Shown piece by piece: positions 1 through 64,000 of a stretch of 64,000 nt of DNA. The stretch spans positions 192,001-256,000 of the forward strand of contig CAWDDT010000011.1 in NCBI GenBank assembly GCA_963801165.1. Reading direction: 5' to 3'. The DNA is from an uncultured bacterium. GTDB lineage: Bacteria > Actinomycetota > Acidimicrobiia > Spongiisociales > UBA5794. Below the pieces are notes generated by a model. The model worked only from the letters and a program-made list of their open reading frames with translations, had not been told where the DNA came from and did not search any database. Numbering within the stretch: the first letter of the stretch is position 1; each line of letters starts with the position of its first letter. The translations under genes and the position numbers were made by a program.

Positions 1-438
1 CACCGGCTCGCGGTGGTCGGAGCCCGCCTCGGGTGCGGACCCTTCCCCCATCAGAAATGTGGCCACCGCATCGACAACCCGCTCGCCTGCGGCGGTGCCG
101 ACGCGGGCCGAGAAGGTCACAAAGAAAGAGCCTGCGCGCTCCCGGACACGGTCAACCGATCCGGTGACGATCAGTGCCGCACCCACCGGAAGCGGTGCGT
201 GCCAGGTAAAGGTCTGGTCGACGTGAACGAGCACGCCGGTGAAGGGCCGAACTCGTGGATCGTCGAGAAACCTGGGAGCTACGACAAACAAGAGCGCCGC
301 GGCGTAGCCCGGTGGGGCAAAGCGCTGCCAGCGATCTTCATCGTCACCGGTTGCGGTCACGTATTCGGCGACCTTCTCTGCCGAGATGCCAACCGCATAC
401 GGTCCGTAGGTGGCTCCGGCGACTTCCTCGAGACTCAT
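1..438 (-). CDS. MaoC/hot-dog (3R)-hydroxyacyl-ACP dehydratase, HadA-like N-terminal domain (runs off the window edge)
   Basis: Hand translation from ATG 438: MSLEEVAGATYGPYAVGISAEKVAEYVTATGD...APPGYAAALLF...VLVHVDQTFTWHAPLPVG. Its position downstream of rpmG matches actinobacterial rpmG-hadA synteny. TACCCT -10 lies 8 nt before the ATG. Not in the ORF track. Confidence 0.7.
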   Translation of the reverse strand, partial: MSLEEVAGATYGPYAVGISAEKVAEYVTATGDDEDRWQRFAPPGYAAALLFVVAPRFLDDPRVRPFTGVLVHVDQTFTWHAPLPVGAALIVTGSVDRVRERAGSFFVTFSARVGTAAGERVVDAVATFLMGEGSAPEAGSDHREPV

Positions 439-521
439 CGTGGAAAAGGGTACCCGCTTCACCGTCCCGCCGCGAGGGTGGCTCGGCGGGGGAAGACTCC
501 ATTGCAGGCAGTCATCTACCA

Positions 522-661
522 GGCCCCCATCGGCTTTGCCACTTCCCCCAAAGGGGGAAGGAATGCGGCGCCCACCGGCTTCAGCCGCTTCCCACGGAGG
601 GGGAAGGAATATGGCCCCCATCGGCTTCGCTGCGCTCAGCCACTTCCCCCAAAGGGGGAAG
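522..661 (+). repeat. Palindromic repeat family A, 2 copies plus 1 degenerate
   Basis: ggcccccatcggctt...ccacttcccccaaagggggaag occurs twice; same motif as at 15.9, 16.2, 23.6, 52.2 and 57.9 kb. Confidence 0.8.
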
Positions 662-669
662 TCATGGCG

Positions 670-831
670 TCAGCGGGTTTCGCGGTGTGGGGTGTGCTCG
701 CGGCACCAGCGGCAGTACTTCTTCAGCTCCAGCCGCTCGCGCGTGTTCGACTTGCTCTTGGTGGTGACGTAGTTGCGACGCTTGCATTTCTCGCAAGCGA
801 GCGTCAACGGCGGTCTCTTGTCAGATGCCAT
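670..831 (-). CDS. rpmG: 50S ribosomal protein L33 (Zn-ribbon, C+ form)
   Basis: Hand translation [53 protein letters not shown] (53 aa) with two CxxC motifs. Confidence 0.97.
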
Positions 832-889
832 GTTGCTTCGATCCTATCCAATCCAATGTATGCGACCAGCTCCGGTCTCGCTGGGCTCC

Positions 890-940
890 GGTTGGAGTTT
901 CGCCGGGCGGAACTCCAACCTGACCGCCTACGCGGTCAGG
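890..940. repeat. Twin hairpin (repeat family C) between tuf and rpmG
   Basis: ggttggagtttcgcc-ggg-cggaactccaacc plus cctgaccgc-ctac-gcggtcagg; resembles 9001-9085. Confidence 0.55.
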
Positions 941-943
941 CGG

Positions 944-2137
944 CTACTTGATGATGTTGATGACCCGACCAGCACCGACAGTACGGCCACCCTCCCGAAT
1001 CGCAAACCGCAACCCCTCATCCATAGCAATCGGCTTACCCAACTCCACCGTCATCTCAGTGTTATCACCAGGCATCACCATCTCAGTACCCTCAGGCAAA
1101 GACACCGTCCCAGTCACATCCGTCGTCCGGAAATAAAACTGCGGCCGATACCCATCAAAAAACGGGTTATGCCGACCACCCTCATCCTTAGTCAACACAT
1201 ACACCTGAGCCACAAAATTCGTATGAGGCGTAATCGAACCAGGCTTAGCAACCACCTGACCCCGCTCCACCGCATCCTTCCCAATCCCCCGCAACAACAA
1301 CCCAACATTGTCCCCAGCCTGACCCTCATCAAGCAACTTACGGAACATCTCAACACCAGTCACCGTCGTCGACTGCACATCCCGCAAACCAATGATCTCA
1401 ACCTGCTCACCAACATGAATCACACCAGTCTCAATACGGCCAGTCACCACCGTCCCCCGACCAGTAATCGAAAACACATCCTCAATCGCCATCATGAACG
1501 GCTTATCCGTCTCCCGCACCGGCTCAGGAATATACGAATCAACCGCATCCATCAACTCATGAATAGACGCAACCGCCGCCGGATCATTCTCCTCCAAAGC
1601 CTTCAAAGCAGACCCACGAACAACCGGAATGTCATCCCCAGGAAACTCATACTCAGTAAGAAGATCCCGAACCTCGAGCTCAACCAGATCCAACAACTCC
1701 TCATCATCAACCTGATCAGTCTTATTCATATACACAACAATGTAAGGAACACCAACCTGACGAGCCAACAACACATGCTCACGAGTCTGCGGCATCGGAC
1801 CATCAGCAGCAGACACCACCAAAATCGCCCCATCAACCTGAGCAGCACCCGTAATCATGTTCTTCACATAATCAGCATGCCCCGGCATATCAACATGCGC
1901 ATAATGACGATTCGCCGTCTCATACTCCACATGAGCAATCGCAATCGTGATACCCCGCTCCCTCTCCTCAGGAGCCTTATCAATCTCATCAAACGCCGTA
2001 AACTTCGTCGACCCCGACCCCTCCTCAGACAACACCTTCGTAATCGCAGCCGTCAAAGTCGTCTTCCCATGATCAATATGACCCATAGTCCCAACATTCA
2101 CATGCGGCTTCGTCCGCTCGAACTTCTCCTTAGCCAT
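944..2137 (-). CDS. tuf: Elongation factor Tu
   Basis: [59 protein letters not shown]. Confidence 0.99.
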
Positions 2138-2183
2138 CTTTCCTCGGGCTCCCTCGTGTGGATTGCGGTCTTTTCCGGTTGCG

Positions 2184-2257
2184 TAGCGGCGGGCAGACTT
2201 GAACTGCCGACCTCGCGATTATGAGTCGCGCGCTCTCACCGACTGAGCTACGCCGCC
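2184..2257 (-). tRNA. tRNA-Met(CAT), probably elongator
   Basis: Reverse complement GGCGGCGTAGCTCAGTCGGTGAGAGCGCGCGACTCATAATCGCGAGGTCGGCAGTTCAAGTCTGCCCGCCGCTA; CCA not encoded. Confidence 0.93.
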
Positions 2258-2287
2258 TCGTCAGCCGACCGGATGGCCGGAAGGCCG

Positions 2288-2359
2288 AGCCCTCTCTGGG
2301 GATTGAACCCAGGACCTCCTCCTTACCATGGAGGCGCTCTACCACTGAGCTAAGAGGGC
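2288..2359 (-). tRNA. tRNA-Thr(GGT)
   Basis: Reverse complement GCCCTCTTAGCTCAGTGGTAGAGCGCCTCCATGGTAAGGAGGAGGTCCTGGGTTCAATCCCCAGAGAGGGCT. Confidence 0.95.
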
Positions 2360-2429
2360 AGTTCGTGGAAGATTAATCCCACAAACCACAAGGGAAAAGA
2401 CGACCTCCGCCGTCTCCTCCTTGCGGTCG

Positions 2430-2511
2430 TGCTGGGAGAAGGATTTGAACCTCCGAAGGCATTGCCGGCAGATTTACAGTCTGCTCCCTTTGGCCGCTCG
2501 GGCATCCCAGC
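2430..2511 (-). tRNA. tRNA-Tyr(GTA)
   Basis: Reverse complement GCTGGGATGCCCGAGCGGCCAAAGGGAGCAGACTGTAAATCTGCCGGCAATGCCTTCGGAGGTTCAAATCCTTCTCCCAGCA, with a long variable arm. Confidence 0.95.
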
Positions 2512-2589
2512 TCGGTTCCTCAGAGCGGCTGTACGTTAGTCCGTGCGCGCACCGAGGGAAAAGCCGTGCGGTCTGTGCACGCCCGGCTG

Positions 2590-3450
2590 CTACCGGATTC
2601 CCATCTGCATCCTCTCGAGCCGAGCGATCCGCTCGGGGATGGGCGGGTGGGTGCTGAACATCCTGGCAAAGCTCCCGCCGCCGTTGCGCCCACCGAGGGC
2701 CTTCAACGGGTCGGAGATGAACAGCTGCGAGACCGCCGGATCCACGTTCATCGGGATCTGCGAGCCGCGCTCCAGCTTCGCCAGTGCGCTGGCCAGCGCC
2801 ATCGGAGAACCGGTCAACTTGGCGCCCGACTCATCCGCCTGGAACTCGCGAGACCGGCTGATAGCCATCTGGATCACCGCGGCGGCGATCGGGGCGAGGA
2901 TCATCGCCAGGAGACCGACGAGCATCGAACCACCGTTGTTGTCCCTTCTCCGACCCATGCCTCCCCAGAAGTACATCCGGGCCAGGAAGGACAGTGCCGC
3001 ACCAATGGTGGCGGCGATCGATGAGATCAGAATGTCACGGTTGCGCACGTGCGACAACTCATGGCCGAGCACGCCCTCCAGCTCGGAGGGGTTCATCATT
3101 TCGAGGATGCCTCTGGTCACGGCTACAGCGGCGTGCTTCGGATTGCGACCGGTAGCGAACGCGTTTGGCTGCTGCGACTCGATGAAGTACATACGCGGCA
3201 TAGGCATGTTCTCGCGGCTGGCCAGGCTGCGGACCATGGCGTACACCTCGGGCATGTCGCTTTCCGCGACGGGACGCGCCCTGGCTGCGGCGAGGGCCAT
3301 CCTGTCCGAGAAAAAGTAGACGCCGAAATTGAAGATAACGGCGAAGATAAGGGCGATTGCAGCTCCGCTCCCTTGTCCGAGGGCGTACCCGACGGCCACG
3401 AAGAGGCCACCCATGAAACCCAGGAGCACGGCTGTCTTGACGTTGTTCAT
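2590..3450 (-). CDS. htpX: Zinc metalloprotease HtpX (M48)
   Basis: MNNVKTAVLL start, QPNAFATGRNP, HELSH (HExxH), SRSREFQAD, FSTHPP. TACAAT lies 6 nt before the ATG (leaderless). Confidence 0.95.
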   Translation of the reverse strand: MNNVKTAVLLGFMGGLFVAVGYALGQGSGAAIALIFAVIFNFGVYFFSDRMALAAARARPVAESDMPEVYAMVRSLASRENMPMPRMYFIESQQPNAFATGRNPKHAAVAVTRGILEMMNPSELEGVLGHELSHVRNRDILISSIAATIGAALSFLARMYFWGGMGRRRDNNGGSMLVGLLAMILAPIAAAVIQMAISRSREFQADESGAKLTGSPMALASALAKLERGSQIPMNVDPAVSQLFISDPLKALGGRNGGGSFARMFSTHPPIPERIARLERMQMGIR

Positions 3451-3586
3451 ATCTGAATTGTATCCGCAGGCACCCGGTACTTCACCGTTTGGGCCAGACG
3501 CGACATCGAGGGCACCTTGATCAACGCGGGGGTGGCGAGGGCCGCTCCCATGTTCCTGCTGAAGGTGGTCAAGCACACGTCTCGTC

Positions 3587-3674
3587 CCGCGCCAGACTGG
3601 TCCGCGCCAGACTGGTCCGCGCCAGACTGGTCCGCGCCAGACTGGTCCGCGCCAGACTGGTCCGCGCCAGACTG
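3587..3674. repeat. 15-bp tandem repeat (ccgcgccagactggt) x5 plus a 13-nt partial
   Basis: Perfect copies read directly; located in the divergent htpX / methyltransferase intergenic region. Confidence 0.95.
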
Positions 3675-3682
3675 ATGGTGAG

Positions 3683-4282
3683 ATGACCGACCTCGTATTG
3701 ATCGCCAACGTCGCGTGCTGGGGCGCTGTCGTGACCTTGTGGACCACCGGCGCGCTGTACAACGCGCTCCACGGCGCGCGCCGGCGGCCACACGACCGGT
3801 CCCGGCCGCCGGGGATCGTCCTCGCCGCGTTCCTGGCCTGCGCCATCGTCGCGATCGTGGGCCAGGCGGTCGCGCCCGATCTCGTCGTCGACGTCCTGTG
3901 GCTTCGCCTGCTCGGGCTCGTCCTGCTGGTCGTTGCGACGATGTTCGCTATCCGGGCCCGCTTCACCCTCGGCACGTCGTGGAGCGTGGCACCGACTGTC
4001 GCGGGCGATCAGCGACTCCGGACGAGCGGGCACTACGGCGTCACGAGGCATCCCATCTACACGGGCATCCTGGGCATGGCGCTCGCCAGCGCGCTACTCG
4101 GCGGCTTCGGCGTCTGGATGGTCATCGTGGCGATCATCGGCATCGGGTTCGCCGTCAAGATCCGGATGGAGGAAGCGCTGCTGCTGGCGACTTTCCCCGA
4201 CGAGTACCCCGCCTACCGGGAACGGGTGCCGCAGCTCGTGCCGGGCCTGAACCTGCTGCGCCGGCGGCCGAAGGGCGCGTAG
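3683..4282 (+). CDS. Isoprenylcysteine carboxyl methyltransferase (ICMT/PEMT) family membrane protein
   Basis: Hydrophobic helices; LRTSGHYGVTRHPIYTG and EEALL..FPDEYPAYRERVP motifs. Confidence 0.85.
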   Translation: MTDLVLIANVACWGAVVTLWTTGALYNALHGARRRPHDRSRPPGIVLAAFLACAIVAIVGQAVAPDLVVDVLWLRLLGLVLLVVATMFAIRARFTLGTSWSVAPTVAGDQRLRTSGHYGVTRHPIYTGILGMALASALLGGFGVWMVIVAIIGIGFAVKIRMEEALLLATFPDEYPAYRERVPQLVPGLNLLRRRPKGA

Positions 4283-4592
4283 GGGAGGACACCCGCGAGG
4301 CCGGACATTGAGGATCGGGCGGGCGCACCCGGGCGAGCTGCTAGCGCATGGCCTTCGTCCACCGCCGCCGTCATCGACTCGCCGTTAAGCCCGGCGAGCC
4401 TGCGGACACCCATCCGGCCGTCGATGATCATGGGAAACCTGCACGACCTCTCTAGTCACAAAAATGGTCACCTCGTGTCCGTGGAAATGAGTAGCCTTGC
4501 TCCCAATTAGGAGAGGGAATGGAGTGTGCCAGGAGGCACCTTTTTGGGTGGCTGCTTTTTCTCCCTCAGGACATAGGGAAGGGGCCCATCAC

Positions 4593-7500
4593 GTGTCTCG
4601 ACGTTTGTTAATACTCGCCGCCGTTCTGACGACACTGCTTGCAGTGGCGTCACCGGTCACGGCGCAGGAGAGCACGGCGGATCGATCTGCCGATAGACCG
4701 CTGCCGGCGGCGCTAGATAGCGCACGCCTGGCAACACCTATCAACCGGACGTTCAACGCGGACGTGCTCGACGCAAGCCTCGCCGGGGCCACAGGCCCGA
4801 CGAGGGTAATCATCACACTGAGCTCTCCGTCGGTGGCCGAGTCGGCGTTGACCGGCACACAGGCGACTAGCCGTAAGCACGCCATCGAAAGCGAGCAAAC
4901 CGGGTTGGTCGACCGGATGAGAAAGGCCGACCGCAGCGCCCGTGTTCTGGGCAACGTCCAGGTCGTCCTCAATGCCGTGTTTGCCGAAGTCGACGGCGCC
5001 TCGCTCGAGGCCCTAGCGGCAGATCCCTCGATCGAGCGGATCGCTCCAGTCGGCAATTACCAGGTCGACCTGTCGGAAACCGTTCCGTATATCGGCGCCT
5101 CCGCTGCCCACGACCTGGGCTACGACGGCACCGGCATACGCGTTGCCGTGCTTGACAGCGGCATCGACTACACCCACGCCGCCCTCGGCGGCTCGGGAGA
5201 TCCCGCGGAGTATGCAGCAAACGATCCGGCCGTTATCGAGCCCGGCACGTTCCCGACCGCAAAGGTCGTCGGTGGCTACGACTTCGTCGGGTCACTGTGG
5301 GATGGTTCCGCCGTCACGACCGAGAGCCCGGATCCGGATCCTCTCGACGACGGTCCTGGGGCCGGTCACGGAACCCACGTCGGCCATATCATTGCCGGCG
5401 TCGGCGGCGTTGCTCCGGGTGCCGATCTGTACGCCGTCAAGGTGTGCTCCTCGGTCTCGACGAGCTGTTCGGGGATCGCGCTGATACAAGGAATGAACTT
5501 CGCCCTCGATCCCAACGGTGACGGCAACCCGTCCGATCACGTGGACATCATCAACATGTCGCTGGGTTCCGATTACGGCCAGCCATTCGACGACGACCTG
5601 TCCATGGCTGTCGATCATGCCAGCGCCCTTGGCGTTCTGACCGTTGCCGCCTCCGGCAACGGTGGCGACAAGCCGTACATCAGCGGCACGCCTGCGGCAG
5701 CCCCGACTGCCCTTTCGGTTGCCCAGACCCAGGTGCCGTCGGCAGCTCTCCAGCTGCTCGACGTCAACGGCTCGGACCCGGATTACTCGGCTGTGTTCCA
5801 GCCGTGGGCAGCACCGCTGACCTCGACCATCAGCGCACCGATCCAGTACGCTGACGGTGCCGGTGGCAACCTGGACGGTTGTGCTCCGTTCACACCAGGA
5901 TCGCTGAGCGGTCTGATCGTCCTTGTCGACCGTGGCGCCTGCAACTTCACCTTGAAGATCCTCAATGTGCAGGAAGCGGGCGGTCTCGTCGGCATCATCG
6001 GTCTCGTGGCGCCCGGCGCCCCGTTCTCCGGTGGCGACGGTGGCGACGGCCCCATCACGATTCCCGGCTACATGATCAGCCAGGACGATGCCAACGCTAT
6101 CAAGGCGGCGTTGCCAGCCACGGCGACATTCGACCCGGCCAACTCATTGCCGCTCGTCGGTCAGATGGTCGGCTCGTCGTCACGCGGCCCATCGGCCGAC
6201 AACCTGATCAAGCCGGAGATCGGCGCCCCGGGCGCTTCGGTCTCGGCAATCGCAGGCACAGGAACCGATGAGGGCCCGTTCGGCGGGACTTCGGGGGCAA
6301 CTCCGATGGTCACCGGTTCGGCCGCCTTGCTGCTCCAGGCTCAGCCAGCGTTGAGCCCGCTCGAGCTGAAGGCAAAGCTGATGAACACCGGCTATACGGA
6401 CATCGACACCGACCCCTTCACGGGTCTGGCACCGATCACCCGTATAGGCGGCGGTGAGGTACGTGCAGACGATGCCATAACCGCCGGCGCAGCCGCGTGG
6501 GATCAGAGCGCGCCCGCAGGCGACCTGAGCTTCGGCTTTGTCGATGTCGACAAGAGCACGATGACGCTGAAGAAGAAGGTCGTTGTTCACAACTACTCGA
6601 GCAGCAACGCGACCTACCAGATCAACAGCAACTTCCGGTATGCCGACGACCAGGCAACCGGTGCCGTTGAGTTGTTGATGCCGAGCTCGATCTACGTGCC
6701 GGCCGGTGGCGAGAGGATCTTCAACGTGACGATGAAGATCCACGGTGCCAACCTGCTCGGGAACTACATGAACATAGGCGACGGTGGAGCCGATCCGACG
6801 GGCCTCAACATCAACGAGTTCGATGGCTACATCACGCTCGATGATGGGGTGCAGCCGATTCACGTCGCCTGGCAGGTCTTGCCGCGCGCGGCCGCGAATG
6901 TTGCGACGAACGGCAGGATCACGTTCAACGGTGATACGGCAACGGCCAACCTGTCGAACGTCGGGGCGGGCACCGCTCAGCTCGATGCGTACTCGTTGCT
7001 TGCGGTCAGCCCCAACATCCCCTCGGGTCCCGAGGGTGCGCAGTCACCGGTGCCGGACATTCGGGCGGTCGGTATAAACACGTTCCCGGTGCCTGCCGGC
7101 TACTGTTCCGATGATCCGTCGTTCATCTGGGCGTTTGCGATCAACACGTGGGAGCGGCAGTCACACGGGTGGCCGGTCAGCAACCAGGTGTATCTCGACA
7201 TCAACCAGGACGGCACTGACGACTACGTGGTCCTTGACCGTGACGTGACGTTCACCGGTGTGGGAGATGGACGCTGGCTGACCTGGGCCGTCAACCTGGC
7301 AACGGGTGACTCGTCCGCCTTCTTCTTCGCCGAGAACGGGACCAACAGCAGCAATACTGTGCTGTACATCTGTGGTGAGCAAGTGGGTCTGACCGGAACC
7401 GACATGCTGGCGACCAACGTCGACATGTCCGTTTTCGCCCAGGACTTCTACTACGGAGGACCAGGCGACACGGTCGAAGGCCTGACGGTGACACCACTCG

Positions 7501-7724
7501 GTGAGCGGTATGTCGCCACAGCCATCGACGACATCGCTCCGCTTGACCACACCTCAGTCGGGGTGACGGACTTCGGTGCATTCCCGGGCAACACGGATGA
7601 GCTCGGCCTGTTGGTGCTGACCAACGGTGATCGTGGTGACGGTGCTCATGGTGGCGCAGTCCTGCGCAGCGAGGCGTTGCCCCTGATCGCCCGACACCAC
7701 GGTGGGGGGTCGACGGCCAGCTAG
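4593..7724 (+). CDS. Secreted S8 subtilase with I9-like propeptide and PA domain (Vpr-like)
   Basis: Signal peptide from GTG 4593; catalytic triad VLDSGID / HGTHV / GTSGATP; PA domain LVDRGACNFTLK. Confidence 0.92.
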   Translation: MSRRLLILAAVLTTLLAVASPVTAQESTADRSADRPLPAALDSARLATPINRTFNADVLDASLAGATGPTRVIITLSSPSVAESALTGTQATSRKHAIESEQTGLVDRMRKADRSARVLGNVQVVLNAVFAEVDGASLEALAADPSIERIAPVGNYQVDLSETVPYIGASAAHDLGYDGTGIRVAVLDSGIDYTHAALGGSGDPAEYAANDPAVIEPGTFPTAKVVGGYDFVGSLWDGSAVTTESPDPDPLDDGPGAGHGTHVGHIIAGVGGVAPGADLYAVKVCSSVSTSCSGIALIQGMNFALDPNGDGNPSDHVDIINMSLGSDYGQPFDDDLSMAVDHASALGVLTVAASGNGGDKPYISGTPAAAPTALSVAQTQVPSAALQLLDVNGSDPDYSAVFQPWAAPLTSTISAPIQYADGAGGNLDGCAPFTPGSLSGLIVLVDRGACNFTLKILNVQEAGGLVGIIGLVAPGAPFSGGDGGDGPITIPGYMISQDDANAIKAALPATATFDPANSLPLVGQMVGSSSRGPSADNLIKPEIGAPGASVSAIAGTGTDEGPFGGTSGATPMVTGSAALLLQAQPALSPLELKAKLMNTGYTDIDTDPFTGLAPITRIGGGEVRADDAITAGAAAWDQSAPAGDLSFGFVDVDKSTMTLKKKVVVHNYSSSNATYQINSNFRYADDQATGAVELLMPSSIYVPAGGERIFNVTMKIHGANLLGNYMNIGDGGADPTGLNINEFDGYITLDDGVQPIHVAWQVLPRAAANVATNGRITFNGDTATANLSNVGAGTAQLDAYSLLAVSPNIPSGPEGAQSPVPDIRAVGINTFPVPAGYCSDDPSFIWAFAINTWERQSHGWPVSNQVYLDINQDGTDDYVVLDRDVTFTGVGDGRWLTWAVNLATGDSSAFFFAENGTNSSNTVLYICGEQVGLTGTDMLATNVDMSVFAQDFYYGGPGDTVEGLTVTPLGERYVATAIDDIAPLDHTSVGVTDFGAFPGNTDELGLLVLTNGDRGDGAHGGAVLRSEALPLIARHHGGGSTAS

Positions 7725-7752
7725 AGACACAAGACGGCAGCTACGAAAACGC

Positions 7753-7783
7753 AGAAGAGGGCCCCGAGTCGGGGCCCTCTTCT
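7753..7783. terminator. Bidirectional intrinsic terminator
   Basis: Perfect stem agaagagggccccg-agt-cggggccctcttct between convergent genes. Confidence 0.8.
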
Positions 7784-7796
7784 CGTATCCGGCGGA

Positions 7797-8339
7797 TCAG
7801 CCGGTCGGGTTCGAAGGCGGTGAGCCGCCACCCTCGCAAAGCTTGAAGTAGCCACTCGAAGAAGCCCGGTAGTCGTACTCAGAGTCGGCGTGGTCGATCA
7901 CCACCCAGTACCCGTTGACGAGTGCCTGGGTATAAGACTGTCCCGGCTCCGCACAACCAAGCGATCCATCGCTCCAGATAGCCGCCTCGTTACGGACAAC
8001 GGTCAGATCCGATTGTGAAGCGCCCGTCCGCTCGAGGACGTCGGCGACGATATTCGCCATCAAGTCGTCAGGCGTTGCGCCGGCCATCAGGTCTCCTCCC
8101 GTGGTGGTAACCGATTCGCCATCGGCAACCGTCGTCTCGGTTGCCGATGGTGTGGTGGCGGCCGGCGAATCGGTCGCCGCCGTAGTCGTCGCGGCAGCCT
8201 CCGATGTCGTAGTAGTCGACACGGGGACTGTTGTCGAAGACCCCACGGTGGGCTCACCGGTCCCGCATGCTGCGAGTACCAGGACCGCCGCCAGAGTTGC
8301 CGCCAGAGTTGCCGCTGGAGTTATCGCTCGGTTCTTCAT
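7797..8339 (-). CDS. Lipoprotein with Thr-rich linker and C-terminal WxDGSLGC..PG..YTQA domain
   Basis: MKNRAIT start with RBS; lipobox LAAC. Confidence 0.8.
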   Translation of the reverse strand: MKNRAITPAATLAATLAAVLVLAACGTGEPTVGSSTTVPVSTTTTSEAAATTTAATDSPAATTPSATETTVADGESVTTTGGDLMAGATPDDLMANIVADVLERTGASQSDLTVVRNEAAIWSDGSLGCAEPGQSYTQALVNGYWVVIDHADSEYDYRASSSGYFKLCEGGGSPPSNPTG

Positions 8340-8495
8340 TCCCTTCACCTCAAGACCTTGGACGACACAGACCGCGTATCCGGTTCCCGCAAAAGTCGAG
8401 CGAGTCTTGACACCGTGCCGCAAGCTGATGGGCAGAGGATATCGTTACCCGGGGGGAAGCCGAGCGGTCGCACTCGATCCGAGGAGAAATTGACG

Positions 8496-8999
8496 ATGGA
8501 AACATGGGACGCAATACGATCTCGCCGTAATGTGCGGACATACACCGATGAGCCAATCGACGAGGAAGACCTTGCTCGAATCCTGGAGGCGGCGCGACTC
8601 ACACCCTCTTCGAGCAACAGCCAGCCGTGGGACTTTGTCGTCTGCACCAACCGGGACCAGCTGGAGAAACTGTCCCAGGTTTGGAAGGGCGCAAGCCACG
8701 TTGCACGGTCCGCGGCGACAATCGCTCTCGTCGCCCCCCGCAGCAACCAGGAGTCGGCCCAATACGATCTGGGTCAGGCGACGATGAGCATCATGCTCGA
8801 GGCGGCCGACCTCGGGATCGGTTCGGGACACGCCTTTGTGTCGGACCACGACCTGGCAGCGGTGATCCTGAACATCCCCGAAGACCACATTTGTCTGTGG
8901 TTGGTCGCGCTCGGCTACCCGGCCGATCGGCCGCTGACGCCGATCGCCAAACCGGCCAGACGGCCCTTCGAAGAGGTCGTACACCGGGATCGCTGGTAG
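8496..8999 (+). CDS. Nitroreductase family protein
   Basis: METWDAIRSRRNVRTY, ARLTPSSSNSQPWDF; RBS gaggag. Confidence 0.92.
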   Translation: METWDAIRSRRNVRTYTDEPIDEEDLARILEAARLTPSSSNSQPWDFVVCTNRDQLEKLSQVWKGASHVARSAATIALVAPRSNQESAQYDLGQATMSIMLEAADLGIGSGHAFVSDHDLAAVILNIPEDHICLWLVALGYPADRPLTPIAKPARRPFEEVVHRDRW

Positions 9000-9000
9000 C

Positions 9001-9085
9001 AGCCTCAGACCCCGTCTGAGGCTTGAGTTTCGGCTCCGCCTGAGGCTACGCCTCAGGTTTGAGTTTCGGCTCCGCCGAAACTCAG
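9001..9085. repeat. Hairpin cluster (repeat family C) between convergent genes
   Basis: agcctcagac-ccc-gtctgaggct; tgagtttcggctccgcc x2; cctgaggctacgcctcagg; tgagtttcggc-tcc-gccgaaactca. Confidence 0.7.
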
Positions 9086-9127
9086 CCAGGCGTCTCAGCC
9101 AGTCGTTCGGCCAGTTGACCCGGGAGC

Positions 9128-9433
9128 TCAGGCCGCGATGCTTGTCAGCACAACCGAATTGTCGGAACCGTGGTCGTTGGGCCAGTACGCGTCGGCCGCT
9201 TCGTCGTTCTCCCAGCGCACCTGGTTGAAGATGTAGCGAAACTGCACCGCGTTGTCTTTTGGAAGCCGAACTTTGACCCGGAACGGTCCTCTGCCCCGGT
9301 CGGCGCGCTTGAGCGCAATCGGCTCCCAGTCAAAGGCATCGGCACACAAGTCGACCGAACTCAGATCGGGCCGATCGATCTCGAAGGTGACCTCTACTTC
9401 GTCCTTGGTCTTGAAGAATCGTTTAGCGAGCAT
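9128..9433 (-). CDS. Isoamylase early-set (CBM48-like) small protein
   Basis: MLAKRFFKTKDEVEVTF...QFRYIF...WENDEAADAY..N.HGSDNSV; RBS gagggg. Confidence 0.85.
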   Translation of the reverse strand: MLAKRFFKTKDEVEVTFEIDRPDLSSVDLCADAFDWEPIALKRADRGRGPFRVKVRLPKDNAVQFRYIFNQVRWENDEAADAYWPNDHGSDNSVVLTSIAA

Positions 9434-9649
9434 GGGCGCCAACCCCCTCTCTTGTTTGCTGGGTGGAGCGTAGGGTCGCAGTCTCCAGGATCCAAGGCTT
9501 TTCCGGAACCGGATCCAGCGCAAGATTTCTGGACAAACCGACCGAAAAGTACACTGGCAGCAATTGTCCGGTCATCATCACGAACAACATCGAACTGCGC
9601 TGGTGACCAAGCATTCTGAGTGATCGGCCGTACCGGCTGGAGGTCTGAC

Positions 9650-10639
9650 ATGACTGTGAAACTGGGAATCATAGGCACCGGGCGCATCGCCCATGCGCAC
9701 GCCGCGGGGGTCAGCAACAGCCCCGACGCTGAGCTGGTAGCGGTCAACGACCTGGTCGCGGACGTCGCCGAGGCGTTTGCCGCTAAGTACGGCTGCCGGG
9801 CCGACGACGTCGAAGGCATCGCGGCCGACCCGGACATCACGGGTGTGCTCATCTGCACGCCGACGCCGACGCATTCGGTACTGATCGAGAAGTTCGCCAA
9901 AGCCGGAAAGCATGTCTTCTGCGAGAAGCCCGTAGATCTCGACATCGAGAAGGCCAAGGAGGTCGTTGCCGCCGCCGAGAACGCTGGCGTGAAACTGATG
10001 CTCGGCTTCAACCGTCGCTTCGACCCCAGCTTCCTTGCCGTGAGAGCGGCCATCGACGACGGCACCGTTGGCGACGTGGAGCTCGTCCTCATCACATCTC
10101 GTGACCCCGAGCCGCCACCGGTGGCGTATGCCAGGGTCTCCGGCGGGCTATTTCGCGACATGACGATTCACGATCTCGACATGGCCCGATTCCTGTTGGG
10201 CGAGGACCCCGTGGTCGTCTCTGCACACGGGTCGGCTCTGGTTTCGCCCGATATCGCCGAATTCGGCGATATCGACACCGCTTCGGTGATCTTGGAGACG
10301 GCATCGGGGAAGCAAGCCGTAATCACCAACTCGCGGCGCGCCACGTACGGCTACGACCAGCGGGTCGAGGTGCACGGCTCCCGCGGAGTCGTCTACGCCG
10401 AGAATCAACACGAACCCGGCGCCGTTATCGGCAACGAGAACGGCTACACGAAGACGCCGTTGCAGAACTTCTTCATGGACCGGTACATCCCGGCGTACAC
10501 GAACGAGATCAAGGCGTTCGTCAAGTGCATCGCGGACGACACGGAACCGCCGGCCACCGGTGCCGATGGAGTCATTGCTCTACGCATCGCCGATGCGTGC
10601 TTCGAGTCGCTGCACACCGGAAAGCGGGTCCGGATCTAG
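9650..10639 (+). CDS. iolG: myo-Inositol 2-dehydrogenase (Gfo/Idh/MocA)
   Basis: GIIGTGRIA, FCEKP, GFNRRFDP, SRDP, SGGLFRDMTIHDLD, NSRRATYGYDQRVEVHG. Confidence 0.9.
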   Translation: MTVKLGIIGTGRIAHAHAAGVSNSPDAELVAVNDLVADVAEAFAAKYGCRADDVEGIAADPDITGVLICTPTPTHSVLIEKFAKAGKHVFCEKPVDLDIEKAKEVVAAAENAGVKLMLGFNRRFDPSFLAVRAAIDDGTVGDVELVLITSRDPEPPPVAYARVSGGLFRDMTIHDLDMARFLLGEDPVVVSAHGSALVSPDIAEFGDIDTASVILETASGKQAVITNSRRATYGYDQRVEVHGSRGVVYAENQHEPGAVIGNENGYTKTPLQNFFMDRYIPAYTNEIKAFVKCIADDTEPPATGADGVIALRIADACFESLHTGKRVRI

Positions 10640-10651
10640 TCGCTCTCTACG

Positions 10652-11845
10652 CTATGGGCCGCCGGGCGACGCGGCCGCGGCGACGCGCTTCGCCCAATAG
10701 CGTCTCGCCCACCACGGTCGCACGTCGGTGCCATCGGCCCGGCCGGCAACCATCCCGGCCCAACGATCGAGCAGCTCGTTGTGGCGGGCAAACGCCGTCA
10801 CCGCTGGGAGTGGCTCGGTCAGCCAAACCGCCTCGACTTCATCCCGCTCCGAAATGAACAGCGGGGCCAACCGCTGCGGGTCCCTCATGACGGTACGGGC
10901 CAGTTGTTCGTGACGCCACCACAGGCTCTCCCCGTCGTCGTGATCGTCGGGAGCCGTCCCGATGGCTACCGGATCATTGACCGTCACCGGCTTGAACAGC
11001 GAGAGACATTGGGCAGAAGTAGCAGTGAGCCAATGCCGGTCTGCGCCGAGGTCGGCCACCCAGCCGGCCGTGCTGGCTGAAGATGCGACCAATCCCCCGC
11101 CGTGCATACAGGGCATACGCAGGGTTCCGTTTAGCCGGCGATAGCGCGGCCACTCGTCGCTCCCATGGCTCCGCAACACCCGCATCAAATCACCGGCGCC
11201 CAGCGCTCGTGCCGCCATTCGTCCGGTCAGCTCGGTACGGACGGCACACGCGGAGACCCGATTGCGCAGCCGGTCGCGATGTTTGGCGGCAAACCCGGGA
11301 ATGGTCAGACCGTTCGAGATGGTGCGCACCCCTGCCGTGACCTGCTCGGTCGCCCAGAGCTTCCCGGCCGTCTCGAGGACGATGGCCCCGGTGCGGTCGG
11401 CCACGATGTAGCTGTTGTGATAGGTGAACGATCGATGCTCGTGGCCGCAGCCCCCGCCCTGGCCGTAACGTTCCATGAGCTCGACGATCACGCCGACCGC
11501 TTCTTCGGCGGTTGAGGCGCGCTCGAGGGCGAGACGCAGCAGATCCATCCCCGTTAGACCGGTGGCGGCATACGGCTGGTCCGTGAACACCGCCTCATTG
11601 CCGATAGTCACCCCGTACTCGTTGGCCCCGATCTCCGCACCCCACATCCAAAACGGTCTGCTGATGAGCACCGCGTTGGTGTGTTCCGCCTGGGGAATCT
11701 CGAGGTAGGTGCACCGTACCGTGGCACCGGGCGGGTGGTCTACGGCCGGATGCCACTCCGGGATCTGGGCCTCGTTCGGGTCGCGATCGGAGTTCTTGGC
11801 GAAGAGAACGCCGTCACTCCCAACTACGACGATGGTGTCGCACAT
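10652..11845 (-). CDS. Peptidase C69 / secernin-like Ntn hydrolase
   Basis: N-terminal MCD nucleophile; FAKNSDRDPNEAQ, WMWGAEIGANEYGVTIGNEAV, GMDLLRLALERA. Confidence 0.9.
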   Translation of the reverse strand: MCDTIVVVGSDGVLFAKNSDRDPNEAQIPEWHPAVDHPPGATVRCTYLEIPQAEHTNAVLISRPFWMWGAEIGANEYGVTIGNEAVFTDQPYAATGLTGMDLLRLALERASTAEEAVGVIVELMERYGQGGGCGHEHRSFTYHNSYIVADRTGAIVLETAGKLWATEQVTAGVRTISNGLTIPGFAAKHRDRLRNRVSACAVRTELTGRMAARALGAGDLMRVLRSHGSDEWPRYRRLNGTLRMPCMHGGGLVASSASTAGWVADLGADRHWLTATSAQCLSLFKPVTVNDPVAIGTAPDDHDDGESLWWRHEQLARTVMRDPQRLAPLFISERDEVEAVWLTEPLPAVTAFARHNELLDRWAGMVAGRADGTDVRPWWARRYWAKRVAAAASPGGP

Positions 11846-11846
11846 C

Positions 11847-12713
11847 TCAGCGCTCGATCCGACCGGGCAGCAGGAACGGGTAGCGGCGTCGTCGCACGGC
11901 ACGTTGCCACCACCTATCGGCACGACGCAACCGCTGCAGCACCTCCCACATCAACGCATCCTGCCGGTAGTACTTCCTGGCTTCGTCTGTGGTGACCGGG
12001 CGATCAAGCACTGCGTTGGCGGAAGCGAGCAAGGCCGGGATGGCATCGACGGCACGCTCCTTGTGCAGGTTGGCGACAGCATCGAGCAGCGCCGGCCGGG
12101 CTGCGTAGTAGTGCGACAGGATCTCGGAGAGGAGGAACCGTCGCACCAGGCCCCGCATCGCCCACGGCAACGAAGCGATGAACAATCCGAGATCGAGCCG
12201 CTGCCTACCCTCAGAATCCTGCACCAGCGGAGTGGTCACGTCGAGGTAGACGAGGTCGTCGCCGGCCACCGCCCAATTGGAGACCTGAGCATCGAGGCCG
12301 ATCCCATCCCCGATCGATGCGTTCACCAGCCGGCAGAACTGCGTCATCCTCTTCTCGATGAGATGCTTGTCACTCGTTCGGAGATCGGCGACGAGGAGCC
12401 GCCCGTACCGCGGCTGGATGCAATAGGGTGTGACGGGATCGCCCCCGACGGCATGTACCTCGCTCGGGGCCACGGTCAAGCCGCGCTCACCCAACACCTT
12501 TACATAGTCGGCGAGCACCTGCTCGTATTCGGCCAGCTGGGATCGTGTCATCACAGGAAGCCGTTTGCACACCACCGGGCCATCTGTGCCGGGTGCAGCA
12601 AGCACCGTCGAAATCTCCCCGTAGTCGATTATGTCGAGGGTGTCGGATCGACCGGTGTCGAGTGCCCTCTCGACGGCCGCTTCGAGCTGTTCCAGGGTGT
12701 CGGAGGCGATCAT
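11847..12713 (-). CDS. Uncharacterised protein (DUF6206-like) with protein-kinase-like motifs
   Basis: YGEIS, VCKR, LDAQVSNW, YLDVTTP; overlaps the upstream gene by 4 nt. Confidence 0.65.
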   Translation of the reverse strand: MIASDTLEQLEAAVERALDTGRSDTLDIIDYGEISTVLAAPGTDGPVVCKRLPVMTRSQLAEYEQVLADYVKVLGERGLTVAPSEVHAVGGDPVTPYCIQPRYGRLLVADLRTSDKHLIEKRMTQFCRLVNASIGDGIGLDAQVSNWAVAGDDLVYLDVTTPLVQDSEGRQRLDLGLFIASLPWAMRGLVRRFLLSEILSHYYAARPALLDAVANLHKERAVDAIPALLASANAVLDRPVTTDEARKYYRQDALMWEVLQRLRRADRWWQRAVRRRRYPFLLPGRIER

Positions 12714-13903
12714 GCAAACACCGAACGTACGATGGCAACGATCTCATCCGCCTCGCCATCAGTAGTTGTGAGCGGCGGTAGGAATTGCAGCACCGACGTG
12801 TCGTTGCCGGCGTAGACACTGAAGATGCCCGCGTCGAAGAGAAGCTTGGCTGCGAGCATCCCGGCGTCGGGCGCGGGAAAGGCGAAACCCATCATCATCC
12901 CGAGACGGCGAAGCGCGAAAGGCAGATCGGCGAGACCTGCGGCAAGGCGTTCGCCGAGCACCGCGACCCGCTCCAAGAACCCGGGGGCTTCGATGATGTC
13001 GAGCACGGCGAGGGCGGCTGCGCAGCCCGGCTCGGCGCCACCCGCGGTGGAGACGTGGATGAAGGGCTCCTCGTCGAAGATCCGGTGTACTTCAGGTGTC
13101 ATGAGAGTGGCGGTGATCGGATAGACGCCGCCGCCGAGGGCCTTAGCGGTGACAACCAGGTCCGGCTCCAGCTCCCAATGTTGGTAGGCCCACATCCTTC
13201 CGGTGCGTCCCAGCCCGGTCTGCACCTCGTCGAGGATGAGCAGAGAGCCCCGCTCCCGGCAGATCTCCTGGACACCGGGCAGGTAGTAGTCGCCCGGCAC
13301 GGGCATCCCGAGAGTCGCCGGCACGGGCTCGAGGATGACCGCGGCGGTGTCGTCACCAACGGCTGCCCCCATAGCGGCGAGGTCGTCGAATGGAACCTGT
13401 GCGAAACCTGGTGGGTTGGGACCGAACGGGTCTCGAAACTGCGGGTCACCTGCCGCAAGAGCCAACCCGGTGTGACCGTGGTAGCCACCCATTACCGAGA
13501 TGATGCCGATCCTGCCTGTCGCATGGCGGGCAGCCTTGATGGCCACGTCGATTGCCTCACCGCCGCTCACGCCGAAGACAACACCGCTTAGCCGATCACC
13601 GGTTGTCGCCGACAGGCGGTGCGCCAGCTCCGCCCGGCCCGGTGCCGGGAGATGGTGGTTGCCGAGATCGGATGAGCTCAGGGCGTCCATCACCGCCCGT
13701 ACCACGTCGGGATTGCGGTGCCCCAGGTTGAAGACGCCGCCGTTGCAGTGGCAGTTGATCCAGGACCGCTCGTCGAAAGCGTCCCAGAACCGGATGCCCT
13801 CGCGCCGGCCGATGACCGCATCGAGCCCGTACCGCTCGAACATGTCGATCTTTCCGGCGTTGACATGCCGTCGATACAGCTCGAAGACCCGGGCCCGATC
13901 CAT
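12710..13903 (-). CDS. Class III PLP aminotransferase (putrescine/acetylornithine-like)
   Basis: SGGEA, YHG, ILEP, LILDEVQTGLGRTG, PDLVVTAKALGGG. GATACT lies 6 nt before the ATG. Confidence 0.92.
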   Translation of the reverse strand: MDRARVFELYRRHVNAGKIDMFERYGLDAVIGRREGIRFWDAFDERSWINCHCNGGVFNLGHRNPDVVRAVMDALSSSDLGNHHLPAPGRAELAHRLSATTGDRLSGVVFGVSGGEAIDVAIKAARHATGRIGIISVMGGYHGHTGLALAAGDPQFRDPFGPNPPGFAQVPFDDLAAMGAAVGDDTAAVILEPVPATLGMPVPGDYYLPGVQEICRERGSLLILDEVQTGLGRTGRMWAYQHWELEPDLVVTAKALGGGVYPITATLMTPEVHRIFDEEPFIHVSTAGGAEPGCAAALAVLDIIEAPGFLERVAVLGERLAAGLADLPFALRRLGMMMGFAFPAPDAGMLAAKLLFDAGIFSVYAGNDTSVLQFLPPLTTTDGEADEIVAIVRSVFA

Positions 13904-14051
13904 GGGTCAAGTATCGCTACGCCGGCGCGATGTAGCAATCCGCATGGCGACGTGATGGAGTCGATCGGATCTGTGTCTGCTCGTACAGCAGAGCCACACG
14001 CAGCTTCAGGAAGTTGCGACAGGAAGTGCTTTGATGATCGACCGTCTCTCT

Positions 14052-14675
14052 TCAGCCCAGCAGACATCGAGCGAGGTCGACGGCGGCACCCGCATCCGGG
14101 GCATAGCCGTCCGCTCCAATCTGCTCGGCGAACTCCGGGGTGGTGGGCGCGCCACCGATGACCACGCGGGTTGTGAGGCCGGCGCCGCGCACAGCATCGA
14201 TTACCGCGCTCATGTTGGGCATCGTCGTCGTCAGCAATGCGGACAGACCGATGATGTCGGCGTCGTGCTCCTGGGCGGCGGCGACGAACTCGTCGGATGC
14301 CACGTTGACACCGAGATCCACCACCTCGAACCCTGCGCCCTTCCACATCATGGCGACGAGGTTCTTGCCGATGTCGTGCAGGTCGCCCGCCACGGTACCG
14401 ATGACCGCGGTGAACTCCGGTTCGACACCAGCGGCAACGAGCTCCGGCTCGAGCACCACCAATGCTTCCTTCATCGCCCGGGCGGCGATGAGCATCTCGG
14501 GTACAAAGAGGTCTCCCCGCTGGAACCTGGCACCGACGACGTCCATGGCGGCCGTCATCGCGTCGAGCACCTCTTTGGGGCTGATTCCTTCAGTGAGCGC
14601 GGCTTGTGTGATCTCAACCGCTGCCTCCCGATCACCCTCTTCGACCGCCTGCTGAAGCTGCGCAAGATCGGCCAT
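14052..14675 (-). CDS. Corrinoid (B12-binding) protein, MtaC/MttC/MetH cap-Cob type
   Basis: FVPEMLIAARAMK, GDLHDIGKNLV (DxHxxG), DLGVNV, GLSALLTTT, IGGAP; RBS ggagg. Confidence 0.92.
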   Translation of the reverse strand: MADLAQLQQAVEEGDREAAVEITQAALTEGISPKEVLDAMTAAMDVVGARFQRGDLFVPEMLIAARAMKEALVVLEPELVAAGVEPEFTAVIGTVAGDLHDIGKNLVAMMWKGAGFEVVDLGVNVASDEFVAAAQEHDADIIGLSALLTTTMPNMSAVIDAVRGAGLTTRVVIGGAPTTPEFAEQIGADGYAPDAGAAVDLARCLLG

Positions 14676-14787
14676 CAAGAACCTCCTGTCGTTCATTCAC
14701 GTCAAAGACGCAACCTGCCCGTGGGTCATATCCCACCGCAAGATACCCGCCGGGCCACACTCACCCGCTCTGGCGTCGGGTGGCCCG

Positions 14788-15822
14788 TCACACCTCCGCG
14801 ATGAGCACCCGGAAATCGCCGAGGCCCCTGGGATGAAGCAGAGTCTCGGCGTCGAGGCGTTTGCTCCGGCTCTGCAACTGCTGCATCGTATCGCCGGCAC
14901 GGGCACTAGCGAGCTCCTGGCGCTTCATCTCGGATACAACCTGGCGAAGACCCCACGCGACCAGGAAGTCGTCCTGGCGATACAGCTCGGCAGACGAGCC
15001 GAGGTGCCGGGCAGCCGCCAGCAGCGCCGTGAAGTTGACGTCGACGGTGATGTCGGTCTCGCCCGGCTCCAGCAGCGGGTCGGGGCCGAGGTGATGACCC
15101 CGGTAGGTGCGCAGGGTCCCCAGGCTGCGCCGGGGCTCGAGCTCCTCGGTCGTTCCCCCGTAGTCGATCAGAAGGATCACCCCGCTCGCGATTGTGCCGA
15201 TAGCCTGCTCCAGCCAGCCGGCGGCAGCGAGCTGCACCTCGACGATGCCTCCGACCGGCACCTCTCCCCCATAGTCATCGGCCCACGCCGCCACCTCGGG
15301 CCGGGCGTCCACGGCAACAAAGGCGAGCTCGTCGCCGACGGTGCCGACGAAGTGCTCGTCCCAGCCATCCTGGGTGCGGACCGCGATGGACACGGGCAGG
15401 TTGTCAACGAGCTCGTTGGCGATGATCGCCCCCGTCAGCCCGTGCGGCAGATCATCGAGCGACTCGGTGATCCGGTTCTCAGGCAAGACGCTCCGCAGGC
15501 TCTCCTGTGCCGTCGGGGACACCTCGACCGCCCAGGCGTCGACGCTGCCCATCTCGGCGAGAAGCGGGCGCAGCAGGGACCCGGACCCGGCGCCGACTTC
15601 GACCAGTGTCTCGATGGGGCGGGTCCCGAGGCACCGTGCAATCGTCTTGCCAAACCATGGGCTCACCTCGGGGCTGGTCAGGAAGTCGCCTGCGGCCGAT
15701 GAACGCACCGGGCCACGAGTAAAGAAGCCTCCCTCGCCATAGAGGGCGATGTCCATGAAGACCTCGAAGGGAATAGGCCCCTCAGCGGCGATCCGTGCAC
15801 GGATCGTGTCGGCGACCGTCAC
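14788..15822 (-). CDS. SAM-dependent methyltransferase, MidA/NDUFAF7 family
   Basis: GPIPFEVFMDIALY, GDFLTSPEVS, VEVGAGSG, ANELVDNLP, IDYG, PGETDITVDVNF. Confidence 0.9.
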   Translation of the reverse strand: MTVADTIRARIAAEGPIPFEVFMDIALYGEGGFFTRGPVRSSAAGDFLTSPEVSPWFGKTIARCLGTRPIETLVEVGAGSGSLLRPLLAEMGSVDAWAVEVSPTAQESLRSVLPENRITESLDDLPHGLTGAIIANELVDNLPVSIAVRTQDGWDEHFVGTVGDELAFVAVDARPEVAAWADDYGGEVPVGGIVEVQLAAAGWLEQAIGTIASGVILLIDYGGTTEELEPRRSLGTLRTYRGHHLGPDPLLEPGETDITVDVNFTALLAAARHLGSSAELYRQDDFLVAWGLRQVVSEMKRQELASARAGDTMQQLQSRSKRLDAETLLHPRGLGDFRVLIAEV

Positions 15823-15920
15823 GACGCGCCTACCGCCAATCGGCCGTCACCAAGGGAGGATGAGGCTCCCTCTCCCTCTGGGAGAGGTGCCGAGCGAAGC
15901 GAAGGCGACGAGGGCCTCAT
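15819..15920 (-). other. Repeat-derived relay ORF (33 aa) containing a family A repeat (15866-15917)
   Basis: MRPSSPSLRSAPLPEGEGASSSLGDGRLAVGAS*. The ATG overlaps the uORF stop (ATGA); the TGA overlaps the midA GTG (GTGA). Confidence 0.55.
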
Positions 15921-16078
15921 GAGTACACCGACGAGCGTGGATCGAGAGCCAGAGGGCGACCGCCCGGCAGCCACCGGGAACCCATGGTTCTGACGAGGGG
16001 TATGCGACCGAGGGCATCCGTGGCCAAGACAGTGGCAACGAGCACAACGGGAGTGGGGAGTCTGGCGTCGGGTCCCAT
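15917..16078 (-). CDS. Putative leaderless 53-aa upstream ORF / leader peptide
   Basis: MGPDARLPTPVVLVATVLATDALGRIPLVRTMGSRWLPGGRPLALDPRSSVYS; TAGCCT lies 7 nt before the ATG; stop is coupled to the relay ORF. Confidence 0.4.
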   Translation of the reverse strand: MGPDARLPTPVVLVATVLATDALGRIPLVRTMGSRWLPGGRPLALDPRSSVYS

Positions 16079-16152
16079 CGACGGCAGGCTAGCGGGAGCT
16101 GCCATGCGAACGATCACGCCTGTCGGTTCGTTGTGCGCTTGGGTCACTGCAA

Positions 16153-16268
16153 GGCCCTCACCAGCTTCACGCACCACCTCTCCCAGAGGGAGAGGGAAAG
16201 ACCCGACCCACCAGCTTCACGCACCACCTCTCCCAGAGGGAGAGGGAAAGACCCGACCCACCAGCTTC
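16153..16268 (+). repeat. Family A repeat, 50-bp tandem x2 plus partial
   Basis: caccagcttcacgcaccacctctcccagagggagagggaaagacccgacc occurs twice; inverted relative to the 15866-15917 copy. Confidence 0.85.
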
Positions 16269-16305
16269 GCTACGCCAACCTCAGCAAGACCGTTACCTCC
16301 CCCAC

Positions 16306-16324
16306 TACTACGTCGGACGTACTA
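16306..16324. promoter_or_regulatory. Putative PadR autoregulatory operator overlapping the -10
   Basis: Palindrome ta-c-tacgtc-g-gacgta-c-ta adjacent to TAATGT, which is 7 nt before ATG 16336. Confidence 0.5.
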
Positions 16325-16335
16325 ATGTGGTCGAG

Positions 16336-16674
16336 ATGACACGATCCAACGCAATGCCCGGGCCACGGCGGTCGAACGATCCGCCGCTTCTGATCCTGAC
16401 CAGCCTGGCCGAAGGTCCGAAGCACGGGTACGCCCTGGCACAAGACATCGAGGAGTTCGCCGGGGTGCGCCTCGGGCCGGGCACCCTGTACGGTGCGATC
16501 ACCAGACTCGAGGAGCGCGGTTTGATCGAACCGGTCGACACAGGTGGTCGCCGTCGGCCCTACCGATTGACCGCAGCCGGTGCCACTTCGCTGACCGAGA
16601 CGATCACAGACCTGCGCCACATCGTCGAGACCGGCACAGCGCGGCTGCACGTCGCGGGCGAGGGATTGGCATGA
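16336..16674 (+). CDS. PadR family transcriptional regulator
   Basis: LILTSLAEGPKHGYAL...LGPGTLYGAITRLEERGLI...RRRPYRLTAAG. Confidence 0.93.
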   Translation: MTRSNAMPGPRRSNDPPLLILTSLAEGPKHGYALAQDIEEFAGVRLGPGTLYGAITRLEERGLIEPVDTGGRRRPYRLTAAGATSLTETITDLRHIVETGTARLHVAGEGLA

Positions 16675-17612
16675 GCGAGCCGCGGCCCGACCTCTCCCGC
16701 TTGCTCAGGTGGTACCCGCCCTCCTGGCGAGACCGCTACGGCGACGAATTGTTGGCGATGATGGAAGACACGCTCGGAGAGCGCCGGGCGACGCTTGGGT
16801 TTCGGCTATCGATCACAATGGCGGGCATCCGCGAGCGGTCGCACATCGCTGGCTTGGTGGGAGAGACCGTTCCCCCGGCCGAGCGGGTTCGTGGGGGTGG
16901 GCTGGTTGTCATGGCCGCGTGGACTGCGTTCGTTCTCGCCGGAGCGGCGTTTGCCAAGCTGTCCGAACACAGCAACGAGGCCGTCGCCACGTCGCAGCGG
17001 CTGCTGATAGTCGATACCTACCGCATCGTCATAGCACTCGCAGTGGTGACGGCTCTCGCCGTAGTCGCCGGTGGCATGGTCGCGGCTCGCCCGCTTTGGC
17101 AGCTGTTACGTGGTAACGACGGCCTCGTACTCCGGCGGCGACTTTGGATAGCCACGACGTGGTCGGTTGTCGCCGCGGCCGCTACCGCAGGGCTCGTCGT
17201 CGTCGCACATCGATTGCCCCGGGCAGACATCGAGACGGGCGCCTGGCCCTACGGAGCCATCTTCATCGTCTGGGCGATTGTGATCGGGGCTGCGTTGGTG
17301 GCGTGGACATCCTTTGGGATAGGTGCCGTGCGCCGGGTCAACTTCGATCGTCGCGCCCTTGCGGTCGAATCGGTGCTTGCGATCACGGTGGCGGCTGCCA
17401 TGGTCGCGATGACCATCGTCACCGGGGTGTGGTGGGTGGCGATCGCCCATCGGGCACCATGGTTCCTGCACGGCACTGCACCCGGAACATTGGGTTCGGC
17501 GTTCGATATCCGGTTGGCGTCGGTGGTTGCCCTCATGGTGTTGGCCGATGCGACCGCGGGCGTCGGTGTCGTCCGGATTGGAGCGGGCTGGGCTGCGGCA
17601 GGCCGGGGGTGA
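16671..17612 (+). CDS. Membrane protein, PadR partner (LLRWYPxxWRxRYGDE N-terminus)
   Basis: ATGA overlap with padR; multiple TM helices. Confidence 0.8.
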   Translation: MSEPRPDLSRLLRWYPPSWRDRYGDELLAMMEDTLGERRATLGFRLSITMAGIRERSHIAGLVGETVPPAERVRGGGLVVMAAWTAFVLAGAAFAKLSEHSNEAVATSQRLLIVDTYRIVIALAVVTALAVVAGGMVAARPLWQLLRGNDGLVLRRRLWIATTWSVVAAAATAGLVVVAHRLPRADIETGAWPYGAIFIVWAIVIGAALVAWTSFGIGAVRRVNFDRRALAVESVLAITVAAAMVAMTIVTGVWWVAIAHRAPWFLHGTAPGTLGSAFDIRLASVVALMVLADATAGVGVVRIGAGWAAAGRG

Positions 17613-17617
17613 CCCCA

Positions 17618-17959
17618 ATGCGTCTTGCGCCGGCCGCTGTCGGTGTCGTATTGGGTGTGGCCGGTGCCACGGTGATCCTGGTCGGCTCCGGTCTGATTCT
17701 CGTACCGTGGGCAATCGTTGGTCTTGGTATCGGCTGGATGTCCGCTGATGCACGGGCGGCCCGGGTCAACGGGCTGCTCTATGGTTTTGCGCTGTCGCTG
17801 AGCTTCCTCGTCGCCGGTTACGAAGGCGACGCCTCGCTGCTCACCGTGACGGTGACCTTCGCCGTCCTGAGCCTGTTTGGTGCGGCGTGCGGATGGCTGT
17901 TGAGTGCGTCCGCCCGGCACATGCGAAGCCGGCGGTCCCGGTCGGCTGGTGAGCGGTAG
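17618..17959 (+). CDS. Small membrane protein
   Basis: ATG 5 nt after the previous stop; about 4 hydrophobic segments. Confidence 0.65.
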   Translation: MRLAPAAVGVVLGVAGATVILVGSGLILVPWAIVGLGIGWMSADARAARVNGLLYGFALSLSFLVAGYEGDASLLTVTVTFAVLSLFGAACGWLLSASARHMRSRRSRSAGER

Positions 17960-17972
17960 AGGGTCATTGGAG

Positions 17973-18037
17973 CGGCGAGCGCCGTGCCTTCCTCCCCGTC
18001 GCCTCCCCGACGACCATCCGATCTCCCCGAAATGGAG
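17973..18037 (+). repeat. Degenerate family B repeat
   Basis: cggcgagcgccgtgccttcctcccc...ccgatctccccgaaatggag resembles module X of the 33.5 and 41.45 kb copies. Confidence 0.55.
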
Positions 18038-18066
18038 TCCGACCCCTGGACAGGAGGAGAGAAAAC

Positions 18067-19602
18067 TCAGAACCCGGCTACGAATACCTTGGTCATCTCG
18101 CCGAGGTGGGAAAGGATGCCGGGGAAGAAACCGACCAGGATCACCGCAACGGCGGTAATGCCGAGGGCCAGACCGAGCGCTGGGGAGACACTGTCGGTAC
18201 GCGCCTCACCGGAGAGCACGTCCTCGGGCACCGAGTCGAACCATGCCGACTTGACCACCCGCGAGTAGTACACAAACCCGATCACCGAGTTGACGGCGGC
18301 GATGATGGCAAGGGCGATCGTCCAGCCGTTGCCGACGCTGATGAGCGAGCGGAACATCACGAACTTGGCGAACCAACCGCCCAGCGGGGGCACCCCGGCC
18401 AGGGAGAGGAAGAACACCAGCGTCAGCCCGGCAAGACCGGGGGCGTACTGGTAGAGGCCGCCCCAGTCGTCGATCTCGGCGGAGCCGATCCGCTTGGCGA
18501 CTGCGATGACGACGGCAAACGCACCCAGGTTCATGATGGCGTAGATGAGCAGGTAGGTCACGGTCGCAAAGAACGCATCTTCGAGCTGGGCACCGGTGAC
18601 GCCCGAGACGACGGCTGCGCCGAACGGGGCGAGGATGAAGCCACCCTGAGCTATCGACGAGTAGCCGAGCATACGGATGACGTTGCTCTGACGCAGAGCA
18701 GTCAGATTGCCGAGGGTCATCGACAGCGCCGCCAGGATCCACAGAGCCGGCCCCCAGATGTTGCGCAGGTCGGCGAAAGCGGCGTAGGCGAAAACGAGCA
18801 TGCCGACAAAACCGGCTGCCTTCGACACCACCGACAGGTAAGCGGTGACGGGCGCCGGGGCACCCTCGTAGGTGTCCGGCGTCCAGAAGTGGAATGGAAC
18901 TGCGGAGATCTTGAAAGCGAAGCCGAGCAGCGTGAACAGAACGCCGAGCGTGAGCAGCGGCGCGTCGACGTACCCCGCATCGGCCAGCTGGCCGGCGATG
19001 ACCGCCTCCCGGATCCCGGAGAAGGTGAGTTGGCCGGTGACGCCGTAGACGAGCGACATGCCGAACAGCATGATCGAGGCCGACAACACCCCGATGATGA
19101 AGTACTTGAGGGCCGCCTCCTGGGACCTGCGGTTGGATTTACGCCAGCCGGCGAGCAGGAAAGTCGGGCCGGTCACCAACTCCAGTGAGACGAAGATCGT
19201 CACCAGGCCCCGGGCCGAGGCCATGGTCACCGCACCGAGCACCGAGGCCAGCATCAGGAAGTAGAACTCGCCCTCCCAGTAACGGCCCTTCTCTAGATAT
19301 CCCGTGGAGATCAGCAACGCCAGGAAGGCAGCCCCGAGGAACAGGCCCTTGAGCACCAGCGAGAAGGTGTCGACGACGTAGGACCCGTCGAACATCGTCC
19401 GTGCCCCCTCGTAGTCGCAGAACGACAGCGAGTTGCACAGCCCGAGGGTGAGCAGGGGGATGAACGCCAGAAACAGACCCACCAGCCCGACAACGGCGGT
19501 CCACGCCTTGCGCACGGGCAGCATATCCACCACGAGCACACCGAGAACGGTCACCGCCAGGATGATTTCGGGCGCCAGCGCGTGGTAGTCGATGAGGTTC
19601 AC
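18067..19602 (-). CDS. nuoN: NADH-quinone oxidoreductase subunit N (11-subunit cluster)
   Basis: EAALKYF, FKISAVPFHFWTPDTYEGAP, SLAGVPPLGGWFAK. Confidence 0.95.
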   Translation of the reverse strand: MNLIDYHALAPEIILAVTVLGVLVVDMLPVRKAWTAVVGLVGLFLAFIPLLTLGLCNSLSFCDYEGARTMFDGSYVVDTFSLVLKGLFLGAAFLALLISTGYLEKGRYWEGEFYFLMLASVLGAVTMASARGLVTIFVSLELVTGPTFLLAGWRKSNRRSQEAALKYFIIGVLSASIMLFGMSLVYGVTGQLTFSGIREAVIAGQLADAGYVDAPLLTLGVLFTLLGFAFKISAVPFHFWTPDTYEGAPAPVTAYLSVVSKAAGFVGMLVFAYAAFADLRNIWGPALWILAALSMTLGNLTALRQSNVIRMLGYSSIAQGGFILAPFGAAVVSGVTGAQLEDAFFATVTYLLIYAIMNLGAFAVVIAVAKRIGSAEIDDWGGLYQYAPGLAGLTLVFFLSLAGVPPLGGWFAKFVMFRSLISVGNGWTIALAIIAAVNSVIGFVYYSRVVKSAWFDSVPEDVLSGEARTDSVSPALGLALGITAVAVILVGFFPGILSHLGEMTKVFVAGF

Positions 19603-19605
19603 CGA

Positions 19606-21183
19606 TCAGCCTCCAAAGACCTTGGCGACGAGTTGATGGACCGCATCGTTCGTCGCCCCGAAGATGATCCGGGGGAAGATTCCGATGGCGACTGTTGCCA
19701 CCACCAGCGGAACCCACGCCGCCAGCTCGTACCGGTCGACGTCGTGCAGATCGTGACCCTCCCACTCGGCCGACGGCTCACCGAAGTTCACCCGCTGCAA
19801 CATCCACAGCAGATAGCCGGCGGCCAGCACCGTGCCGACGGCGCCGATGACCATCAGCGTTCGGAACAGCGTGGTGGACAGGCCGTGCAGCGGGTTGAAC
19901 GCGGCCAGCAACGAGAGGAACTCGCCCCAGAACCCGGCGAGCCCGGGCAGCCCGAGCGAGGCGATGGCGGTGAAGCCGAGGATGCCGCCCATGATCGGCA
20001 TCAGCTTCTGGTTGCCACCGAGACGAGAGATCTCTCGCGTGTGGTAGCGGTGCGACATCGAACCGGCCACGAAGAACAGCAGACCGGTAATGACACCGTG
20101 GGCGACCATCCCGATGATGGCGGCGTTGATGCCGATGTCGGTCAGGGTGGCGATGCCGAGCATGACAAACCCCATGTGCCCGACCGAAGAGAACGCGATG
20201 AGGCGTTTCATGTCGGTCTGGGCGAGACACGCCAGAGAGGCGTAGATGATGCCGACCACAGCCAGGATGGCGATGACCGGCGCCCAGTTCTGCGCCTGCT
20301 CGGGGAGGATCGGGATGGCGATCCGGATGAAGGCGTATGTGCCCAGCTTCAGCAGGATGGCAGCAAGCAGCACCGAGCCGACCGTGGGGGCGGCGGTGTG
20401 AGCATCGGGCAGCCAGGTGTGCAGCGGGAACATCGGCACCTTGACGGCAAAGCCGAGGAACAGGGCGGCGAACACCCAGACCGCGAGGCTACCGAGGGCC
20501 GCCTCGGCGTGCCCACCTTCGGCTAGAGCCTGCATGTCGAACGTGTTGAGCCCGCTCTTGAAGTAGAGGGTGAGGAAACCGAGCAGCATGAAGGCCGAGC
20601 CGAACAGGGTGAACAGGAAGAACTTGATGCTGGCGTAGAGACGCATCTCGGTCTCGAGCCCGAGTACCGGCACGATGACCTTGTTGCGGTCACCCCAGAT
20701 GCCGATCATGAAGTACATCGGCAGCAGCACGACCTCGAAGAACACGAAGAACAGGATCAGGTCGAGGGCTACGAACGTGCCGTTCATGCCGGTGGCGAGC
20801 ACCAGGATCAGCGCCGAGAAGATCTTCGGGTTGTGCGGCTCGGGCCAGTGGTCCCACGAGTAGATGATCGCCAGCACCGTCATGAAGGTGGAGAGCACGA
20901 GCAGCGGGAGGCTGATCCCGTCGATGCCGATCGAGTAGTTCGAGTTGATGGCGCCGATCCAGGTCAAGGTCGAGTCGGGACCGAACTGGATTCTATGAGC
21001 TGCGCCGTAGTCGAACTGGAACGCGACTATCACCGACAGGACAAACGAGCCACCTGCAAAGAGCAGTGCCGTCCACTTCTGGGCTTCTTCCTGCGCCTTC
21101 GGTATTGCCAGTACGGCCGCCGCTCCGACCAGTGGCAGAAAGACGATCAGGGTCAGAGCCCAACCGTTTTCAAACGAACTCAT
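19606..21183 (-). CDS. nuoM: NADH-quinone oxidoreductase subunit M (11-subunit cluster)
   Basis: DGISL, FFEVVLLPMY, AVKVPMFPLHTWLPDAH, DMKRLIAFSSVGHMG. Confidence 0.95.
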   Translation of the reverse strand: MSSFENGWALTLIVFLPLVGAAAVLAIPKAQEEAQKWTALLFAGGSFVLSVIVAFQFDYGAAHRIQFGPDSTLTWIGAINSNYSIGIDGISLPLLVLSTFMTVLAIIYSWDHWPEPHNPKIFSALILVLATGMNGTFVALDLILFFVFFEVVLLPMYFMIGIWGDRNKVIVPVLGLETEMRLYASIKFFLFTLFGSAFMLLGFLTLYFKSGLNTFDMQALAEGGHAEAALGSLAVWVFAALFLGFAVKVPMFPLHTWLPDAHTAAPTVGSVLLAAILLKLGTYAFIRIAIPILPEQAQNWAPVIAILAVVGIIYASLACLAQTDMKRLIAFSSVGHMGFVMLGIATLTDIGINAAIIGMVAHGVITGLLFFVAGSMSHRYHTREISRLGGNQKLMPIMGGILGFTAIASLGLPGLAGFWGEFLSLLAAFNPLHGLSTTLFRTLMVIGAVGTVLAAGYLLWMLQRVNFGEPSAEWEGHDLHDVDRYELAAWVPLVVATVAIGIFPRIIFGATNDAVHQLVAKVFGG

Positions 21184-21202
21184 GTGTACTCGTTTCCTCC
21201 TA

Positions 21203-23275
21203 TCAGAAGACTATGAATCCGGCGACGAGCACGACCACTCCCGCCACGATCAGGAACACGTATTGCTGGATGCGACCCGTCTGGAGCAGCCGGAGCATGC
21301 CACCGGAACCACCGGCCGCGGCCGCCGAGGCGTTGAAGGCCCCGTCGACACCGCGCTGGTCGAACCAGTAGACCAGCCGGGCAACCCTGGTGGCGACATA
21401 CCCGGCGCCGTTGACGACGAGGTCGATGACATACCCGTTGAACCAGTCGACCGCCCTGGCCACGGGGCCCCGGATGGGACGGACGATCCCGCCCATGTAG
21501 AAGTCGTCGATGTAGTACTTGTGCTCGAGCAGCGGGTACAGCACCGGGATGCGGAACCTGTCCCGCTCCTGCTGGGTCTCCTTGTCGGCGTACCAGAGGT
21601 AGTAGCCGATGACTATGCCGGCGAGGGCGGCCAGCGTGCCGATCCCGGCCAGCCCGAAGTTGATGGCGGTGGGGTGAAAGTCACCGGCGGGGAAGAACCG
21701 GGGCTCGACGGTCTGGGTGAACCACTCGGTGATGCCGGGGATGTTGATCAGCCCGGCCACGGTCGAGAAGAACGCCAGGGCGATCAGCGGGTAGGTCATC
21801 ACGTTCGGCGACTCGTGGGGATGGCCGTGGCCCTTGTACTCGCCGAAGAAGGACAGCGACACGGCCCGCATCATGTAGAAGGCGGTGACAAAGGCCCCGA
21901 GGATGGAGACGACCAGCACGTAGTTGGCCAGGGCGGCGCCGCCCTGGGCGGTGGTGAAGTTGTTGCCGGCATGCTGGATGCCGGCGAGGATCTCGTCCTT
22001 GGACCAGAACCCGGCGAAGGGCACCACGGCGGAGAGCGCCAGCGAGCCGATCACGAAGGTCCAGAAGGTCTTCGGCATGTATTTTCGCAGCCCACCCATG
22101 TCCGACATGTTGTTGGAGTGGACGGCATGGATCATCGACCCGGCACCGAGGAACAGCAACGACTTGAAGAAGGCGTGGGTGAACAGGTGGAACAGCCCGG
22201 CGGTGTAGGCGCCGGCGCCCATGGCGGTGACCATGTATCCGAGCTGTGACAGCGTCGAATAGGCCAGCACCTTCTTTATGTCGTCTGCTACCAGAGCCAT
22301 GAGGCCGGTGAGGAACAGGGTGAGGGTGCCGATGATGATGATGATCCAGCGGACATCGTCGGCGAAGCCGGGGGTGTTGTAGAACGGGAAAAGGCGGCCG
22401 AGCAGGTAGACACCGGCGGTGACCATCGTGGCGGCGTGCATGAGCGCCGAAACCGGGGTCGGTCCTGCCATGGCGTCCGGCAGCCAGACGTGCAGCGGGA
22501 ACTGGGCGCTCTTGCCCATCGCACCGATGAAGATGGCGACACCCGCCCAGAAGCTGTAATGCGCAAGCGGTGAGGCGAGATCGCCGCCGGAGACGACCGC
22601 CATGATGTCGGTGAACCGGAACGACCCGACGCTGAGCGCAATGATGATGGCGCCGACGAACAGGCCGACGTCCGCCACCTTGTTGACGAGGAACGCTTTG
22701 ATCGCCGCCGACGAGTTCTCGTGCTCCTCCCAGTAGTGGCCGATGAGCAGATAGGAGGCGACCCCGACCAGTTCCCACCCGACAATCAACTGGATGAGGT
22801 TCGGGGCGGACACCAGCACGAGCATGCCGCCGCCGAAGAGGGCAAACGAGCCAAAGAACCACGTGTAGCGGATGTCGCCTTCCATATAGCCCTTGGCATA
22901 AGTGAAGACGAGGAACCCGACGATACCGACGACGAGGTACATCATGATCGAGAGCCCGTCGACCATCCAGCCCCACTCCAGGGTGAAGGGCGGCCCGGAA
23001 CCGGCGGCGCCGATGTCGCCGATCGAAACTGCGCCCTGGTAAGCGATGCCCTCGTTGAGGTTGGCGATGAACAGCGCAATGCCGTAGACGGCGACGAACG
23101 CCATCGACAGCCACGCCATCCCCCACCCCTTCCACGGCGACCGCTTGCCGAATAGCACGATGGCAAACGCAGCCACCATCGGCACAACCGGGATCAGCCA
23201 GGCCCAGCGCGCCAGGGCACCACCGTCAACGGTGTGCATGGCTTCCTCAGCGGCGAGAACGAGAAGGCTGCTCAT
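21203..23275 (-). CDS. nuoL: NADH-quinone oxidoreductase subunit L (11-subunit cluster)
   Basis: [46 protein letters not shown]. Confidence 0.95.
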
Positions 23276-23577
23276 AGCTTCATTAGGTCCAGTTCGTCGA
23301 CGTTGGCGGTGCGCCGGTTGCGGTAGATCAGCAGCACGATGGCGAGGCCGATGCCCACTTCGGCGGCGGCAACGGCGATGACGAACAGAGCGAAGACCTG
23401 GCCGCCTGCAAGCGCGTCCTGGATGACTCGATCGAACGTGACGAGGTTGATGTTCACCGCCGCCAGCATCAGCTCGACCGACAACAACACCAACACAGCA
23501 TTACGCCGTGCGAGGACCCCATAAACCCCGATGGAGAACAAAACCGCACCCAGCAAGAGGAACTGATTGATGATCAT
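23272..23577 (-). CDS. nuoK: NADH-quinone oxidoreductase subunit K (11-subunit cluster)
   Basis: [10 protein letters not shown]...RRNA...ELML...[12 protein letters not shown]. Confidence 0.93.
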
Positions 23578-23729
23578 GTTCTCTTCTCCCTCTGGGAGAA
23601 GTGCCTGAGCGAAGCGAAAGGCGATGAGGGCCGTGCAAATAGAGCGCTCACAACAGCACCCCCATTCCTTCCCCCTCTGGGGGGAAGTGCCTGAGCGAAG
23701 CGATAGGCGATGGGGGCCTTGTCCCTCAC
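23574..23729 (-). other. Repeat-derived relay ORF (51 aa) containing two family A repeats (23583-23718)
   Basis: The GTG overlaps the nuoJ stop (GTGA); [11 protein letters not shown]...[11 protein letters not shown]; the TGA overlaps the nuoK ATG (ATGA). Confidence 0.55.
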
Positions 23730-24292
23730 AACAGCACCCCCTCTTCCTCCACGGTGGGATCCCGGCGTGCCAGGACGATGCCGCCGATGAGGGCGGCCAA
23801 CAGCACGAAGGACACCACCTCGAACGGGATGACGAAGCGCTCGAAGATCGACTGGCCGACGTCGCCGGCACGGGTGGGATCGACCGCGGGTGGCAGCTTG
23901 TCGCCACCGTAGGCGTCGAGCATGGAACCGCCGATGAGAAGGAAGAGAGCCCCCGAAGCGAGGGCGGCACCGATCTGTACCCGCGGTGGATGGCTGAGCT
24001 TGGTCTCGTGACCCATCGGCGCCCGCGTGATCATGATCCCGAACAGGAACAGAACGACGATGGCTCCGATGTAGACGAGGACGACGGTCCAGGCGACGAA
24101 CTCGGCGCCGAGCAGCAGGAAGATCGCCGCCGAGCCACCCAGGGTGATGACGAGGTAGAGGGCGGCGTGGACCACGTTCTTGGTGGTGACGACCCGGATC
24201 GCTCCGTAGACCATGGCTATCGCCAGCACGGCGAAGATCCAGTTCTCCAGCTCGCCGATCCAGTCGCCGAATGACACAGCCAGCACGATCAC
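23726..24292 (-). CDS. nuoJ: NADH-quinone oxidoreductase subunit J (11-subunit cluster)
   Basis: [45 protein letters not shown]. Confidence 0.93.
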
Positions 24293-24750
24293 TTCTCCAG
24301 AGCCGGGGGTTCGGGGACGGTCTGCAGCCACTCAACGAGCTTGTCCTTCTCGTGGAGCAGATCGGAGATCTTGTATTCGCCGTACTCGTACTCGGGGCTC
24401 CAGTACAGGGCGTCGAAGGGGCACACCTCGACGCAGATCCCGCAGTACATGCACAGGCCGTAGTCGATGTCGAAGCGGTCGAGCTCGTTGCGGGTGCGTA
24501 CCCGCCCGCCCGGCTTGTCGGACGGGATCGCAACCTTGTGCGCCTCGATGTAAATGCACCAGTCGGGGCATTCCCGGACACAGAGCATGCATGAGGTGCA
24601 ATTGTCGGTGTCGAGAGCGATGACGCCGCGGGCCCGGGGCGCCGGAGTCTCCTTGACGTCCGGGTACATCACCGTGACCGGCTTCCTGAACAACGTCTTG
24701 ATGGTGACCCACAGGCCCTTGAACAAACCGATGAGCGGGAACTTGACCAT
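24289..24750 (-). CDS. nuoI: NADH-quinone oxidoreductase subunit I (11-subunit cluster)
   Basis: Two ferredoxin motifs, [12 protein letters not shown] and [12 protein letters not shown]. Confidence 0.93.
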
Positions 24751-25742
24751 TACAGGACCACCTTCAGGGTCGCTGTGATCACGATGTTGAACAGAGCCAG
24801 CGGGATCAGCCACTTCCAGGCAATGGCCTGGAGCTGATCTTCCCGGATGCGGGGATAGGTCCACCGGATCCAGATCATGAGGAACGCCACAACGAAGATC
24901 TTGACCAGCAGGATGACCGGCCCGGCGAACTTGAGAGCATCGCTGCTCAAGCCGGGCGCCCAGTATCCGCCCAGATACAGCGTCGCGATGATGGCTCCCA
25001 TCGACACCATGCCGGCGTACTCGCCGAGGAAGAACATGGTGAAACGCAGACCCGAGTATTCGGTGAGATATCCCATGGTCAGCTCGGACTCGGCGAGCGG
25101 CAGATCGAATGGGGTGCGGTTGAGCTCGGCGAGGCTGGCGACGAGAAACACAACAAAGCCGATGATCTGGGGAACCACAAACGGCAGCGACGTGGCGGCC
25201 TGGGCGTTGACGATGCCGCTGAGCGACAGGGTGCCTGCCTCGATGACGACGGCGACAACGGCCAGTACCAGCGGCAGCTCGTAGGCGATGAGCTGGGCGC
25301 CGGCCCGAACTCCGCCGATCAGGGAGTATTTGTTGCCGGACGACCAACCGGCCATGAGCACGCCGAGGGTCGACAGCGAAGACACCGCCAGCAGGTAGAA
25401 GGCACCGATGTCGAGGTCGCGGGCGACGAGACTCGGCCCGATCGGGATCACGACGAACACGGCCAGCGTGCCCGCGATCATCACATAGGGGGCAAGCCGG
25501 AACACCGGACCGTCGGCGGCCGTCGGCACCAGATCCTCCTTCTGGAGGAACTTGACAGCGTCGGCGAGCGGTTGTGCCCATCCCCACCGGCCACCTGCGT
25601 ACCAGGGGCCGACCCGGGCCTGGATGTGGGCACCCCATTTCAGTTCACCCCAGATGAGTACGAGGGCCACTACCAGCATCGCCGCCAGCACGACGACCAC
25701 CTTGAAGGTGAGCATGAGAGCGAAGGGGACGTTCTCGATCAT
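24750..25742 (-). CDS. nuoH: NADH-quinone oxidoreductase subunit H (11-subunit cluster)
   Basis: [46 protein letters not shown]. Confidence 0.95.
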
Positions 25743-26935
25743 CGGTCGACGTCCCCCAGCACGAAGTCGAGGCTGCCCATGGAAGCCACCAGGTCCGGGA
25801 TGAGCAGGCCCACGGCAACCTTGCTCATGACAGAAATATTGGAGAACGAGCCGGTGCGGATCTTGACCCGGTACGGAATACGACCGCCCTGGGAGACGAC
25901 GTAATAGCCCATCTCACCCTTCGGGTTCTCGGCGCGCACGTAGACGCGGCCTGCGGGCACCTTGAGGACACGCGGCACCTTGGCCACCAGCGGGCCGGCC
26001 GGGACCGAGTGGATGGCTTGACGCACGATCTTGACAGATTCCCTGATCTCGCCGATACGAACCAGGTAGCGGGAGAAGGCGTCGCAGCCATCCTGGGTGA
26101 TGACGTCGAAGTCGAGCCCGTCGTACGGCAGCAGGTCGTGCTCGACCTTGCGCAGATCGATGGGGACACCCGACCCTCTGGCGTTTGGCCCGGAGACACC
26201 GAAGGCGATGGCGTCTTCGTAACTGATGATGCCGACGCCCTTGGTCCGCATCTGGATCATCTCGTTGCCGGTGACCAGCTCGTCGAGCTCCTCACACGAT
26301 CGCTCGATGCGATCCATGGCGGATTCGACTGCGGCGTAGAAGCCGGCGGGCAGATCGAGGCTGACGTTCTTCTGTGTCTTGCCGCCGCCGGCCGCCGGCT
26401 TGATGCCGCCGACCCGGTTGAAGTTCGGGTGGAAGCGGCCACCGGTAACGCTCTCGAGGAGGTCCAGCACGTACTCGCGGTCGCGCATGGCGTACATGAG
26501 CGGCGTGAAGGCCCCCAGCTCGAGAGGGAAGGACGAGGCAAACAGCAGATGGTTGGAGATGCGCGTCAGCTCAGTGAGGATGAGCCGGATCATCTGCGCC
26601 CGCTCGGTGGGCTCGATGCCCATGAGCTTCTCGACGGCACGGACGAAAGCGACCTCGTTGGCGAACCCGGATACCCAGTCGATGCGGTTGATCAACGCCA
26701 TGATCTGTGCGTAGGTGCGCACCTCGGTGAGCTTCTCGTAGCCGCGGTGCATGTAACCGATGTTGGGGTCGAGCTTGGTGATCCGTTCCCCGTCGACCTG
26801 AGCGACGAGACGAAGCACGCCGTGGGTGGATGGGTGCTGGGGACCGATGTTGAGGGTCATCGACTCGCCCCGTAGCTCTACCGAGACACCCCCGTCGGAG
26901 ACCTCGACGATGCCGCGATGATCGAGCTGGGTCAT
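25739..26935 (-). CDS. nuoD: NADH-quinone oxidoreductase subunit D (11-subunit cluster)
   Basis: NIGPQHPSTHGVLRL, GYMHRGYEK, ENPKGE, GDVDR. Confidence 0.95.
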   Translation of the reverse strand: MTQLDHRGIVEVSDGGVSVELRGESMTLNIGPQHPSTHGVLRLVAQVDGERITKLDPNIGYMHRGYEKLTEVRTYAQIMALINRIDWVSGFANEVAFVRAVEKLMGIEPTERAQMIRLILTELTRISNHLLFASSFPLELGAFTPLMYAMRDREYVLDLLESVTGGRFHPNFNRVGGIKPAAGGGKTQKNVSLDLPAGFYAAVESAMDRIERSCEELDELVTGNEMIQMRTKGVGIISYEDAIAFGVSGPNARGSGVPIDLRKVEHDLLPYDGLDFDVITQDGCDAFSRYLVRIGEIRESVKIVRQAIHSVPAGPLVAKVPRVLKVPAGRVYVRAENPKGEMGYYVVSQGGRIPYRVKIRTGSFSNISVMSKVAVGLLIPDLVASMGSLDFVLGDVDR

Positions 26936-27582
26936 GAGCCCTCCTCCCCATCGGTCTCCTGGGCCGCGGCCTCGACATTCTCGACGGAGGGCATGTCCTC
27001 GACGTCGACGTGACCCGGCCACGGTTTCACCTCGCGGGCGCCGAGGGCGAACGACTTGCGCAAGGGATGGCCTTCGAACTCCTGCGGCAGGTAGAGCTTG
27101 ATGAGGTTGGGGTGACCGCGGAAGTCGATGCCGAACATCTCGGCGCATTCCCTCTCGTGCCAGGCCGCACCGGTGTACACGGGAACCAGGCTGTCGAGCC
27201 GGGCATCATCCTTGGCGAGGGTGGTGACCAGAATCGCGGCCGTGTCGGCAACGGGCGACGACAGCCGGCACAGCACCTCGTATCGCTCCTCGAGGTTGTC
27301 GACGTCTGCGGCCGGTTCTCCAACGGCCACCTCTTTCGACCAGTCGATGGCCGACAACCAGGAGAAGAACCCGAGCTCGGCTTCGTCCCGGGCGGTAATG
27401 GCGGCGTCGACCCACTTGTCACGGGTCACGTAGACGTGGACGGTACCGTTGTCCGCCGTCCAGCTCTCGGCGCCCACCCTGGCCGCCAGATCGGCGGCGA
27501 ACACGTCGAGCGAAGATACGCTTTCGAGCGCGGATACGCCTTCGAGAGGTGATTCGGCTGTCTCAGACGGGTTGTCGGTCAC
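26932..27582 (-). CDS. nuoC: NADH-quinone oxidoreductase subunit C (11-subunit cluster)
   Basis: [28 protein letters not shown]. Confidence 0.92.
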
Positions 27583-28060
27583 GCTCGGTCCACTTCTGCT
27601 GCGGGTCTTCACTCATGATCTTCTGCTGGAGAAGGATGATGCCCTCCATGAGCGCCTCGGGTCGCGGCGGGCAGCCGGGCACGTAGACATCGACCGGGAT
27701 GATCTGGTCGACACCGTTTGTGACCGAGTAGGAGTCCCAGTACGGGCCGCCACAGTTGGCACACGATCCCATCGAGATGACGTACTTGGGATCGGCCATC
27801 TGGTCGTAGAGACGTTTGATGGCAGGGGCCATCTTGTCGGTGACCGTGCCGGCAACAACCATGAGGTCGGCTTGCCGGGGCGATGCCGGGAACGGGATGA
27901 CCCCGAAACGCATCATGTCGAACCGGGGAGCCGCCGCCGCCATCATCTCGATGGCGCAGCAGGCGAGACCGAAGTTGAACATCCAGAGGCTGTATTTACG
28001 TGACCAATTGAGCAGCCACGACACCGGTTTGGGCGTGCCGAACTTGTCGATTACTCCCAC
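27563..28060 (-). CDS. nuoB: NADH-quinone oxidoreductase subunit B (11-subunit cluster)
   Basis: [32 protein letters not shown]. Confidence 0.95.
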
Positions 28061-28434
28061 TTGAGGACCCCTTTGCGGATCGCATAAACGAGTCCGAGCA
28101 GCAGGATGGCGATGAAGGCGAACATCTCGATGAGGATGTAACCGCCAAGGTCCGCGTTGGCGAACGCCTCGACCCGCAACGCCCACGGGAAGATGAAGAC
28201 CGCCTCGACATCGAAGACGAGGAACAAGAGGGCGAAGATGTAGTAGCGAATGTGGGTCTGGTTCCATCCGTCACCGGTGGCCACGATGCCGCACTCGTAG
28301 ATCTCGGACTTGGTGGGGTTCGGATTCTTGGGCCGAAGCAGCCCGGCGGTGACGAGCCCGACACCTACGAGGAGCGCTCCGCCAACGAGAAAGAAGGCGA
28401 CGGTGATGTAGTCACCGAAGTATTGGTCCAGCAC
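28051..28434 (-). CDS. nuoA: NADH-quinone oxidoreductase subunit A (11-subunit cluster)
   Basis: YECG, FLVFDVE, KGVLKW; GTG start with RBS. Confidence 0.93.
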
Positions 28435-28485
28435 CCAGGCCCCTTCCGTACGCTCCAAAAACGGGCCCTCCGACCCGCCCGGGCG

Positions 28486-28491
28486 AGTATA
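28486..28491 (-). promoter_or_regulatory. Putative -10 (TATACT) of the 11-subunit nuo operon
   Basis: TANNNT hexamer about 50 nt upstream of the nuoA start. Confidence 0.45.
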
Positions 28492-28702
28492 GGTATCTCA
28501 GAATGTGGTCCCAAGCCATCGACGTTTAGGCAACGGTCGCCGCCGGGCGGCACGTCTGCAGCGATTCGGGAGGTGCTGACCAATTCCGTTCAGCACATTG
28601 CTAGGAGGGTGGTGAAGAATCACGGTGAAGGCTCGCAGTGCCCGATGAATCATTGTCTTCGAGCATGCTATCGAGCCTGAACTCGAATTACTCAGCACAC
28701 TC

Positions 28703-31012
28703 CTAAACGCTCTCCAACTCCGGCTCGGGCTCTTCGGCCGGTCCCTCGACCGCGATCCGCGGCAGCAGCCGGGCGAGCCATTTCGGGAGCCACCAGTTGG
28801 CGTCGCCCAGGAGCTCCATCGTGGCGGGGACGAGCAGCATCCGAACCACCGTCGCGTCGAGGGCGACGGCGCTGGCTAGGCCGATCCCGAATAGTTTGAT
28901 GATCCGGTTGCTCTCACCGATGAAGCTGGCGAACACGGCGACCATGATGGCCGCGGCGGCGGAGATAACCCGGGCGGTGGTGGCGAGGCCGTCGGCGACC
29001 GAAACCCTGCTGTCACCCGACTTGAGGTACTCCTCCCGGATCCGGGATAGCAGGAACACTTCGTAGTCCATCGACAGGCCGAAGAGTATGGCGAACATCA
29101 TCATCGGCACGAACGGCTCGATCGGCGCCGGCTCGATACCGAACACGGTGCCGAACCAGCCCCATTGGAAGATGGCGGTGACAACACCGTACGAGGCTCC
29201 GATCGACAACAGGTTCATGATGACGGCTTTGAGCGGGACCAGCAGCGAGCGGAACACCAGCATCAGCAGCACGAACGACAGTGTCAGCACCACGGCGATG
29301 AACGCCGGCAATCTGGCGGTGAGATATTCGGAGAAGTCGACCGTAGCGGCCACGCTTCCCGATACGGCGATCTCGAGCCCGGTCCCGGCCGTCGCCGTCG
29401 GGATGACGTCCTGTCGCAGCCGGTATACGAGGTCGGTGGTCGCGACATCCTGAGGGGCCGTCGTCGGGAACAGCCGCCACACCGCCGCCTGCGGCGCCGC
29501 CGGGTCGTTGGGGATAGGCGGGGTGACGAACGCCACACCGGGATCGGCAGACAATGCGGCCGTCACAGCCTGGAGCGCGACCGGATCCGTCCCCGCCGGG
29601 ATCTCGGTTGCGAGCAGCAGCGGGCCGTTGAAGCCGGGGCCAAAACCGGCGGCGAGCAAGTCGTACGCCTTCCGGGTCGTCGTGTCGGCTGGGAAGTTAC
29701 CCTCATCGGAGAAGGCGAGGCGAAGGCTGAAGAACGGGATGGCGAGCGTCACCATCACGACTGCCCCGACCAGCACCGAAGTCCACGGCCGGCGCTGGAT
29801 GAAGCGGCTCCAGCGGTAGGGCACTGTCTCGCGCACCGGGCGCCGCTCCCGGCGTGGCACCTCGCTGCGCAGTGGAACAAAAGCGAGGCTGGCGACCAGG
29901 GTCACCGCGGCGATCGCCAGGCCGAAGATCGCGAGCGGCTGGATGCTGAGGGCGACTCCGACTAGGCCGATGGCGACCAGCACCGCTGCGATCAGCCCGC
30001 GCCACCTGGTCACCTCGACACGTTCCGCGGCAAAACCGAGCAGGGCAGGAAGCAGTGTGAGCGAGGCGATCGCGGTCACGGCGACGACTGACACCGCGGC
30101 GACGGCAAGTCCGGTGATAAACGACAGGTTCATCAACACCATGCCGAGGAGGGAGATGACGACCGTGGTGCCTGCGAAGGAGACGGCACGCCCTGCGGTG
30201 TCGATGGCGGTGACAGTGGCCTCCTCGACCGACGCTCCGTGATGCAGATTCTCCCGGAAGCGGGTCACGATGAATAGGGCGTAGTCGATGCCGACGCCGA
30301 GACCGAGCATGACCGCAACCGTCGTAGCAAAGTCCGGAATCGAGAAGATGTTGCTCAACAGCCCTGCCAGCAATGATCCAACCCCGATGCCCGCCAGGGC
30401 AACACCAACCGGCAGACCCATGGCGAGTACCGACCCGAAGGCGATGATGAGCACGATGATGGCAAAGGAGAGACCGAGCATCTCAGAGCTGGGGACGTCG
30501 AATTCGGCGAAGATCTGCCCGCCGATCTCGACCTCGAGACCGTCGATCTGTGGGATGAGCTGTTTCAACTGTGCGCTGATGTCGGCCGCCTGCTCGATGG
30601 TGATATCTCGAGAGACACCAATCTGGGCGTATGCGATGTGGCCGGCTTCCGGTCCCTGTGCCGCGATCTGTTGGGCGCCCGCCGGGTCGTAAGGGCTGGC
30701 GAGAGTGACGCCGTCGATCTTGGCGGCAGCATCGAACATGGCAGTCATCGCCTGCTCGACGTCGGGGTCGGTGACACCCTGGTCGGCACGGAACACGATG
30801 GTCCCGCCCTCACCCCCCGCTCCTGAGTCGGCGAAGTACTGGTCGAGGATGTCGAAGCCGTGCCTGCTCTCGACGTCCGGTAGTGAGAACTCGGTGCTGT
30901 ACGCCGTACCGACGAAAGCGGTGATGATCCATCCCAGCAGAAGCGCAGCAAGCCAGATGAGCACGACCTTGCCGCGGTTGCGGTAACACCACCCACCAAA
31001 GCCTCGGTACAC
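28703..31012 (-). CDS. MMPL family (RND superfamily) transporter
   Basis: GLGVGIDYALFIVTRFRE and FGLSMDYEVFLLSRIREE in the two halves. Confidence 0.93.
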   Translation of the reverse strand: MYRGFGGWCYRNRGKVVLIWLAALLLGWIITAFVGTAYSTEFSLPDVESRHGFDILDQYFADSGAGGEGGTIVFRADQGVTDPDVEQAMTAMFDAAAKIDGVTLASPYDPAGAQQIAAQGPEAGHIAYAQIGVSRDITIEQAADISAQLKQLIPQIDGLEVEIGGQIFAEFDVPSSEMLGLSFAIIVLIIAFGSVLAMGLPVGVALAGIGVGSLLAGLLSNIFSIPDFATTVAVMLGLGVGIDYALFIVTRFRENLHHGASVEEATVTAIDTAGRAVSFAGTTVVISLLGMVLMNLSFITGLAVAAVSVVAVTAIASLTLLPALLGFAAERVEVTRWRGLIAAVLVAIGLVGVALSIQPLAIFGLAIAAVTLVASLAFVPLRSEVPRRERRPVRETVPYRWSRFIQRRPWTSVLVGAVVMVTLAIPFFSLRLAFSDEGNFPADTTTRKAYDLLAAGFGPGFNGPLLLATEIPAGTDPVALQAVTAALSADPGVAFVTPPIPNDPAAPQAAVWRLFPTTAPQDVATTDLVYRLRQDVIPTATAGTGLEIAVSGSVAATVDFSEYLTARLPAFIAVVLTLSFVLLMLVFRSLLVPLKAVIMNLLSIGASYGVVTAIFQWGWFGTVFGIEPAPIEPFVPMMMFAILFGLSMDYEVFLLSRIREEYLKSGDSRVSVADGLATTARVISAAAAIMVAVFASFIGESNRIIKLFGIGLASAVALDATVVRMLLVPATMELLGDANWWLPKWLARLLPRIAVEGPAEEPEPELESV

Positions 31013-31245
31013 AACGCCTCCTCAGAATCGAGTACCGGAGACTACAGGATCCGTCCGCCACTCAGACGAGATGCGCTTGCCCGGAGCGAGAATTGTGGCC
31101 GATCGCCGTCGAGCGCCGTAACGATCTGCTGGGTCAACGAGGAACCTACCTTCGGCCATGCAGCCTCTGGAAACTCGTACCGCCATGTATGTTCCGCCGC
31201 TACGGCTCAGGCAAGTCAGCAGGAAGGCCGGGTGAGCTGGTGGCC

Positions 31246-32202
31246 ATGCGGAAGTGTGCCTTCTGCGGTGCAAGGAACGATCAAAATGAGTCGTTCTGTG
31301 TCGCATGCGGACTCGCTCAGATAACCGGACCGGACGGGAAGCCCCAGATCACGCCCAAAAGGCTGACGGAGCGGCGCCAGGTTGGTTCGGTCGCACGGCT
31401 GGCAGGGCCGGTCATGCAATGGGTGGCGATCGCCATGGCGGCCGTGGCGGTGTTCACTCTCGGATTCGTCATGGGCAAAGCGACGTCGGGCAATGCCGAA
31501 ACCGACCTGGTCACCGCGCAGACCACAACGACCGGAGAACACACCGGCGCGGTGACCCGGGGGACCGACGAGACGGGTGCTGCGGTCGAGACAACAGCGG
31601 CGTCGGGGCCCACGACCACAGCCCCCACCACGACCACGACGACAACCACCGAGCCGCCGTTCACCTACACCGATGTCCCCGCCGATTACCAGTACACGCC
31701 GGAGATCCAGGCCCTCCTCGACGATGGAGTGGTTTCGCCGTGCGCCCCGCCCGACGGAACCGAGTTCTGCCCCGATGACTTCCTCACCCGGGAAGCCCTG
31801 GCCTCCGTGTTCGCCCAGATGTTTCGATACGACGATCCCGGGGACGCCGACCTGTTCGTTGATGACGCCGATTCGCCCTTCCAATCGGAGATCCAGGCCA
31901 TCGCCATCGCCGGAATCACCAAGGGCTGCAACCCGCCGGACGACACCAAATTCTGTCCGAGGGACCTGGTGACCAGAGGTCAGCTCGCCACGTTCCTCGA
32001 TCGGGCGCTCGATCTTCCCCCCGCCGGCGATGTCGACTTCTTCAGCGACGACAACGGAACGCTTTACGAGTCAGCGATCCAGAAGCTGGCGGCGGCCGGG
32101 ATCATGCAAGGCTGCTCGGCCGACGACGCCACCCTCGTCTGTCCCAACGACCCGGTGACGCGGGGCCAGGCGGCTGCGTACCTCGTCCGCGCCACGGGCT
32201 AG
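31246..32202 (+). CDS. Zinc-ribbon + TM + Thr-rich linker + SLH-domain protein
   Basis: CAFC...CVAC N-terminus; three GCxPP..FCP...TRGQ.A SLH-like repeats. Confidence 0.8.
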   Translation: MRKCAFCGARNDQNESFCVACGLAQITGPDGKPQITPKRLTERRQVGSVARLAGPVMQWVAIAMAAVAVFTLGFVMGKATSGNAETDLVTAQTTTTGEHTGAVTRGTDETGAAVETTAASGPTTTAPTTTTTTTTEPPFTYTDVPADYQYTPEIQALLDDGVVSPCAPPDGTEFCPDDFLTREALASVFAQMFRYDDPGDADLFVDDADSPFQSEIQAIAIAGITKGCNPPDDTKFCPRDLVTRGQLATFLDRALDLPPAGDVDFFSDDNGTLYESAIQKLAAAGIMQGCSADDATLVCPNDPVTRGQAAAYLVRATG

Positions 32203-32271
32203 GAGAGGGCGGTCGGGTACCACCGGTGATCCCGGTGCCGTCGAGACGCCTCTACGGCTTGCCCACGGCGA

Positions 32272-32310
32272 GGCCCCCCGGGCCGTCCGAGGGGGGAAGG
32301 ACGAGCGGCG
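32272..32310 (-). repeat. Partial family B repeat (module X)
   Basis: ggccccccgggccgtccgaggggggaaggacgagcgg. Confidence 0.75.
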
Positions 32311-32384
32311 ACCACGCTGCCGACAATGAGCCAACATCGCGGCAACAACAGCGCAGCCAGCGTGGTCCCGATAATGTGGCGACC

Positions 32385-33533
32385 ATGAGTGAGCGCATTT
32401 ATCTGTCACCTCCGTCGCAGTCGGGAAACGAGCAGGCTGCCGTGGCCCGGGCCATAGAAAGCAACTGGATCGCTCCGCTCGGGCCGGAGGTCGATGAGTT
32501 CGAGGCCGAGCTGGCGGTGCAGTCGGGGGTCCCATTTGCGCTGGCGACATCGTCGGGGACCGCGGCCATCCATCTGGCACTGCTCGCTGTGGGCGTCAAA
32601 CGTGGCGATGTCGTCGTCGCCCCATCGTTCACGTTCATCGGGACGGTCACCCCGGTGTCGTTTATCGGCGCCGAGACCTGGTTTGTCGACTCGGAGCAGC
32701 AGTCGTGGAACCTCGACCCCAAGCTGCTCCAGGAGGCACTGGCCTCGGCACGATCCGAGGATCACCGCATCGGCGCCGTCATCGCCGTCGACCTGTTCGG
32801 GCAATGTGGCGATTACGACCGGATCCAGGAGATCTGCGATCGGTTCAAGGTGCCGCTAGTCGAGGACGCTGCCGAAGCACTGGGAGCCACGTACAAGGAC
32901 ATCCCGGCCGGGTCGTTCGGGCGGGTTGGGGTGCTGTCGTTCAACGGCAACAAGATCATCACCACATCAGGGGGCGGCGCCGTCGTGTCCGCCGACGAGC
33001 AACTGATCGAGCGGACGAGGTTTCTCGCCACCCAGGCCCGGGAGCCCGAGGTGCACTACGAGCACAGGGAGATCGGCTACAACTACCGCATGTCCAACCT
33101 GCTGGCCGCGGTGGGGCGGGCTCAGCTGTCGAACCTGGACCAACGGGTCAATGCGAGGCGGGAGATCTTCAACGCCTACGTGGCCCGTCTCAGCGATCTC
33201 CCCGGCGTCGAGTTCATGCCGGAAGCGCCCTGGGGCCGGTCGAACCGCTGGCTCACCACCCTCACCGTCGACCCCGACCTCTTCGGAGCCACCCGACACC
33301 AGATCATCGATGCCCTCGCCGCCGACAACATCGAGGCAAGACCGGTGTGGAAGCCGATGCACCTGCAACCGGTCTACGAAGACGCCCGGATGTTCGGCGG
33401 CGCCGTCTCGGCGCAGATCTTCAAGAACGGTCTATGTCTCCCGAGCGGCACCGACATGACCGAGGACGACATCGATCGGGTGGCCGGCATCGTCCGTTCG
33501 GTGCGGGACGATGGTCGACCAACGCCAGGGTGA
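32385..33533 (+). CDS. DegT/DnrJ/EryC1/StrS sugar aminotransferase (PglE/EpsN-like)
   Basis: IYLSPP, SSGTAAIHLAL, EDAAEALG, SFNGNKIITTSGGG, GYNYRMSN. Confidence 0.93.
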   Translation: MSERIYLSPPSQSGNEQAAVARAIESNWIAPLGPEVDEFEAELAVQSGVPFALATSSGTAAIHLALLAVGVKRGDVVVAPSFTFIGTVTPVSFIGAETWFVDSEQQSWNLDPKLLQEALASARSEDHRIGAVIAVDLFGQCGDYDRIQEICDRFKVPLVEDAAEALGATYKDIPAGSFGRVGVLSFNGNKIITTSGGGAVVSADEQLIERTRFLATQAREPEVHYEHREIGYNYRMSNLLAAVGRAQLSNLDQRVNARREIFNAYVARLSDLPGVEFMPEAPWGRSNRWLTTLTVDPDLFGATRHQIIDALAADNIEARPVWKPMHLQPVYEDARMFGGAVSAQIFKNGLCLPSGTDMTEDDIDRVAGIVRSVRDDGRPTPG

Positions 33534-33539
33534 CCCGGC

Positions 33540-33947
33540 CAACGGCGAGCACCGCTCGTCCTTCCCCCCTCGGACGGCCCGAGAGGCCGCCCGATCCCCC
33601 CGAAATGGGGGGATTGCTGTAGCGGCCCTCCCCCGGCGGGAGGGCGGGGCCAGACCCGACCGCAGGGAGGGGACAAAACCAACGGTGGCCGCCGGTCGTC
33701 CTTCCCCCCTCGGACGGCCCAGAAGGCCGCCCGATCCCCCCGAAATGGGGGGATCACTGCTCTCCTCCAATCGCCGCTGGTACACCCGATCGGCGGTCAC
33801 GCCAGTAGCAGCCCTCCCCTTGCGGGAGGGCGGGGCCAGACCCGACCGAGGGAGGGGACAAAACCAACGGTGGCCGCCGCTCGTCCGGTCCCCCCTCGGA
33901 CGGCCCAGAAGGCCGCCCGATCCCCCCGAAATGGGGGGATCACTGCT
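33540..33947 (+). repeat. Family B repeat array X-Y-X-spacer-Y-X
   Basis: X = caacgg..cttcccccctcggacggccc..ggccgcccgatccccccgaaatggggggat; Y = gtagcrgccctccc..gggagggcggggccagacccgacc..gggaggggacaaaac. Confidence 0.9.
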
Positions 33948-33982
33948 TGCCTACCCCAAACGGCGACCGCCGCCCGGCCGAT

Positions 33983-35500
33983 CTACGGTTGTTCGATTGC
34001 GAAGCTGTCGCTGTAGCTCGTCGTGGAGCCAACGAATGTGACTTGCAGCGCCTCGGGAGTCATCGTCAACAATGCGTATCCCCGTCCCGCATCGGGTGAA
34101 TTGGCTCCGAGCCAGGTCGCCAGGTAACCCAGCTCGGGGTCGGACGCGTTGATGCTGTACATGTCGTTGCCGCCGGCGTTGCCGACGATCACAAACACAG
34201 ATCCCGCACCCTTTGTGTAGATGTTGTCGCTGCCGTCATCCACCACACACTCGGTGCGGAAGGTCCCGGGCGTGGCACAGGTGATCTGCTTGGAGCGCTG
34301 GTAGTTGTGTTCGTGGCCGTGCAGGATGAGATCGACCTTCTTGTCCAAGAGCAAGTCGTAGACGTCGCTGCCCACCTCGCAGCCCTTCACACCTGCCGTC
34401 ACGCATGGTTTGTGCATGCCGACGATCACCCATTCGATCCCCTTCGCCCGGGCGTCATCGATGGTCGCCTCCAGCCATTGATAGTGGCTGCTGCCCACCC
34501 CGTAGTCGTAGCTCTCGCCGTCGACCTGGTTGTCGGCCCCGATCATGATGATGCGAGCAAGCTTGTCGACATCGAAGTAATACTCAGCGGCATAGGTGCC
34601 GGTGGAGCTCATCCGATCGGGGAGACAGGCGGCGAAGTTGCCGATGTAGCCGTTGACCCGGTCGTCATCCTCGTGGTTGCCAACCAACAGCTCGACGGGG
34701 AATTCCGTACCGAGGTAGCCCTTGACGTAGTCGCACCACTGGGACTCGGTGAGATTGCTATATGAGAGGTCACCCAGGGCGAGCAGAAACTCCGCATCGC
34801 TCGCCGCCATCGACGTAAAGGTGGCATCGGTGAGGCTGGTCGCCCCGAAGTCACCGCCGGCGGCGAAGGTGACCCCGCCCGACCCGCTCAGGCCAAGTGC
34901 CCTGGCAAGGAAGGTCGCCATCTGTTCGCGTGTGACGAAATCGGCCGGGCAGAACCGATCGTTGACCGGCGGGTTACAGCCCTTGGTGATCCCGGACGCG
35001 GCCAATGCCTCGATGTCGGCTGCGAACACCGAGCCGTCGTCGTCGACAAACGCATTGCCGCTCTCGTCAGCGGCCAGCCCGAAGGCCCGCACCAGGAACG
35101 CGGCCATCTGGCCCCGGGTCACCACATCGCCGGGGCAATAGCGGTCATTGACCGGCGGGTTGCAGCCCCTGGTGACCCCCGCGGCGGCGAGACGAGAAAT
35201 GTCGGCGTCGAACACCGAGCCGTCGTCATCGACGAACGGATCAGCGGTAGCCGCCGACAGGCCGAAGGCTCGGCTCAAGAATGCAGCCATCTGACCACGC
35301 GTCACCACATCGCCGGGGCAGAAACGGTCATTGACCGGCGGATTGCAGCCCCGGGTGATCCCGGCGGCGGCAATCGCCTCGATAGACGGCTCATGTATGG
35401 ATCCGTCGTCGTCGCTGAACGTCCCGGTCGCCAGCGCCGGGCCGACGCTCAGCACTGAGGCGAGCACGACCAGCACAGCAATCGTCATCCGGAGACGCAT
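33983..35500 (-). CDS. Secreted SLH-domain + calcineurin-like metallophosphoesterase
   Basis: Signal peptide; 3 SLH repeats; GGDFG, LGDLSY, GNHE, HGHEHNYQR. TACGCT lies 7 nt before the ATG. Confidence 0.88.
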   Translation of the reverse strand: MRLRMTIAVLVVLASVLSVGPALATGTFSDDDGSIHEPSIEAIAAAGITRGCNPPVNDRFCPGDVVTRGQMAAFLSRAFGLSAATADPFVDDDGSVFDADISRLAAAGVTRGCNPPVNDRYCPGDVVTRGQMAAFLVRAFGLAADESGNAFVDDDGSVFAADIEALAASGITKGCNPPVNDRFCPADFVTREQMATFLARALGLSGSGGVTFAAGGDFGATSLTDATFTSMAASDAEFLLALGDLSYSNLTESQWCDYVKGYLGTEFPVELLVGNHEDDDRVNGYIGNFAACLPDRMSSTGTYAAEYYFDVDKLARIIMIGADNQVDGESYDYGVGSSHYQWLEATIDDARAKGIEWVIVGMHKPCVTAGVKGCEVGSDVYDLLLDKKVDLILHGHEHNYQRSKQITCATPGTFRTECVVDDGSDNIYTKGAGSVFVIVGNAGGNDMYSINASDPELGYLATWLGANSPDAGRGYALLTMTPEALQVTFVGSTTSYSDSFAIEQP

Positions 35501-35540
35501 AGGAGCGAGCGTAGCCAAAGCGATGTTCCTACTCGTGCGA

Positions 35541-35750
35541 GTAGTAGCCCTCCCGTTACGGGAGGGCGGGGCCAGACCCGATCGAAGGGAGGGACTGAAC
35601 CGGGAGGGGGGCAAAACCAACGGCGACCGCCGCGCGTCCTCCCCCCTCGGACGGCCCGGGGGGCCGCCCGATCCCCCCGAAATGGGCGAATCACTGCTGC
35701 TCTCTCCCAATCGGCGGGGCCGGACCCGACCGAGGGAGGGGGGATCACTG
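35541..35750 (+). repeat. Family B repeat Y-X plus partial
   Basis: gtagtagccctcccgttacgggagggcggggccagacccga...cggacggcccggggggccgcccgatccccccgaaatggg. Confidence 0.88.
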
Positions 35751-35819
35751 TTTGCTCTTGCCGGAATCGGCGCTGGTACGCTCGCGGGGTTGGACCTGAT
35801 GCCCGTGGGAGGAGGCTCG

Positions 35820-36263
35820 TTGCAGGTCACAGTGCAGACCGAGATCGATGCGCCGGCGGATGCCGTCTTCGACTACATCGCCGATCTCTCCAACAACCCC
35901 AACTGGCAGAGCGGTGTCGAGACGACCATGTGGACCTCGCCTCCTCCGGTTGCGGTTGGATCCACCTGTGAGCAGACGCTCGACAGTGGGACGGTCGTCG
36001 AGTACGTGGTGACCGCGCTCTTACCCCGACGATCCATCACGATCGAAACCAGACGAGGCGCCGTGATCCCCACCACGGTCACCAGGACCGTCCAGGTCCT
36101 CAACGAAGCGAAGAGCCGCGTGCGGATGGACCTGACCGGCCACCCTCGCGGCTGGCGTCGTCTCACCGCTCCACTGGTGCCGCGGGCGATCCGGGGGGCG
36201 ATCGGCTCCGACTACCGCCGTCTCAAGCGAGTCCTGGAAGCTGCTCAGACACCGGAGGAGTAG
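35820..36263 (+). CDS. SRPBCC (polyketide cyclase/START) family protein
   Basis: TTG start after ggaggagg; IDAPADAVFDYIADLSNNPNWQ...RLKRVLE. Confidence 0.8.
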   Translation: MQVTVQTEIDAPADAVFDYIADLSNNPNWQSGVETTMWTSPPPVAVGSTCEQTLDSGTVVEYVVTALLPRRSITIETRRGAVIPTTVTRTVQVLNEAKSRVRMDLTGHPRGWRRLTAPLVPRAIRGAIGSDYRRLKRVLEAAQTPEE

Positions 36264-36296
36264 CCCGGTAGAGGACCTTTGTGTTCGGCGGTCCCG

Positions 36297-36941
36297 TCAG
36301 GACGCGCCCAGAACCCGGCGGATTTCGGCGGCAAGTGCCGCGCCGAGGCGCTTGTGGCTCTCGGCGTCGAGATGCACGCCATCGGCCGCGTCGACCGAGG
36401 CCACTGTTCCGGCATCGAAGACGGGGCAATCCCGAAGCTCACCGAGAGTCGTGTAGTGCTCAGCAAGGTGCAGAGACTCGTTACGCGCCTTGCCGAATCC
36501 CCACAGCAAGGATCGTCTCGTCGCCTTCCCCAACGGGGGCGGGGCAACAATCAGCACCGCGGGCGCCTGCCCGGCGGGGCCGCAGCCGCTGGAGAGGGCA
36601 ATATCCACGAGGGCGCCTACGCCGAGGGCGATCTCGGGGGCTTTCACCCGGAAGTAGCGCTTGAGGTCGTTGGTGCCGAGCATGATGACTACCAAGTCGA
36701 CCGGGGAATGCGAGGCGAGACAGGGGCCCAGATAGGAACGACCGTTGAGACCGGCGCCAAAAGGATCATCCCAGTTGCTCGTGCGACCCGGGAGACCCTC
36801 CTCGATCACGACGAAACCGGACCCCAGCGCCTGCTGCAACACGCCGGGCCAGCGGACGTCTCTCGGGAAGCGACCGCCGGAATCGACCACATACCCGTAT
36901 GTGTTGGAGTCGCCGTAGCAAAGGACCGTACGTGTGCTCAT
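36297..36941 (-). CDS. SGNH/GDSL hydrolase
   Basis: CYGDSNT, EGLPGRT, LGTND, DGVH. Confidence 0.93.
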   Translation of the reverse strand: MSTRTVLCYGDSNTYGYVVDSGGRFPRDVRWPGVLQQALGSGFVVIEEGLPGRTSNWDDPFGAGLNGRSYLGPCLASHSPVDLVVIMLGTNDLKRYFRVKAPEIALGVGALVDIALSSGCGPAGQAPAVLIVAPPPLGKATRRSLLWGFGKARNESLHLAEHYTTLGELRDCPVFDAGTVASVDAADGVHLDAESHKRLGAALAAEIRRVLGAS

Positions 36942-36990
36942 GTTTGCCTCCGGGATATGCCTCGAGCTCGGCTTGTTCCAGCGTAGGCGA

Positions 36991-37761
36991 CTACCCCAGC
37001 AGCAGCTTCTCTACGTCATCTCGTAGTGCCGCAGTGGTGGCGATGAAGCCGGGGACGAGCGGGTTTTCCTTGTTCCAGGTCGGCGTCGAGCCGTCCTTGA
37101 GCACTGCCCAGCCGCCGGCTGCGCGAAGCAGCGCGACGCCGGCGGCGAGATCCCACTCGTTCTTGGGCACGAGCGTCCAGGTGGCGTCGAGCCGTCCGGC
37201 GGCGACCAGCGACAACTTGTAGGCCACCGATCCCATCGGCACGACATGAAACGGGCCGCCCTCAAAGCGCTCCCACTCGCCCCGCCTCATCTCGGAACGG
37301 CTCGCCCCCACCCGCGCTCCCTCCAGGCTGGTCATGCCGGAAACGGGGTTGGGCCCGTTGTACACCAAACCGTCGTCGACCGTCCCGGTGATCCTCTCGC
37401 CGGTCGCCGGGTTGTGGATACCGCCTGCTACCGGCAACCCGTCTTCGATGAGACCGATCGACACACACCACTCCGGAATCCCCTCGACGAACTCCCGGGT
37501 CCCGTCGATGGGATCGACAATCCAGACCCGCTTTCTGCCGAGGCGCTCCTTGTCGTCGACGCTCTCCTCAGACAGCCATCCCTCCCCCGACTCGGGGAGG
37601 ACGCGCCGCATCTCGGCATCGACCAGCTCGTCGGCCTCGGTCACCGGATCGCCGCCTTCCTTGCGTCGAGCTGCGATCCGGCCCGGCGTGAAGTCGTCGA
37701 GCACGTCCAGTGCCGCGTCGAGCGCGGCGTTGATACGATCAAGATCTGAGGTGTGGCCCAC
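36991..37761 (-). CDS. cysQ: CysQ / inositol monophosphatase family phosphatase
   Basis: DPVTEAD, LSEE, WIVDPIDGTREF, GSVAYK, EWDLAAG. Confidence 0.8.
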   Translation of the reverse strand: MGHTSDLDRINAALDAALDVLDDFTPGRIAARRKEGGDPVTEADELVDAEMRRVLPESGEGWLSEESVDDKERLGRKRVWIVDPIDGTREFVEGIPEWCVSIGLIEDGLPVAGGIHNPATGERITGTVDDGLVYNGPNPVSGMTSLEGARVGASRSEMRRGEWERFEGGPFHVVPMGSVAYKLSLVAAGRLDATWTLVPKNEWDLAAGVALLRAAGGWAVLKDGSTPTWNKENPLVPGFIATTAALRDDVEKLLLG

Positions 37762-38438
37762 TAGTTCCCCTGTACGTTCTCGAGGCGCGCCATCCTGCCC
37801 GATGACCCCCAGCTGGCCACCACCAGCCCCGCGGCGTACGCGGTCAGCACCGCAAGCGCGGCCACCTGCCCGAAGTCCTCGGCAAACAACCACTCCCGGT
37901 TGATCCCGAACACGGAAATGGCGTTGACCGGGCCAACGAACACACCCACGACGAACAAGATCGCGATGAGGCGCACAACAACAGGGCGCTCTTCGAGCGA
38001 GGCGCTCCGATATGCCGCCAAAACCAATCCCCCGGCGATCACGGCCAGCGCCAGGAACAGCGACGCCAGATTGATGAACCCCGAGGAGACATGCAGGACA
38101 CTCTCCAGGCGCTGGGTAATCGGATTGGCAACGTCGTCCCACCAGCCGGCGTCGATCACGATGTGACCGAGTGTCAGCAACGACAACAGCAGCGCCAGCA
38201 CCCACATGCTCCGGCTACGGATCCTGTAGCCCACGTACACAAGAGCCACGATGCTGATCAGCTTGTACAGGATCGACAGGGCATTCAGCGGCCCCGCGTT
38301 TAGGCCGATCTCCGACGCATAGTCAACGCCGGCGGCCCACAGTGCCGCAGCCATGAGCGCCAGGCCGGCGGCCAGTGCCGCCTGGAGCGCTCGCCCTTGT
38401 AACCGCAATGATCCCCCCGAGGTGTCGAATTCGTTCAC
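37761..38438 (-). CDS. Membrane protein of unknown function
   Basis: About 6 hydrophobic segments; stop overlaps the cysQ start. Confidence 0.65.
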   Translation of the reverse strand: MNEFDTSGGSLRLQGRALQAALAAGLALMAAALWAAGVDYASEIGLNAGPLNALSILYKLISIVALVYVGYRIRSRSMWVLALLLSLLTLGHIVIDAGWWDDVANPITQRLESVLHVSSGFINLASLFLALAVIAGGLVLAAYRSASLEERPVVVRLIAILFVVGVFVGPVNAISVFGINREWLFAEDFGQVAALAVLTAYAAGLVVASWGSSGRMARLENVQGN

Positions 38439-38547
38439 GAGGCGCCAATGTACCGTGCGGTGGAGCCAACATCACTCGCCATGACCCATCGTCTGTCGGG
38501 TGCACTGCGCCACGGCCCCAGAGCCTTCTGCCACTATCGTCCACTCG

Positions 38548-39654
38548 ATGGAAGTGACGGTGCCCGATTACAACGGCGGATCCCTCGTCAACCTGATCGC
38601 CGAGCTCGAGTACCGGCTGATCGGTTCGGCGCAGTCTCCCCGGCTTCATCCCCGGCTGGCCGCCGAGATCGCCGACGCCGCCACATATGTGCTGTGTCTG
38701 TTCGACGGGCTCGGCTACATGCAGCTCGACCATCCGGCAGCGGGGGCGCTGCGGGAGTCGTGCCGGGCCGCGATCGACAGCCCCTTCCCGGCAACGACGA
38801 CTGTCAGCCTGGCGGTCCTCGCCACCGGACTGCCGCCCTCTCAACACGGTCTGCTCGGGTACCAGGCGTGGATCCCCGAGCTCGACACCGTCGTCAATAC
38901 GATCCACTGGACGACGCTGTGGGGGGAGAAGCTCGAGTACCCGTTCGCCGACTTCCTCCCGGCACCGAACCTAGCCGAGAGGCTGTCCGCCGCCGGGATC
39001 GATGTCGTCACTGTCCAACCCGCCAAGTTCGACAACACCCCGCTGACCCAGGTGCTGTTTCGAGGATGCCGGTTCGAAGGGGTGGAGAGCATCGGGGAGT
39101 GGCTGGATGCGGTGACCCAACTCGCCGCGCAACCCAATCGGCTCGTCGTGGCCTACCTACCCAATGTCGACTACGCCGCCCACGTTGGTGGGCAGAAGTC
39201 GCCTCAGTACAACGAAGCAGTCACGACGGTCGCCGCCGCCTGGGAGGGGGTGCGCAACCGGCTACCCAAGGGTGTCGTCGCCGTCGGCACCGCCGATCAC
39301 GGCCACGTCGACTTCCCCAAGCGAAAGCAGATCAAGATCGACAGACCGGACCACCAGGACCGAATGTTCTACGGTGATGGCCGGGCCATGTTCGTCAGGG
39401 GCGACGGAGAGTCGCTCGCCCGAAAACTCCCGGCGACGTGGATACCCGTCGCCGACATGATCCACTGGTGGGGCCCGGAACCACGTCACCCTCAGGTCGC
39501 CCGGCGTCTCCCCGACGGGGTTCTGCTCGCCGACGACGACGCATTGTTGCTCCACCGCTACTCCGACGACCGTATGGTGGGTAACCACGGTGCGCTCACC
39601 GACCCGGAGCGTCTCATCCCGCTCATGGTCTCCGGTCCCGGTGCCGATAGCTGA
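38548..39654 (+). CDS. Alkaline phosphatase superfamily nucleotide pyrophosphatase/phosphodiesterase
   Basis: FDGLG, FPATT, DYAAH, TADHG, GNHG. TATCGT lies 7 nt before the ATG. Confidence 0.88.
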   Translation: MEVTVPDYNGGSLVNLIAELEYRLIGSAQSPRLHPRLAAEIADAATYVLCLFDGLGYMQLDHPAAGALRESCRAAIDSPFPATTTVSLAVLATGLPPSQHGLLGYQAWIPELDTVVNTIHWTTLWGEKLEYPFADFLPAPNLAERLSAAGIDVVTVQPAKFDNTPLTQVLFRGCRFEGVESIGEWLDAVTQLAAQPNRLVVAYLPNVDYAAHVGGQKSPQYNEAVTTVAAAWEGVRNRLPKGVVAVGTADHGHVDFPKRKQIKIDRPDHQDRMFYGDGRAMFVRGDGESLARKLPATWIPVADMIHWWGPEPRHPQVARRLPDGVLLADDDALLLHRYSDDRMVGNHGALTDPERLIPLMVSGPGADS

Positions 39655-39679
39655 AAATCCCAAAACCCTGGAAGGACTC

Positions 39680-40501
39680 ATGCGGCGGCTCGCTCTCATC
39701 ATCTCCCTGGTCATGCTGACGGCGGCGTGCTCGAGCAACAGCAGCGACGAGACCACAAGGTCCGCGGCTGCACCGACAACGACCGTCGCCACTACCACCA
39801 CCGTCGCGACAACGACGACCACGGCAACAACAACCACAGCCGCCCAGGACACGACAACCAGCGCCGCTCCGGCTGGGGACCTCGCGTTTGAAACCATCAC
39901 CGGCACGCCCCCCGACGCGTTCGACAGCTTCTCCGCCACCATGACGATGAAGATGCACGCACAGGACCTCGACATCGAAGCCACCTCGGAGGGCGTGTGG
40001 ACGGCCGACGGTTTCCAGTGCACGATCACCTCTGCTCTCGGTGGATTGAACATCAGCGAATCGGTCATCGGCACACCGCAGCAACTCTGGTACGACCAGG
40101 GCAACGGCTACGAGCCGTCGGATCTCCTCGACCCGGGGGCGCAGAGCGTCATGTCGAGCTGCCCGACCTCTCCCCTGTTCTGGGCGAGCTTCACCACCGA
40201 CAACCTGGGTGACGTCACCGGCGCCGAAACCACCTACAACGGCAGAGCCGCCTACAAGGCCGACCTCTCCGACCTCCTCGGCGCACTGGGCGGTCTCGGC
40301 CTGGCCGATCTCCAGGGAGCCGACATCAATGACATGACGGTCTGGATCGACGCCGAGACCAGGACGATCATCGCACTCACGGCCGAGCTTCAGATGACCG
40401 CCGAAGCGCTGACGGGCGCCGCAGGGGACGCCGTCACGATGACGATGGAAGTCGCTCTGGACCAGTTCAACGACCCATCCCTAACCATCAACGAGCCCTA
40501 A
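39680..40501 (+). CDS. Lipoprotein with Thr-rich linker (possibly LolA/LppX-like beta fold)
   Basis: MRRLALIISLVMLTAAC lipobox; VWID motif near the C-terminus. Confidence 0.75.
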   Translation: MRRLALIISLVMLTAACSSNSSDETTRSAAAPTTTVATTTTVATTTTTATTTTAAQDTTTSAAPAGDLAFETITGTPPDAFDSFSATMTMKMHAQDLDIEATSEGVWTADGFQCTITSALGGLNISESVIGTPQQLWYDQGNGYEPSDLLDPGAQSVMSSCPTSPLFWASFTTDNLGDVTGAETTYNGRAAYKADLSDLLGALGGLGLADLQGADINDMTVWIDAETRTIIALTAELQMTAEALTGAAGDAVTMTMEVALDQFNDPSLTINEP

Positions 40502-40507
40502 CCACAG

Positions 40508-41001
40508 CAAGCAGCAATCCCCCCTCGGGGGAATCGGACAGGCCTCCCGGGCCGTCCGAGGGGGAAGAACAAACAGCGGCCGCCGTTGATGTTTGCCCCC
40601 TCCCGGTCCAGCCCCTCCCTGCGGTCGGGTCTGGCCCCGCCCTCCCACAAGGGGAGGGCCACTACTCGCGCAACTGCCGATCTGTCGCTGAGAACAAGCA
40701 GCAATCCCCCCATTTCGGGGGGATCGCACGGCCCCCCGGGCCGTCCGACGGGGGAAGAACAAACGGCGCCCGCCGTTGATCGACGGCTCGTCTTGTGAGC
40801 CGGAACCAAGCAGCAATCCCCCCATTTCGGGGGGATCGCACGGCCCCCCGGGCCGTCCGACGGGGGAAGAACAAACGACGCCCGCCGTTGATCGACGGCT
40901 CGTCTTGTGAGCCGGAACCAAGCAGCAATCCCCCCATTTCGGGGGGATCGGACGGCCTCTGGGCCGTCCGAGGGGGGAAGGGCGAACAGCGCTCGCCGTT
41001 G
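40508..41001 (-). repeat. Family B repeat array upstream of the DUF559 gene, including a 112-bp tandem period
   Basis: aagcagcaatccccccatttcggggggatcg starts at 40696, 40808 and 40920; a Y module and a degenerate X lie at 40508-40667. Confidence 0.92.
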
Positions 41002-41047
41002 TCCCGCTCCCCTTGAACACCAATCTCGGTCGCCGCATGCTGGTGAC

Positions 41048-41398
41048 ATGGACAAGAGACTCATCGCGTTCGCTCGCGAGCATCGCAAGAATCCCACGTG
41101 GGCGGAAACTACCTTGTGGTCAGATCTGCGCGCCGGGCAGTTCGGCCACAAATTCAGACGCCAACAACCGATCGGCCCCTACATCGTCGACTTCGTCTGC
41201 TTCGAGAAGCGCCTCATCATCGAAGTCGACGGGCTATCACACGACATAGATGACTCTCAACGCGACCGTATCCGACAACGGTGGCTCGAGGACCATGGAT
41301 ACGTGGTGCTCCGCTTCAACGACGACGAGGTCCACGACGAACGCGACGAAGTCGGTGATGCGATAGCGGCAGTGCTCGATCAAGAATCACCGACATAG
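41048..41398 (+). CDS. DUF559 / Vsr-like endonuclease-domain protein
   Basis: ARE.RKNPT.AE..LW..LR...KFRRQQPIGPYIVDFVC....LIIEVDG..H.....RD..R...L...GY.VLRF. Confidence 0.92.
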   Translation: MDKRLIAFAREHRKNPTWAETTLWSDLRAGQFGHKFRRQQPIGPYIVDFVCFEKRLIIEVDGLSHDIDDSQRDRIRQRWLEDHGYVVLRFNDDEVHDERDEVGDAIAAVLDQESPT

Positions 41399-41450
41399 CG
41401 CCGGTCGGACAGAACAATCCGCCCCAACACCCGATCCATGTGGGCTGCGT

Positions 41451-41685
41451 CAACGGCGAGCGCCGCCCGTCCTTCCCCCCCGAACGGCCCGGAGGGCCGT
41501 CCGATCCCCCCGAAATGGGGGGATCACTTCTTGCAGCCCTCCACTGGAGGGAGGGCGGGGACAGACCCGACCGCAGGGAGGGACTGGACCGGAAGGGGGA
41601 CAAAACCAACGGCGGCCGCCGCCCGTTCTCCCCCCTCGGACGGCCCAGGGGCCGCCCGATCCCCCCACCTCGGGGGGATCACTAC
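41451..41685 (+). repeat. Family B repeat array X-Y-X downstream of the DUF559 gene, inverted relative to the upstream array
   Basis: Begins caacggcgagcgccgcccgtccttcccccc, close to the reverse complement of the 40972-41001 end. Confidence 0.92.
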
Positions 41686-41814
41686 TCCCCGGCACCCGAT
41701 CCATCGCTACGCGAATAACCCTCCCCCGGAGGGAGGGTGGGACGTGACGGCGGGCGGGCATTTCGAGCTTCGTAGCCGGGGGGCCGGGGTTCGTGGCATC
41801 ATGAGGTGGCTCCC

Positions 41815-43038
41815 ATGGAACAAACGACCCCACCTCAATCGCTGCGTGTCATTGCGTCGTCCGAGATCTACCTGAAATCCCGGCGCACCCGGCGTCACTT
41901 CATGCCGATCTTGCGCGCCAACCTGGAGGCAGCCCTGGGCGCCGCGGTTCCGGACGCGAAGGTGCGTCAGCGGGGCAACCAGGAGTTCGAGGTCAGAACC
42001 GGGGACCTGACCACCGCGGCTGAAGCCGCGGCGACAGTGTTCGGGGTCGACCGCATCGATCGCGTCCTGCCGATCGATGCAACCAGCCTCGACCAGATCA
42101 CGCGGGACGTGGTCCGGCTGGCGGCTCCTTCAGTGGACAACCGCAAGTTCGCGGTACGAGTGCGCCGCAGCGGCGACCACGACTGGCGCTCGCACGACGC
42201 CGAGGTGGCCATCGGCAGCGCCCTCATCGACAGATCCGCAGGGGTCGACCTCAGCAACCCCGACTTCACCGTGCGGGTACGTGTCGAAGGCACTGCCGGC
42301 GTCGTCGTTGCCGAGTCGTGGCGCGGTCCCGGCGGGCTGCCCGTGGGAACGCAATCGCCGTGCCTCGTCATGCTCTCCGGTGGCATCGACTCGCCGGTGG
42401 CGGCATGGATGATGATGAGGCGCGGCTGCCCGATCGACATGCTCCACTTCCAGCTCGAGTGCAACCAAGCCGACCATGCCCTCGCCGTCGGCCACCAGCT
42501 CGCCACCCGCTGGGGTCACGGCGCCGGCATCAACCTGCACGTCGTCGACTTCGAGCCCGTGAAGAAAGAACTCGGAGTATCGGCTCAGGCCAAGTACCGG
42601 CAGGTGCTGCTCAAGCAGCTGATGACAGAGGCCGCGCACCGGGTCGCCCGGGAGTTGCAGATCCCCCTGCTCGTTACCGGTGACTCGTTGGGCCAGGTCT
42701 CGTCCCAGACCGCCGCCAACCTCATCGAGATCGACAAATACGCACAGGCTCCCGTGCTCCGACCGCTGCTTGCCATGACCAAGCAAGAGATCGTCGATCG
42801 GGCGCGGGTGATCGGCACCTACGAGCTGTCGACCCGAGCCCGCGAGGTATGCGACCTCTCGGAAGGCAAACCCGTGGCAACCGCCGCCGCCACCTACCGG
42901 CTCCGCAAAGGGATGAGCCTTCTGCGCACGGGGCTGATCGACGATGCCATTGCCACATGGGAGTCGGTGCCGGCAGCCGACTGGTTCCCCAGTGTGCCGC
43001 TGACACCCCAAAGCAGCGCTTCCCGACAAAATCCTTGA
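41815..43038 (+). CDS. thiI: tRNA 4-thiouridine synthase ThiI (THUMP + PP-loop, no rhodanese domain)
   Basis: EIYLKS, FAVRVRRSG, GPGGLPVG, LSGGIDSPVA, TGDSLGQVSSQT, RPL. Confidence 0.9.
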   Translation: MEQTTPPQSLRVIASSEIYLKSRRTRRHFMPILRANLEAALGAAVPDAKVRQRGNQEFEVRTGDLTTAAEAAATVFGVDRIDRVLPIDATSLDQITRDVVRLAAPSVDNRKFAVRVRRSGDHDWRSHDAEVAIGSALIDRSAGVDLSNPDFTVRVRVEGTAGVVVAESWRGPGGLPVGTQSPCLVMLSGGIDSPVAAWMMMRRGCPIDMLHFQLECNQADHALAVGHQLATRWGHGAGINLHVVDFEPVKKELGVSAQAKYRQVLLKQLMTEAAHRVARELQIPLLVTGDSLGQVSSQTAANLIEIDKYAQAPVLRPLLAMTKQEIVDRARVIGTYELSTRAREVCDLSEGKPVATAAATYRLRKGMSLLRTGLIDDAIATWESVPAADWFPSVPLTPQSSASRQNP

Positions 43039-43093
43039 TCACAGGCGATCGAGCGCCGATCATCCCCCAAAGGGTTACCTACAGGACGGAACG

Positions 43094-44434
43094 ATGTCTT
43101 TCGGAAGCGCGCGTGCGAGAATTCTCGTTGTTGTCTGGCTGCTGCTTGTCGGAGCGGCAGTCGCGGTCGGCGTCACCAACGAGCAGAATGATCTGGGAAA
43201 CAAGGCGGAAGCGGCGCTCAACGGTGCCGGCGTTGCCGCAGAGGTCGACATTTCAGGCCGCGACGTCACCCTGGTCGGCACGGCGGAAAACGAGCAGCGA
43301 GCGACCGAGATCGTCGCTGCAATCGATGGTGTCCGGACCGTGAGCTGGCGGGCCGAGACGCCCGAGGCGGCGGCCGAGACGACCACAACCACCACACTGC
43401 CTGCCACAACCACGACCCCGTCGACTACATCCGAATCGACATCGACCCTTCCGCCGATCACCGAAGACGACCAGCCTCAGGTCGCCCATCTCGACGCCCG
43501 GCTCCAGAACGGACAGCTCACCCTGCGAGGAAGGATCCCCGATGCTGAGGCGGCTGCCAAGCTCGCTGCCGTCGCCGACCTCATCTACTCGCCGCTTCTC
43601 GACAACCAGGTTGTCGTCGATCCGGACATCGAGACCGCCTCATGGGTCGCAAACGTGTCAAACGTCGTCGCCGTTCTGCCCATCGTTGGGACGTCGGGGA
43701 TCACAGTGAACGGCGAGCAGGCCACCGTCTTCGGGTATGCTCCGCATCAGGAGCGTCTCGCCCAACTCGAGGGAGCGCTCGCCCAGGCACTCGGACCCGA
43801 CGTCACACTCGAAAGTGAAGTCGTCGTCACCGGCCTCGCCCCGCCCAGCATCAACGCCGCCGTCAACAACGACGGCATCCTCAGGTTGAGCGGCACGGTC
43901 CCCAACCAGGGTGTCGCCGCCTTCGCTCACCGTCTCGCGGCCGAGAGCTTCGGTGAGGACAACGTCGTCGACGAGATCGAGGTCGATCCGTCCGTCGACA
44001 CGACGTTCTCCCTGTTCCGGCTTCCCCTCGTCTTCCCGGCGTTCGCCCCGTTCCCCGAATGGCACGTCGAGATCTATGACAACGTCATCGGTGGTCAGCT
44101 CCTCAACGGCGCGAGCTTCCCGTCGGCCAGCGCCGAGCTGACACCGCAACTCGAACAGCTCATGCCGGTTGGTGTCGGAATTCTCACCAGGAACCCGAGC
44201 CTCGTGCTGACGGTCGAGGGACACACCGACAACGTCGGGTCCCCCGAGTCGAACCAGGCGCTGAGCGAGGCACGCGCCGAAGCCGCCAGGCAATGGTTCA
44301 TCGCCGCCGGCATCGCCCCCGAGCGGGTCTTCGCCGTCGGCTACGGAGAGACACGACCGATCGCCGACAATGAAACGCCCGAGGGACGCGCCATGAATCG
44401 GCGCATCGAGTTCAGACTGGGTCCGCCCGAATAG
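43094..44434 (+). CDS. BON-domain + OmpA-like peptidoglycan-binding protein (ArfA-like)
   Basis: N-terminal TM; ISGRDVTLVG BON; VEGHTDNVG...NQALSEARA...GYGETRP...NRRIEF. Confidence 0.85.
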   Translation: MSFGSARARILVVVWLLLVGAAVAVGVTNEQNDLGNKAEAALNGAGVAAEVDISGRDVTLVGTAENEQRATEIVAAIDGVRTVSWRAETPEAAAETTTTTTLPATTTTPSTTSESTSTLPPITEDDQPQVAHLDARLQNGQLTLRGRIPDAEAAAKLAAVADLIYSPLLDNQVVVDPDIETASWVANVSNVVAVLPIVGTSGITVNGEQATVFGYAPHQERLAQLEGALAQALGPDVTLESEVVVTGLAPPSINAAVNNDGILRLSGTVPNQGVAAFAHRLAAESFGEDNVVDEIEVDPSVDTTFSLFRLPLVFPAFAPFPEWHVEIYDNVIGGQLLNGASFPSASAELTPQLEQLMPVGVGILTRNPSLVLTVEGHTDNVGSPESNQALSEARAEAARQWFIAAGIAPERVFAVGYGETRPIADNETPEGRAMNRRIEFRLGPPE

Positions 44435-44451
44435 CGAACCGGAGGAAAAGG

Positions 44452-44922
44452 ATGCTTTACGCGGTTGCAGAGATAGCCATCTTCATGGTGGTCGCCACCA
44501 TCGTCGGGTTCCTGCTCGGCCGGGTCACCAAACGTTCCGCATCGGGGGTGTCGGGCGACAACGACAGTGAGCTCACCAACGCCCAGACGGCGCTGCGCGA
44601 GATCGAAGCGGAGCGAGCCGACTTGAAGGAGCAACTCCGGGACGCCAAGGAGCGGACCCGGTTGCTCGCCTCCGAGGCAACAGCCGCGGAGAAGACCGAG
44701 GATTTCGCCGCAGCCAGGCGGAAGTGGCAAGAGAAGCTCGCGGCCGCCGAAGCTCAGGCGGACCGACTTCGGGCGACCATCGCTGAACGGGACAACAGGA
44801 TCGCCGCCCTCGCTTCCGGACAAGTCCCGGAGCACGATCCCGCGCTCGGCGACGTCGGCTACAGCCACAGCGCCGGTTCATTCGCCGAGACCAAGATCTT
44901 CTTCAGCGAAGACGACGAGTAG
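44452..44922 (+). CDS. Membrane-anchored coiled-coil protein
   Basis: RBS ggagg; N-terminal TM followed by a heptad-rich region. Confidence 0.75.
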   Translation: MLYAVAEIAIFMVVATIVGFLLGRVTKRSASGVSGDNDSELTNAQTALREIEAERADLKEQLRDAKERTRLLASEATAAEKTEDFAAARRKWQEKLAAAEAQADRLRATIAERDNRIAALASGQVPEHDPALGDVGYSHSAGSFAETKIFFSEDDE

Positions 44923-44990
44923 CGGCACCTTTCAGTTCCGGCGGATCTGCTGGCTGCCTGTAGGCACGGTGTACGCCGGAAGCGATGGGG

Positions 44991-46268
44991 TCAGGGACCA
45001 TCCTCGAGTGATTCCTCGTCGGCGGGTGACGCCTCGGTGCTGTCCGACCCCCGTGTGCCCGGGGCGAGCGGCGCATCCCAACCCAAGGGTGCCGGTATCG
45101 ACGTTGCGGTCTCCTTGAGCCTGGATCGAGGCAGGAGATCGGCCGCAACCGGCGTCTCCTTCCGTTGCTCCCAGATCGCGATCGCCCAGCCGCCGACCCC
45201 AACCGCAAGCGCCCCCAAATAGAGCGCAAAACCGAGAAACGGGATGAGCCAGATGCCGAGCCGCCACATGACCGCTCCCACGAAGAAAGCGGCGAACAGC
45301 CCCCACCGGTCGCGTAGCAGCTTCGACCCGATCGCGGTCACTGCCGGGATAGGGCCGAAGACCAGCAGCAGGACGTAGAGCAGAAGGACCGCGATCGCAA
45401 CGGGGACCCCGACAAGCGTCATCAGCAACACCACTATGAGCACCGGGATCAGGATGAGGGCACCCACCCCCACCAGGGAGGCACGCAGCGGGTGCTCGAC
45501 AACCGACCGCACCGCACGGGGTGACGTGCGCCGGAAGAGCCAGATGAGCACGATGCCTGCAAACAGGAACCCAAGGAAGCCGATGATCGTGGCGAGGGTC
45601 AACACCAACTCGACGGCCCATCCCCCGCGGGTCGGAAGCCGCTGGAACTGTCCTCCGATCCGGACCGTAGAGGCAACGCCGGCGTCGACGCTGGAGCGAT
45701 AGAGCACATCCCCGGTGACATTGGTGTCCCCGCCGAGGGTCAGCGTGGTGACCGCGATGTCCAGGTCATGCCCGATCTTGCCGTTGATGGAGGCCGTCAC
45801 CATCCGGCCGTTGACGTCACGACCCACCTCTCCGTCGATCTCGAGCGTGCCGCCGAAAACCAGGGCGTCCCGTGCCACTGTGCCCGAAATCCGGGTGGAC
45901 AGTGCAACCACGCTGAGATCGGCGCCGACGCTGCCTTCGAGGACAATGCTGCGGGCAATGCCGCGGAGCGAACCTCCGATGTCGCCGGTGACCTCGACGG
46001 AACCCTGGCTGAGCACGAGGACGTCACCGGTGACGGTTCCCGAGATCTCAACACTCCCCGCGCTCACGACGAGATCACCGTCGACGGTACCGTCAACCCG
46101 CGCCGTCGTGGCGGCCAGGTAGAGGTCCTCGGGTTGCACGTCGTCCGGCGCCTGGAGATAGATGTTCGTGGTGATGATCTCGCCGACGACCGCCCGCAAC
46201 GGCAGTGCCAAGGCCAGCAGGGTCACACCGAGAATTGCCGAGAAGAACAGGGGGCGGACACGCATCAT
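44991..46268 (-). CDS. Bactofilin-like (polymer-forming) repeat membrane protein
   Basis: Repeated xxGxVxGDxxx beta-helix units followed by TM helices. Confidence 0.8.
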   Translation of the reverse strand: MMRVRPLFFSAILGVTLLALALPLRAVVGEIITTNIYLQAPDDVQPEDLYLAATTARVDGTVDGDLVVSAGSVEISGTVTGDVLVLSQGSVEVTGDIGGSLRGIARSIVLEGSVGADLSVVALSTRISGTVARDALVFGGTLEIDGEVGRDVNGRMVTASINGKIGHDLDIAVTTLTLGGDTNVTGDVLYRSSVDAGVASTVRIGGQFQRLPTRGGWAVELVLTLATIIGFLGFLFAGIVLIWLFRRTSPRAVRSVVEHPLRASLVGVGALILIPVLIVVLLMTLVGVPVAIAVLLLYVLLLVFGPIPAVTAIGSKLLRDRWGLFAAFFVGAVMWRLGIWLIPFLGFALYLGALAVGVGGWAIAIWEQRKETPVAADLLPRSRLKETATSIPAPLGWDAPLAPGTRGSDSTEASPADEESLEDGP

Positions 46269-46337
46269 GAAGACGCCAATCTACCGGGTATCCCAACGAA
46301 CACCTCCGCACCAGCGACCAGACCGGCCACCGGGCGT

Positions 46338-47846
46338 CTAGAGGACGTAGTGCAGGGCGTTGAGAAGCGGCCAGGGCAGGACACCGAGGAGGATCGTGAG
46401 GCCTGCGGTGAGCAGGATGACAAACCCGGAGCTGCGAGTCATCCGTGGTACCGCCGTCGCGGTCCCGGGTGCCTCGGCCAGCACCGGGTCCTGGAAGTAC
46501 ATCAGCACGACTACCCGCAGGTAGAAGAACAAACCGGCGATCGAAGCAACCAGAGCCACGATCACCAGCCACAGGTAGCCCGCCGAGATCGCCTGAGTGA
46601 ATACGGCGAACTTCCCGACGAACCCGGAGAAGAACGGGATGCCACCCATGCCGAGCATGAACACCGCCAACGAGCCGGCGACCCACGGTGATCGAGCGAA
46701 GAGCCCCTGGTACGAATCGAAGTCGGACCGTCCCGAACGCACCCCGCTGACCACGCCGACGACGGTGAACGCACCCACCAGCGCAATGACGTAGGTGATC
46801 AGGTAGAACATGATCGAGGGAATGGCAACCGCTCCGTTGACGAATGCGGTGAGCATGAAACCGGCGTGCGCGACACTGGAGTACGCCAGCATCCGCTTCA
46901 GGTCCCTCTGCCCGATGGCACCCATCGTGCCCACCACGATCGAGAGCACGGCGATCAGCGCCAGGATGGGCGCCCAGTCGTTGATCCGGCTCGCAAACGC
47001 CCCCATCAGGATCCGGATGAGCGCCCCGATGGCGGCGACCTTCACCCCGGCGGCCATCAGCGACACCGAGCCGGAGGCAGCGCCCTGATAGACATCGGGT
47101 GCCCACTGATGGAACGGCGCGGCCGAGACCTTGAACGCCAGCCCGACGATGATGAGCGCGATACCGACAAGGAGAATGCTCACGTCGAGCATCACCACCG
47201 GTTGGGTGGAGAAGAACGACCTGATCCCTCCGGTGCCGTAGATCGTCACCGATCCGGTGGCGGCATACACCAGCGCAACGCCGTAAATGAACATCGCCGA
47301 GGCGAACGACCCGAGCAGGAAGTACTTGAGCGCCGCCTCGTCCGAGTTGCGCTCGACCCGAACGAAACCTGCGATCACATACAGTGCGATCGACGCCGTC
47401 TCGAGACCCATGAACAACAGGACGAGGTTCGACGACATGACCATCATGTGCAGACCGGCCGCCGCCAGCAGAACCAACGCCACGTACTCGGCACCCCGCT
47501 TGCCCAGAGTCGTGACCAGCTCCCAATTGCCGACGACGGCGAGGAACGCAATCAGGTAGACGGTCATACCGGCCAAAGCCGAGAAACGATCCATGACGAC
47601 CATCGGGTTGCTGATCGTCGAGGTGACGCCACGGGCCGAGAACGCCAATTCCCGGGCCGAGCCCAGCGAGTCGAGCCGTAGCCACTGCAACAGCGAGAGC
47701 ATCGACGCCACGACAAGAGCTACTACCCCGACCACACCCCATTCGCGGCGTTCCTGTCCCAGGGCTACCGCGCTCATCAGCACGAGCACGGCTCCAACGA
47801 GAACGGCTATCTCGGGTGCGATGGGCAGAAAAGCAATGTTCTCCAC
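46338..47846 (-). CDS. nuoN: NADH-quinone oxidoreductase subunit N (complete cluster)
   Basis: EAALKYFLLG, FKVSAAPFHQWAPDVYQGA, KRMLAYSSVAHAG. Confidence 0.95.
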   Translation of the reverse strand: MENIAFLPIAPEIAVLVGAVLVLMSAVALGQERREWGVVGVVALVVASMLSLLQWLRLDSLGSARELAFSARGVTSTISNPMVVMDRFSALAGMTVYLIAFLAVVGNWELVTTLGKRGAEYVALVLLAAAGLHMMVMSSNLVLLFMGLETASIALYVIAGFVRVERNSDEAALKYFLLGSFASAMFIYGVALVYAATGSVTIYGTGGIRSFFSTQPVVMLDVSILLVGIALIIVGLAFKVSAAPFHQWAPDVYQGAASGSVSLMAAGVKVAAIGALIRILMGAFASRINDWAPILALIAVLSIVVGTMGAIGQRDLKRMLAYSSVAHAGFMLTAFVNGAVAIPSIMFYLITYVIALVGAFTVVGVVSGVRSGRSDFDSYQGLFARSPWVAGSLAVFMLGMGGIPFFSGFVGKFAVFTQAISAGYLWLVIVALVASIAGLFFYLRVVVLMYFQDPVLAEAPGTATAVPRMTRSSGFVILLTAGLTILLGVLPWPLLNALHYVL

Positions 47847-49372
47847 TACTCACCACCTCCCACGCTTGCCAGATCCTGCGGCACACCGTATTGCGGCACC
47901 GTGTAGTCCGTCGATTGCTCGATGCGCTGCAGCACCTCGTTCACCGCCGGCTCGATGCGGTCGAGAGCCGGCTTCGGGTAGACACCCAGGACAAGGATGA
48001 GGACGGCGAGCGGAGCGATGATCAGCACCTCCCGCCTGTCGAGGTCGAGCAGCTTCTCGTTCTCCTTGTGGATCATCGGCCCGGTGAAAACTCGCTCGTA
48101 GGCCCACAGCAGGTAGACCGCAGCGAGGATCACCCCGGTGGCGGCGAGGACGGCGGCGACCGGGAATCGGAGGTAGGAGCCGAGCAGGATGTTGAACTCG
48201 CCTATGAACCCGTTGAGACCGGGCAGACCCGCCGAGGCGAAAACGGAGAACAGGAACAGACCGGCGAACACCGGCATCACCCTGGCGATGCCGCCGTAGT
48301 CGGAGATCTGCCTGGTGTGACGGCGCTCATAGATCATCCCGACAAGCAGGAACAGCGCACCGGTGGAGAGACCGTGATTGACCATCTGGATGACGCCACC
48401 GGTCAGACCCTGGCTGGTCATGGCAAAGATGCCGAGGATGATGAAACCGAGGTGGCTCACCGACGAGTATGCGACTAGTCGCTTCACATCTGGCTGGACG
48501 ATGGCAACCACCGCCCCGTAGATGATGCCGACGACGGCGAGAGCCGCCAGCCAGGGGGCGAAACGCACCGCGGCCTCGGGGAACAGGGTCAGGTTGAAGC
48601 GGATGAACCCGTACGTCCCCAGCTTCAGCAGGACACCGGCCAGCAGCACCGAACCGGCGGTGGGCGCTTCGGTGTGGGCATCGGGCAGCCACGTGTGGAA
48701 CGGGAAGATCGGCACCTTGACTGCGAAGGCGATGCCAAAAGCGAGGAACAGCCAGGTCTGCTGCGTCGAGGTGAGACCGACGTTGAGGATCTGGGTGAAA
48801 TCAAACGTACCGGCGATGACCCCGAGCCAGATGATGCCGGTGAGCATCAGCGCCGAGCCGAGTGCGGTGTATAGGAAGAACTTCACCGCGGCATAAACCC
48901 GGTTGCCGCTCCCCCAGATCCCGATCAACAGGTACATCGGGACGAGGGTGATCTCGAAGAACACAAAGAACAGCAGCAGGTCGAGCGCGACAAAGACCCC
49001 GAGCATCCCGGTCTCCAGTAGCAGCATCGCCACCATGTACATCTTCTGGTTCTTGGTGACCGACTTCGACGCTGCGATCGACAGGGGGAACAAGATGGCG
49101 GTCAGAGCCAGGAGCAGCAGCGAGATACCGTCGACACCGACGTTCCACGAGATGCCGAGCGGCTCGTACCACAGCACCTGCTGGGTGAACTGGTAGCCGG
49201 AAATGCCGACCTGGAACTCCCACAGCACGTAGCCGACCATCGCCAGCGGCAGGAAGCTGAGGGTCAGCGCCAGCGGGTAGACCAGCTCGGTGCGACGCTT
49301 GGGGATCAGGGCGACGACGAGCGCGGCGAGCGTCGGCAGCAACACCATGACGGCGAGAGTGGGAAAGGTCAC
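47846..49372 (-). CDS. nuoM: NADH-quinone oxidoreductase subunit M (complete cluster)
   Basis: AVKVPIFPFHTWLPDAHTEAPTAGS, KRLVAYSSVSHLG. Confidence 0.95.
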   Translation of the reverse strand: MTFPTLAVMVLLPTLAALVVALIPKRRTELVYPLALTLSFLPLAMVGYVLWEFQVGISGYQFTQQVLWYEPLGISWNVGVDGISLLLLALTAILFPLSIAASKSVTKNQKMYMVAMLLLETGMLGVFVALDLLLFFVFFEITLVPMYLLIGIWGSGNRVYAAVKFFLYTALGSALMLTGIIWLGVIAGTFDFTQILNVGLTSTQQTWLFLAFGIAFAVKVPIFPFHTWLPDAHTEAPTAGSVLLAGVLLKLGTYGFIRFNLTLFPEAAVRFAPWLAALAVVGIIYGAVVAIVQPDVKRLVAYSSVSHLGFIILGIFAMTSQGLTGGVIQMVNHGLSTGALFLLVGMIYERRHTRQISDYGGIARVMPVFAGLFLFSVFASAGLPGLNGFIGEFNILLGSYLRFPVAAVLAATGVILAAVYLLWAYERVFTGPMIHKENEKLLDLDRREVLIIAPLAVLILVLGVYPKPALDRIEPAVNEVLQRIEQSTDYTVPQYGVPQDLASVGGGE

Positions 49373-51249
49373 AAAACACCCCCCCGCAGGACCATGATCA
49401 AGATGATCCCGGCGGCACCGCCCAGAATCCCAAGTCCGTAGTTGCGAACGAGCCCGGTCTGGAGCGGCTTGGCGGCGGCAGCCAGCCGCTTCACCAGGAC
49501 GCCGACCCCGTTGACGACACCGTCGATGCCTTTGGCGTCGGCGGTGAAGGCCATCTGGTTGGCGGCAGCCTTGCCGGGAAGCACGAGCGTCTTGCCGTAC
49601 AGGTCATCGACGTAGTAGCCGTGCAGCACCGCGTCCCACACGCCGCCCGTCTCGGCGGGCGCCTCCCCGACCAGGAACCTGCGATAGGCGAAGTAGATGC
49701 CGGCCGCGGCGGCTGCCACCGAAGCTAGGGCCAGCACCCACGCCGTCGCCCCGTCGGGGGCGTTGGCCAGGTTGACGCCTTCGAAAGCCGGTTCCAGGAA
49801 ATGCTCCAGGCTCAACCGCCACGGTGTATTGATGAGCCCGCCCACCGCGGACAGAACACCGAGGGCGATGAGCGGAACGGTCATCGAGCCGGGCGACTCG
49901 TGCGGGTGGACCCCCTCGTCCCAGCGAGCCTCACCCCAGAAGGTGCGGAACATGAGCCTGCTCATGTAATAGGCGGTCAGACCGGCGGTGATCAGGCCGA
50001 TGGCCCACAGCACCACGAAATAGCCACCCTTGTTGAACGTGGCGCCGAGGATCTCGTCTTTGGACCAGAAGCCGGCGAACGGCGGTATACCGGAGATGGC
50101 CACCCAGGCAATCGCCATCGTGGCGAACGTCTTCGGCATGGCGCTGCGCAGCCCGCCCATCTTGTCCATGTCTTGCTCGCCGGACAGGGCGTGAATCACC
50201 GAACCTGCGCCGAGGAATAGCAGCGCCTTGAAGAACGCGTGGGTCATCAGGTGGAATATGCCCGCCGTATATGCGGCGACACCGACCCCCATGAACATGT
50301 ACCCGAGCTGGCTGATCGTCGAGTAGGCAAGCACCCGTTTGATGTCCTTCTGGGCGATCGCAATCGTGGCTGCGTACAGCGCGGTGATGGCACCGACGGT
50401 GGCGACCACCCCGGCCGAGAACGGGGCAAGCTCGAAGAGCGCCCCTGTGCGGGCGACCATGTAGACACCGGCGGTGACCATGGTGGCGGCATGGATGAGA
50501 GCCGACACCGGGGTCGGGCCTTCCATGGCATCCGGCAGCCACACATAAAGCGGCAACTGCGCCGACTTCCCGGTAGCCCCGAGCAGGAGCAGCAGCGTGA
50601 TCGCGGTGGCGGTCGTCCCCCCCGACTCGAGCAACCTGCCCGCGTTCGAGAAGACCGTGTCGAAACCGAGCGACCCGAAGGTGGCGAAGATCAGCATCAG
50701 CGCAATGATGAAACCGAAGTCGCCGATCCGGTTGACGATGAACGCCTTCTTCCCCGCAGCCGCTGCAGACGGCTTCTCGAACCAGAATGAGATCAGCAGA
50801 TAGGAGCAGAGGCCGACCAGCTCCCAGCCTATGAACAAGATGGCGAAGTTGGCGCCGAGCACGAGAATGAGCATCGATGCAAGGAACAGGTTCAGGTAGG
50901 CGAAGAAGCGCGGGTAGCGCTCGTCGCCGTGCATGTACCCGATCGAGTAGAGATGGATGAGCGAGCCCACCCCGGCGACGACCATCGCCATCACCGCCGA
51001 GAGGGGATCCCACAGGAACTCGGCCCTTATGCCCAGCCCCGGGATCCAGTCGAACAGGAACACTTGCTGGCCCTGGTGCCCGCCGGCGAAGAAGTCGGCG
51101 GCCGCGATGGCGATCACGACGAATGCGCCGGCGGCGAGCAACGTGGCGAGATAACCGGCACCAGGCTCCCCGATCCGCTTGCCGAACAGCAGGAGCAGAG
51201 CCGCCCCGAGAAGCGGGAGCGCCACCGCGATCCAGATGTAATCGACCAT
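49369..51249 (-). CDS. nuoL: NADH-quinone oxidoreductase subunit L (complete cluster)
   Basis: [42 protein letters not shown]. Confidence 0.95.
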   Translation of the reverse strand: MVDYIWIAVALPLLGAALLLLFGKRIGEPGAGYLATLLAAGAFVVIAIAAADFFAGGHQGQQVFLFDWIPGLGIRAEFLWDPLSAVMAMVVAGVGSLIHLYSIGYMHGDERYPRFFAYLNLFLASMLILVLGANFAILFIGWELVGLCSYLLISFWFEKPSAAAAGKKAFIVNRIGDFGFIIALMLIFATFGSLGFDTVFSNAGRLLESGGTTATAITLLLLLGATGKSAQLPLYVWLPDAMEGPTPVSALIHAATMVTAGVYMVARTGALFELAPFSAGVVATVGAITALYAATIAIAQKDIKRVLAYSTISQLGYMFMGVGVAAYTAGIFHLMTHAFFKALLFLGAGSVIHALSGEQDMDKMGGLRSAMPKTFATMAIAWVAISGIPPFAGFWSKDEILGATFNKGGYFVVLWAIGLITAGLTAYYMSRLMFRTFWGEARWDEGVHPHESPGSMTVPLIALGVLSAVGGLINTPWRLSLEHFLEPAFEGVNLANAPDGATAWVLALASVAAAAAGIYFAYRRFLVGEAPAETGGVWDAVLHGYYVDDLYGKTLVLPGKAAANQMAFTADAKGIDGVVNGVGVLVKRLAAAAKPLQTGLVRNYGLGILGGAAGIILIMVLRGGVL

Positions 51250-51251
51250 CG

Positions 51252-51557
51252 TCAGCCCTTCATCGCCGACAGCTCGTCGACGCTTGCGGTCGACCGTTTG
51301 TGGAACACCATGACGATGATGGCGAGACCGACCGTCACTTCGGCGGCGGCAACCACCACGACAAACAGAGTCGCCAGCTGCCCGTCGAGGTTGCCCTGCG
51401 CCTGGCCTGCTGCGACGAATGTCAGGTTGACGGAGTTGAGCATCAGCTCGATCGACATGAACATGATGAGCGCGTTGCGCCGCAGCAGCAGCCCGGCAGC
51501 GCCGAGCACGAACAAGACGGCGGCCAGGCTCATGTACCAGCCGGCGGTTACGGTCAT
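51252..51557 (-). CDS. nuoK: NADH-quinone oxidoreductase subunit K (complete cluster)
   Basis: [28 protein letters not shown]. Confidence 0.95.
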
Positions 51558-52141
51558 TGCTCACCTCCGGTCTCGACGGTTGGCTCGGCAGGGACGGCCT
51601 CCACCTCTGCCGGGGTTGGCTCGCCCTCATCTAGATCGCCGAGACGGCCCTGATAGCGGGCAAGCGCCACCGAGCCAACGGCGGCGACGGTGAGCAACAG
51701 GATGGTTGCCTGGAACGGGAGCATCCAGGTCCCGAACAAGGCGTCGGAGATCGCCTCGATGGTCCCCACCCTGGGCGGGAGACCCTCCTGGAGCACCCAC
51801 GCGCCGTGCCCGGCGATGAGGATCAGGATGATCAACCCGGCTGCGAGAACCGCGACAACGGGCCGCTGGAACGGGATCTTCTCGTCGGGGTCTTCGCGGC
51901 GATCAACGCCAATGAGCATGATGACGAACAGAAACAGGGTCATCACGGCCCCGGCATAGATGATCACCTGCACGGCGGCCACGAAGTGGGCATCCATCAA
52001 CACATAGAACACCGCCATCGACAACATCGTCAGCAGCAGACCCATTGCCGCGTAGACCGGGTTACGCGCCATGATGAGCGTCACCGCACCGATCAGGGCA
52101 GCAATGGCAAAGATGACAAAAACAAAGAGCTCAGCGTTCAC
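51554..52141 (-). CDS. nuoJ: NADH-quinone oxidoreductase subunit J (complete cluster)
   Basis: GTG AAC GCT start; [31 protein letters not shown]. Confidence 0.93.
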
Positions 52142-52493
52142 ATTCTTCTCCCTCTGGGAGAAGTGCCGAGCGCAGCAAAGGCGAGCCACTCTTTCCTTCT
52201 CCCTCTGGGAGAAGTGCCGAGCGCAGCGAAGGCGATGAGGGCCTCGCGAAGAAACGCCCTCCCCGACCCGGCCTGCGGCCCGTCGACCCCCCCAAAGGCA
52301 GGATGAACCTCTGGGAGAAGTGCCGAGCGCAGCAAAGGCGAGCCACTCTTTCCTTCTCCCTCTGGGAGAAGTGCCGAGCGCAGCGAAGGCGATGAGGGCC
52401 TCGCGAGAAAACGCCCTCCCCGACCCGGCCTGCGGCCGATAGACCATCCCAAAGGGAGGATGAGGGTGAGGGCCCGCCAAAAGCTGCGCTCAT
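52131..52493 (-). other. Repeat-derived relay ORF (120 aa) across four family A copies plus Y-like modules (52145-52474)
   Basis: The ATG overlaps the nuoI stop (TAATG); the ORF ends 11 nt into nuoJ; present in the ORF track. Confidence 0.55.
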
Positions 52494-53119
52494 TATCCAC
52501 CACCCCCCTCGCTTTGCCCGTGCTCCGGCGGCAGGTCGCCGTGGGTGGCCGACGGGGTCCAGCCGACCACGCCTTCGAACGCTGCCCGGCCACTAGGTGC
52601 AGTTGCCCGCATCCACCCCGAACCGAGCTTCAGCTCGTTGAGATCGATGAGGCGGTTCGCCTCCTGGGCATGGTTTGGTGTGCCGTCGGGCTCCACCAGC
52701 AGCTCGTCCCTGGTGTAGATCGAGTCGTTGCGGTTGGTGACCGACATCTCAAAGAGGTGGGTCATCGTTATCGCCTCGGTGGGGCACGCCTCGACGCACA
52801 TCGCACAGAAGATGCACCGCAGCATGTTGATCTCGTAGATGAACCCGTAGCGCTCACCCGGGCTCACCGGATCGTCCGGCGGGTTGTCGGCGCCGCGGAC
52901 ATAGATACAGCGGGCCGGGCAAACGCCGGCACACAGCTCACAGCCGATGCACTTCTCCATCCCGTCCGGGTAGCGGTTGAGCACGTGGCGACCGTGAAAA
53001 CGCTGCGGCTTCTCTCGCTTCTCGTCGGGGTATGACCGGGTCAATCGGGGGCGGCTCATCTGCCGCAGCGTCACCGCAAAGCCCCGGAACGGCCCCAACA
53101 TGTCGGCAAACCAGCCCAT
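52493..53119 (-). CDS. nuoI: NADH-quinone oxidoreductase subunit I (complete cluster)
   Basis: RFHGRH, CIGCELCAGVCP, CIFCAMCVEACP. Confidence 0.95.
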   Translation of the reverse strand: MGWFADMLGPFRGFAVTLRQMSRPRLTRSYPDEKREKPQRFHGRHVLNRYPDGMEKCIGCELCAGVCPARCIYVRGADNPPDDPVSPGERYGFIYEINMLRCIFCAMCVEACPTEAITMTHLFEMSVTNRNDSIYTRDELLVEPDGTPNHAQEANRLIDLNELKLGSGWMRATAPSGRAAFEGVVGWTPSATHGDLPPEHGQSEGGGG

Positions 53120-53123
53120 TATC

Positions 53124-54194
53124 TCAACTCCATGGCAGGCCCAGATCTCGCACGCCGAGCGAAACCGCGATCAACACGATCCACAACAGGCTGAACGGGA
53201 TGAGTCTCTTCCAGCCGAAGGACATCAGCTGGTCGTAGCGCATCCGGGGCAAAGACGCCCGGATCCACACAAACACAAACACCAGCAGGAAGGTCTTCAA
53301 CAAGAACCAGAAGATCGGGAACAGCCACGAGATCCACGACGGTGTCCCGAAGTCTGGACCGAGCCAGCCGCCGAGAAACAGGGTCGTAGTCAGCGCCGAG
53401 ATGTTGAAGATGTTGGCGTACTCGGCCAGGAAGAACATCGCAAACCGGAAGCCACCGTATTCGGTGTGGTAGCCGCCGACAATCTCGTTCTCGGCCTCGA
53501 CCAGATCGAACGGAGCCCGGTTGGTCTCGGCAACACCGGAGATGAAGAAGATAACGAACGACGGGATCAGGATCAGGTTCCACGCCGGGACGAAAGACAA
53601 GAAGCTGCTGCTGGAGAAGTAGCTGCCCATCTGCGCATCAACGATCCCGGTGAACGACGTGGAACCGGCAAACATGACCACCGGGACCAGGGCAAGACCC
53701 ATTGCCGCCTCGTATGAGATCATCTGAGCAGACGCCCGGACGGCGCCGAGCAACGGATACTTGGACCCGGACGCCCAACCGGCGAGCACGACTGCGTAAA
53801 CCGCAATCGACGACATCGCCAGCACGTAGAGCAGCGCAATGTTGAGGTCGGTGCCGGCGAGATTGATGACTCGATCGCCCAGTGTGAAGGGTCGCCCGAT
53901 CGGGATGACCATGAAGATGAGGATTGCCGGCACGAGCGCAGCGATCGGCGCCACCATGTACAAGCCGTACTCGACCTTGCGGGGAACCACCGGTTCCTTG
54001 AGGAGTAGCTTGACCCCGTCGGCGACCGTCTGGAGGATCCCGTACGGCCCGGCACGCATCGGCCCGATCCGATTCTGCATGTCGGCAACGATCTTGCGCT
54101 CGAACCACACCAGGATGATCACGGTCAGCAGCACCAGGGCAAAGACGGCGACCGCCTTGATGGCGGCTTCGACGAGGAGTGCCCATCCGCTCAC
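53124..54194 (-). CDS. nuoH: NADH-quinone oxidoreductase subunit H (complete cluster)
   Basis: ERKIVADMQNRIGP, AQMISYE, AETNRAPFDLVEAE. Confidence 0.95.
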   Translation of the reverse strand: MSGWALLVEAAIKAVAVFALVLLTVIILVWFERKIVADMQNRIGPMRAGPYGILQTVADGVKLLLKEPVVPRKVEYGLYMVAPIAALVPAILIFMVIPIGRPFTLGDRVINLAGTDLNIALLYVLAMSSIAVYAVVLAGWASGSKYPLLGAVRASAQMISYEAAMGLALVPVVMFAGSTSFTGIVDAQMGSYFSSSSFLSFVPAWNLILIPSFVIFFISGVAETNRAPFDLVEAENEIVGGYHTEYGGFRFAMFFLAEYANIFNISALTTTLFLGGWLGPDFGTPSWISWLFPIFWFLLKTFLLVFVFVWIRASLPRMRYDQLMSFGWKRLIPFSLLWIVLIAVSLGVRDLGLPWS

Positions 54195-56611
54195 GACGCA
54201 CCTCCCGGAGTGACAGTGACCGCAACGGCAGCCCCGAGCGCGGCTGTCCCGGGGAGGTTGGCGGGCACATATACGGTACCGTCGCCGAGCGAGTTGTCGA
54301 CGGCGACGGGCAGGACGACGCTGCTGGCATCCCCGGCGATGGTCACCGGCGACCCCGGCTCGATGCCCAGAGCCTCGATCTCGGCTTGGTTCAGGTAGGC
54401 GGCCGCGTCGGGGATGAGAGCTGCCAACGACGGGCTCTTGCGCACCTTGACACCGTCGTCGTACAAGACACGGGCAAGATGCAGACCGAACCGGGCCTCG
54501 ACCGGCTTGATGCTCCCGCTGACCGGGATGTACTCGAGCGGTTGCTCGCCGTCTTCGAGCGGGAGCAGCAGACCTTCCCGACCCTCGCCCCAGTCGAGAT
54601 CGTCCCATGAGACACCGTGATAGGCGGGAGCCACGGTTGCTATCTCTTTGCTGATGGCCGCAGCCGACGTCGCTCCGAGGGTTCCACCCATGCGCCGGGC
54701 CAGGTCATCGAGAAGCGACCACGTCGGTCTGGTCTGACCGGGGCCGGGGACGAGCCGGTTCACCTTCTGGATCCGGCCTTCGATATTGGTGACCGTGCCT
54801 TCCACCTCAGCAAACCCGACGACGGGGAACACCACATCGGCGAGGGCGGATGAGTCGGTGAGGAAGGTGTCGATGGCAACGACAAAAGCAGCCGCCTCGA
54901 GACACGCTCTGGCCAGGGTGGGCTCGGGATGGTCTCGAACGGGGTCGGTGCCGAGCATGACCAGGGCCTGCAAATCACCGTCGCGAAGGCCTTCGAGAAT
55001 GCTGGTGGCGTTCCTCCCCAGACCTTCGGGGAGCGGCCCCCATTCGGCCTCGAGCGTGTGATGAGCGCTGGTCTCGGAGACGCGCCCCGGGAGCAAGGTC
55101 GGGGCCAGACCCATATCGAGGGCCCCCATGACGTTGCCCCGCCTGGCGAGCGGCAAGATCTTGCCATCGGTGAGGTCCCGGCCAAAGGCGGCGACCCCCT
55201 CGGCGAGCCTGGGGTCTTCGCCGAGCCCGGTCCGACCGACGATGGTGACGACCGGACCGTCGTTGAGCGCTTCCCGGATCACTCCGTAGTCTCCGCCGCC
55301 GGCGGCGAGCGCCTGCAGCACATCGGGCCCGGTGCCGGGACGGTAACGAACTTTGTGGGTGGCGACGTCGTCGAGACCGGTGCGCCGGGGGTGAACGACG
55401 ATGAGGGTGGCTCCCAGCTCGGCGGCAGCGCGGCGCACCCGCAGGTAGAGAACCGGGTATTCCTCCTTCAGGTCGGCCGCCCACAGGAGGATGGTCCTGG
55501 CGGTCTCCAGGTCGCTGATGGCGGCCCGCGGCGTCGCCCCGACGAGGAATTGTGGGTCGAGCCCATCGTCGAGCTGAGCATCGACGTGAGGGGTAACCAC
55601 GATCGTCCGGAGGAACTTGCCGAACATGAAGGCTTCCTCGTTGGTGCTGTTGGCGCCGCCGAGACCCGCCACCTGCTCGCCCGGATAGGAGGTCAGCCGC
55701 TCCGCTACCAGATCGAGCGCATCGCCCCAGGTCGCTTCACGGAACTCACCGTCTTGCTTGATCAGAGGTGTGGTCAGCCGATCCTCGCTGTGGATCGCCT
55801 CGAAGACGAACCGATCCTTGTCGGAGAGCCAACCCTGGTTAGTGGCGTCGTTGTCGACGCCGTCGATGCGAACCACGCGATTCTGGCTCGACTCGACCGA
55901 CACCCTCGAGCCGACCGAGTCGACCAGCGAAACGCTCTCGACGGCCTCGAGATCCCAGGGGCGTGCCTTGAACCGGTACGGCTTGGCGGTCAATGCGCCT
56001 ACCGGGCAGATCTGCACGGTGTTGCCGGAGAAGTAGGAGTTGAACGGCTCGCCCGGGAAGGTGAGGACCTGCACCTGGTTGGCACGGTCCTGGAACTCGA
56101 TCAGCGGGTCGCCGGAGATCTCCTCCGAGAATCGGGTGCAACGGGCACAGAGGATGCAGCGCTCCCGGTCGAGCAGCACCAGGTCGGAGATCGGGATCGG
56201 CTTCTCGAAATGCCGCTTCTCCTCAACGAACCTGCTCTCGCCCGGTCCGTAGGCGAGGGTTTGATCCTGGAGCGGGCACTCCCCTCCCTTGTCACAAACG
56301 GGACAATCGAGCGGGTGGTTGATGAGCAGATACTCGAGGACACCCTCCTGGACCTTCTTGACAACGGCGGACTGTGTGTCGACGACCATCCCCTCGTTGA
56401 CCCGGGCCGTACAGGAGGGCATCAACATCTTGCCGCGGGGCCCTTCGACCTCGACGAGGCACATGCGGCACATCCCGACCGGCTTCATTCGCGGGTGCCA
56501 GCAGAAATGGGGGATGTACACGCCGTTGTCCACGGCGACCTTGATCAGCACCTCGCCGGCGGGCCCTTGCATTTCGACCCCGTCGACGGTGATGGTCACC
56601 TGGTCAGCCAT
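54191..56611 (-). CDS. nuoG: NADH-quinone oxidoreductase subunit G
   Basis: IPHFC, CRMCLVE, NHPLDCPVCDKGGECPLQD, CILCARCTRF, CPVGALT. Confidence 0.95.
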   Translation of the reverse strand: MADQVTITVDGVEMQGPAGEVLIKVAVDNGVYIPHFCWHPRMKPVGMCRMCLVEVEGPRGKMLMPSCTARVNEGMVVDTQSAVVKKVQEGVLEYLLINHPLDCPVCDKGGECPLQDQTLAYGPGESRFVEEKRHFEKPIPISDLVLLDRERCILCARCTRFSEEISGDPLIEFQDRANQVQVLTFPGEPFNSYFSGNTVQICPVGALTAKPYRFKARPWDLEAVESVSLVDSVGSRVSVESSQNRVVRIDGVDNDATNQGWLSDKDRFVFEAIHSEDRLTTPLIKQDGEFREATWGDALDLVAERLTSYPGEQVAGLGGANSTNEEAFMFGKFLRTIVVTPHVDAQLDDGLDPQFLVGATPRAAISDLETARTILLWAADLKEEYPVLYLRVRRAAAELGATLIVVHPRRTGLDDVATHKVRYRPGTGPDVLQALAAGGGDYGVIREALNDGPVVTIVGRTGLGEDPRLAEGVAAFGRDLTDGKILPLARRGNVMGALDMGLAPTLLPGRVSETSAHHTLEAEWGPLPEGLGRNATSILEGLRDGDLQALVMLGTDPVRDHPEPTLARACLEAAAFVVAIDTFLTDSSALADVVFPVVGFAEVEGTVTNIEGRIQKVNRLVPGPGQTRPTWSLLDDLARRMGGTLGATSAAAISKEIATVAPAYHGVSWDDLDWGEGREGLLLPLEDGEQPLEYIPVSGSIKPVEARFGLHLARVLYDDGVKVRKSPSLAALIPDAAAYLNQAEIEALGIEPGSPVTIAGDASSVVLPVAVDNSLGDGTVYVPANLPGTAALGAAVAVTVTPGGAS

Positions 56612-57887
56612 GCGCCACCTCCTTGCCGACCCGTGCCTCGACTTCGTCACGGAAATACTTCATCAGCGACATCACCGGTGCCGTGGCGGAGGGGCCGAGC
56701 GGGCAGATGGTGGTCATGGCGGGCGGCCAGGTGAGCCCGGGGCTGATGCCGTCGGAGACGTCGAGAAGCAGGTCGACGTCTTCCGGGCGTCCCTGCCCGG
56801 TGAGGATCCGGTTGAAGATGCGCTCGAGCCAGCTGCAGCCTTCCCGGCAGGGCGTGCACTGGCCGCACGACTCGTGGGCGTAGAAGCGGACGATCCGGTG
56901 CGCCGCGGCGATGACGTCGGTGGTGTCGTCCATGACGATGATGGCGCCGGACCCCATCATCGAGCCGTTCTTGCCCACGTCGTCGATGGTGACGGGTGTA
57001 TCGAGGTGCTCGTCGGGCACGAACCAGGGTGCGGATGAACCACCGGGAATCCAGGCCTTCAGCCCCCGGTCCTCGCGGATTCCGCCGCCGATCCCGTAGA
57101 TGAGGTCACGCCAGCTCATCCCCATCACGATCTCGTAGTTGCCCGGATTCTTGACGTGACCCGAGAGCGAGATCATCCGGGTTCCGGCCGACTTCTCGGG
57201 ACCGATGGCGGCGTAGGCGAGACCGCCGTTGTTGACGATCCACGGCACGTTCGACAGGGTTTCGACGTTGTTGACGACCGTTGGCTTGGCGTAGAGACCC
57301 TCGACCGCAGGAAACGGCGGCTTCAGCCGGGGCTCGCCACGACGCCCTTCGAGACTGTTCAGCAGAGCCGACTCCTCACCACAGATGTAGGCGCCTGCGC
57401 CGAGATGGACCGTGATCTCGAGGTCGAACCCGCTGCCGAGGATGTCCGAACCGAGGTAGCCCTTCCCATACGCCTCGTCAACGGCGTGCTGCAACCGGCG
57501 TGCCGGCTTCGGATACTCGCCGCGGATGTAAATGAAGGCGTGATTCACACCGACGGCATACGAGGTGAGGATGACGCCTTCGACGAGCTGGTGTGGGTCC
57601 CTCTCCAGCAGCTGGCGGTCCTTGAACGTTCCCGGTTCGGACTCGTCGCCGTTGACGACCAGGTACGCCGGCTTGGCGGGGGCGAGGAACCCCCACTTGA
57701 CACCCGCGGGAAAGTTGGCACCGCCCCGACCGCGGATGTTCGAGGCCTTCACTTGTTCCGCAACCTTCTCCGGCGCCATCTCGAGCAAGCCCTTGCGCAG
57801 CGCGGTGTAACCGCCGGTCGCCTCATAACGCTCGATGGTGTGACTGTCGGTGCGGTTCGCCTCCATCCGCTCGGTGAGTATCTTCAT
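56604..57887 (-). CDS. nuoF: NADH-quinone oxidoreductase subunit F
   Basis: GRGGANFPAGVKW, NGDESEPG, GAGAYICGEE, ESCGQCTPCREG. Confidence 0.96.
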   Translation of the reverse strand: MKILTERMEANRTDSHTIERYEATGGYTALRKGLLEMAPEKVAEQVKASNIRGRGGANFPAGVKWGFLAPAKPAYLVVNGDESEPGTFKDRQLLERDPHQLVEGVILTSYAVGVNHAFIYIRGEYPKPARRLQHAVDEAYGKGYLGSDILGSGFDLEITVHLGAGAYICGEESALLNSLEGRRGEPRLKPPFPAVEGLYAKPTVVNNVETLSNVPWIVNNGGLAYAAIGPEKSAGTRMISLSGHVKNPGNYEIVMGMSWRDLIYGIGGGIREDRGLKAWIPGGSSAPWFVPDEHLDTPVTIDDVGKNGSMMGSGAIIVMDDTTDVIAAAHRIVRFYAHESCGQCTPCREGCSWLERIFNRILTGQGRPEDVDLLLDVSDGISPGLTWPPAMTTICPLGPSATAPVMSLMKYFRDEVEARVGKEVAHG

Positions 57888-57955
57888 CTTCCCTCTCCCT
57901 CTGGGAGAGGATGGCGAGCGAAGCGAAGCCAGGTGAGGGCCTTGTGCGTACTCAT
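57884..57955 (-). other. Repeat-derived relay ORF (23 aa) containing one family A repeat (57888-57941)
   Basis: MSTHKALTWLRFARHPLPEGEGR*; ATGA overlap with the nuoE stop and ATGA overlap with the nuoF start. Confidence 0.6.
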
Positions 57956-58608
57956 CCCACCTCCCTGGATGACCCGTATGGGCCGAAGGCGGGGATAGGG
58001 AGGAAGGAGCCTTCGGTCCCGGCGACGCCCCAATCGAAGGATCGCTTGCCACCGAAGAGTTGCTGCATCTCGTCGCCGTTGACCACGTCGGGGCCACCGT
58101 CGCGCAGCCAACGGACCAGCTCACGGGCCTTGTCCGGGGTGACACCCTCGATCATCTCGTAGTTGACCAGGACCACCGGGGCGCCGCCGCAGGCACCGTT
58201 GCATTCGACGTGCTCGACAGAGAACTTGCCGGCGCCACCGGTCTCGCCGTCGGGCACTCCCGATTCGTCTTCGATCGCGGCCAGGACGTCGTCGGCACCA
58301 ACCAGGAAGCACGAGATGGAAGTACACACCGACACCAGGTAGTCGCCGAGCTCCTCGCGTTTGTACATCGAGTAGAAGCTGGCAACGGATTGCACCTGGG
58401 CGCCGGTTAGCCCGGTCAGCACCCCGACCGCCTTCATCCCTGCCGCGGTCACGTATCCATGCTCGAGCATCGCGATGTATAGCAGAGGCATCACCGCCGA
58501 GCGGCGCACCGGGTACTTCCCCAGAATCTCGGCGGCGAGCCGCTGCGAGTCCTCGCTCCAGTCGCGGATCGCCTCGAGCTCCGCTGCCGTCAATTCGACT
58601 GCCTTCAT
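57952..58608 (-). CDS. nuoE: NADH-quinone oxidoreductase subunit E
   Basis: RSAVMPLL, VASFYSMY, CTSISC, ECNGAC. Confidence 0.95.
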   Translation of the reverse strand: MKAVELTAAELEAIRDWSEDSQRLAAEILGKYPVRRSAVMPLLYIAMLEHGYVTAAGMKAVGVLTGLTGAQVQSVASFYSMYKREELGDYLVSVCTSISCFLVGADDVLAAIEDESGVPDGETGGAGKFSVEHVECNGACGGAPVVLVNYEMIEGVTPDKARELVRWLRDGGPDVVNGDEMQQLFGGKRSFDWGVAGTEGSFLPIPAFGPYGSSREVG

Positions 58609-60041
58609 CGGTCCACATCTCCCAGGACGGGGTCGGTCGATGCGATGGTGGCCACGATGTCGGCGACGAGGGAGCCGGTCATCATGGTGGGGAGGGCCTG
58701 CACGTGATTGAAGGACGGCGTTCTGGCGTGCAGCCGCCAGGGTTTCTCCCGTCCGTCCGAGACGATGTACATGCCGAGCTCGCCGCGAGGCGATTCGACC
58801 GCGGCGTAGGTCTCGCCTGCAGGAACCTTATAGCCGCTGGTAAACAACTTGAAGTGGTGGATCAGCGCCTCCATGGATTCGTCGATCCGTTTCCGGGGCG
58901 GCGGGGTGATCTTGCGGTCGAGGGTGCGGTAATCGCCTGCGGGCATCGTCTCCAGCACCTGCCGCACGATACCGAAAGACTGTTTCATCTCCTCCATCCG
59001 CACCAGGTAGCGGTCCCAGACATCGCCGTGCTTCCCCACGGGAACCTCGAAGTCGTACTTGTCGACCCCGCTATACGGCAAGGCCTTGCGGAGATCCCAT
59101 TTGATACCGGAGGCGCGGGCAATCGGGCCCGTGACGCCGAGAGCCCGGCACTCCTCAGGGGTGATGACCCCGACGCCCATGGTCCGATCCTGGAAGATGG
59201 GGTTGCCGTTGAACAGCTCTTCGTATTCACCGATCCCCTGCCCGACCTTGTCGATGAGGGTCTCGATGTCGTCTTCCCAACCGTCGGGGAGGTCGGCGGC
59301 CACGCCACCGGGCCGGATGTAGTTGTGGTTCATCCGCAGACCGGTCGTCTTCTCGAAGAAATCGAGGATGTACTCCCGATCGCGGAAACCGTAGATGAGC
59401 ATCGATACGGCGCCGAGGTCGGTGCACTGGGTGGCGGCCCAGACCAGGTGGCTGGAGACCCGGTTCAACTCGGTCATGAGCACCCGGATCGCCTGGGCAC
59501 GCTCGGGTATCTCGATGCCCAGCAGCGATTCAACCGCCAGCGAGAAAGCAAGCTCCATGTGCAGCGGAGAAAGGTAGTCCATCCGGGTGACGTTGGTGGC
59601 GCCCTGCATGTAGGTCAGCGTCTCACCGGTCTTCTCCATGCCGGTGTGGAGGTACCCGATGATCGGCTTGACCCGGCGGATCGTCTCCCCGTCCAGCTCG
59701 AGTTGGAGACGGAGCACGCCATGGGTGGAGGGATGCTGCGGGCCCATGTTGAGGATCTGGAGCTCGTCAGGATCCGTGGCCTCTTCGAATTCGAAGTCGT
59801 CGTCGACAACCGTGCCCCGGGACAGCCGTAGCGCCGGGTCGCTGCCGGCGTCGAGCATCTCCTGCGACTGCTCGTCGGTGTAGTTGCCCATCCATTCCGG
59901 CTCTTCGGTACCGGCCACCCACAGGTCGTGGAGGTGGCGGCGCTCCTCGGCGCCGATCGACTCTGAGGTGCCGACTTCCTCCGGCTTGTCGATGCCGGTC
60001 GCCTCGAAATCTCCGGTTACTACGTTCGGCGTGTCACTCAT
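58605..60041 (-). CDS. nuoD: NADH-quinone oxidoreductase subunit D (complete cluster) with acidic N-terminal extension
   Basis: NMGPQHPSTHGVLRL, GYLHTGMEK, ESPRGELG, GDVDR. Confidence 0.95.
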   Translation of the reverse strand: MSDTPNVVTGDFEATGIDKPEEVGTSESIGAEERRHLHDLWVAGTEEPEWMGNYTDEQSQEMLDAGSDPALRLSRGTVVDDDFEFEEATDPDELQILNMGPQHPSTHGVLRLQLELDGETIRRVKPIIGYLHTGMEKTGETLTYMQGATNVTRMDYLSPLHMELAFSLAVESLLGIEIPERAQAIRVLMTELNRVSSHLVWAATQCTDLGAVSMLIYGFRDREYILDFFEKTTGLRMNHNYIRPGGVAADLPDGWEDDIETLIDKVGQGIGEYEELFNGNPIFQDRTMGVGVITPEECRALGVTGPIARASGIKWDLRKALPYSGVDKYDFEVPVGKHGDVWDRYLVRMEEMKQSFGIVRQVLETMPAGDYRTLDRKITPPPRKRIDESMEALIHHFKLFTSGYKVPAGETYAAVESPRGELGMYIVSDGREKPWRLHARTPSFNHVQALPTMMTGSLVADIVATIASTDPVLGDVDR

Positions 60042-60532
60042 GTTGTCTTTGGTGATTCCTTGAAGCGGACCGGCACGGAGCCAACACCGTAGTCCTTGCG
60101 TAGCGGATAGCCCTCCCAGTCGTCGGGGAGGACGATACGGGTCAGGTCCGGATGCCCGGAGAACACGATGCCGAACAGATCGAAGGCTTCCCGCTCGTAG
60201 AAGTTGGCCCCGGGAAAGATCTCCGTGATCGAGGGAACGGTGGGATCCGCCGCAGGTACGCCGACCCTGATCCGCAGGCGGCACACATGCTCGTGCGAGA
60301 GCAGGTTGAGGACCACCTCGAACCGCGGCTTGCGGTGGAGGTAGTCGACACCACACAGGTCGGCGAACACGTTGAAGCCGACGTCGCGGGCCGCAGTGAC
60401 GAGGGGGACGTACTGCTCCAAAGATGGGCGAGCGACGTCCTGGTTGGAGTCGAGCACCTGCTCGAACGCGACGTCGGGAAAGCGGCCGCTGAGCCGGGTG
60501 ACCACGTCCTGGCTCATCCCGTCCTGGCTCAT
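60038..60532 (-). CDS. nuoC: NADH-quinone oxidoreductase subunit C (complete cluster)
   Basis: [35 protein letters not shown]. Confidence 0.93.
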
Positions 60533-60999
60533 CGTACGATCTCCCCGGCCATCACTTTGTCTTGAAGCATGAGGATGCCGTGCATCAACGACTGCGGTCC
60601 TGGAGGGCACCCGGGAACGTAGACGTCGACGGGAACCACCTCGTCCACACCCTGGACGAGGGCGTAGTTGTTGAACATGCCACCCGTCGACGCACACGCG
60701 CCCATGGAGATGACCCACTTCGGCTCGGACATCTGGTCATATACCTGACGCAGCACCGGCGCCATCTTCTGCGACACGCGGCCTGCGACGATCATCAGAT
60801 CCGCCTGGCGTGGCGAAGCCCGGAAAACCTCCATGCCGAAGCGAGCTAGGTCGTTGTGGGCAGCACCAGTCGCCATCATCTCGATGGCACAACAAGCGAG
60901 GCCAAAGGTCGCAGCCCACATGGATCGGGTTCGAGTCCAGTTGATTGCGGCCTCGTAGGTGGTGAGGAGGAACCCCGAGGGACCGGATCTATGCGCCAT
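60529..60999 (-). CDS. nuoB: NADH-quinone oxidoreductase subunit B (complete cluster)
   Basis: [28 protein letters not shown]. Confidence 0.95.
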
Positions 61000-61440
61000 C
61001 TATGCCGCTTCCTCCCCCGAGTCGCCACCGACGACAGACTCGGTCGGTGCGACTACCCGACGGTAACGCTGCCGCTGGGCCACGTTCCAGTCGAGAGCTC
61101 CTCGCTTCCAGACGTAGACCAGGGTCTCGATCACCAGCGCCACGAAGATGCCCATGGCCCCGATGCCTGCCCAGCCGAATTCCTGCCAGCGGACCGCCCA
61201 CGCAAACAGGAAGATGATCTCCACATCGAAGATGACAAAGAGCATCGCCACCAGATAGAACTTGACCGGGAACCGCTGGGCCGGCTCTTGGAGAGGGACG
61301 ATGCCGCACTCGTAGGGAGCGAGTTTCTCAGGCGTGGGCTTCTTGGGAGCCACCAGCCGCGAGATGGTGAGGCTGATGACGGCGAACCCTGCGGCCACGA
61401 CAAAGGCGATCGCGATCGGCAGATAGTCGGACAATGTCAT
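61000..61440 (-). CDS. nuoA: NADH-quinone oxidoreductase subunit A (complete cluster)
   Basis: PYECG, RFPVKFYLVAMLFVIFDVE, WKRGALDW. Confidence 0.95.
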   Translation of the reverse strand: MTLSDYLPIAIAFVVAAGFAVISLTISRLVAPKKPTPEKLAPYECGIVPLQEPAQRFPVKFYLVAMLFVIFDVEIIFLFAWAVRWQEFGWAGIGAMGIFVALVIETLVYVWKRGALDWNVAQRQRYRRVVAPTESVVGGDSGEEAA

Positions 61441-61496
61441 TGCTCAGCTACTCCTTCCGGCTCGCAAGACTAGGAATCTCTCCGCGGCCATACAAA

Positions 61497-61560
61497 GCTA
61501 GTCCGCTGCGTCGCTAGTCCGCTGCGTCGCTAGTCCGCTGCGTCGCTAGTCCGCTGCGTC
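61497..61560. repeat. 16-bp tandem repeat (gctagtccgctgcgtc) x4
   Basis: Four perfect copies, between nuoA and a putative minus-strand TAGGCT -10 at 61563-61568. Confidence 0.95.
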
Positions 61561-61690
61561 ACAGCCTATTGGTAACGAGCCGGGTGTGCTGACGGTCGCT
61601 CGCGTCCCGCGTGAGCTCGCCGGCTGGAGTTCTTAGAGCCGCAACCAAAGAGCACACGCGCAGGCAGCTCTGTCTATAGAGTCTCCTGCG

Positions 61691-63004
61691 ATGACCGGAT
61701 CGGTGTCTCAGCAGCACACCTCGCTGCGCTCGTTTTTCGTGGTGTGGGCGGGACAACTCGTCTCGATCACCGGGACGACGATGTCGGCGTTCGGTCTCCA
61801 GCTCTTTGTGTACTCCGAGACCGGGTCGGTCACCCGGCTGACCTTTGTCGCTCTCGCCGCCACCATCCCCGCCGTTGTCCTGGCCCCCGTTGCCGGTTCC
61901 GTCGCGGACCGGCTCAACCGGCGGTTGGTGATGCTGGCGTCGGACACCCTGGGGGGCATAGCAACCTTGGGTCTGTTCTGGCTACACGTCACCGGGAACC
62001 TACAGATCTGGCACATCTACGTCGCGGCCCTCGCCGGCTCAGTCGCCAACACGTTTCAAGAGCCGGCCTGGCAGGCGTCCATCCCGGTTCTGGTTCCCAA
62101 GGCGCAACTCGCCAGGGCCAACGGGCTCGTTCAGCTCAACCAGGGTGTGTCTATCGTCCTCGCCCCGGCTATGGCGGGAGCGCTGCTGGCTACGTTTGGT
62201 CTCGGAGGAGTACTGATCGCCGACGCCGTCTCGTTCCTCGCGGGTGTCGGGACACTCGCGGCGGTGCGTTTCCCGCCGTTCCGCGCCAGAGACACCGGAG
62301 CCCGGTCGGTGCGGGACGATGCCAGCTTTGCCTGGCGCTACCTGCGTGAGCGGCCCGGTCTGTTCGGGTTGTTGTGGATCTACAGTGGTGTCAACTTCAT
62401 GCTCTCGATGACCAACGTGCTCATCATCCCGCTCATCTTGTCCTTCTCGACGGAGGCCGCGGCGGGGACCATCCTGTCGCTGGCCGGGTTCGGGGCGGTT
62501 GTAGGGAGTGTCGCAGTTGGTGCTCTCGGTGTCCCCAAGCGTCTACTCCCCACCATCATGGGTGGCATATTCCTGACAGGGATCATCCTCGTCCTCGGCG
62601 GCAGCCGGGCATCGCTGGTCGTCATCGGCACCGCGACAGTGTTGTTGCTGTTGTTCAACCCGATCGTCAACAGCGCCAGCCAGGTGATCTGGCAGACCAA
62701 GGTCGAGGAAGGAGTCCAGGGGAGGGTCTTCTCGCTACGGCGGATGATCAGCCAGGCGGTGTCACCAATGGCGATCCTGCTTGCGGGACCTCTTGCCGAC
62801 CACGCCTTCGAGCCGCTCCTCGCCCCCGATGGGGGGCTCGCAGGCAGCGTCGGTGTGCTGATCGGGGTCGGCCCGGGCCGGGGCATCGGCTTGCTGTATG
62901 TCGTCGCCGGTCTCGGGACCATGGTGCTGGCGGTGGTGGGATGGTCCCGTCGGCACATTCGCAACATCGAGACCGAGCTGCCCGATCTGGCCGGGCGCGA
63001 TTGA
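61691..63004 (+). CDS. MFS transporter (DHA3/MefA-like)
   Basis: WAGQLVS..G, GSVADRLNRR motif A, QGRVFSL; about 12 TM. Confidence 0.92.
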   Translation: MTGSVSQQHTSLRSFFVVWAGQLVSITGTTMSAFGLQLFVYSETGSVTRLTFVALAATIPAVVLAPVAGSVADRLNRRLVMLASDTLGGIATLGLFWLHVTGNLQIWHIYVAALAGSVANTFQEPAWQASIPVLVPKAQLARANGLVQLNQGVSIVLAPAMAGALLATFGLGGVLIADAVSFLAGVGTLAAVRFPPFRARDTGARSVRDDASFAWRYLRERPGLFGLLWIYSGVNFMLSMTNVLIIPLILSFSTEAAAGTILSLAGFGAVVGSVAVGALGVPKRLLPTIMGGIFLTGIILVLGGSRASLVVIGTATVLLLLFNPIVNSASQVIWQTKVEEGVQGRVFSLRRMISQAVSPMAILLAGPLADHAFEPLLAPDGGLAGSVGVLIGVGPGRGIGLLYVVAGLGTMVLAVVGWSRRHIRNIETELPDLAGRD

Positions 63005-63040
63005 TCGCCGGACGCGGGGGGTCCCCGGTACCCTGATCGG

Positions 63041-63733
63041 GTGACCGCTTCCCCACACATCGGCACACTTCGCGAAACACCACTACACGCCGCGCTGAAG
63101 CAGTGGTGTGCGGAGCCGGGAGATCGGTTCGAGGTCGCCGTCGACCGGTATGTCGTGGATGTGGTTCGCGACGATCTCCTCATCGAGATCCAGACGAGCG
63201 GGTTCTCATCCATGCGCAAGAAGCTGAGCCGGTTGCTCGAGCTCGACCATCACGTGCTCGTGGTACACCCGATCGCCGTCACCAAGACGATCGTCAGGCT
63301 CGGCACCGAGGGCGAGATCCTCGGCCGGCGCCGGTCGCCAAAACACCGCAGCATTCTCGACGTGTTTGCGGAGCTGGTGGCCATTCCCGAGCTCGTCGCC
63401 CATCGCGGTCTCGAGATCCGGTTGGTGCTCACCATCGAGGACGAGTACCGGGCCCACGACCCGGAGCGCGCCTGGAGACGGAAGGGCTGGGTGGTTCAGG
63501 AGCGCCGCCTGGTCGAGATCGACGACGTCGTCGATCTGCGCGGACCCGACGACCTTGCTGCGCTACTGCCCGCCGACCTCCCCGACCGCTTCACCACCGC
63601 GGATGTCTCACATCGGACCGGGTGCTCTCGGCGTACGGCCCAGCAGATGACCTACTGCTTGCGCAAGCTGTCCGTTATCGAGATGACCGGCAAGCAGGGC
63701 CGATCGATCGAGTACCGACGCGTCCAGGCGTAG
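63041..63733 (+). CDS. Conserved hypothetical protein, PD-(D/E)xK-like nuclease motif plus C-terminal winged HTH
   Basis: IGTLRETPLHAALK, VDVV...LIEIQT, FTTADV...AQQMTYCLRKL. TACCCT lies 6 nt before the GTG. Confidence 0.65.
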   Translation: MTASPHIGTLRETPLHAALKQWCAEPGDRFEVAVDRYVVDVVRDDLLIEIQTSGFSSMRKKLSRLLELDHHVLVVHPIAVTKTIVRLGTEGEILGRRRSPKHRSILDVFAELVAIPELVAHRGLEIRLVLTIEDEYRAHDPERAWRRKGWVVQERRLVEIDDVVDLRGPDDLAALLPADLPDRFTTADVSHRTGCSRRTAQQMTYCLRKLSVIEMTGKQGRSIEYRRVQA

Positions 63734-63739
63734 CGGGTT

Positions 63740-64000
63740 TCATTTGAGCAGCGGGTCCGGGGCGATCTTGACGATGCGCTCGACGGCCCCGTAGATGCGC
63801 TCCGAGAGGCCCCGCTCCTCCGGCTCGAGAAGGTTGGCCATCACCTTGAGCGCCCACTCCATCAGCGGCCGGCTCCTCATCCCCAGGAACGTAAACGTCT
63901 TCATCATGGTCGGGTGACCGATGACCATGACAAAACGGCGCGCCACCCGCTGGTAGTCGTCGAAGATGTCGTCGAGCTCCTGGGTGTATCCCTGGAGCAC
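63740..64000 (-). CDS. C-terminus of a geranylgeranyl reductase family protein (MenJ-like), truncated by the window edge
   Basis: YQRVARRFVMVIGHPTMM...GM....LM...LKVMANL resembles actinobacterial GGR C-termini, which commonly precede nuoA. Confidence 0.6.
   Translation of the reverse strand: MLQGYTQELDDIFDDYQRVARRFVMVIGHPTMMKTFTFLGMRSRPLMEWALKVMANLLEPEERGLSERIYGAVERIVKIAPDPLLK

Follow-up and report, generated by a model that had tools for sequence, protein, structure and literature searches.

A 64,000-nt stretch of genomic DNA, referred to here as the window, contains a small free-standing nuclease gene of the DUF559 family between a lipoprotein gene and thiI. The gene is enclosed by arrays of short palindromic repeats that face each other across it, and modules of the same kind lie elsewhere between genes. 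REP repeats are bracketed around their RAYT transposase genes in a similar layout, which raises the question of whether a nuclease can be the enzymatic partner of a dispersed repeat. DUF559/YcjD proteins are a widespread orphan nuclease family, and repeats of the BoxC/PIT/TMECO type have been catalogued since the 1990s. The initial annotation of the window placed a Vsr-fold nuclease in the RAYT position beside a dispersed hairpin repeat, and this core of the proposal survived all tests run, its own named refutation tests included.

The nuclease gene and its flanking arrays

The gene (41048–41398, plus strand) is intact and encodes 116 amino acids. Its product matches Pfam PF04480 with an E-value of 8.4e-34 and 116.2 bits against a curated cut-off of 20.6. 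The match covers profile positions 2–108 of 109 and residues 4–110 of the protein, and it is the only Pfam domain present. The NCBIfam YcjD model aligns with the protein from end to end (E 3e-23) at a score below its equivalog cut-off, and the Pfam Vsr model PF03852 gave no match at E 0.01 or better. In an alignment of 15 sequences of relatives, D48, E59, D61, G62, H65, D73, and R76 are invariant, and the catalytic pattern Asp, Glu-x-Asp, His corresponds to D48, E59/D61, and H65. The profile of this alignment matched PDB 3HRL (E 1.2e-33) and PDB 3R3P, which is I-Bth0305I (E 6.9e-5). Judged by homology to these solved structures, the protein is predicted to have a Vsr-like fold. The GC content of the gene is 57.5%, and its GC3 is 0.70 compared with a genome gene mean of 0.78 (sd 0.04). 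A PADLOC scan returned marginal matches only, namely HEase at 0.003 and DpdF at 0.004–0.007.

A promoter-like stretch was recognized by eye directly upstream (41013–41047, plus strand). It consists of TTGAAC (41013–41018), a 17-nt spacer, CATGCT (41036–41041), and six nucleotides leading to the ATG. A common layout of TTGAAY or TTGTAA, 17 nt, CAYNNT, 6–7 nt, and start codon was seen by eye at all four clade-A DUF559 loci. As a consensus scan gave no sigma-70 site at 41013–41047, it is the geometry shared by the four loci that makes this stretch a putative promoter. The 6-nt distance between CATGCT and ATG suggests a leaderless or near-leaderless mRNA.

The arrays are built from two modules, X (about 85 nt) and Y. 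Four X units on the plus strand lie upstream of the gene and two inverted X units lie downstream, and each side has an inverted Y module. The leftmost unit is X1 (40508–40590, plus strand; direct-repeat family D1/D3; X-profile E 1e-18). It is followed by Y1 (40591–40667, plus strand; Y-profile E 2e-19), an inverted triplex-motif-like module with two C-rich blocks and then a GCCCTCCC...GGGAGGGC hairpin, which is preceded by GTAG on the opposite strand. X2 (40695–40780, plus strand), identified by repeat comparison and the X-profile, has its palindromic head at 40704–40725. Folding revealed a 26-nt spacer hairpin, GGCTC...GAGCC, at 40781–40806 (plus strand), and a second copy at 40893–40918 follows X3 (40807–40892, plus strand); the spacer occurs nowhere else in the genome. 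X2 and X3, each with its spacer, form the tandem D2, whose two 112-nt copies are 99% identical. Hence, X3 is a recent tandem duplicate of X2 plus spacer, and the array has grown by plain tandem duplication.

The unit nearest to the gene on the left is X4 (40919–41003, plus strand; repeat comparison and X-profile). It comprises in order a C6 arm, a loop, a G6 arm, a GGACGGCC..GGCCGTCC hairpin, a G6 block (40972–40977), and a CAACGG-type hairpin, and the C6 arm of X is able to pair with either G6 block. Downstream of the gene, a 35-nt decayed copy (41405–41439, plus strand; D6), composed of the right arm of the X head, the leader, and native flank, is 74% identical to 41670–41704. Its end is the first copy (41428–41439) of the 12-bp direct repeat CACCCGATCCAT. 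On the right, the inverted repeat nearest to the gene is X5 (41449–41533, minus strand; inverted pairs I6 and I9 with X4; X-profile E 2e-21), followed by the inverted units Y2 (41528–41605, minus strand; Y-profile E 3e-18) and X6 (41606–41686, minus strand; X-profile; head at 41659–41680). Beyond them are the second copy of the 12-bp repeat (41693–41704, plus strand) in native flank, and a separate triplex-motif-like hairpin, CCCTCCC-CCGGA-GGGAGGG-TGGG (41718–41742, plus strand; D8), just upstream of the thiI promoter region.

These profile matches bear out the initial annotation in locating the gene between X/Y arrays of opposite orientation. The array ends that it had marked at 41001 and 41451 belong to inverted copies (40972–41001 and 41451–41480) of 30 nt that are 87% complementary, and the longest inverted pair across the gene spans 114 nt at 86%. 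It had also described Y as usually starting with GTAG ahead of a hairpin, and GTAG does precede the hairpin in 13 of 16 full Y units. X leaders have GTAG in 8 of 39 units, and GCAG, ACAG, GAAG, or TTAG in the others.

Repeats in the source genome and the allele without the cassette

The X-profile has 58 matches in 25 loci of the genome. Single units or one-way arrays make up 23 of the 25 X/Y loci. Facing arrays on either side of a gene occur at the nuclease locus alone; the other locus of mixed orientation is a 42-nt partial match 1226 nt away from an array. X copies are usually paired with an inverted Y, and they occur nuclease-free in about two dozen intergenic loci. The gene pairs that flank X/Y loci are convergent in 7 cases, divergent in 4, and tandem in 13. 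Of the four nuclease-free sites proposed in the window, two were confirmed, at 33540–33949 (five X/Y units) and 35539–35698 (Y and X), and the other two are weak: 32272–32313 is a partial X match only (E 7e-4), and the site at 17973 is a decayed X unit recognized by eye that falls under the profile threshold. The 4.55-Mb genome contains 150 strict hairpins with homopurine/homopyrimidine arms. The pyrimidine arm comes first in 148 of them, and 126 are outside crude gene calls.

We defined a repeat-bearing gap as an intergenic gap with at least 40 nt of repeated 16-mers; a 14-mer map masked 13% of the genome and was too noisy. By this definition, 105 of 2882 gaps bear repeats, and the two short DUF559 genes of the genome are both located in such gaps. 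The second gene (contig C7, 209488–209847, minus strand) has hairpin arrays of a different family on both sides, and a 182-nt repeat (95%) is common to the two flanks. A family count by single-linkage clustering was dropped, because coding repeats of S-layer-homology proteins adjoin non-coding modules and 131 repeat loci fused into one component. The X/Y repeats were also rejected as a known RNA family. An Rfam scan of 30000–44000 gave three matches at E 1 or better, all far under the gathering scores (whalefall-1, 25.6 versus 37; COG2908, 24.1 versus 58.7; Atu_L6, 21.9 versus 100), and the strand of the loci is inconsistent relative to neighboring genes.

We then consider what could have moved these repeats. 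If an unlinked transposase mobilized them in the manner of MITEs, the nuclease gene would be passive cargo caught between two copies. The layout does resemble terminal inverted repeats around a cargo gene, and several multi-copy IS-like elements are present in the genome. However, hairpin loci and IS-like copies share no similarity and fall into separate clusters. No target-site duplication was found at the 27 X/Y arrays beyond the 12-bp repeat, the only flanking direct repeat of at least 9 nt among them. The initial annotation was thus right that this repeat is real and frames the downstream array, but only 1 of the 27 arrays has such a repeat; repeats of at least 12 nt occurred in 5 of 2000 random window pairs. 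Its rarity among arrays makes it a local feature rather than a family trait. As to the enzyme, the 46 crude gene calls of the window include no transposase family, in agreement with the initial annotation. PF01797 (Y1/RAYT) had no match in the 98.2%-complete genome, with a control search positive in 6 of 14 known genomes, so that no RAYT flanked by X/Y was found elsewhere, and TnpB was not found in the genome either. Y1 and TnpB are hence absent from the genome and window searches, and no cognate transposase was found. Nor does passive capture predict that cargo of one family would recur at 66 of 80 loci in many phyla. We rejected a MITE or IS derivative as the identity of the repeats and regard the cargo explanation as very improbable.

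A metagenome contig of 99% identity (L127) is missing a 955-nt segment, exactly 40726–41680. It aligns with 38460–40725 at 99.3% (2266 nt) and with 41657–42059 at 98.0% (403 nt), and 24 nt within the hairpin head belong to both alignments. The segment contains the body of X2, X3, X4, the putative promoter, the DUF559 gene, X5, Y2, and the body of X6. The heads of X2 (40704–40725) and X6 (41659–41680) are the left and right breakpoints, respectively, and the junction of the cassette-less allele lies inside the palindromic repeat head. The cassette has therefore been gained or lost with breakpoints in the hairpin head. The hairpin at 41718–41742 is found in both alleles, and the second copy of the 12-bp repeat is also present in the cassette-less allele with one base changed. 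Besides this near-identical strain, which is without the cassette at the lipoprotein-thiI junction, seven relatives have no DUF559 at that junction. Host replication slippage alone, between two 9-nt GGGGGGATC arms inside the inverted repeats, can give the cassette-less allele, and the nuclease is unneeded for it.

The position of the gene also changes. In each of four genomes of one genus, the clade-A gene has a different context. At a tRNA-adjacent site common to L021, L022, and L025, one species has a clade-A cassette and the two others have a clade-B cassette in the opposite orientation.

Another explanation is a selfish homing-type gene, whose product would cut the palindromic head so that the gene is copied into the break. 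The flanks would then be the two parts of a split target, and the repeats would spread by other means. The breakpoints inside the head, the different cassettes at one site in different species, and a GC3 below that of host genes are in line with homing. So is the match between the family profile and the catalytic domain of I-Bth0305I (E 7e-5), an enzyme whose cleavage site is pseudopalindromic (PMC3239194). However, the gene is single-copy per clade despite 42 perfect X heads in the genome as targets, none of the 42 has the leader-head-leader form expected for an empty target, and the protein, with only 116 aa, lacks a separate NUMOD-type DNA-binding domain. We consider homing unlikely.

Association of the gene with hairpins in relatives and across phyla

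Of 16 short DUF559 genes in relatives belonging to this order, 15 have one or more strict hairpins within 350 nt. The hairpin density is about 11-fold higher near the genes (37 in 9.9 kb) than farther out (10 in 29.0 kb), and thiI control loci have 0 hairpins in 47.3 kb. Across phyla, 66 of 80 short DUF559 loci have a hairpin within 300 nt, with 113 hairpins in 45.1 kb near the genes versus 35 in 328 kb far from them, a difference of about 23-fold. The pyrimidine arm comes first in 112 of the 113 near-gene hairpins. The polarity of the units is conserved too: the extra purine block of upstream units faces the gene, and downstream units are inverted copies. The association has its gaps. No strict hairpin is nearby in 14 of the 80 loci, a downstream hairpin is present in only 28 of 80, and hairpins are on both sides in 26 of 71. 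The expectation that DUF559 flanks are richer in repeats than other intergenic DNA thus held in this genome, in its relatives, and across phyla.

Could small foreign genes and repeats simply accumulate in the same permissive intergenic gaps? The lipoprotein-thiI junction is indeed variable in relatives, and L003 carries an unrelated hairpin unit there. Coincidence, however, has to face the rarity of repeat-bearing gaps, which nonetheless hold both DUF559 genes, the excess of hairpins over the far flanks of the same loci, the hairpin-free control loci, and the conserved orientation and polarity of units around the gene. We find it scarcely credible.

At the genome level, 201 genomes of the phylum were compared. 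A short DUF559 gene is present in 10 of them, and hairpins are in excess in 6 of these versus 6 of the 191 lacking the gene (Fisher 2e-6, relatedness not corrected for), and in a family-level table in 5 of 9 versus 3 of 46 (p 0.0016, likewise uncorrected for relatedness). The gene and the repeats are hence associated non-randomly at both locus and genome level. The remaining 4 of the 10 DUF559-positive genomes have little hairpin excess, and the 6 hairpin-rich genomes among the 191 demonstrate that repeats can exist without a DUF559 gene. Five of these six were searched again with the alignment profile, which gave no match in three and weak partial matches in two.

The initial annotation had proposed to test whether nuclease and repeat co-vary, and nuclease clade and repeat type do correspond in part. 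X-type heads flank the clade-A genes in G000, G008, and G013, which have 42, 24, and 2 X heads, respectively, and units of the form CCYTCTCCC...GGGAGAGGTGGCCGAGCG flank clade-B genes; 23 of 31 genomes have no X head. Identity averages 51.8% between proteins that have a hairpin arm in common versus 47.5% for other pairs, a difference reached in 0 of 1000 permutations. On the other side, G009 has a clade-A gene and no X head. In G001, which is 77% complete, 10 X heads were counted and a clade-A gene was not found. The hairpin-rich genomes without the gene and the clade-A gene without X heads argue against a strict dependence between gene and repeat, as does the cassette-less allele, which host slippage alone can explain.

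Co-occurrence of gene and hairpins would also be expected if the protein were a host maintenance nuclease engaged in Vsr-like repair or structure processing, acting on T:G mismatches or on hairpin or triplex DNA, with repeats that regulate or insulate the gene and are not spread by the enzyme. The predicted fold and the Vsr-type catalytic residues would suit such a role, and G-T pairing is frequent in the stems of X (at two positions, in 16 and in 20 of the 47 unique copies). In addition, PMC12907096 describes the Caulobacter DUF559 protein VsrA as SOS-induced and damaging when the cytosine methylase is missing. Yet neither a C5-cytosine methylase (PF00145) nor a canonical Vsr (PF03852) was found in the genome. 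A repair role moreover leaves unexplained the inverted units found on both sides of the gene in different phyla, the differing sites within a genus, and the joint gain or loss of gene and repeats. We judge this explanation improbable.

A proposed nuclease-repeat cassette compared with known systems

The reading that we favor is that of a nuclease-repeat cassette, in which the DUF559 nuclease would be the trans-acting partner of the X repeats, as in a REPtron but with a different enzyme class; we hold belief and doubt about it in balance. Its parts are a small Vsr-fold endonuclease gene, a putative promoter belonging to that gene, and inverted X copies on either side. The nuclease may recognize the extruded hairpin or the three-block head and would then nick or cut there. 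Repair of the break, with a different repeat locus as donor or through template switching, would then spread and homogenize the repeats and from time to time carry the gene along with the units beside it. Binding, cleavage, and a role of the protein in repeat propagation are what we infer from these arrangements. PD-(D/E)XK nucleases are not known to transpose DNA unaided; this, the growth of arrays through plain tandem duplication, and the tie of the Caulobacter DUF559 protein to cytosine methylation and DNA damage (PMC12907096) speak against the reading.

As the same pairing recurs across bacterial phyla, DUF559 may be the missing partner of an unexplained repeat family. We tentatively extend the proposal, with confidence just short of even, to short DUF559/YcjD proteins as partner enzymes of BoxC/PIT/TMECO-type repeats across phyla. 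They would constitute a second, independent system resembling REP-RAYT, in which a PD-(D/E)XK nuclease reads non-B DNA structure and drives the spread, homogenization, and excision of the repeat and of its own cassette by break-induced copying instead of transposition chemistry. We found no published link between short DUF559 genes and such hairpin repeats in the literature, where PMC4666352 is represented by its main text only. If the proposal is true, repeat spread or maintenance and the function of YcjD-type proteins become one testable system, and unrelated enzyme chemistries would have given rise more than once to a partnership between a repeat and a domesticated nuclease. Three handles are available. 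One is a repeat variant in which a hairpin takes the place of the second loop. Another is the pair of natural alleles, one carrying the cassette and one lacking it, that differ at breakpoints in the hairpin head. The third is the presence in a single genome of two nuclease paralogues and two different repeat families, so that a specificity swap can be tested.

Among known systems, the REPtron, as described in PMC3733652, combines REP/BIME or REPIN repeats with RAYT (TnpA-REP) tyrosine transposases. The likeness includes a single-copy enzyme gene bracketed by inverted short palindromic repeats, a repeat family of its own for each enzyme paralogue, and the absence of target duplications. The repeat is likewise dispersed between genes in tens of copies, which stand alone, form inverted doublets of X with Y, or make up arrays. 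GTAG beside the Y hairpin, at the frequency given above, may be a further parallel, though it is seldom seen in X leaders. The enzyme, in contrast, is a PD-(D/E)XK Vsr-fold nuclease and not an HUH Y1 transposase, of which no gene was found; the repeats are three-block units with the pyrimidine arm first rather than generic REP stems, and the gene is at changing positions between genomes of the same genus.

The repeats themselves resemble BoxC/PIT/TMECO, for which the main text of Holder et al. (2015; PMC4666352) gives the intrastrand triplex consensus CCCTCNCCC N3-6 GGGNGAGGG N3 GGGNGAGGG. That text reports no mobility function or genes near TMECO sites in its survey, and the words nuclease, endonuclease, and ycjD do not occur in it. 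Both types have a pyrimidine arm, a loop, a purine arm, and a further purine block, and both are intergenic without strand bias. Units beside DUF559 genes in other phyla closely fit the consensus as published in that main text, and ycjD, the DUF559 gene of E. coli K-12, is followed about 180 nt downstream by a unit resembling it, CCCTCGCCCC TCT GGGGAGAGGG TTA GGGTGAGGGG. X falls outside the consensus owing to its C6/G6 arms and a 25-nt hairpin that replaces the 3-nt second loop, whereas Y and the unit at 41718–41742 are nearer to it but not exact. By its block order, X can nevertheless be read as a variant of the pyrimidine-arm-first BoxC/TMECO triplex-motif architecture.

The protein has two further points of comparison. 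I-Bth0305I is presented in PMC3239194 as an EDxHD homing endonuclease that cuts a pseudopalindromic site. The catalytic cores of the two are homologous and Vsr-like, with acidic and histidine residues conserved, and both are tied to gain and loss of their own gene, but the DUF559 protein lacks a NUMOD/HTH region, lies outside any intron or intein, and is encoded by a single-copy gene bracketed by dispersed repeats. VsrA of Caulobacter, for its part, is a DUF559 protein tied to cytosine methylation and DNA damage, and according to PMC12907096 it damages DNA in vivo when the cognate methylation is missing. The fold and catalytic residues would be shared with Vsr and VsrA, while the protein studied here has no Pfam Vsr match and no C5-methylase was found beside it in the genome. 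The bracketing of the present locus by repeats is likewise foreign to the Vsr picture, and is a feature that it has in common with the REPtron.

The nuclease locus and its repeat modules

The DUF559 (PF04480) gene at 41048–41398 on the forward strand is intact and encodes a protein of 116 residues (Pfam match, E 8.4e-34). It lies between a putative lipoprotein gene and thiI. Residues D48, E59, D61, G62, H65, D73, and R76 are invariant in all 15 aligned DUF559 sequences. PDB entries that match the profile of this alignment include 3HRL (E 1e-33), an uncharacterised endonuclease-like protein, and 3R3P (E 7e-5), which is the Vsr-like catalytic domain of homing endonuclease I-Bth0305I; this enzyme works as a dimer on a pseudopalindromic site (PMC3239194). 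The gene has a GC content of 57.5% and a GC3 of 0.70, compared with a mean gene GC3 of 0.78 (sd 0.04) in the source genome. Its ATG is preceded, in order, by TTGAAC, 17 nt, CATGCT, and 6 nt. This geometry recurs at all four loci of clade A, one of three DUF559 protein clades, and may represent a promoter; a promoter scan found no consensus promoter upstream of the gene.

Repeat and profile comparison placed four X units of about 85 nt upstream of the gene, on the forward strand with starts at 40508, 40695, 40807, and 40919, and one Y unit of about 77 nt directly after the first X. Downstream, an X-Y-X array at 41449–41686 runs opposite to the upstream X units. Hence, the gene does lie between opposed arrays of a two-module repeat, as the initial annotation had described, and the array ends quoted there form an inverted pair (30 nt, 87%). 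The longest inverted match between the two flanks is 114 nt at 86% identity. The second X unit (X2) and a 26-nt spacer hairpin form a tandem duplicate of two 112-nt copies, 99% identical. The 12-bp direct repeat reported around the downstream array is present but is not a family signature, because it is the sole flanking direct repeat of at least 9 nt among 27 arrays. None of the 46 crude gene calls in the window matches a transposase family, in line with the initial annotation.

The X consensus of 47 unique copies reads AGCAGTGATCCCCCC ATTTC GGGGGGATC GGACGGCC CCCC GGGCCGTCC GA GGGGGG AAGGACGAGCGGCGGTCGCCGTTG, with two near-invariant G6 blocks. In the consensus fold the C6 arm pairs in part with the distal G6 block, and is thus able to pair with either one. 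Pairing of the middle hairpin is retained via two-sided changes at two positions, in four copies each. We read X as a putative three-block unit composed of a pyrimidine arm, a purine arm, and a purine block, with a stable hairpin replacing the short second loop. In Y, two C-rich blocks come before GCCCTCCC-loop-GGGAGGGC; GTAG precedes this hairpin in 13 of 16 units, which agrees with the earlier remark that GTAG is usual there. Judged by sequence, Y is a unit of X's type inverted relative to X, so that an X-Y pair is an inverted doublet.

Repeats in the source genome and its relatives

The genome-wide count proposed in the initial annotation gave 58 X-profile matches (E 1e-3 or better) and 19 Y-profile matches at 25 loci. 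Twenty-three of these loci have a single unit or arrays that run one way, and the nuclease locus alone has arrays that face each other across a gene; at the other mixed-orientation locus, a 42-nt partial match lies 1226 nt from an array. The surrounding gene pairs are convergent (7), divergent (4), or tandem (13, all by hand count), which argues for X/Y being a DNA-level rather than an RNA-level element. Strict hairpins, having a perfect 7-bp stem with one arm all pyrimidine and the other all purine, number 150 in the 4.55-Mb genome versus 17 in a shuffle; in 148 of them the pyrimidine arm comes first, and 126 are in sequence not covered by crude gene calls. Of 2882 intergenic gaps, 105 contain repeated 16-mers.

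Y1/RAYT, TnpB, Vsr, and C5-methylase families were not found in this genome (98.2% complete, 5.6% contamination); a RAYT elsewhere flanked by the same repeat had been named beforehand as evidence against a DUF559-driven system. Nor was another candidate enzyme found in the genome, and its multi-copy IS-like elements form clusters separate from the hairpin loci. That X and Y are MITEs moved by an unlinked transposase is very improbable. A host repair or structure-processing nuclease is a doubtful alternative, for which the Caulobacter VsrA work speaks (PMC12907096), and against which stand the C5-methylase result and the bracketing of the gene by repeats.

The profile search identified three DUF559 matches in the genome: the window gene, another short gene, which lies outside the window on contig C7, and a weak C-terminal match within a 347-aa frame. 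The C7 gene has hairpin arrays on both sides, of a family other than X/Y (GCCGACTCTTTCCTTCTCCC-loop-GGGAGAAGTGCCGAGCG and relatives), and sits between two copies, 95% identical, of a 182-nt composite palindromic element (whole locus C7:209243–210250).

Several further features were recorded. A decayed inverted X unit at 17960–18035 scores below the profile cut-off, suggestive of an old copy that is degenerating in situ. S-layer-homology repeat proteins (GITKGCNPP...VTRGQMAAFL; 31093–32199, 33986–35830, and many other loci of the genome) form a large family, which is the source of the most abundant repeated 16-mers and confounds naive repeat clustering. Two regions of several kb, C13:27562–33907 and C5:299205–305214, are dense in repeated 16-mers. 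The window also carries two separate gene sets for NADH-quinone oxidoreductase of complex I type (18070–28458 and 46341–61440).

The initial annotation had suggested seeking empty lipoprotein-thiI junctions in close relatives; in all seven same-genus genomes with spanning contigs, DUF559 is absent there and thiI synteny is conserved. One junction is about 80 nt, one has a single unrelated hairpin unit, and five carry, on the opposite strand, a small lipoprotein-like gene. This gene (139–166 aa; loci L004–L007 and L014) is conserved, and is absent from the source genome and two other relatives. At the same junction, L007:735–1030 holds five tandem copies of a repeat, each about 57 nt (GGCCGATGCAATCAGCTTCGAGTTCGACACAACCGAACTC...), that is unrelated to X/Y.

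When a metagenome scan was made with 42 nt taken from the lipoprotein gene's end, a single contig, L127, matched. It aligns with 38460–40725 at 99.3% (2266 nt) and with 41657–42059 at 98.0% (403 nt), and the two alignments meet with a 24-nt overlap inside GATCCCCCCATTTCGGGGGGATC; L127 therefore lacks 40726–41680. The missing segment comprises the X2 body, X3, X4, the putative promoter, the nuclease gene, X5, Y2, and the X6 body, leaving the X2 leader, one head (the palindromic C6/G6 part of X), and the inverted X6 leader. This single contig provides a presence/absence allele: the nuclease gene and the inner repeats come or go together, and the breakpoints of this block fall within the hairpin head. 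L127 may be an empty target site; as its leader-head-inverted-leader form is found in none of the 42 heads of the source genome, we somewhat favour excision out of an allele with the cassette, the two 9-nt GGGGGGATC arms exchanging while the inverted repeats hold them side by side. The junction may also come from misassembly, against which we reason that the shared 9–22 nt are too short for typical assembler collapse.

Among 30 same-order relatives there are 16 short DUF559 genes; for 15 of them, one or more strict hairpins lie within 350 nt (none at L027). Close to the genes, 9,912 nt contain 37 strict hairpins; 28,986 nt at greater distance contain 10, and the thiI control loci (47,282 nt) contain 0. 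Several of the genes lie a few hundred bases from a contig end, as expected where repeats break assemblies. Strong flank-to-flank similarity was seen at only 4 of 17 loci tested; what stays constant in the flanks is hairpin type rather than long terminal repeats.

The three protein clades, distinguished by eye, each have differing hairpin types. Clade-A genes of the source genome, G008, and G013 have X-type heads in their flanks, and the G009 clade-A gene has a hairpin of another type in the 105 nt of flank present. Eight genomes have perfect X heads (42, 24, 10, 9, 2, 2, 2, and 1) and the remaining 23 have 0, with 0 for the reversed control pattern in every genome; the thiI, DUF559, and X-head counts include unpublished G021 among the 31 relatives. 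Nuclease clade and repeat type thus track in part: the G009 gene is without heads, and G001 (77% complete) has 10 heads and no clade-A gene found. A homing-type gene that merely landed in repeats is unlikely, as the gene is single-copy against 42 available heads.

Clade-A genes occupy four unrelated genomic contexts, the cassette having relocated between species. One tRNA-adjacent intergenic site (L021, L022, and L025) holds a clade-A cassette in G008 and a clade-B cassette, in opposite orientation, in G012 and G001; the inserts at the two loci with mapped ends are 840 nt (G008) and 585 nt (G012). The site looks like a recurrent landing site for DUF559 cassettes.

Association of DUF559 with hairpins across phyla

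Species genomes were scanned with the 15-sequence alignment, and the best 80 of 597 confirmed loci, spanning Actinomycetota, Proteobacteria, Chloroflexota, Planctomycetes, Omnitrophota, Bacteroidetes, and others, were analysed. The hairpin enrichment of DUF559 flanks extends to this set: a strict hairpin lies within 300 nt at 66 of the 80. The 80 include five over-long gene-call frames and at least two loci repeated from the relatives. There are 113 strict hairpins in the 45,074 nt within 300 nt, versus 35 in 328,371 nt beyond 500 nt, and 112 of the 113 have the pyrimidine arm first. Hairpins are upstream at 60 loci and downstream at 28. The upstream order is pyrimidine arm, loop, purine arm, about 3 nt, purine block, gene, and downstream units are the inverted copy. 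The association between one nuclease family and one structural repeat class is specific, oriented, and widely conserved; chance has next to no probability as its explanation. In E. coli K-12, a consensus-like BoxC/TMECO unit lies about 180 nt downstream of the DUF559 gene ycjD, and a related hairpin overlaps its stop codon. Between these two, about 40 nt of the ycjD 3' end (tggagacggtgctggagaatattc...ctgaaccg) is repeated (L046:5240–5420, between ycjD and fabI).

We then compared genomes of the phylum (201, completeness at least 90%), calling short DUF559 at E 1e-15 or better. A hairpin excess meant 20 or more matches to YYYYYCCC-N3-6-GGGRRRRR, provided that they reached at least fourfold the reversed-control count. 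Short DUF559 is present in 10. Nuclease and repeat co-vary as had been proposed, hairpin excess (hand-read) occurring in 6 of 10 genomes with the gene versus 6 of 191 without (Fisher p 2e-6), and at family level in 5 of 9 versus 3 of 46 (p 0.0016), relatedness being not fully corrected in either comparison. Unpublished G031, G047, G097, G117, G148, G174, and G199 belong to the negative, hairpin-poor class; no conclusion depends on one of these, or on G021, by itself. Alignment-profile search of five hairpin-rich genomes without DUF559 gave two weak partial matches and three without a match. G048, G057, and G209, which gave no DUF559 match, have 48–107 pyrimidine-arm-first matches; either the gene was lost or another partner is used.

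Possible mechanism and known systems

We put at roughly even odds a mechanism in which the DUF559 nuclease would recognise and cut the structured head. Repair of breaks at heads would then spread and homogenise the repeats, and would sometimes relocate the nuclease gene.

The published architecture of BoxC/PIT/TMECO elements, in the main text of PMC4666352, is that of the units beside DUF559 genes across phyla. The structural class includes repeats of X/Y type, and X itself fails the published consensus. The main text of this 2015 survey reports no mobility genes near TMECO sites, and our literature search found, among the titles and passages it covered, no published link of DUF559/YcjD to such repeats. 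As for the REPtron-like system proposed in the initial annotation, the defining HUH enzyme was not found in the source genome, and the DUF559/X system is therefore not a member of that family; what stands is the logic, which equals that of a REPtron as defined in PMC3733652.

Follow-up and report, generated by a model that had tools for sequence, protein, structure and literature searches.

Copies of a dispersed hairpin repeat, family A, have inserted between genes of the complex I (nuo) operons of an uncultured member of the Acidimicrobiia, at sites where the stop codon of one gene formerly overlapped the start codon of the next in an NTGA tetranucleotide. The inserts carry short relay open reading frames (mini-ORFs) that overlap both neighboring genes, and these probably preserve termination-reinitiation coupling across the insertion. 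This reading of the sequence draws on the anatomy of the junctions, on the ancestral overlaps seen in relatives, and on a bias of reading frame over many, mostly unrelated insertions. Translation of the mini-ORFs is an inference, and so is selection on the termination-reinitiation hand-over. The clade-wide frame statistic is the new part; the relay architecture is already known from the MIRUs (mycobacterial interspersed repetitive units; Supply et al. 1997, as summarized in PMC12548453 and PMC3184786).

Family A and the nuo junctions

Family A has a core of ~51 nt and ~90 copies in the source genome (G000), where nhmmer gave 130 matches in total, 88 of them at E < 1e-3. Most copies occupy ordinary spacers (convergent 19, divergent 8, antisense 22), and tandem arrays comprise 2-5 units. 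The predicted hairpin has an 8-9-bp stem and a 3-nt loop in both the minimum free energy (MFE) and centroid structures. Folded as a whole, the junction has no advantage over its shuffles (z = -0.01). An Rfam scan of the window (the whole 64,000-nt stretch of DNA that was analyzed) returned three tRNAs only, leaving the repeat unmatched. The first-pass annotation had described the core repeat as lacking stop codons in every sense frame and as being read in different frames in different copies. The first of these descriptions holds: among 60 full-length copies the three sense frames are interrupted by a stop in 0, 1 and 5, and the antisense frames in 23, 26 and 6. The second is confirmed by the peptides PLPEGEGR and RHFSQREK.

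Former NTGA stop/start sites are occupied by family A at nuoE/nuoF, at nuoI/nuoJ, at nuoJ/nuoK of a second, 11-subunit operon (nuoJ2/nuoK2), and between two genes at an acyl-CoA carboxylase locus. Each side of the family A insert has its own version of the junction tetranucleotide, at times with 10-27 further bases duplicated along with it. Insert-free relatives have stop/start overlaps at all three nuo junctions, in the form of NTGA and, at nuoE/nuoF, of TGATG too. Pfam matches bear out the gene names, and gene starts were placed from N-termini conserved in relatives together with a coding-potential caller that is blind to overlaps. All genes, repeats and ORFs for which coordinates are given lie on the minus strand.

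At the nuoE/nuoF junction the stop codon of nuoE (57952..58608; PF01257, coding-potential call) is a TGA at 57952-57954, lying within an ATGA. The ATG of this tetranucleotide opens a relay mini-ORF of 23 codons (57884..57955; MSTHKALTWLRFARHPLPEGEGR), which runs from 57955 to 57884 and ends with its TGA in the ATGA at the start of nuoF (56604..57887; PF01512 and PF10589). The nuoF ATG is at 57887, and the N-terminal sequence MKILTERM is kept in relatives. The filled site reads ATGA...ATGA, where the empty sites of relatives have a single ATGA. Between the two lies one family A copy (57889..57941) with the hairpin CCTCTCCC-AGA-GGGAGAGG, and the 3' arm of this hairpin is Shine-Dalgarno-like and ends 4 nt 5' of the nuoF ATG.

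The nuoI/nuoJ junction is occupied by a composite insert of 351 nt. This contains four family A copies (52143-52184, 52193-52243, 52308-52341, which is partial, and 52350-52400; together 52143..52400) in two 157-nt composite units. The upstream gene nuoI (52493..53119; 4Fe-4S dicluster domains) ends in TAA, with the ancestral TGA following in frame. An ORF of 120 codons (52131..52493) spans the insert. It begins at the ancestral nuoJ ATG (TAATGA) and runs 11 nt into nuoJ (51554..52141; PF00499), which starts with GTG at 52141, and is therefore a near-relay. A second open frame of 151 aa in the same insert (52138..52593) ends on the GTGA of nuoJ, and has GTG codons 5 and 8 nt 5' of the nuoI stop. 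In six of seven same-genus relatives the two genes overlap by ATGA, with nuoJ starting ATGAAC.

In the second operon nuoJ (23726..24292; PF00499) and nuoK (23272..23577; PF00420) are joined by a relay mini-ORF of 51 codons (23574..23729), running from a GTGA to an ATGA. The nuoK start (MIINQFLL) is conserved. The mini-ORF passes in different frames through two family A copies (23582-23632 and 23665-23718; together 23582..23718), and between the copies is a duplicate of the final 16 nt of nuoJ, GTGA included, giving the series GTGA/GTGA/ATGA. The two genes overlap in 11 of 20 relatives. The nine insertions comprise four exact relays, three that are in the relay frame and end 7-10 nt within nuoK, one in-frame fusion of 167 codons (genome G014) and one broken relay (genome G005). 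At these three nuo junctions, as at the midA site below, the coordinates and overlaps of the first-pass annotation were all correct.

The midA site and the census of the source genome

A fourth case in the window had been proposed upstream of a midA-like methyltransferase gene (14788..15822; PF02636). Here an ORF of 33 codons (15819..15920) covers a single family A copy (15867-15916) and ends in a TGA that shares a GTGA with the midA GTG at 15822. This stop-on-start overlap is real, but the proposed upstream partner, a uORF of 86 aa (15917-16177), is unsupported: it lies in a divergent spacer and is not called as coding. The ATGA at the start of the 33-codon ORF is part of the 5' flank of the family A copy, and CATGAGGCCCTC recurs in other copies. 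On these grounds we rejected the midA site as a gene-to-gene relay. The frame of the 33-codon ORF is open back to a GTG at 15974, and a scan of the midA/padR divergent spacer for promoter-like sequences gave 0 sites. The four window cases had been graded as suggestive on first reading, at 1-in-3 odds each.

It had also been claimed that every sense copy between co-oriented ORFs is carried by a relay. Within the window this is true of the three nuo junctions (two exact, one with the 11-nt overlap), and is half supported at midA. Genome-wide the rule fails. Eight spacers of 16-400 nt between co-oriented genes contain sense copies only, and these comprise three exact relays, one near-relay and four non-relays, in which the stop of the upstream gene is not overlapped by a start codon. 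The controls with shifted frames gave 0 and 1. A relay outside the window lies on contig C6, between a carboxyltransferase gene and the gene for a 51-aa membrane protein, with exact overlaps. Five spacers with antisense family A copies contain 0 relays.

Overlaps of 4 or 1 nt are found in 662 of the 2879 co-oriented gene pairs of the source genome. When relays of any sequence are counted there are 51, against 34 and 24 in the deletion (frame-shifted) controls, which is a modest enrichment, and part of these are real small genes. One such gene we take, from its peptide, to resemble that for ribosomal protein S14. Frame-based controls put open frames at 92 against 46, and exact relays at 44 where ~17 would be expected. 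Mini-ORFs ending exactly 4 nt beyond the next start number 47, compared with 1-7 at adjacent offsets. We rejected this spike as the sole fair test, since a TGA arises at that offset in 37-39% of genes because the start codon is then followed by A; the enrichment over the frame-based controls is smaller.

Reading-frame bias across Acidimicrobiia nuo operons

The close clade comprises 74 related nuo operons. They contain 735 junctions, and at 413 the neighboring genes share 4 or 1 nt. The close clade was separated from a distant one post hoc, where NuoH identity shows a break (about 59% or more versus 53% or less), and downstream starts in the relatives were placed by homology projection. Insertions were counted from a length of 16 nt upward, excluding those that continue the frame of the next gene. 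The 72 junctions so defined include 32 exact relays, 10 more in the relay frame, 9 in the third frame and 21 with no start on the stop. Deletion of 1 or 2 nt in silico at the midpoint of the insert reduces the 32 relays to 4 and 5 (chi-square, p = 1e-8), relay and third frames stand at 42 to 9 (p = 3e-6), and spacer lengths fall as 13/54/23 modulo 3 (p = 2e-7), with 54 of 90 being 1 modulo 3; all three p-values are overstated because the relatives are kin and mostly draft metagenome-assembled genomes. Near-relays ending 7-11 nt within the next gene account for 10 of the 90. The 32 relays span 23 operons and 12 junction types, and grouping the 72 inserts by similarity gives 62 clusters, so that most of the sequences are unrelated. 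Orthologous inserts differ in length by 6, 15 and 66 nt, the last made up of a 65-nt duplication and a 1-nt indel, and the frame is kept. In the distant clade there is 1 relay among 42, and the spacer lengths, with in-frame cases left out, spread evenly over the three residue classes modulo 3. A Shine-Dalgarno core is present 5' of 22 of the 32 mini-ORF starts and 19 of the 32 downstream starts, compared with 185 of 279 plain overlaps, and the 16S 3' end contains CCTCC. The ancestral overlaps and the 32 of 72 relays against 4 and 5 support the original proposal that repeats are tolerated where they keep the ribosome hand-over. Spacer length modulo 3 offers a cheap computational marker for coupled junctions.

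Relays might instead be a neutral by-product. An insertion that duplicates NTGA and is free of stops would give a relay by chance one time in three, and the window cases would be luck combined with survivorship. The junction tetranucleotide is indeed duplicated and the sense frames are free of stops, only three exact relays and one near-relay are found in the eight family A spacers, and 32 of 72 is a mild excess over a flat one-third (~24 expected). Yet frame-shifting the very same sequences leaves 4 and 5 relays in place of 32, the relay frame exceeds the third frame by 42 to 9, and 54 of 90 spacer lengths share one residue class. Orthologous inserts moreover change in length by multiples of 3, or by 65 + 1, and the bias is absent in the distant clade. 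We consider chance a quite improbable source of the pattern. A somewhat stronger contender, if still an unlikely one, is that translation of the insert protects a C-rich, G-poor stretch from Rho-dependent termination or RNases, with the other frames disfavored only for extending the next protein or overrunning its start. Judged by eye, the 5' two-thirds of the repeat are rich in C and poor in G on the sense strand, near-relays are common (10 of 90, and three of the nine at nuoJ2/nuoK2), and one in-frame fusion is tolerated at nuoJ2/nuoK2. However, the largest class (32 of 72) consists of ORFs with an exact 4-nt or 1-nt overlap at each end, which protection by itself would not require, and the overlap is the ancestral state.

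The mini-ORFs could also code for micro-proteins with a function of their own, for instance as small accessory complex I subunits. Certain relay ORFs reach 40-120 codons, and alphaproteobacterial nuo/nqo operons contain unidentified reading frames. But copies of a single repeat are read in more than one frame, the peptides are of low complexity and unrelated between genomes (62 clusters from 72 inserts), orthologous peptides diverge freely, and a Pfam scan of three repeat-borne ORFs gave no match in any. We rejected this reading on the basis of the differing frames, the unrelated peptides and the lack of Pfam matches, and regard it as extremely improbable. Relay-type short ORFs should not be given protein annotation.

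Preservation of coupling, and related systems

The upstream duplicate keeps the former start codon together with its ribosome-binding site, and now opens the mini-ORF. Where the length of the insert is 1 modulo 3 the mini-ORF therefore ends in a TGA that overlaps the genuine start of the gene that follows. Preserved termination-reinitiation coupling would then proceed in these steps. A ribosome that has finished the upstream gene would restart on the mini-ORF and melt the hairpin as it translates, the 3' arm GGGAGAGG being Shine-Dalgarno-like and 6-8 nt 5' of the next start. It would then terminate on that start and re-initiate, and the peptide itself would be irrelevant. Since the old start would drive a mini-ORF ending on the next start, coupling would survive the insertion, and the subunits of complex I would still be translated in a coupled, equimolar manner.

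Going further, re-initiation coupling may be near-obligatory for the complex I operons of this Acidimicrobiia order, so that whatever lands between two cistrons is filtered for a length of 1 modulo 3. Family A and certain other repeats might then be more than tolerated and act as evolvable dials of stoichiometry, the hairpin hiding the Shine-Dalgarno sequence until a ribosome opens it, with copy number and hairpin strength setting the flow of ribosomes from NuoE to NuoF, NuoI to NuoJ and NuoJ to NuoK. We offer this extension as speculation, and doubt that it is correct.

The closest known elements are the MIRUs, described in two reviews as dispersed units of 40-100 bp, in tens of copies and often in tandem, between the genes of operons (PMC12548453, PMC3184786). 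Their filled sites have tetranucleotide direct repeats, and the ORF of the unit overlaps the neighboring stop and start with a spacing of -4 (PMC12548453, PMC3184786); in the published reading, coupling allows insertion with little effect on expression (PMC12548453). Family A likewise is a short unit with tens of dispersed copies, some in tandem. It lies at the former stop/start junctions of four operon gene pairs (the three nuo pairs and the carboxyltransferase pair on C6), although most other copies are elsewhere. Its co-oriented ORF overlaps both neighbors, exactly at nuoE/nuoF, nuoJ2/nuoK2 and on C6 and by 11 nt at nuoI/nuoJ, and tetranucleotide direct repeats flank the filled sites at nuoE/nuoF and nuoJ2/nuoK2. 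Both occur in the phylum Actinomycetota, the host class of family A being Acidimicrobiia. Unlike the MIRUs, family A has a REP-like hairpin whose 3' arm also gives the Shine-Dalgarno-like sequence, and its copies are mostly in ordinary spacers. We treat it as a MIRU analogue by architecture, and not as a member by sequence. The MIRU idea, described for a single genus of pathogens, is widened here to take in uncultured Acidimicrobiia and a large number of unrelated inserts; within the portions of the MIRU reviews and literature searched, we did not find a relay rule stated for many unrelated inserts across a clade. The frame bias points, from natural variation alone, to selection on the reading frame of inter-cistron 'junk' across a clade, and so provides population-scale evidence that the hand-over of ribosomes at stop/start sites matters for a large membrane complex.

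Family A resembles REP and BIME elements in being a short, GC-rich, dispersed hairpin, found in arrays and in both orientations. It differs in that a search for RAYT (Y1 transposase, PF01797) gave 0 matches in the 98%-complete source genome (positive control in 6 of 14 genomes), and in the parts of the literature examined REPs do not appear as translated couplers. At each end the mini-ORFs have the 4-nt or 1-nt overlaps of termination-reinitiation coupling at ATGA or TGATG (reviewed in PMC12548453). In contrast to plain coupling a relay would be two hand-overs in series through a non-functional ORF, known here from overlap geometry and frame bias. Synthetic bicistronic designs and translational couplers (named in PMC12548453) use a short leader ORF that ends on the target start and brings ribosomes through structured RNA, whereas the nuo relays are natural, born of repeats, and placed between two genes and not at the 5' end. 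The palindromic elements of Rickettsia and other repeats fused in frame with genes (PMC3184786) similarly persist in translated sequence by staying open. They become joined to a protein, unlike the nuo copies of family A, which form separate, disposable ORFs. Within family A itself the comparable case is recC of the source genome, which holds four antisense units in frame.

The repeat and its junctions in the window

The source genome, an uncultured member of the Acidimicrobiia (G000; G+C content 64%), has two complex I operons in the window, both called on the minus strand: nuoA-N with 14 genes (61434..46338), and an operon of 11 genes that lacks nuoEFG (28458..18067) and contains the genes termed here nuoJ2 and nuoK2. 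The gene caller uses codon statistics only. Pfam confirms the genes flanking the four junctions discussed below, and the called starts of nuoF, nuoK2, nuoJ and midA are those of the first-pass annotation, the first three being confirmed by N-termini conserved in relatives.

Family A is a unit of ~51 nt that reads GGCCCTCA-TCGCCTTCGCT-TCGCTCGGCAC-TTCTCCC-AGA-GGGAGAA-GGA on the gene-sense strand, with ten copies in the window, full or partial. The hairpin-core pattern gives 13 matches compared with 0.18 in shuffled sequence, with palindromic copies counted on both strands and one match not belonging to family A. The unit is predicted to fold into a hairpin with a stem of 8-9 bp and a 3-nt loop; the entire junction is no more stably folded than shuffled sequence (z = -0.01). 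The window also contains a larger second family of composite repeats (33520-35740 and 40520-41750), with units of ~110-190 nt carrying several G/C-rich hairpins such as GATCCCCCCGAAATGGGGGGATC, in at least 10 copies of both orientations and with inverted pairs of up to 129 nt at 84% identity. At 3572-3689 there are ~7 copies of CCGCGCCAGACTGGT, a perfect 15-nt tandem repeat, and three consecutive tRNA genes lie on the minus strand (2184-2511).

It had been proposed that four sense copies are each carried by a relay, a mini-ORF that starts on the stop of the upstream gene and ends on the start of the downstream gene. Every coordinate and overlap was found to be correct, and at nuoE/nuoF and nuoJ2/nuoK2 the relay is exact at both ends. 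At nuoI/nuoJ the 120-codon ORF starts at TAATG and overshoots, ending 11 nt within nuoJ; a second frame, open throughout the insert of 351 nt, ends exactly on the GTGA of nuoJ. Directly 5' of nuoJ lies ATGTGA (52141-52146, minus strand), a one-codon start-stop ORF with its TGA overlapping the GTG start. Only half of the midA relay stands. The repeat-borne ORF terminates on the GTGA of midA, but we rejected it as a gene-to-gene relay; the upstream 'uORF', situated between divergent genes, shows no coding signal, and its ATGA is part of the flank of the repeat itself. Another repeat-borne ORF ending at a gene start, 113 codons long, runs over two plus-strand copies in a divergent spacer (15984-16325, plus strand); it stops 1 nt short of the GTG at which a padR-family gene (16327-16674) begins.

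Comparison with orthologous junctions that have no insert, as suggested in the first-pass annotation, shows a stop/start overlap at each of the three nuo junctions. Insert-free relatives read ...TCATGAAGATCCTCACC... at nuoE/nuoF, where the overlap is ATGA; the overlap is NTGA or TGATG in 11 of 20 genomes at nuoJ2/nuoK2, and ATGA in six of seven genomes of the same genus at nuoI/nuoJ. In G000 the junction sequence is duplicated to either side of the insert. This gives ATGA...ATGA at nuoE/nuoF; at nuoJ2/nuoK2 the last 16 nt of nuoJ2, GTGA included, are repeated between the two copies, and at nuoI/nuoJ the first bases of nuoJ (ATGAGCGC) head the 120-codon ORF. The mini-ORF therefore starts where the downstream gene used to start, and retains the ribosome-binding site of that earlier start.

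Reading frame of insertions in related nuo operons

Genes in the nuo operons of relatives were modelled by tblastn with the G000 proteins, taking the start codon closest to the homology-projected start of each downstream gene, and junctions were classified by fixed rules after removal of four loci as duplicates. Close and distant clades were divided at a gap in NuoH identity (~59% and above versus 53% and below) that was chosen after the data had been seen. The close clade provides 74 operons, some partial, and 735 junctions, of which 413 are 4- or 1-nt overlaps and 90 have spacers of at least 16 nt; the corresponding numbers for the distant clade are 39 (again some partial), 272, 102 and 69. 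Spacers in the frame of the downstream gene (18 close, 27 distant) are probably longer N-termini.

The 72 close-clade insertions that are not in frame, forming 62 similarity clusters, comprise 32 exact relays, ten in the relay frame but ending elsewhere, nine in the third frame and 21 without a start on the upstream stop. The relays are spread over 23 operons and 12 junction types. Removing 1 or 2 nt at the midpoint of the insert reduces the 32 relays to 4 and 5 (chi-square p = 1e-8), spacer lengths modulo 3 are distributed 13, 54 and 23 (p = 2e-7), and the relay frame is used 42 times against nine for the third frame (p = 3e-6); the genomes being related to one another and for the most part drafts, the evidence is at most as strong as these p-values indicate. 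This bias supports the proposal that repeat insertions preserve ribosome hand-over, and provides comparative evidence for selection keeping the frame. A limited literature search turned up no test of the frame of intercistronic insertions across a whole clade. Five of the 72 insertions come from a genome flagged as unpublished (G027): three exact relays, one in the relay frame but ending elsewhere and one without a start. Excluding it leaves 29 relays among 67; another flagged genome (G038) contributes one in-frame case only.

Among the 42 distant-clade insertions there is one exact relay, compared with 5 and 1 in the shifted controls. Five more are in the relay frame and end elsewhere, one is in the third frame, 32 lack a start on the upstream stop, and three are in the frame of the downstream gene, stopping before its start. 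The length bias is absent from this clade, where the distribution with in-frame cases set aside is uniform (13, 17 and 12).

The nuoJ2/nuoK2 junction of the second operon is an independent replicate, with inserts of several families in nine genomes. Exact relays are found in G000, G007, G028 and G029, and in G001, G033 and G026 the relay frame ends 7-10 nt within nuoK. G014 has an in-frame fusion of 167 codons. In the closest relative, G005 (L169, ~1230-1560), the mini-ORF in a 234-nt insert terminates ~50 nt ahead of nuoK and, compared with its kin, nuoJ carries a frameshift at its end; this could be decay of the operon or an assembly error. The nuoE/nuoF inserts of G000, G005 and G002 are orthologous with lengths of 64, 70 and 49 nt, and thus differ by 6 and 15; in G005 the ATGA at the mini-ORF start has become TGATG. 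A nuoG/nuoH insert common to two MAGs measures 160 and 94 nt, corresponding to a 65-nt duplication and a 1-nt indel.

Relays across the genome

A search of G000 with nhmmer gave 130 family A hits, 88 with E < 1e-3. Between co-oriented genes 31 hits are sense and 22 antisense; 19 lie in convergent spacers, eight in divergent spacers and eight within called genes. The core had been described as lacking stops in the sense frames, and it is nearly so, with stops in 0, 1 and 5 of 60 full copies compared with 23, 26 and 6 in the antisense frames. All copies share descent from one consensus, so this is one observation and not sixty. Eight co-oriented spacers of 16-400 nt contain sense copies only. 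Three are exact relays, compared with 0 and 1 in frame-shifted controls, one is a near relay with a small overshoot, and four lack a start codon overlapping the upstream stop; the statement that every sense copy lies in a relay is thus true of the window but not of the family. Including longer spacers gives 17 with a sense copy and the identical three plus one relays, and none of five co-oriented spacers with antisense copies is a relay. The relay outside the window lies on contig C6, between genes for an acyl-CoA carboxyltransferase and a 51-aa membrane protein.

When relays are counted irrespective of sequence, they are modestly enriched. G000 has 2879 co-oriented adjacent gene pairs, 565 with a 4-nt and 97 with a 1-nt overlap. 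Relay-frame ORFs are open in 92 cases against 46 in the neutral frame; exact relays number 44 where ~17 are expected from the frame-based control, and 51 where the deletion controls yield 34 and 24. Only four of them are carried by repeats, and some are real small genes, one encoding what we take to be ribosomal protein S14.

Proposed hand-over and relation to known elements

The anatomy of the junctions suggests that the old initiation region would drive the mini-ORF; the ribosome would then open the hairpin, stop on the start of the next gene and re-initiate there. We infer translation of the mini-ORF and hand-over from the frame bias and the established behaviour of -4 overlaps, as described in PMC12548453. 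With its 3' arm (GGGAGAGG or GGGAGAAG), the hairpin positions GGAG 6-8 nt ahead of the starts of nuoF, nuoK2 and nuoJ, and CCTCC is present at the 3' end of the 16S rRNA. Across the clade a Shine-Dalgarno core lies ahead of the mini-ORF start in 22 of 32 relays and ahead of the downstream start in 19 of 32, compared with 185 of 279 plain overlaps. Translation may also shield the insert from Rho or RNases, an effect that could add to hand-over.

The relay, which is of a known kind, is real and was correctly read in the first-pass annotation. MIRUs are described in PMC12548453 as inserting at start codons, the ORF of the unit thereby becoming coupled with -4 spacing, which 'likely' permits insertion with minimal effect. 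PMC3184786 describes MIRUs as elements of 40-100 bp in 40-50 copies, with tetranucleotide direct repeats at filled sites, ORF ends overlapping the neighbours and a polycistronic transcript. Family A has the architecture of a MIRU, and the likeness drawn here is one of architecture. No Rfam family matched family A. PF01797 (RAYT) was not found in G000, and family A is therefore not a RAYT-type REP.

Family A copies also occur in tandem. A 948-nt array (C7:182288-183236) has four 229-nt units with one sense copy each; one frame, which begins at a start codon overlapping the upstream stop, stays open over 486 codons and ends 512 nt within the next called gene, where the gene model is uncertain. 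Four tandem antisense units lie in frame within a recC gene of 1192 aa (C4:850258-850520; ~1259-1521 of locus L172), an intragenic insertion similar to the Rickettsia RPE. The domains of this gene are PF04257 (residues 2-278) and RecC_C (891-1123). The units encode IPSPSGRGPERSEGGEGLVVPSD-like repeats, and in all four the TGA of the antisense consensus has become GGTGAG.
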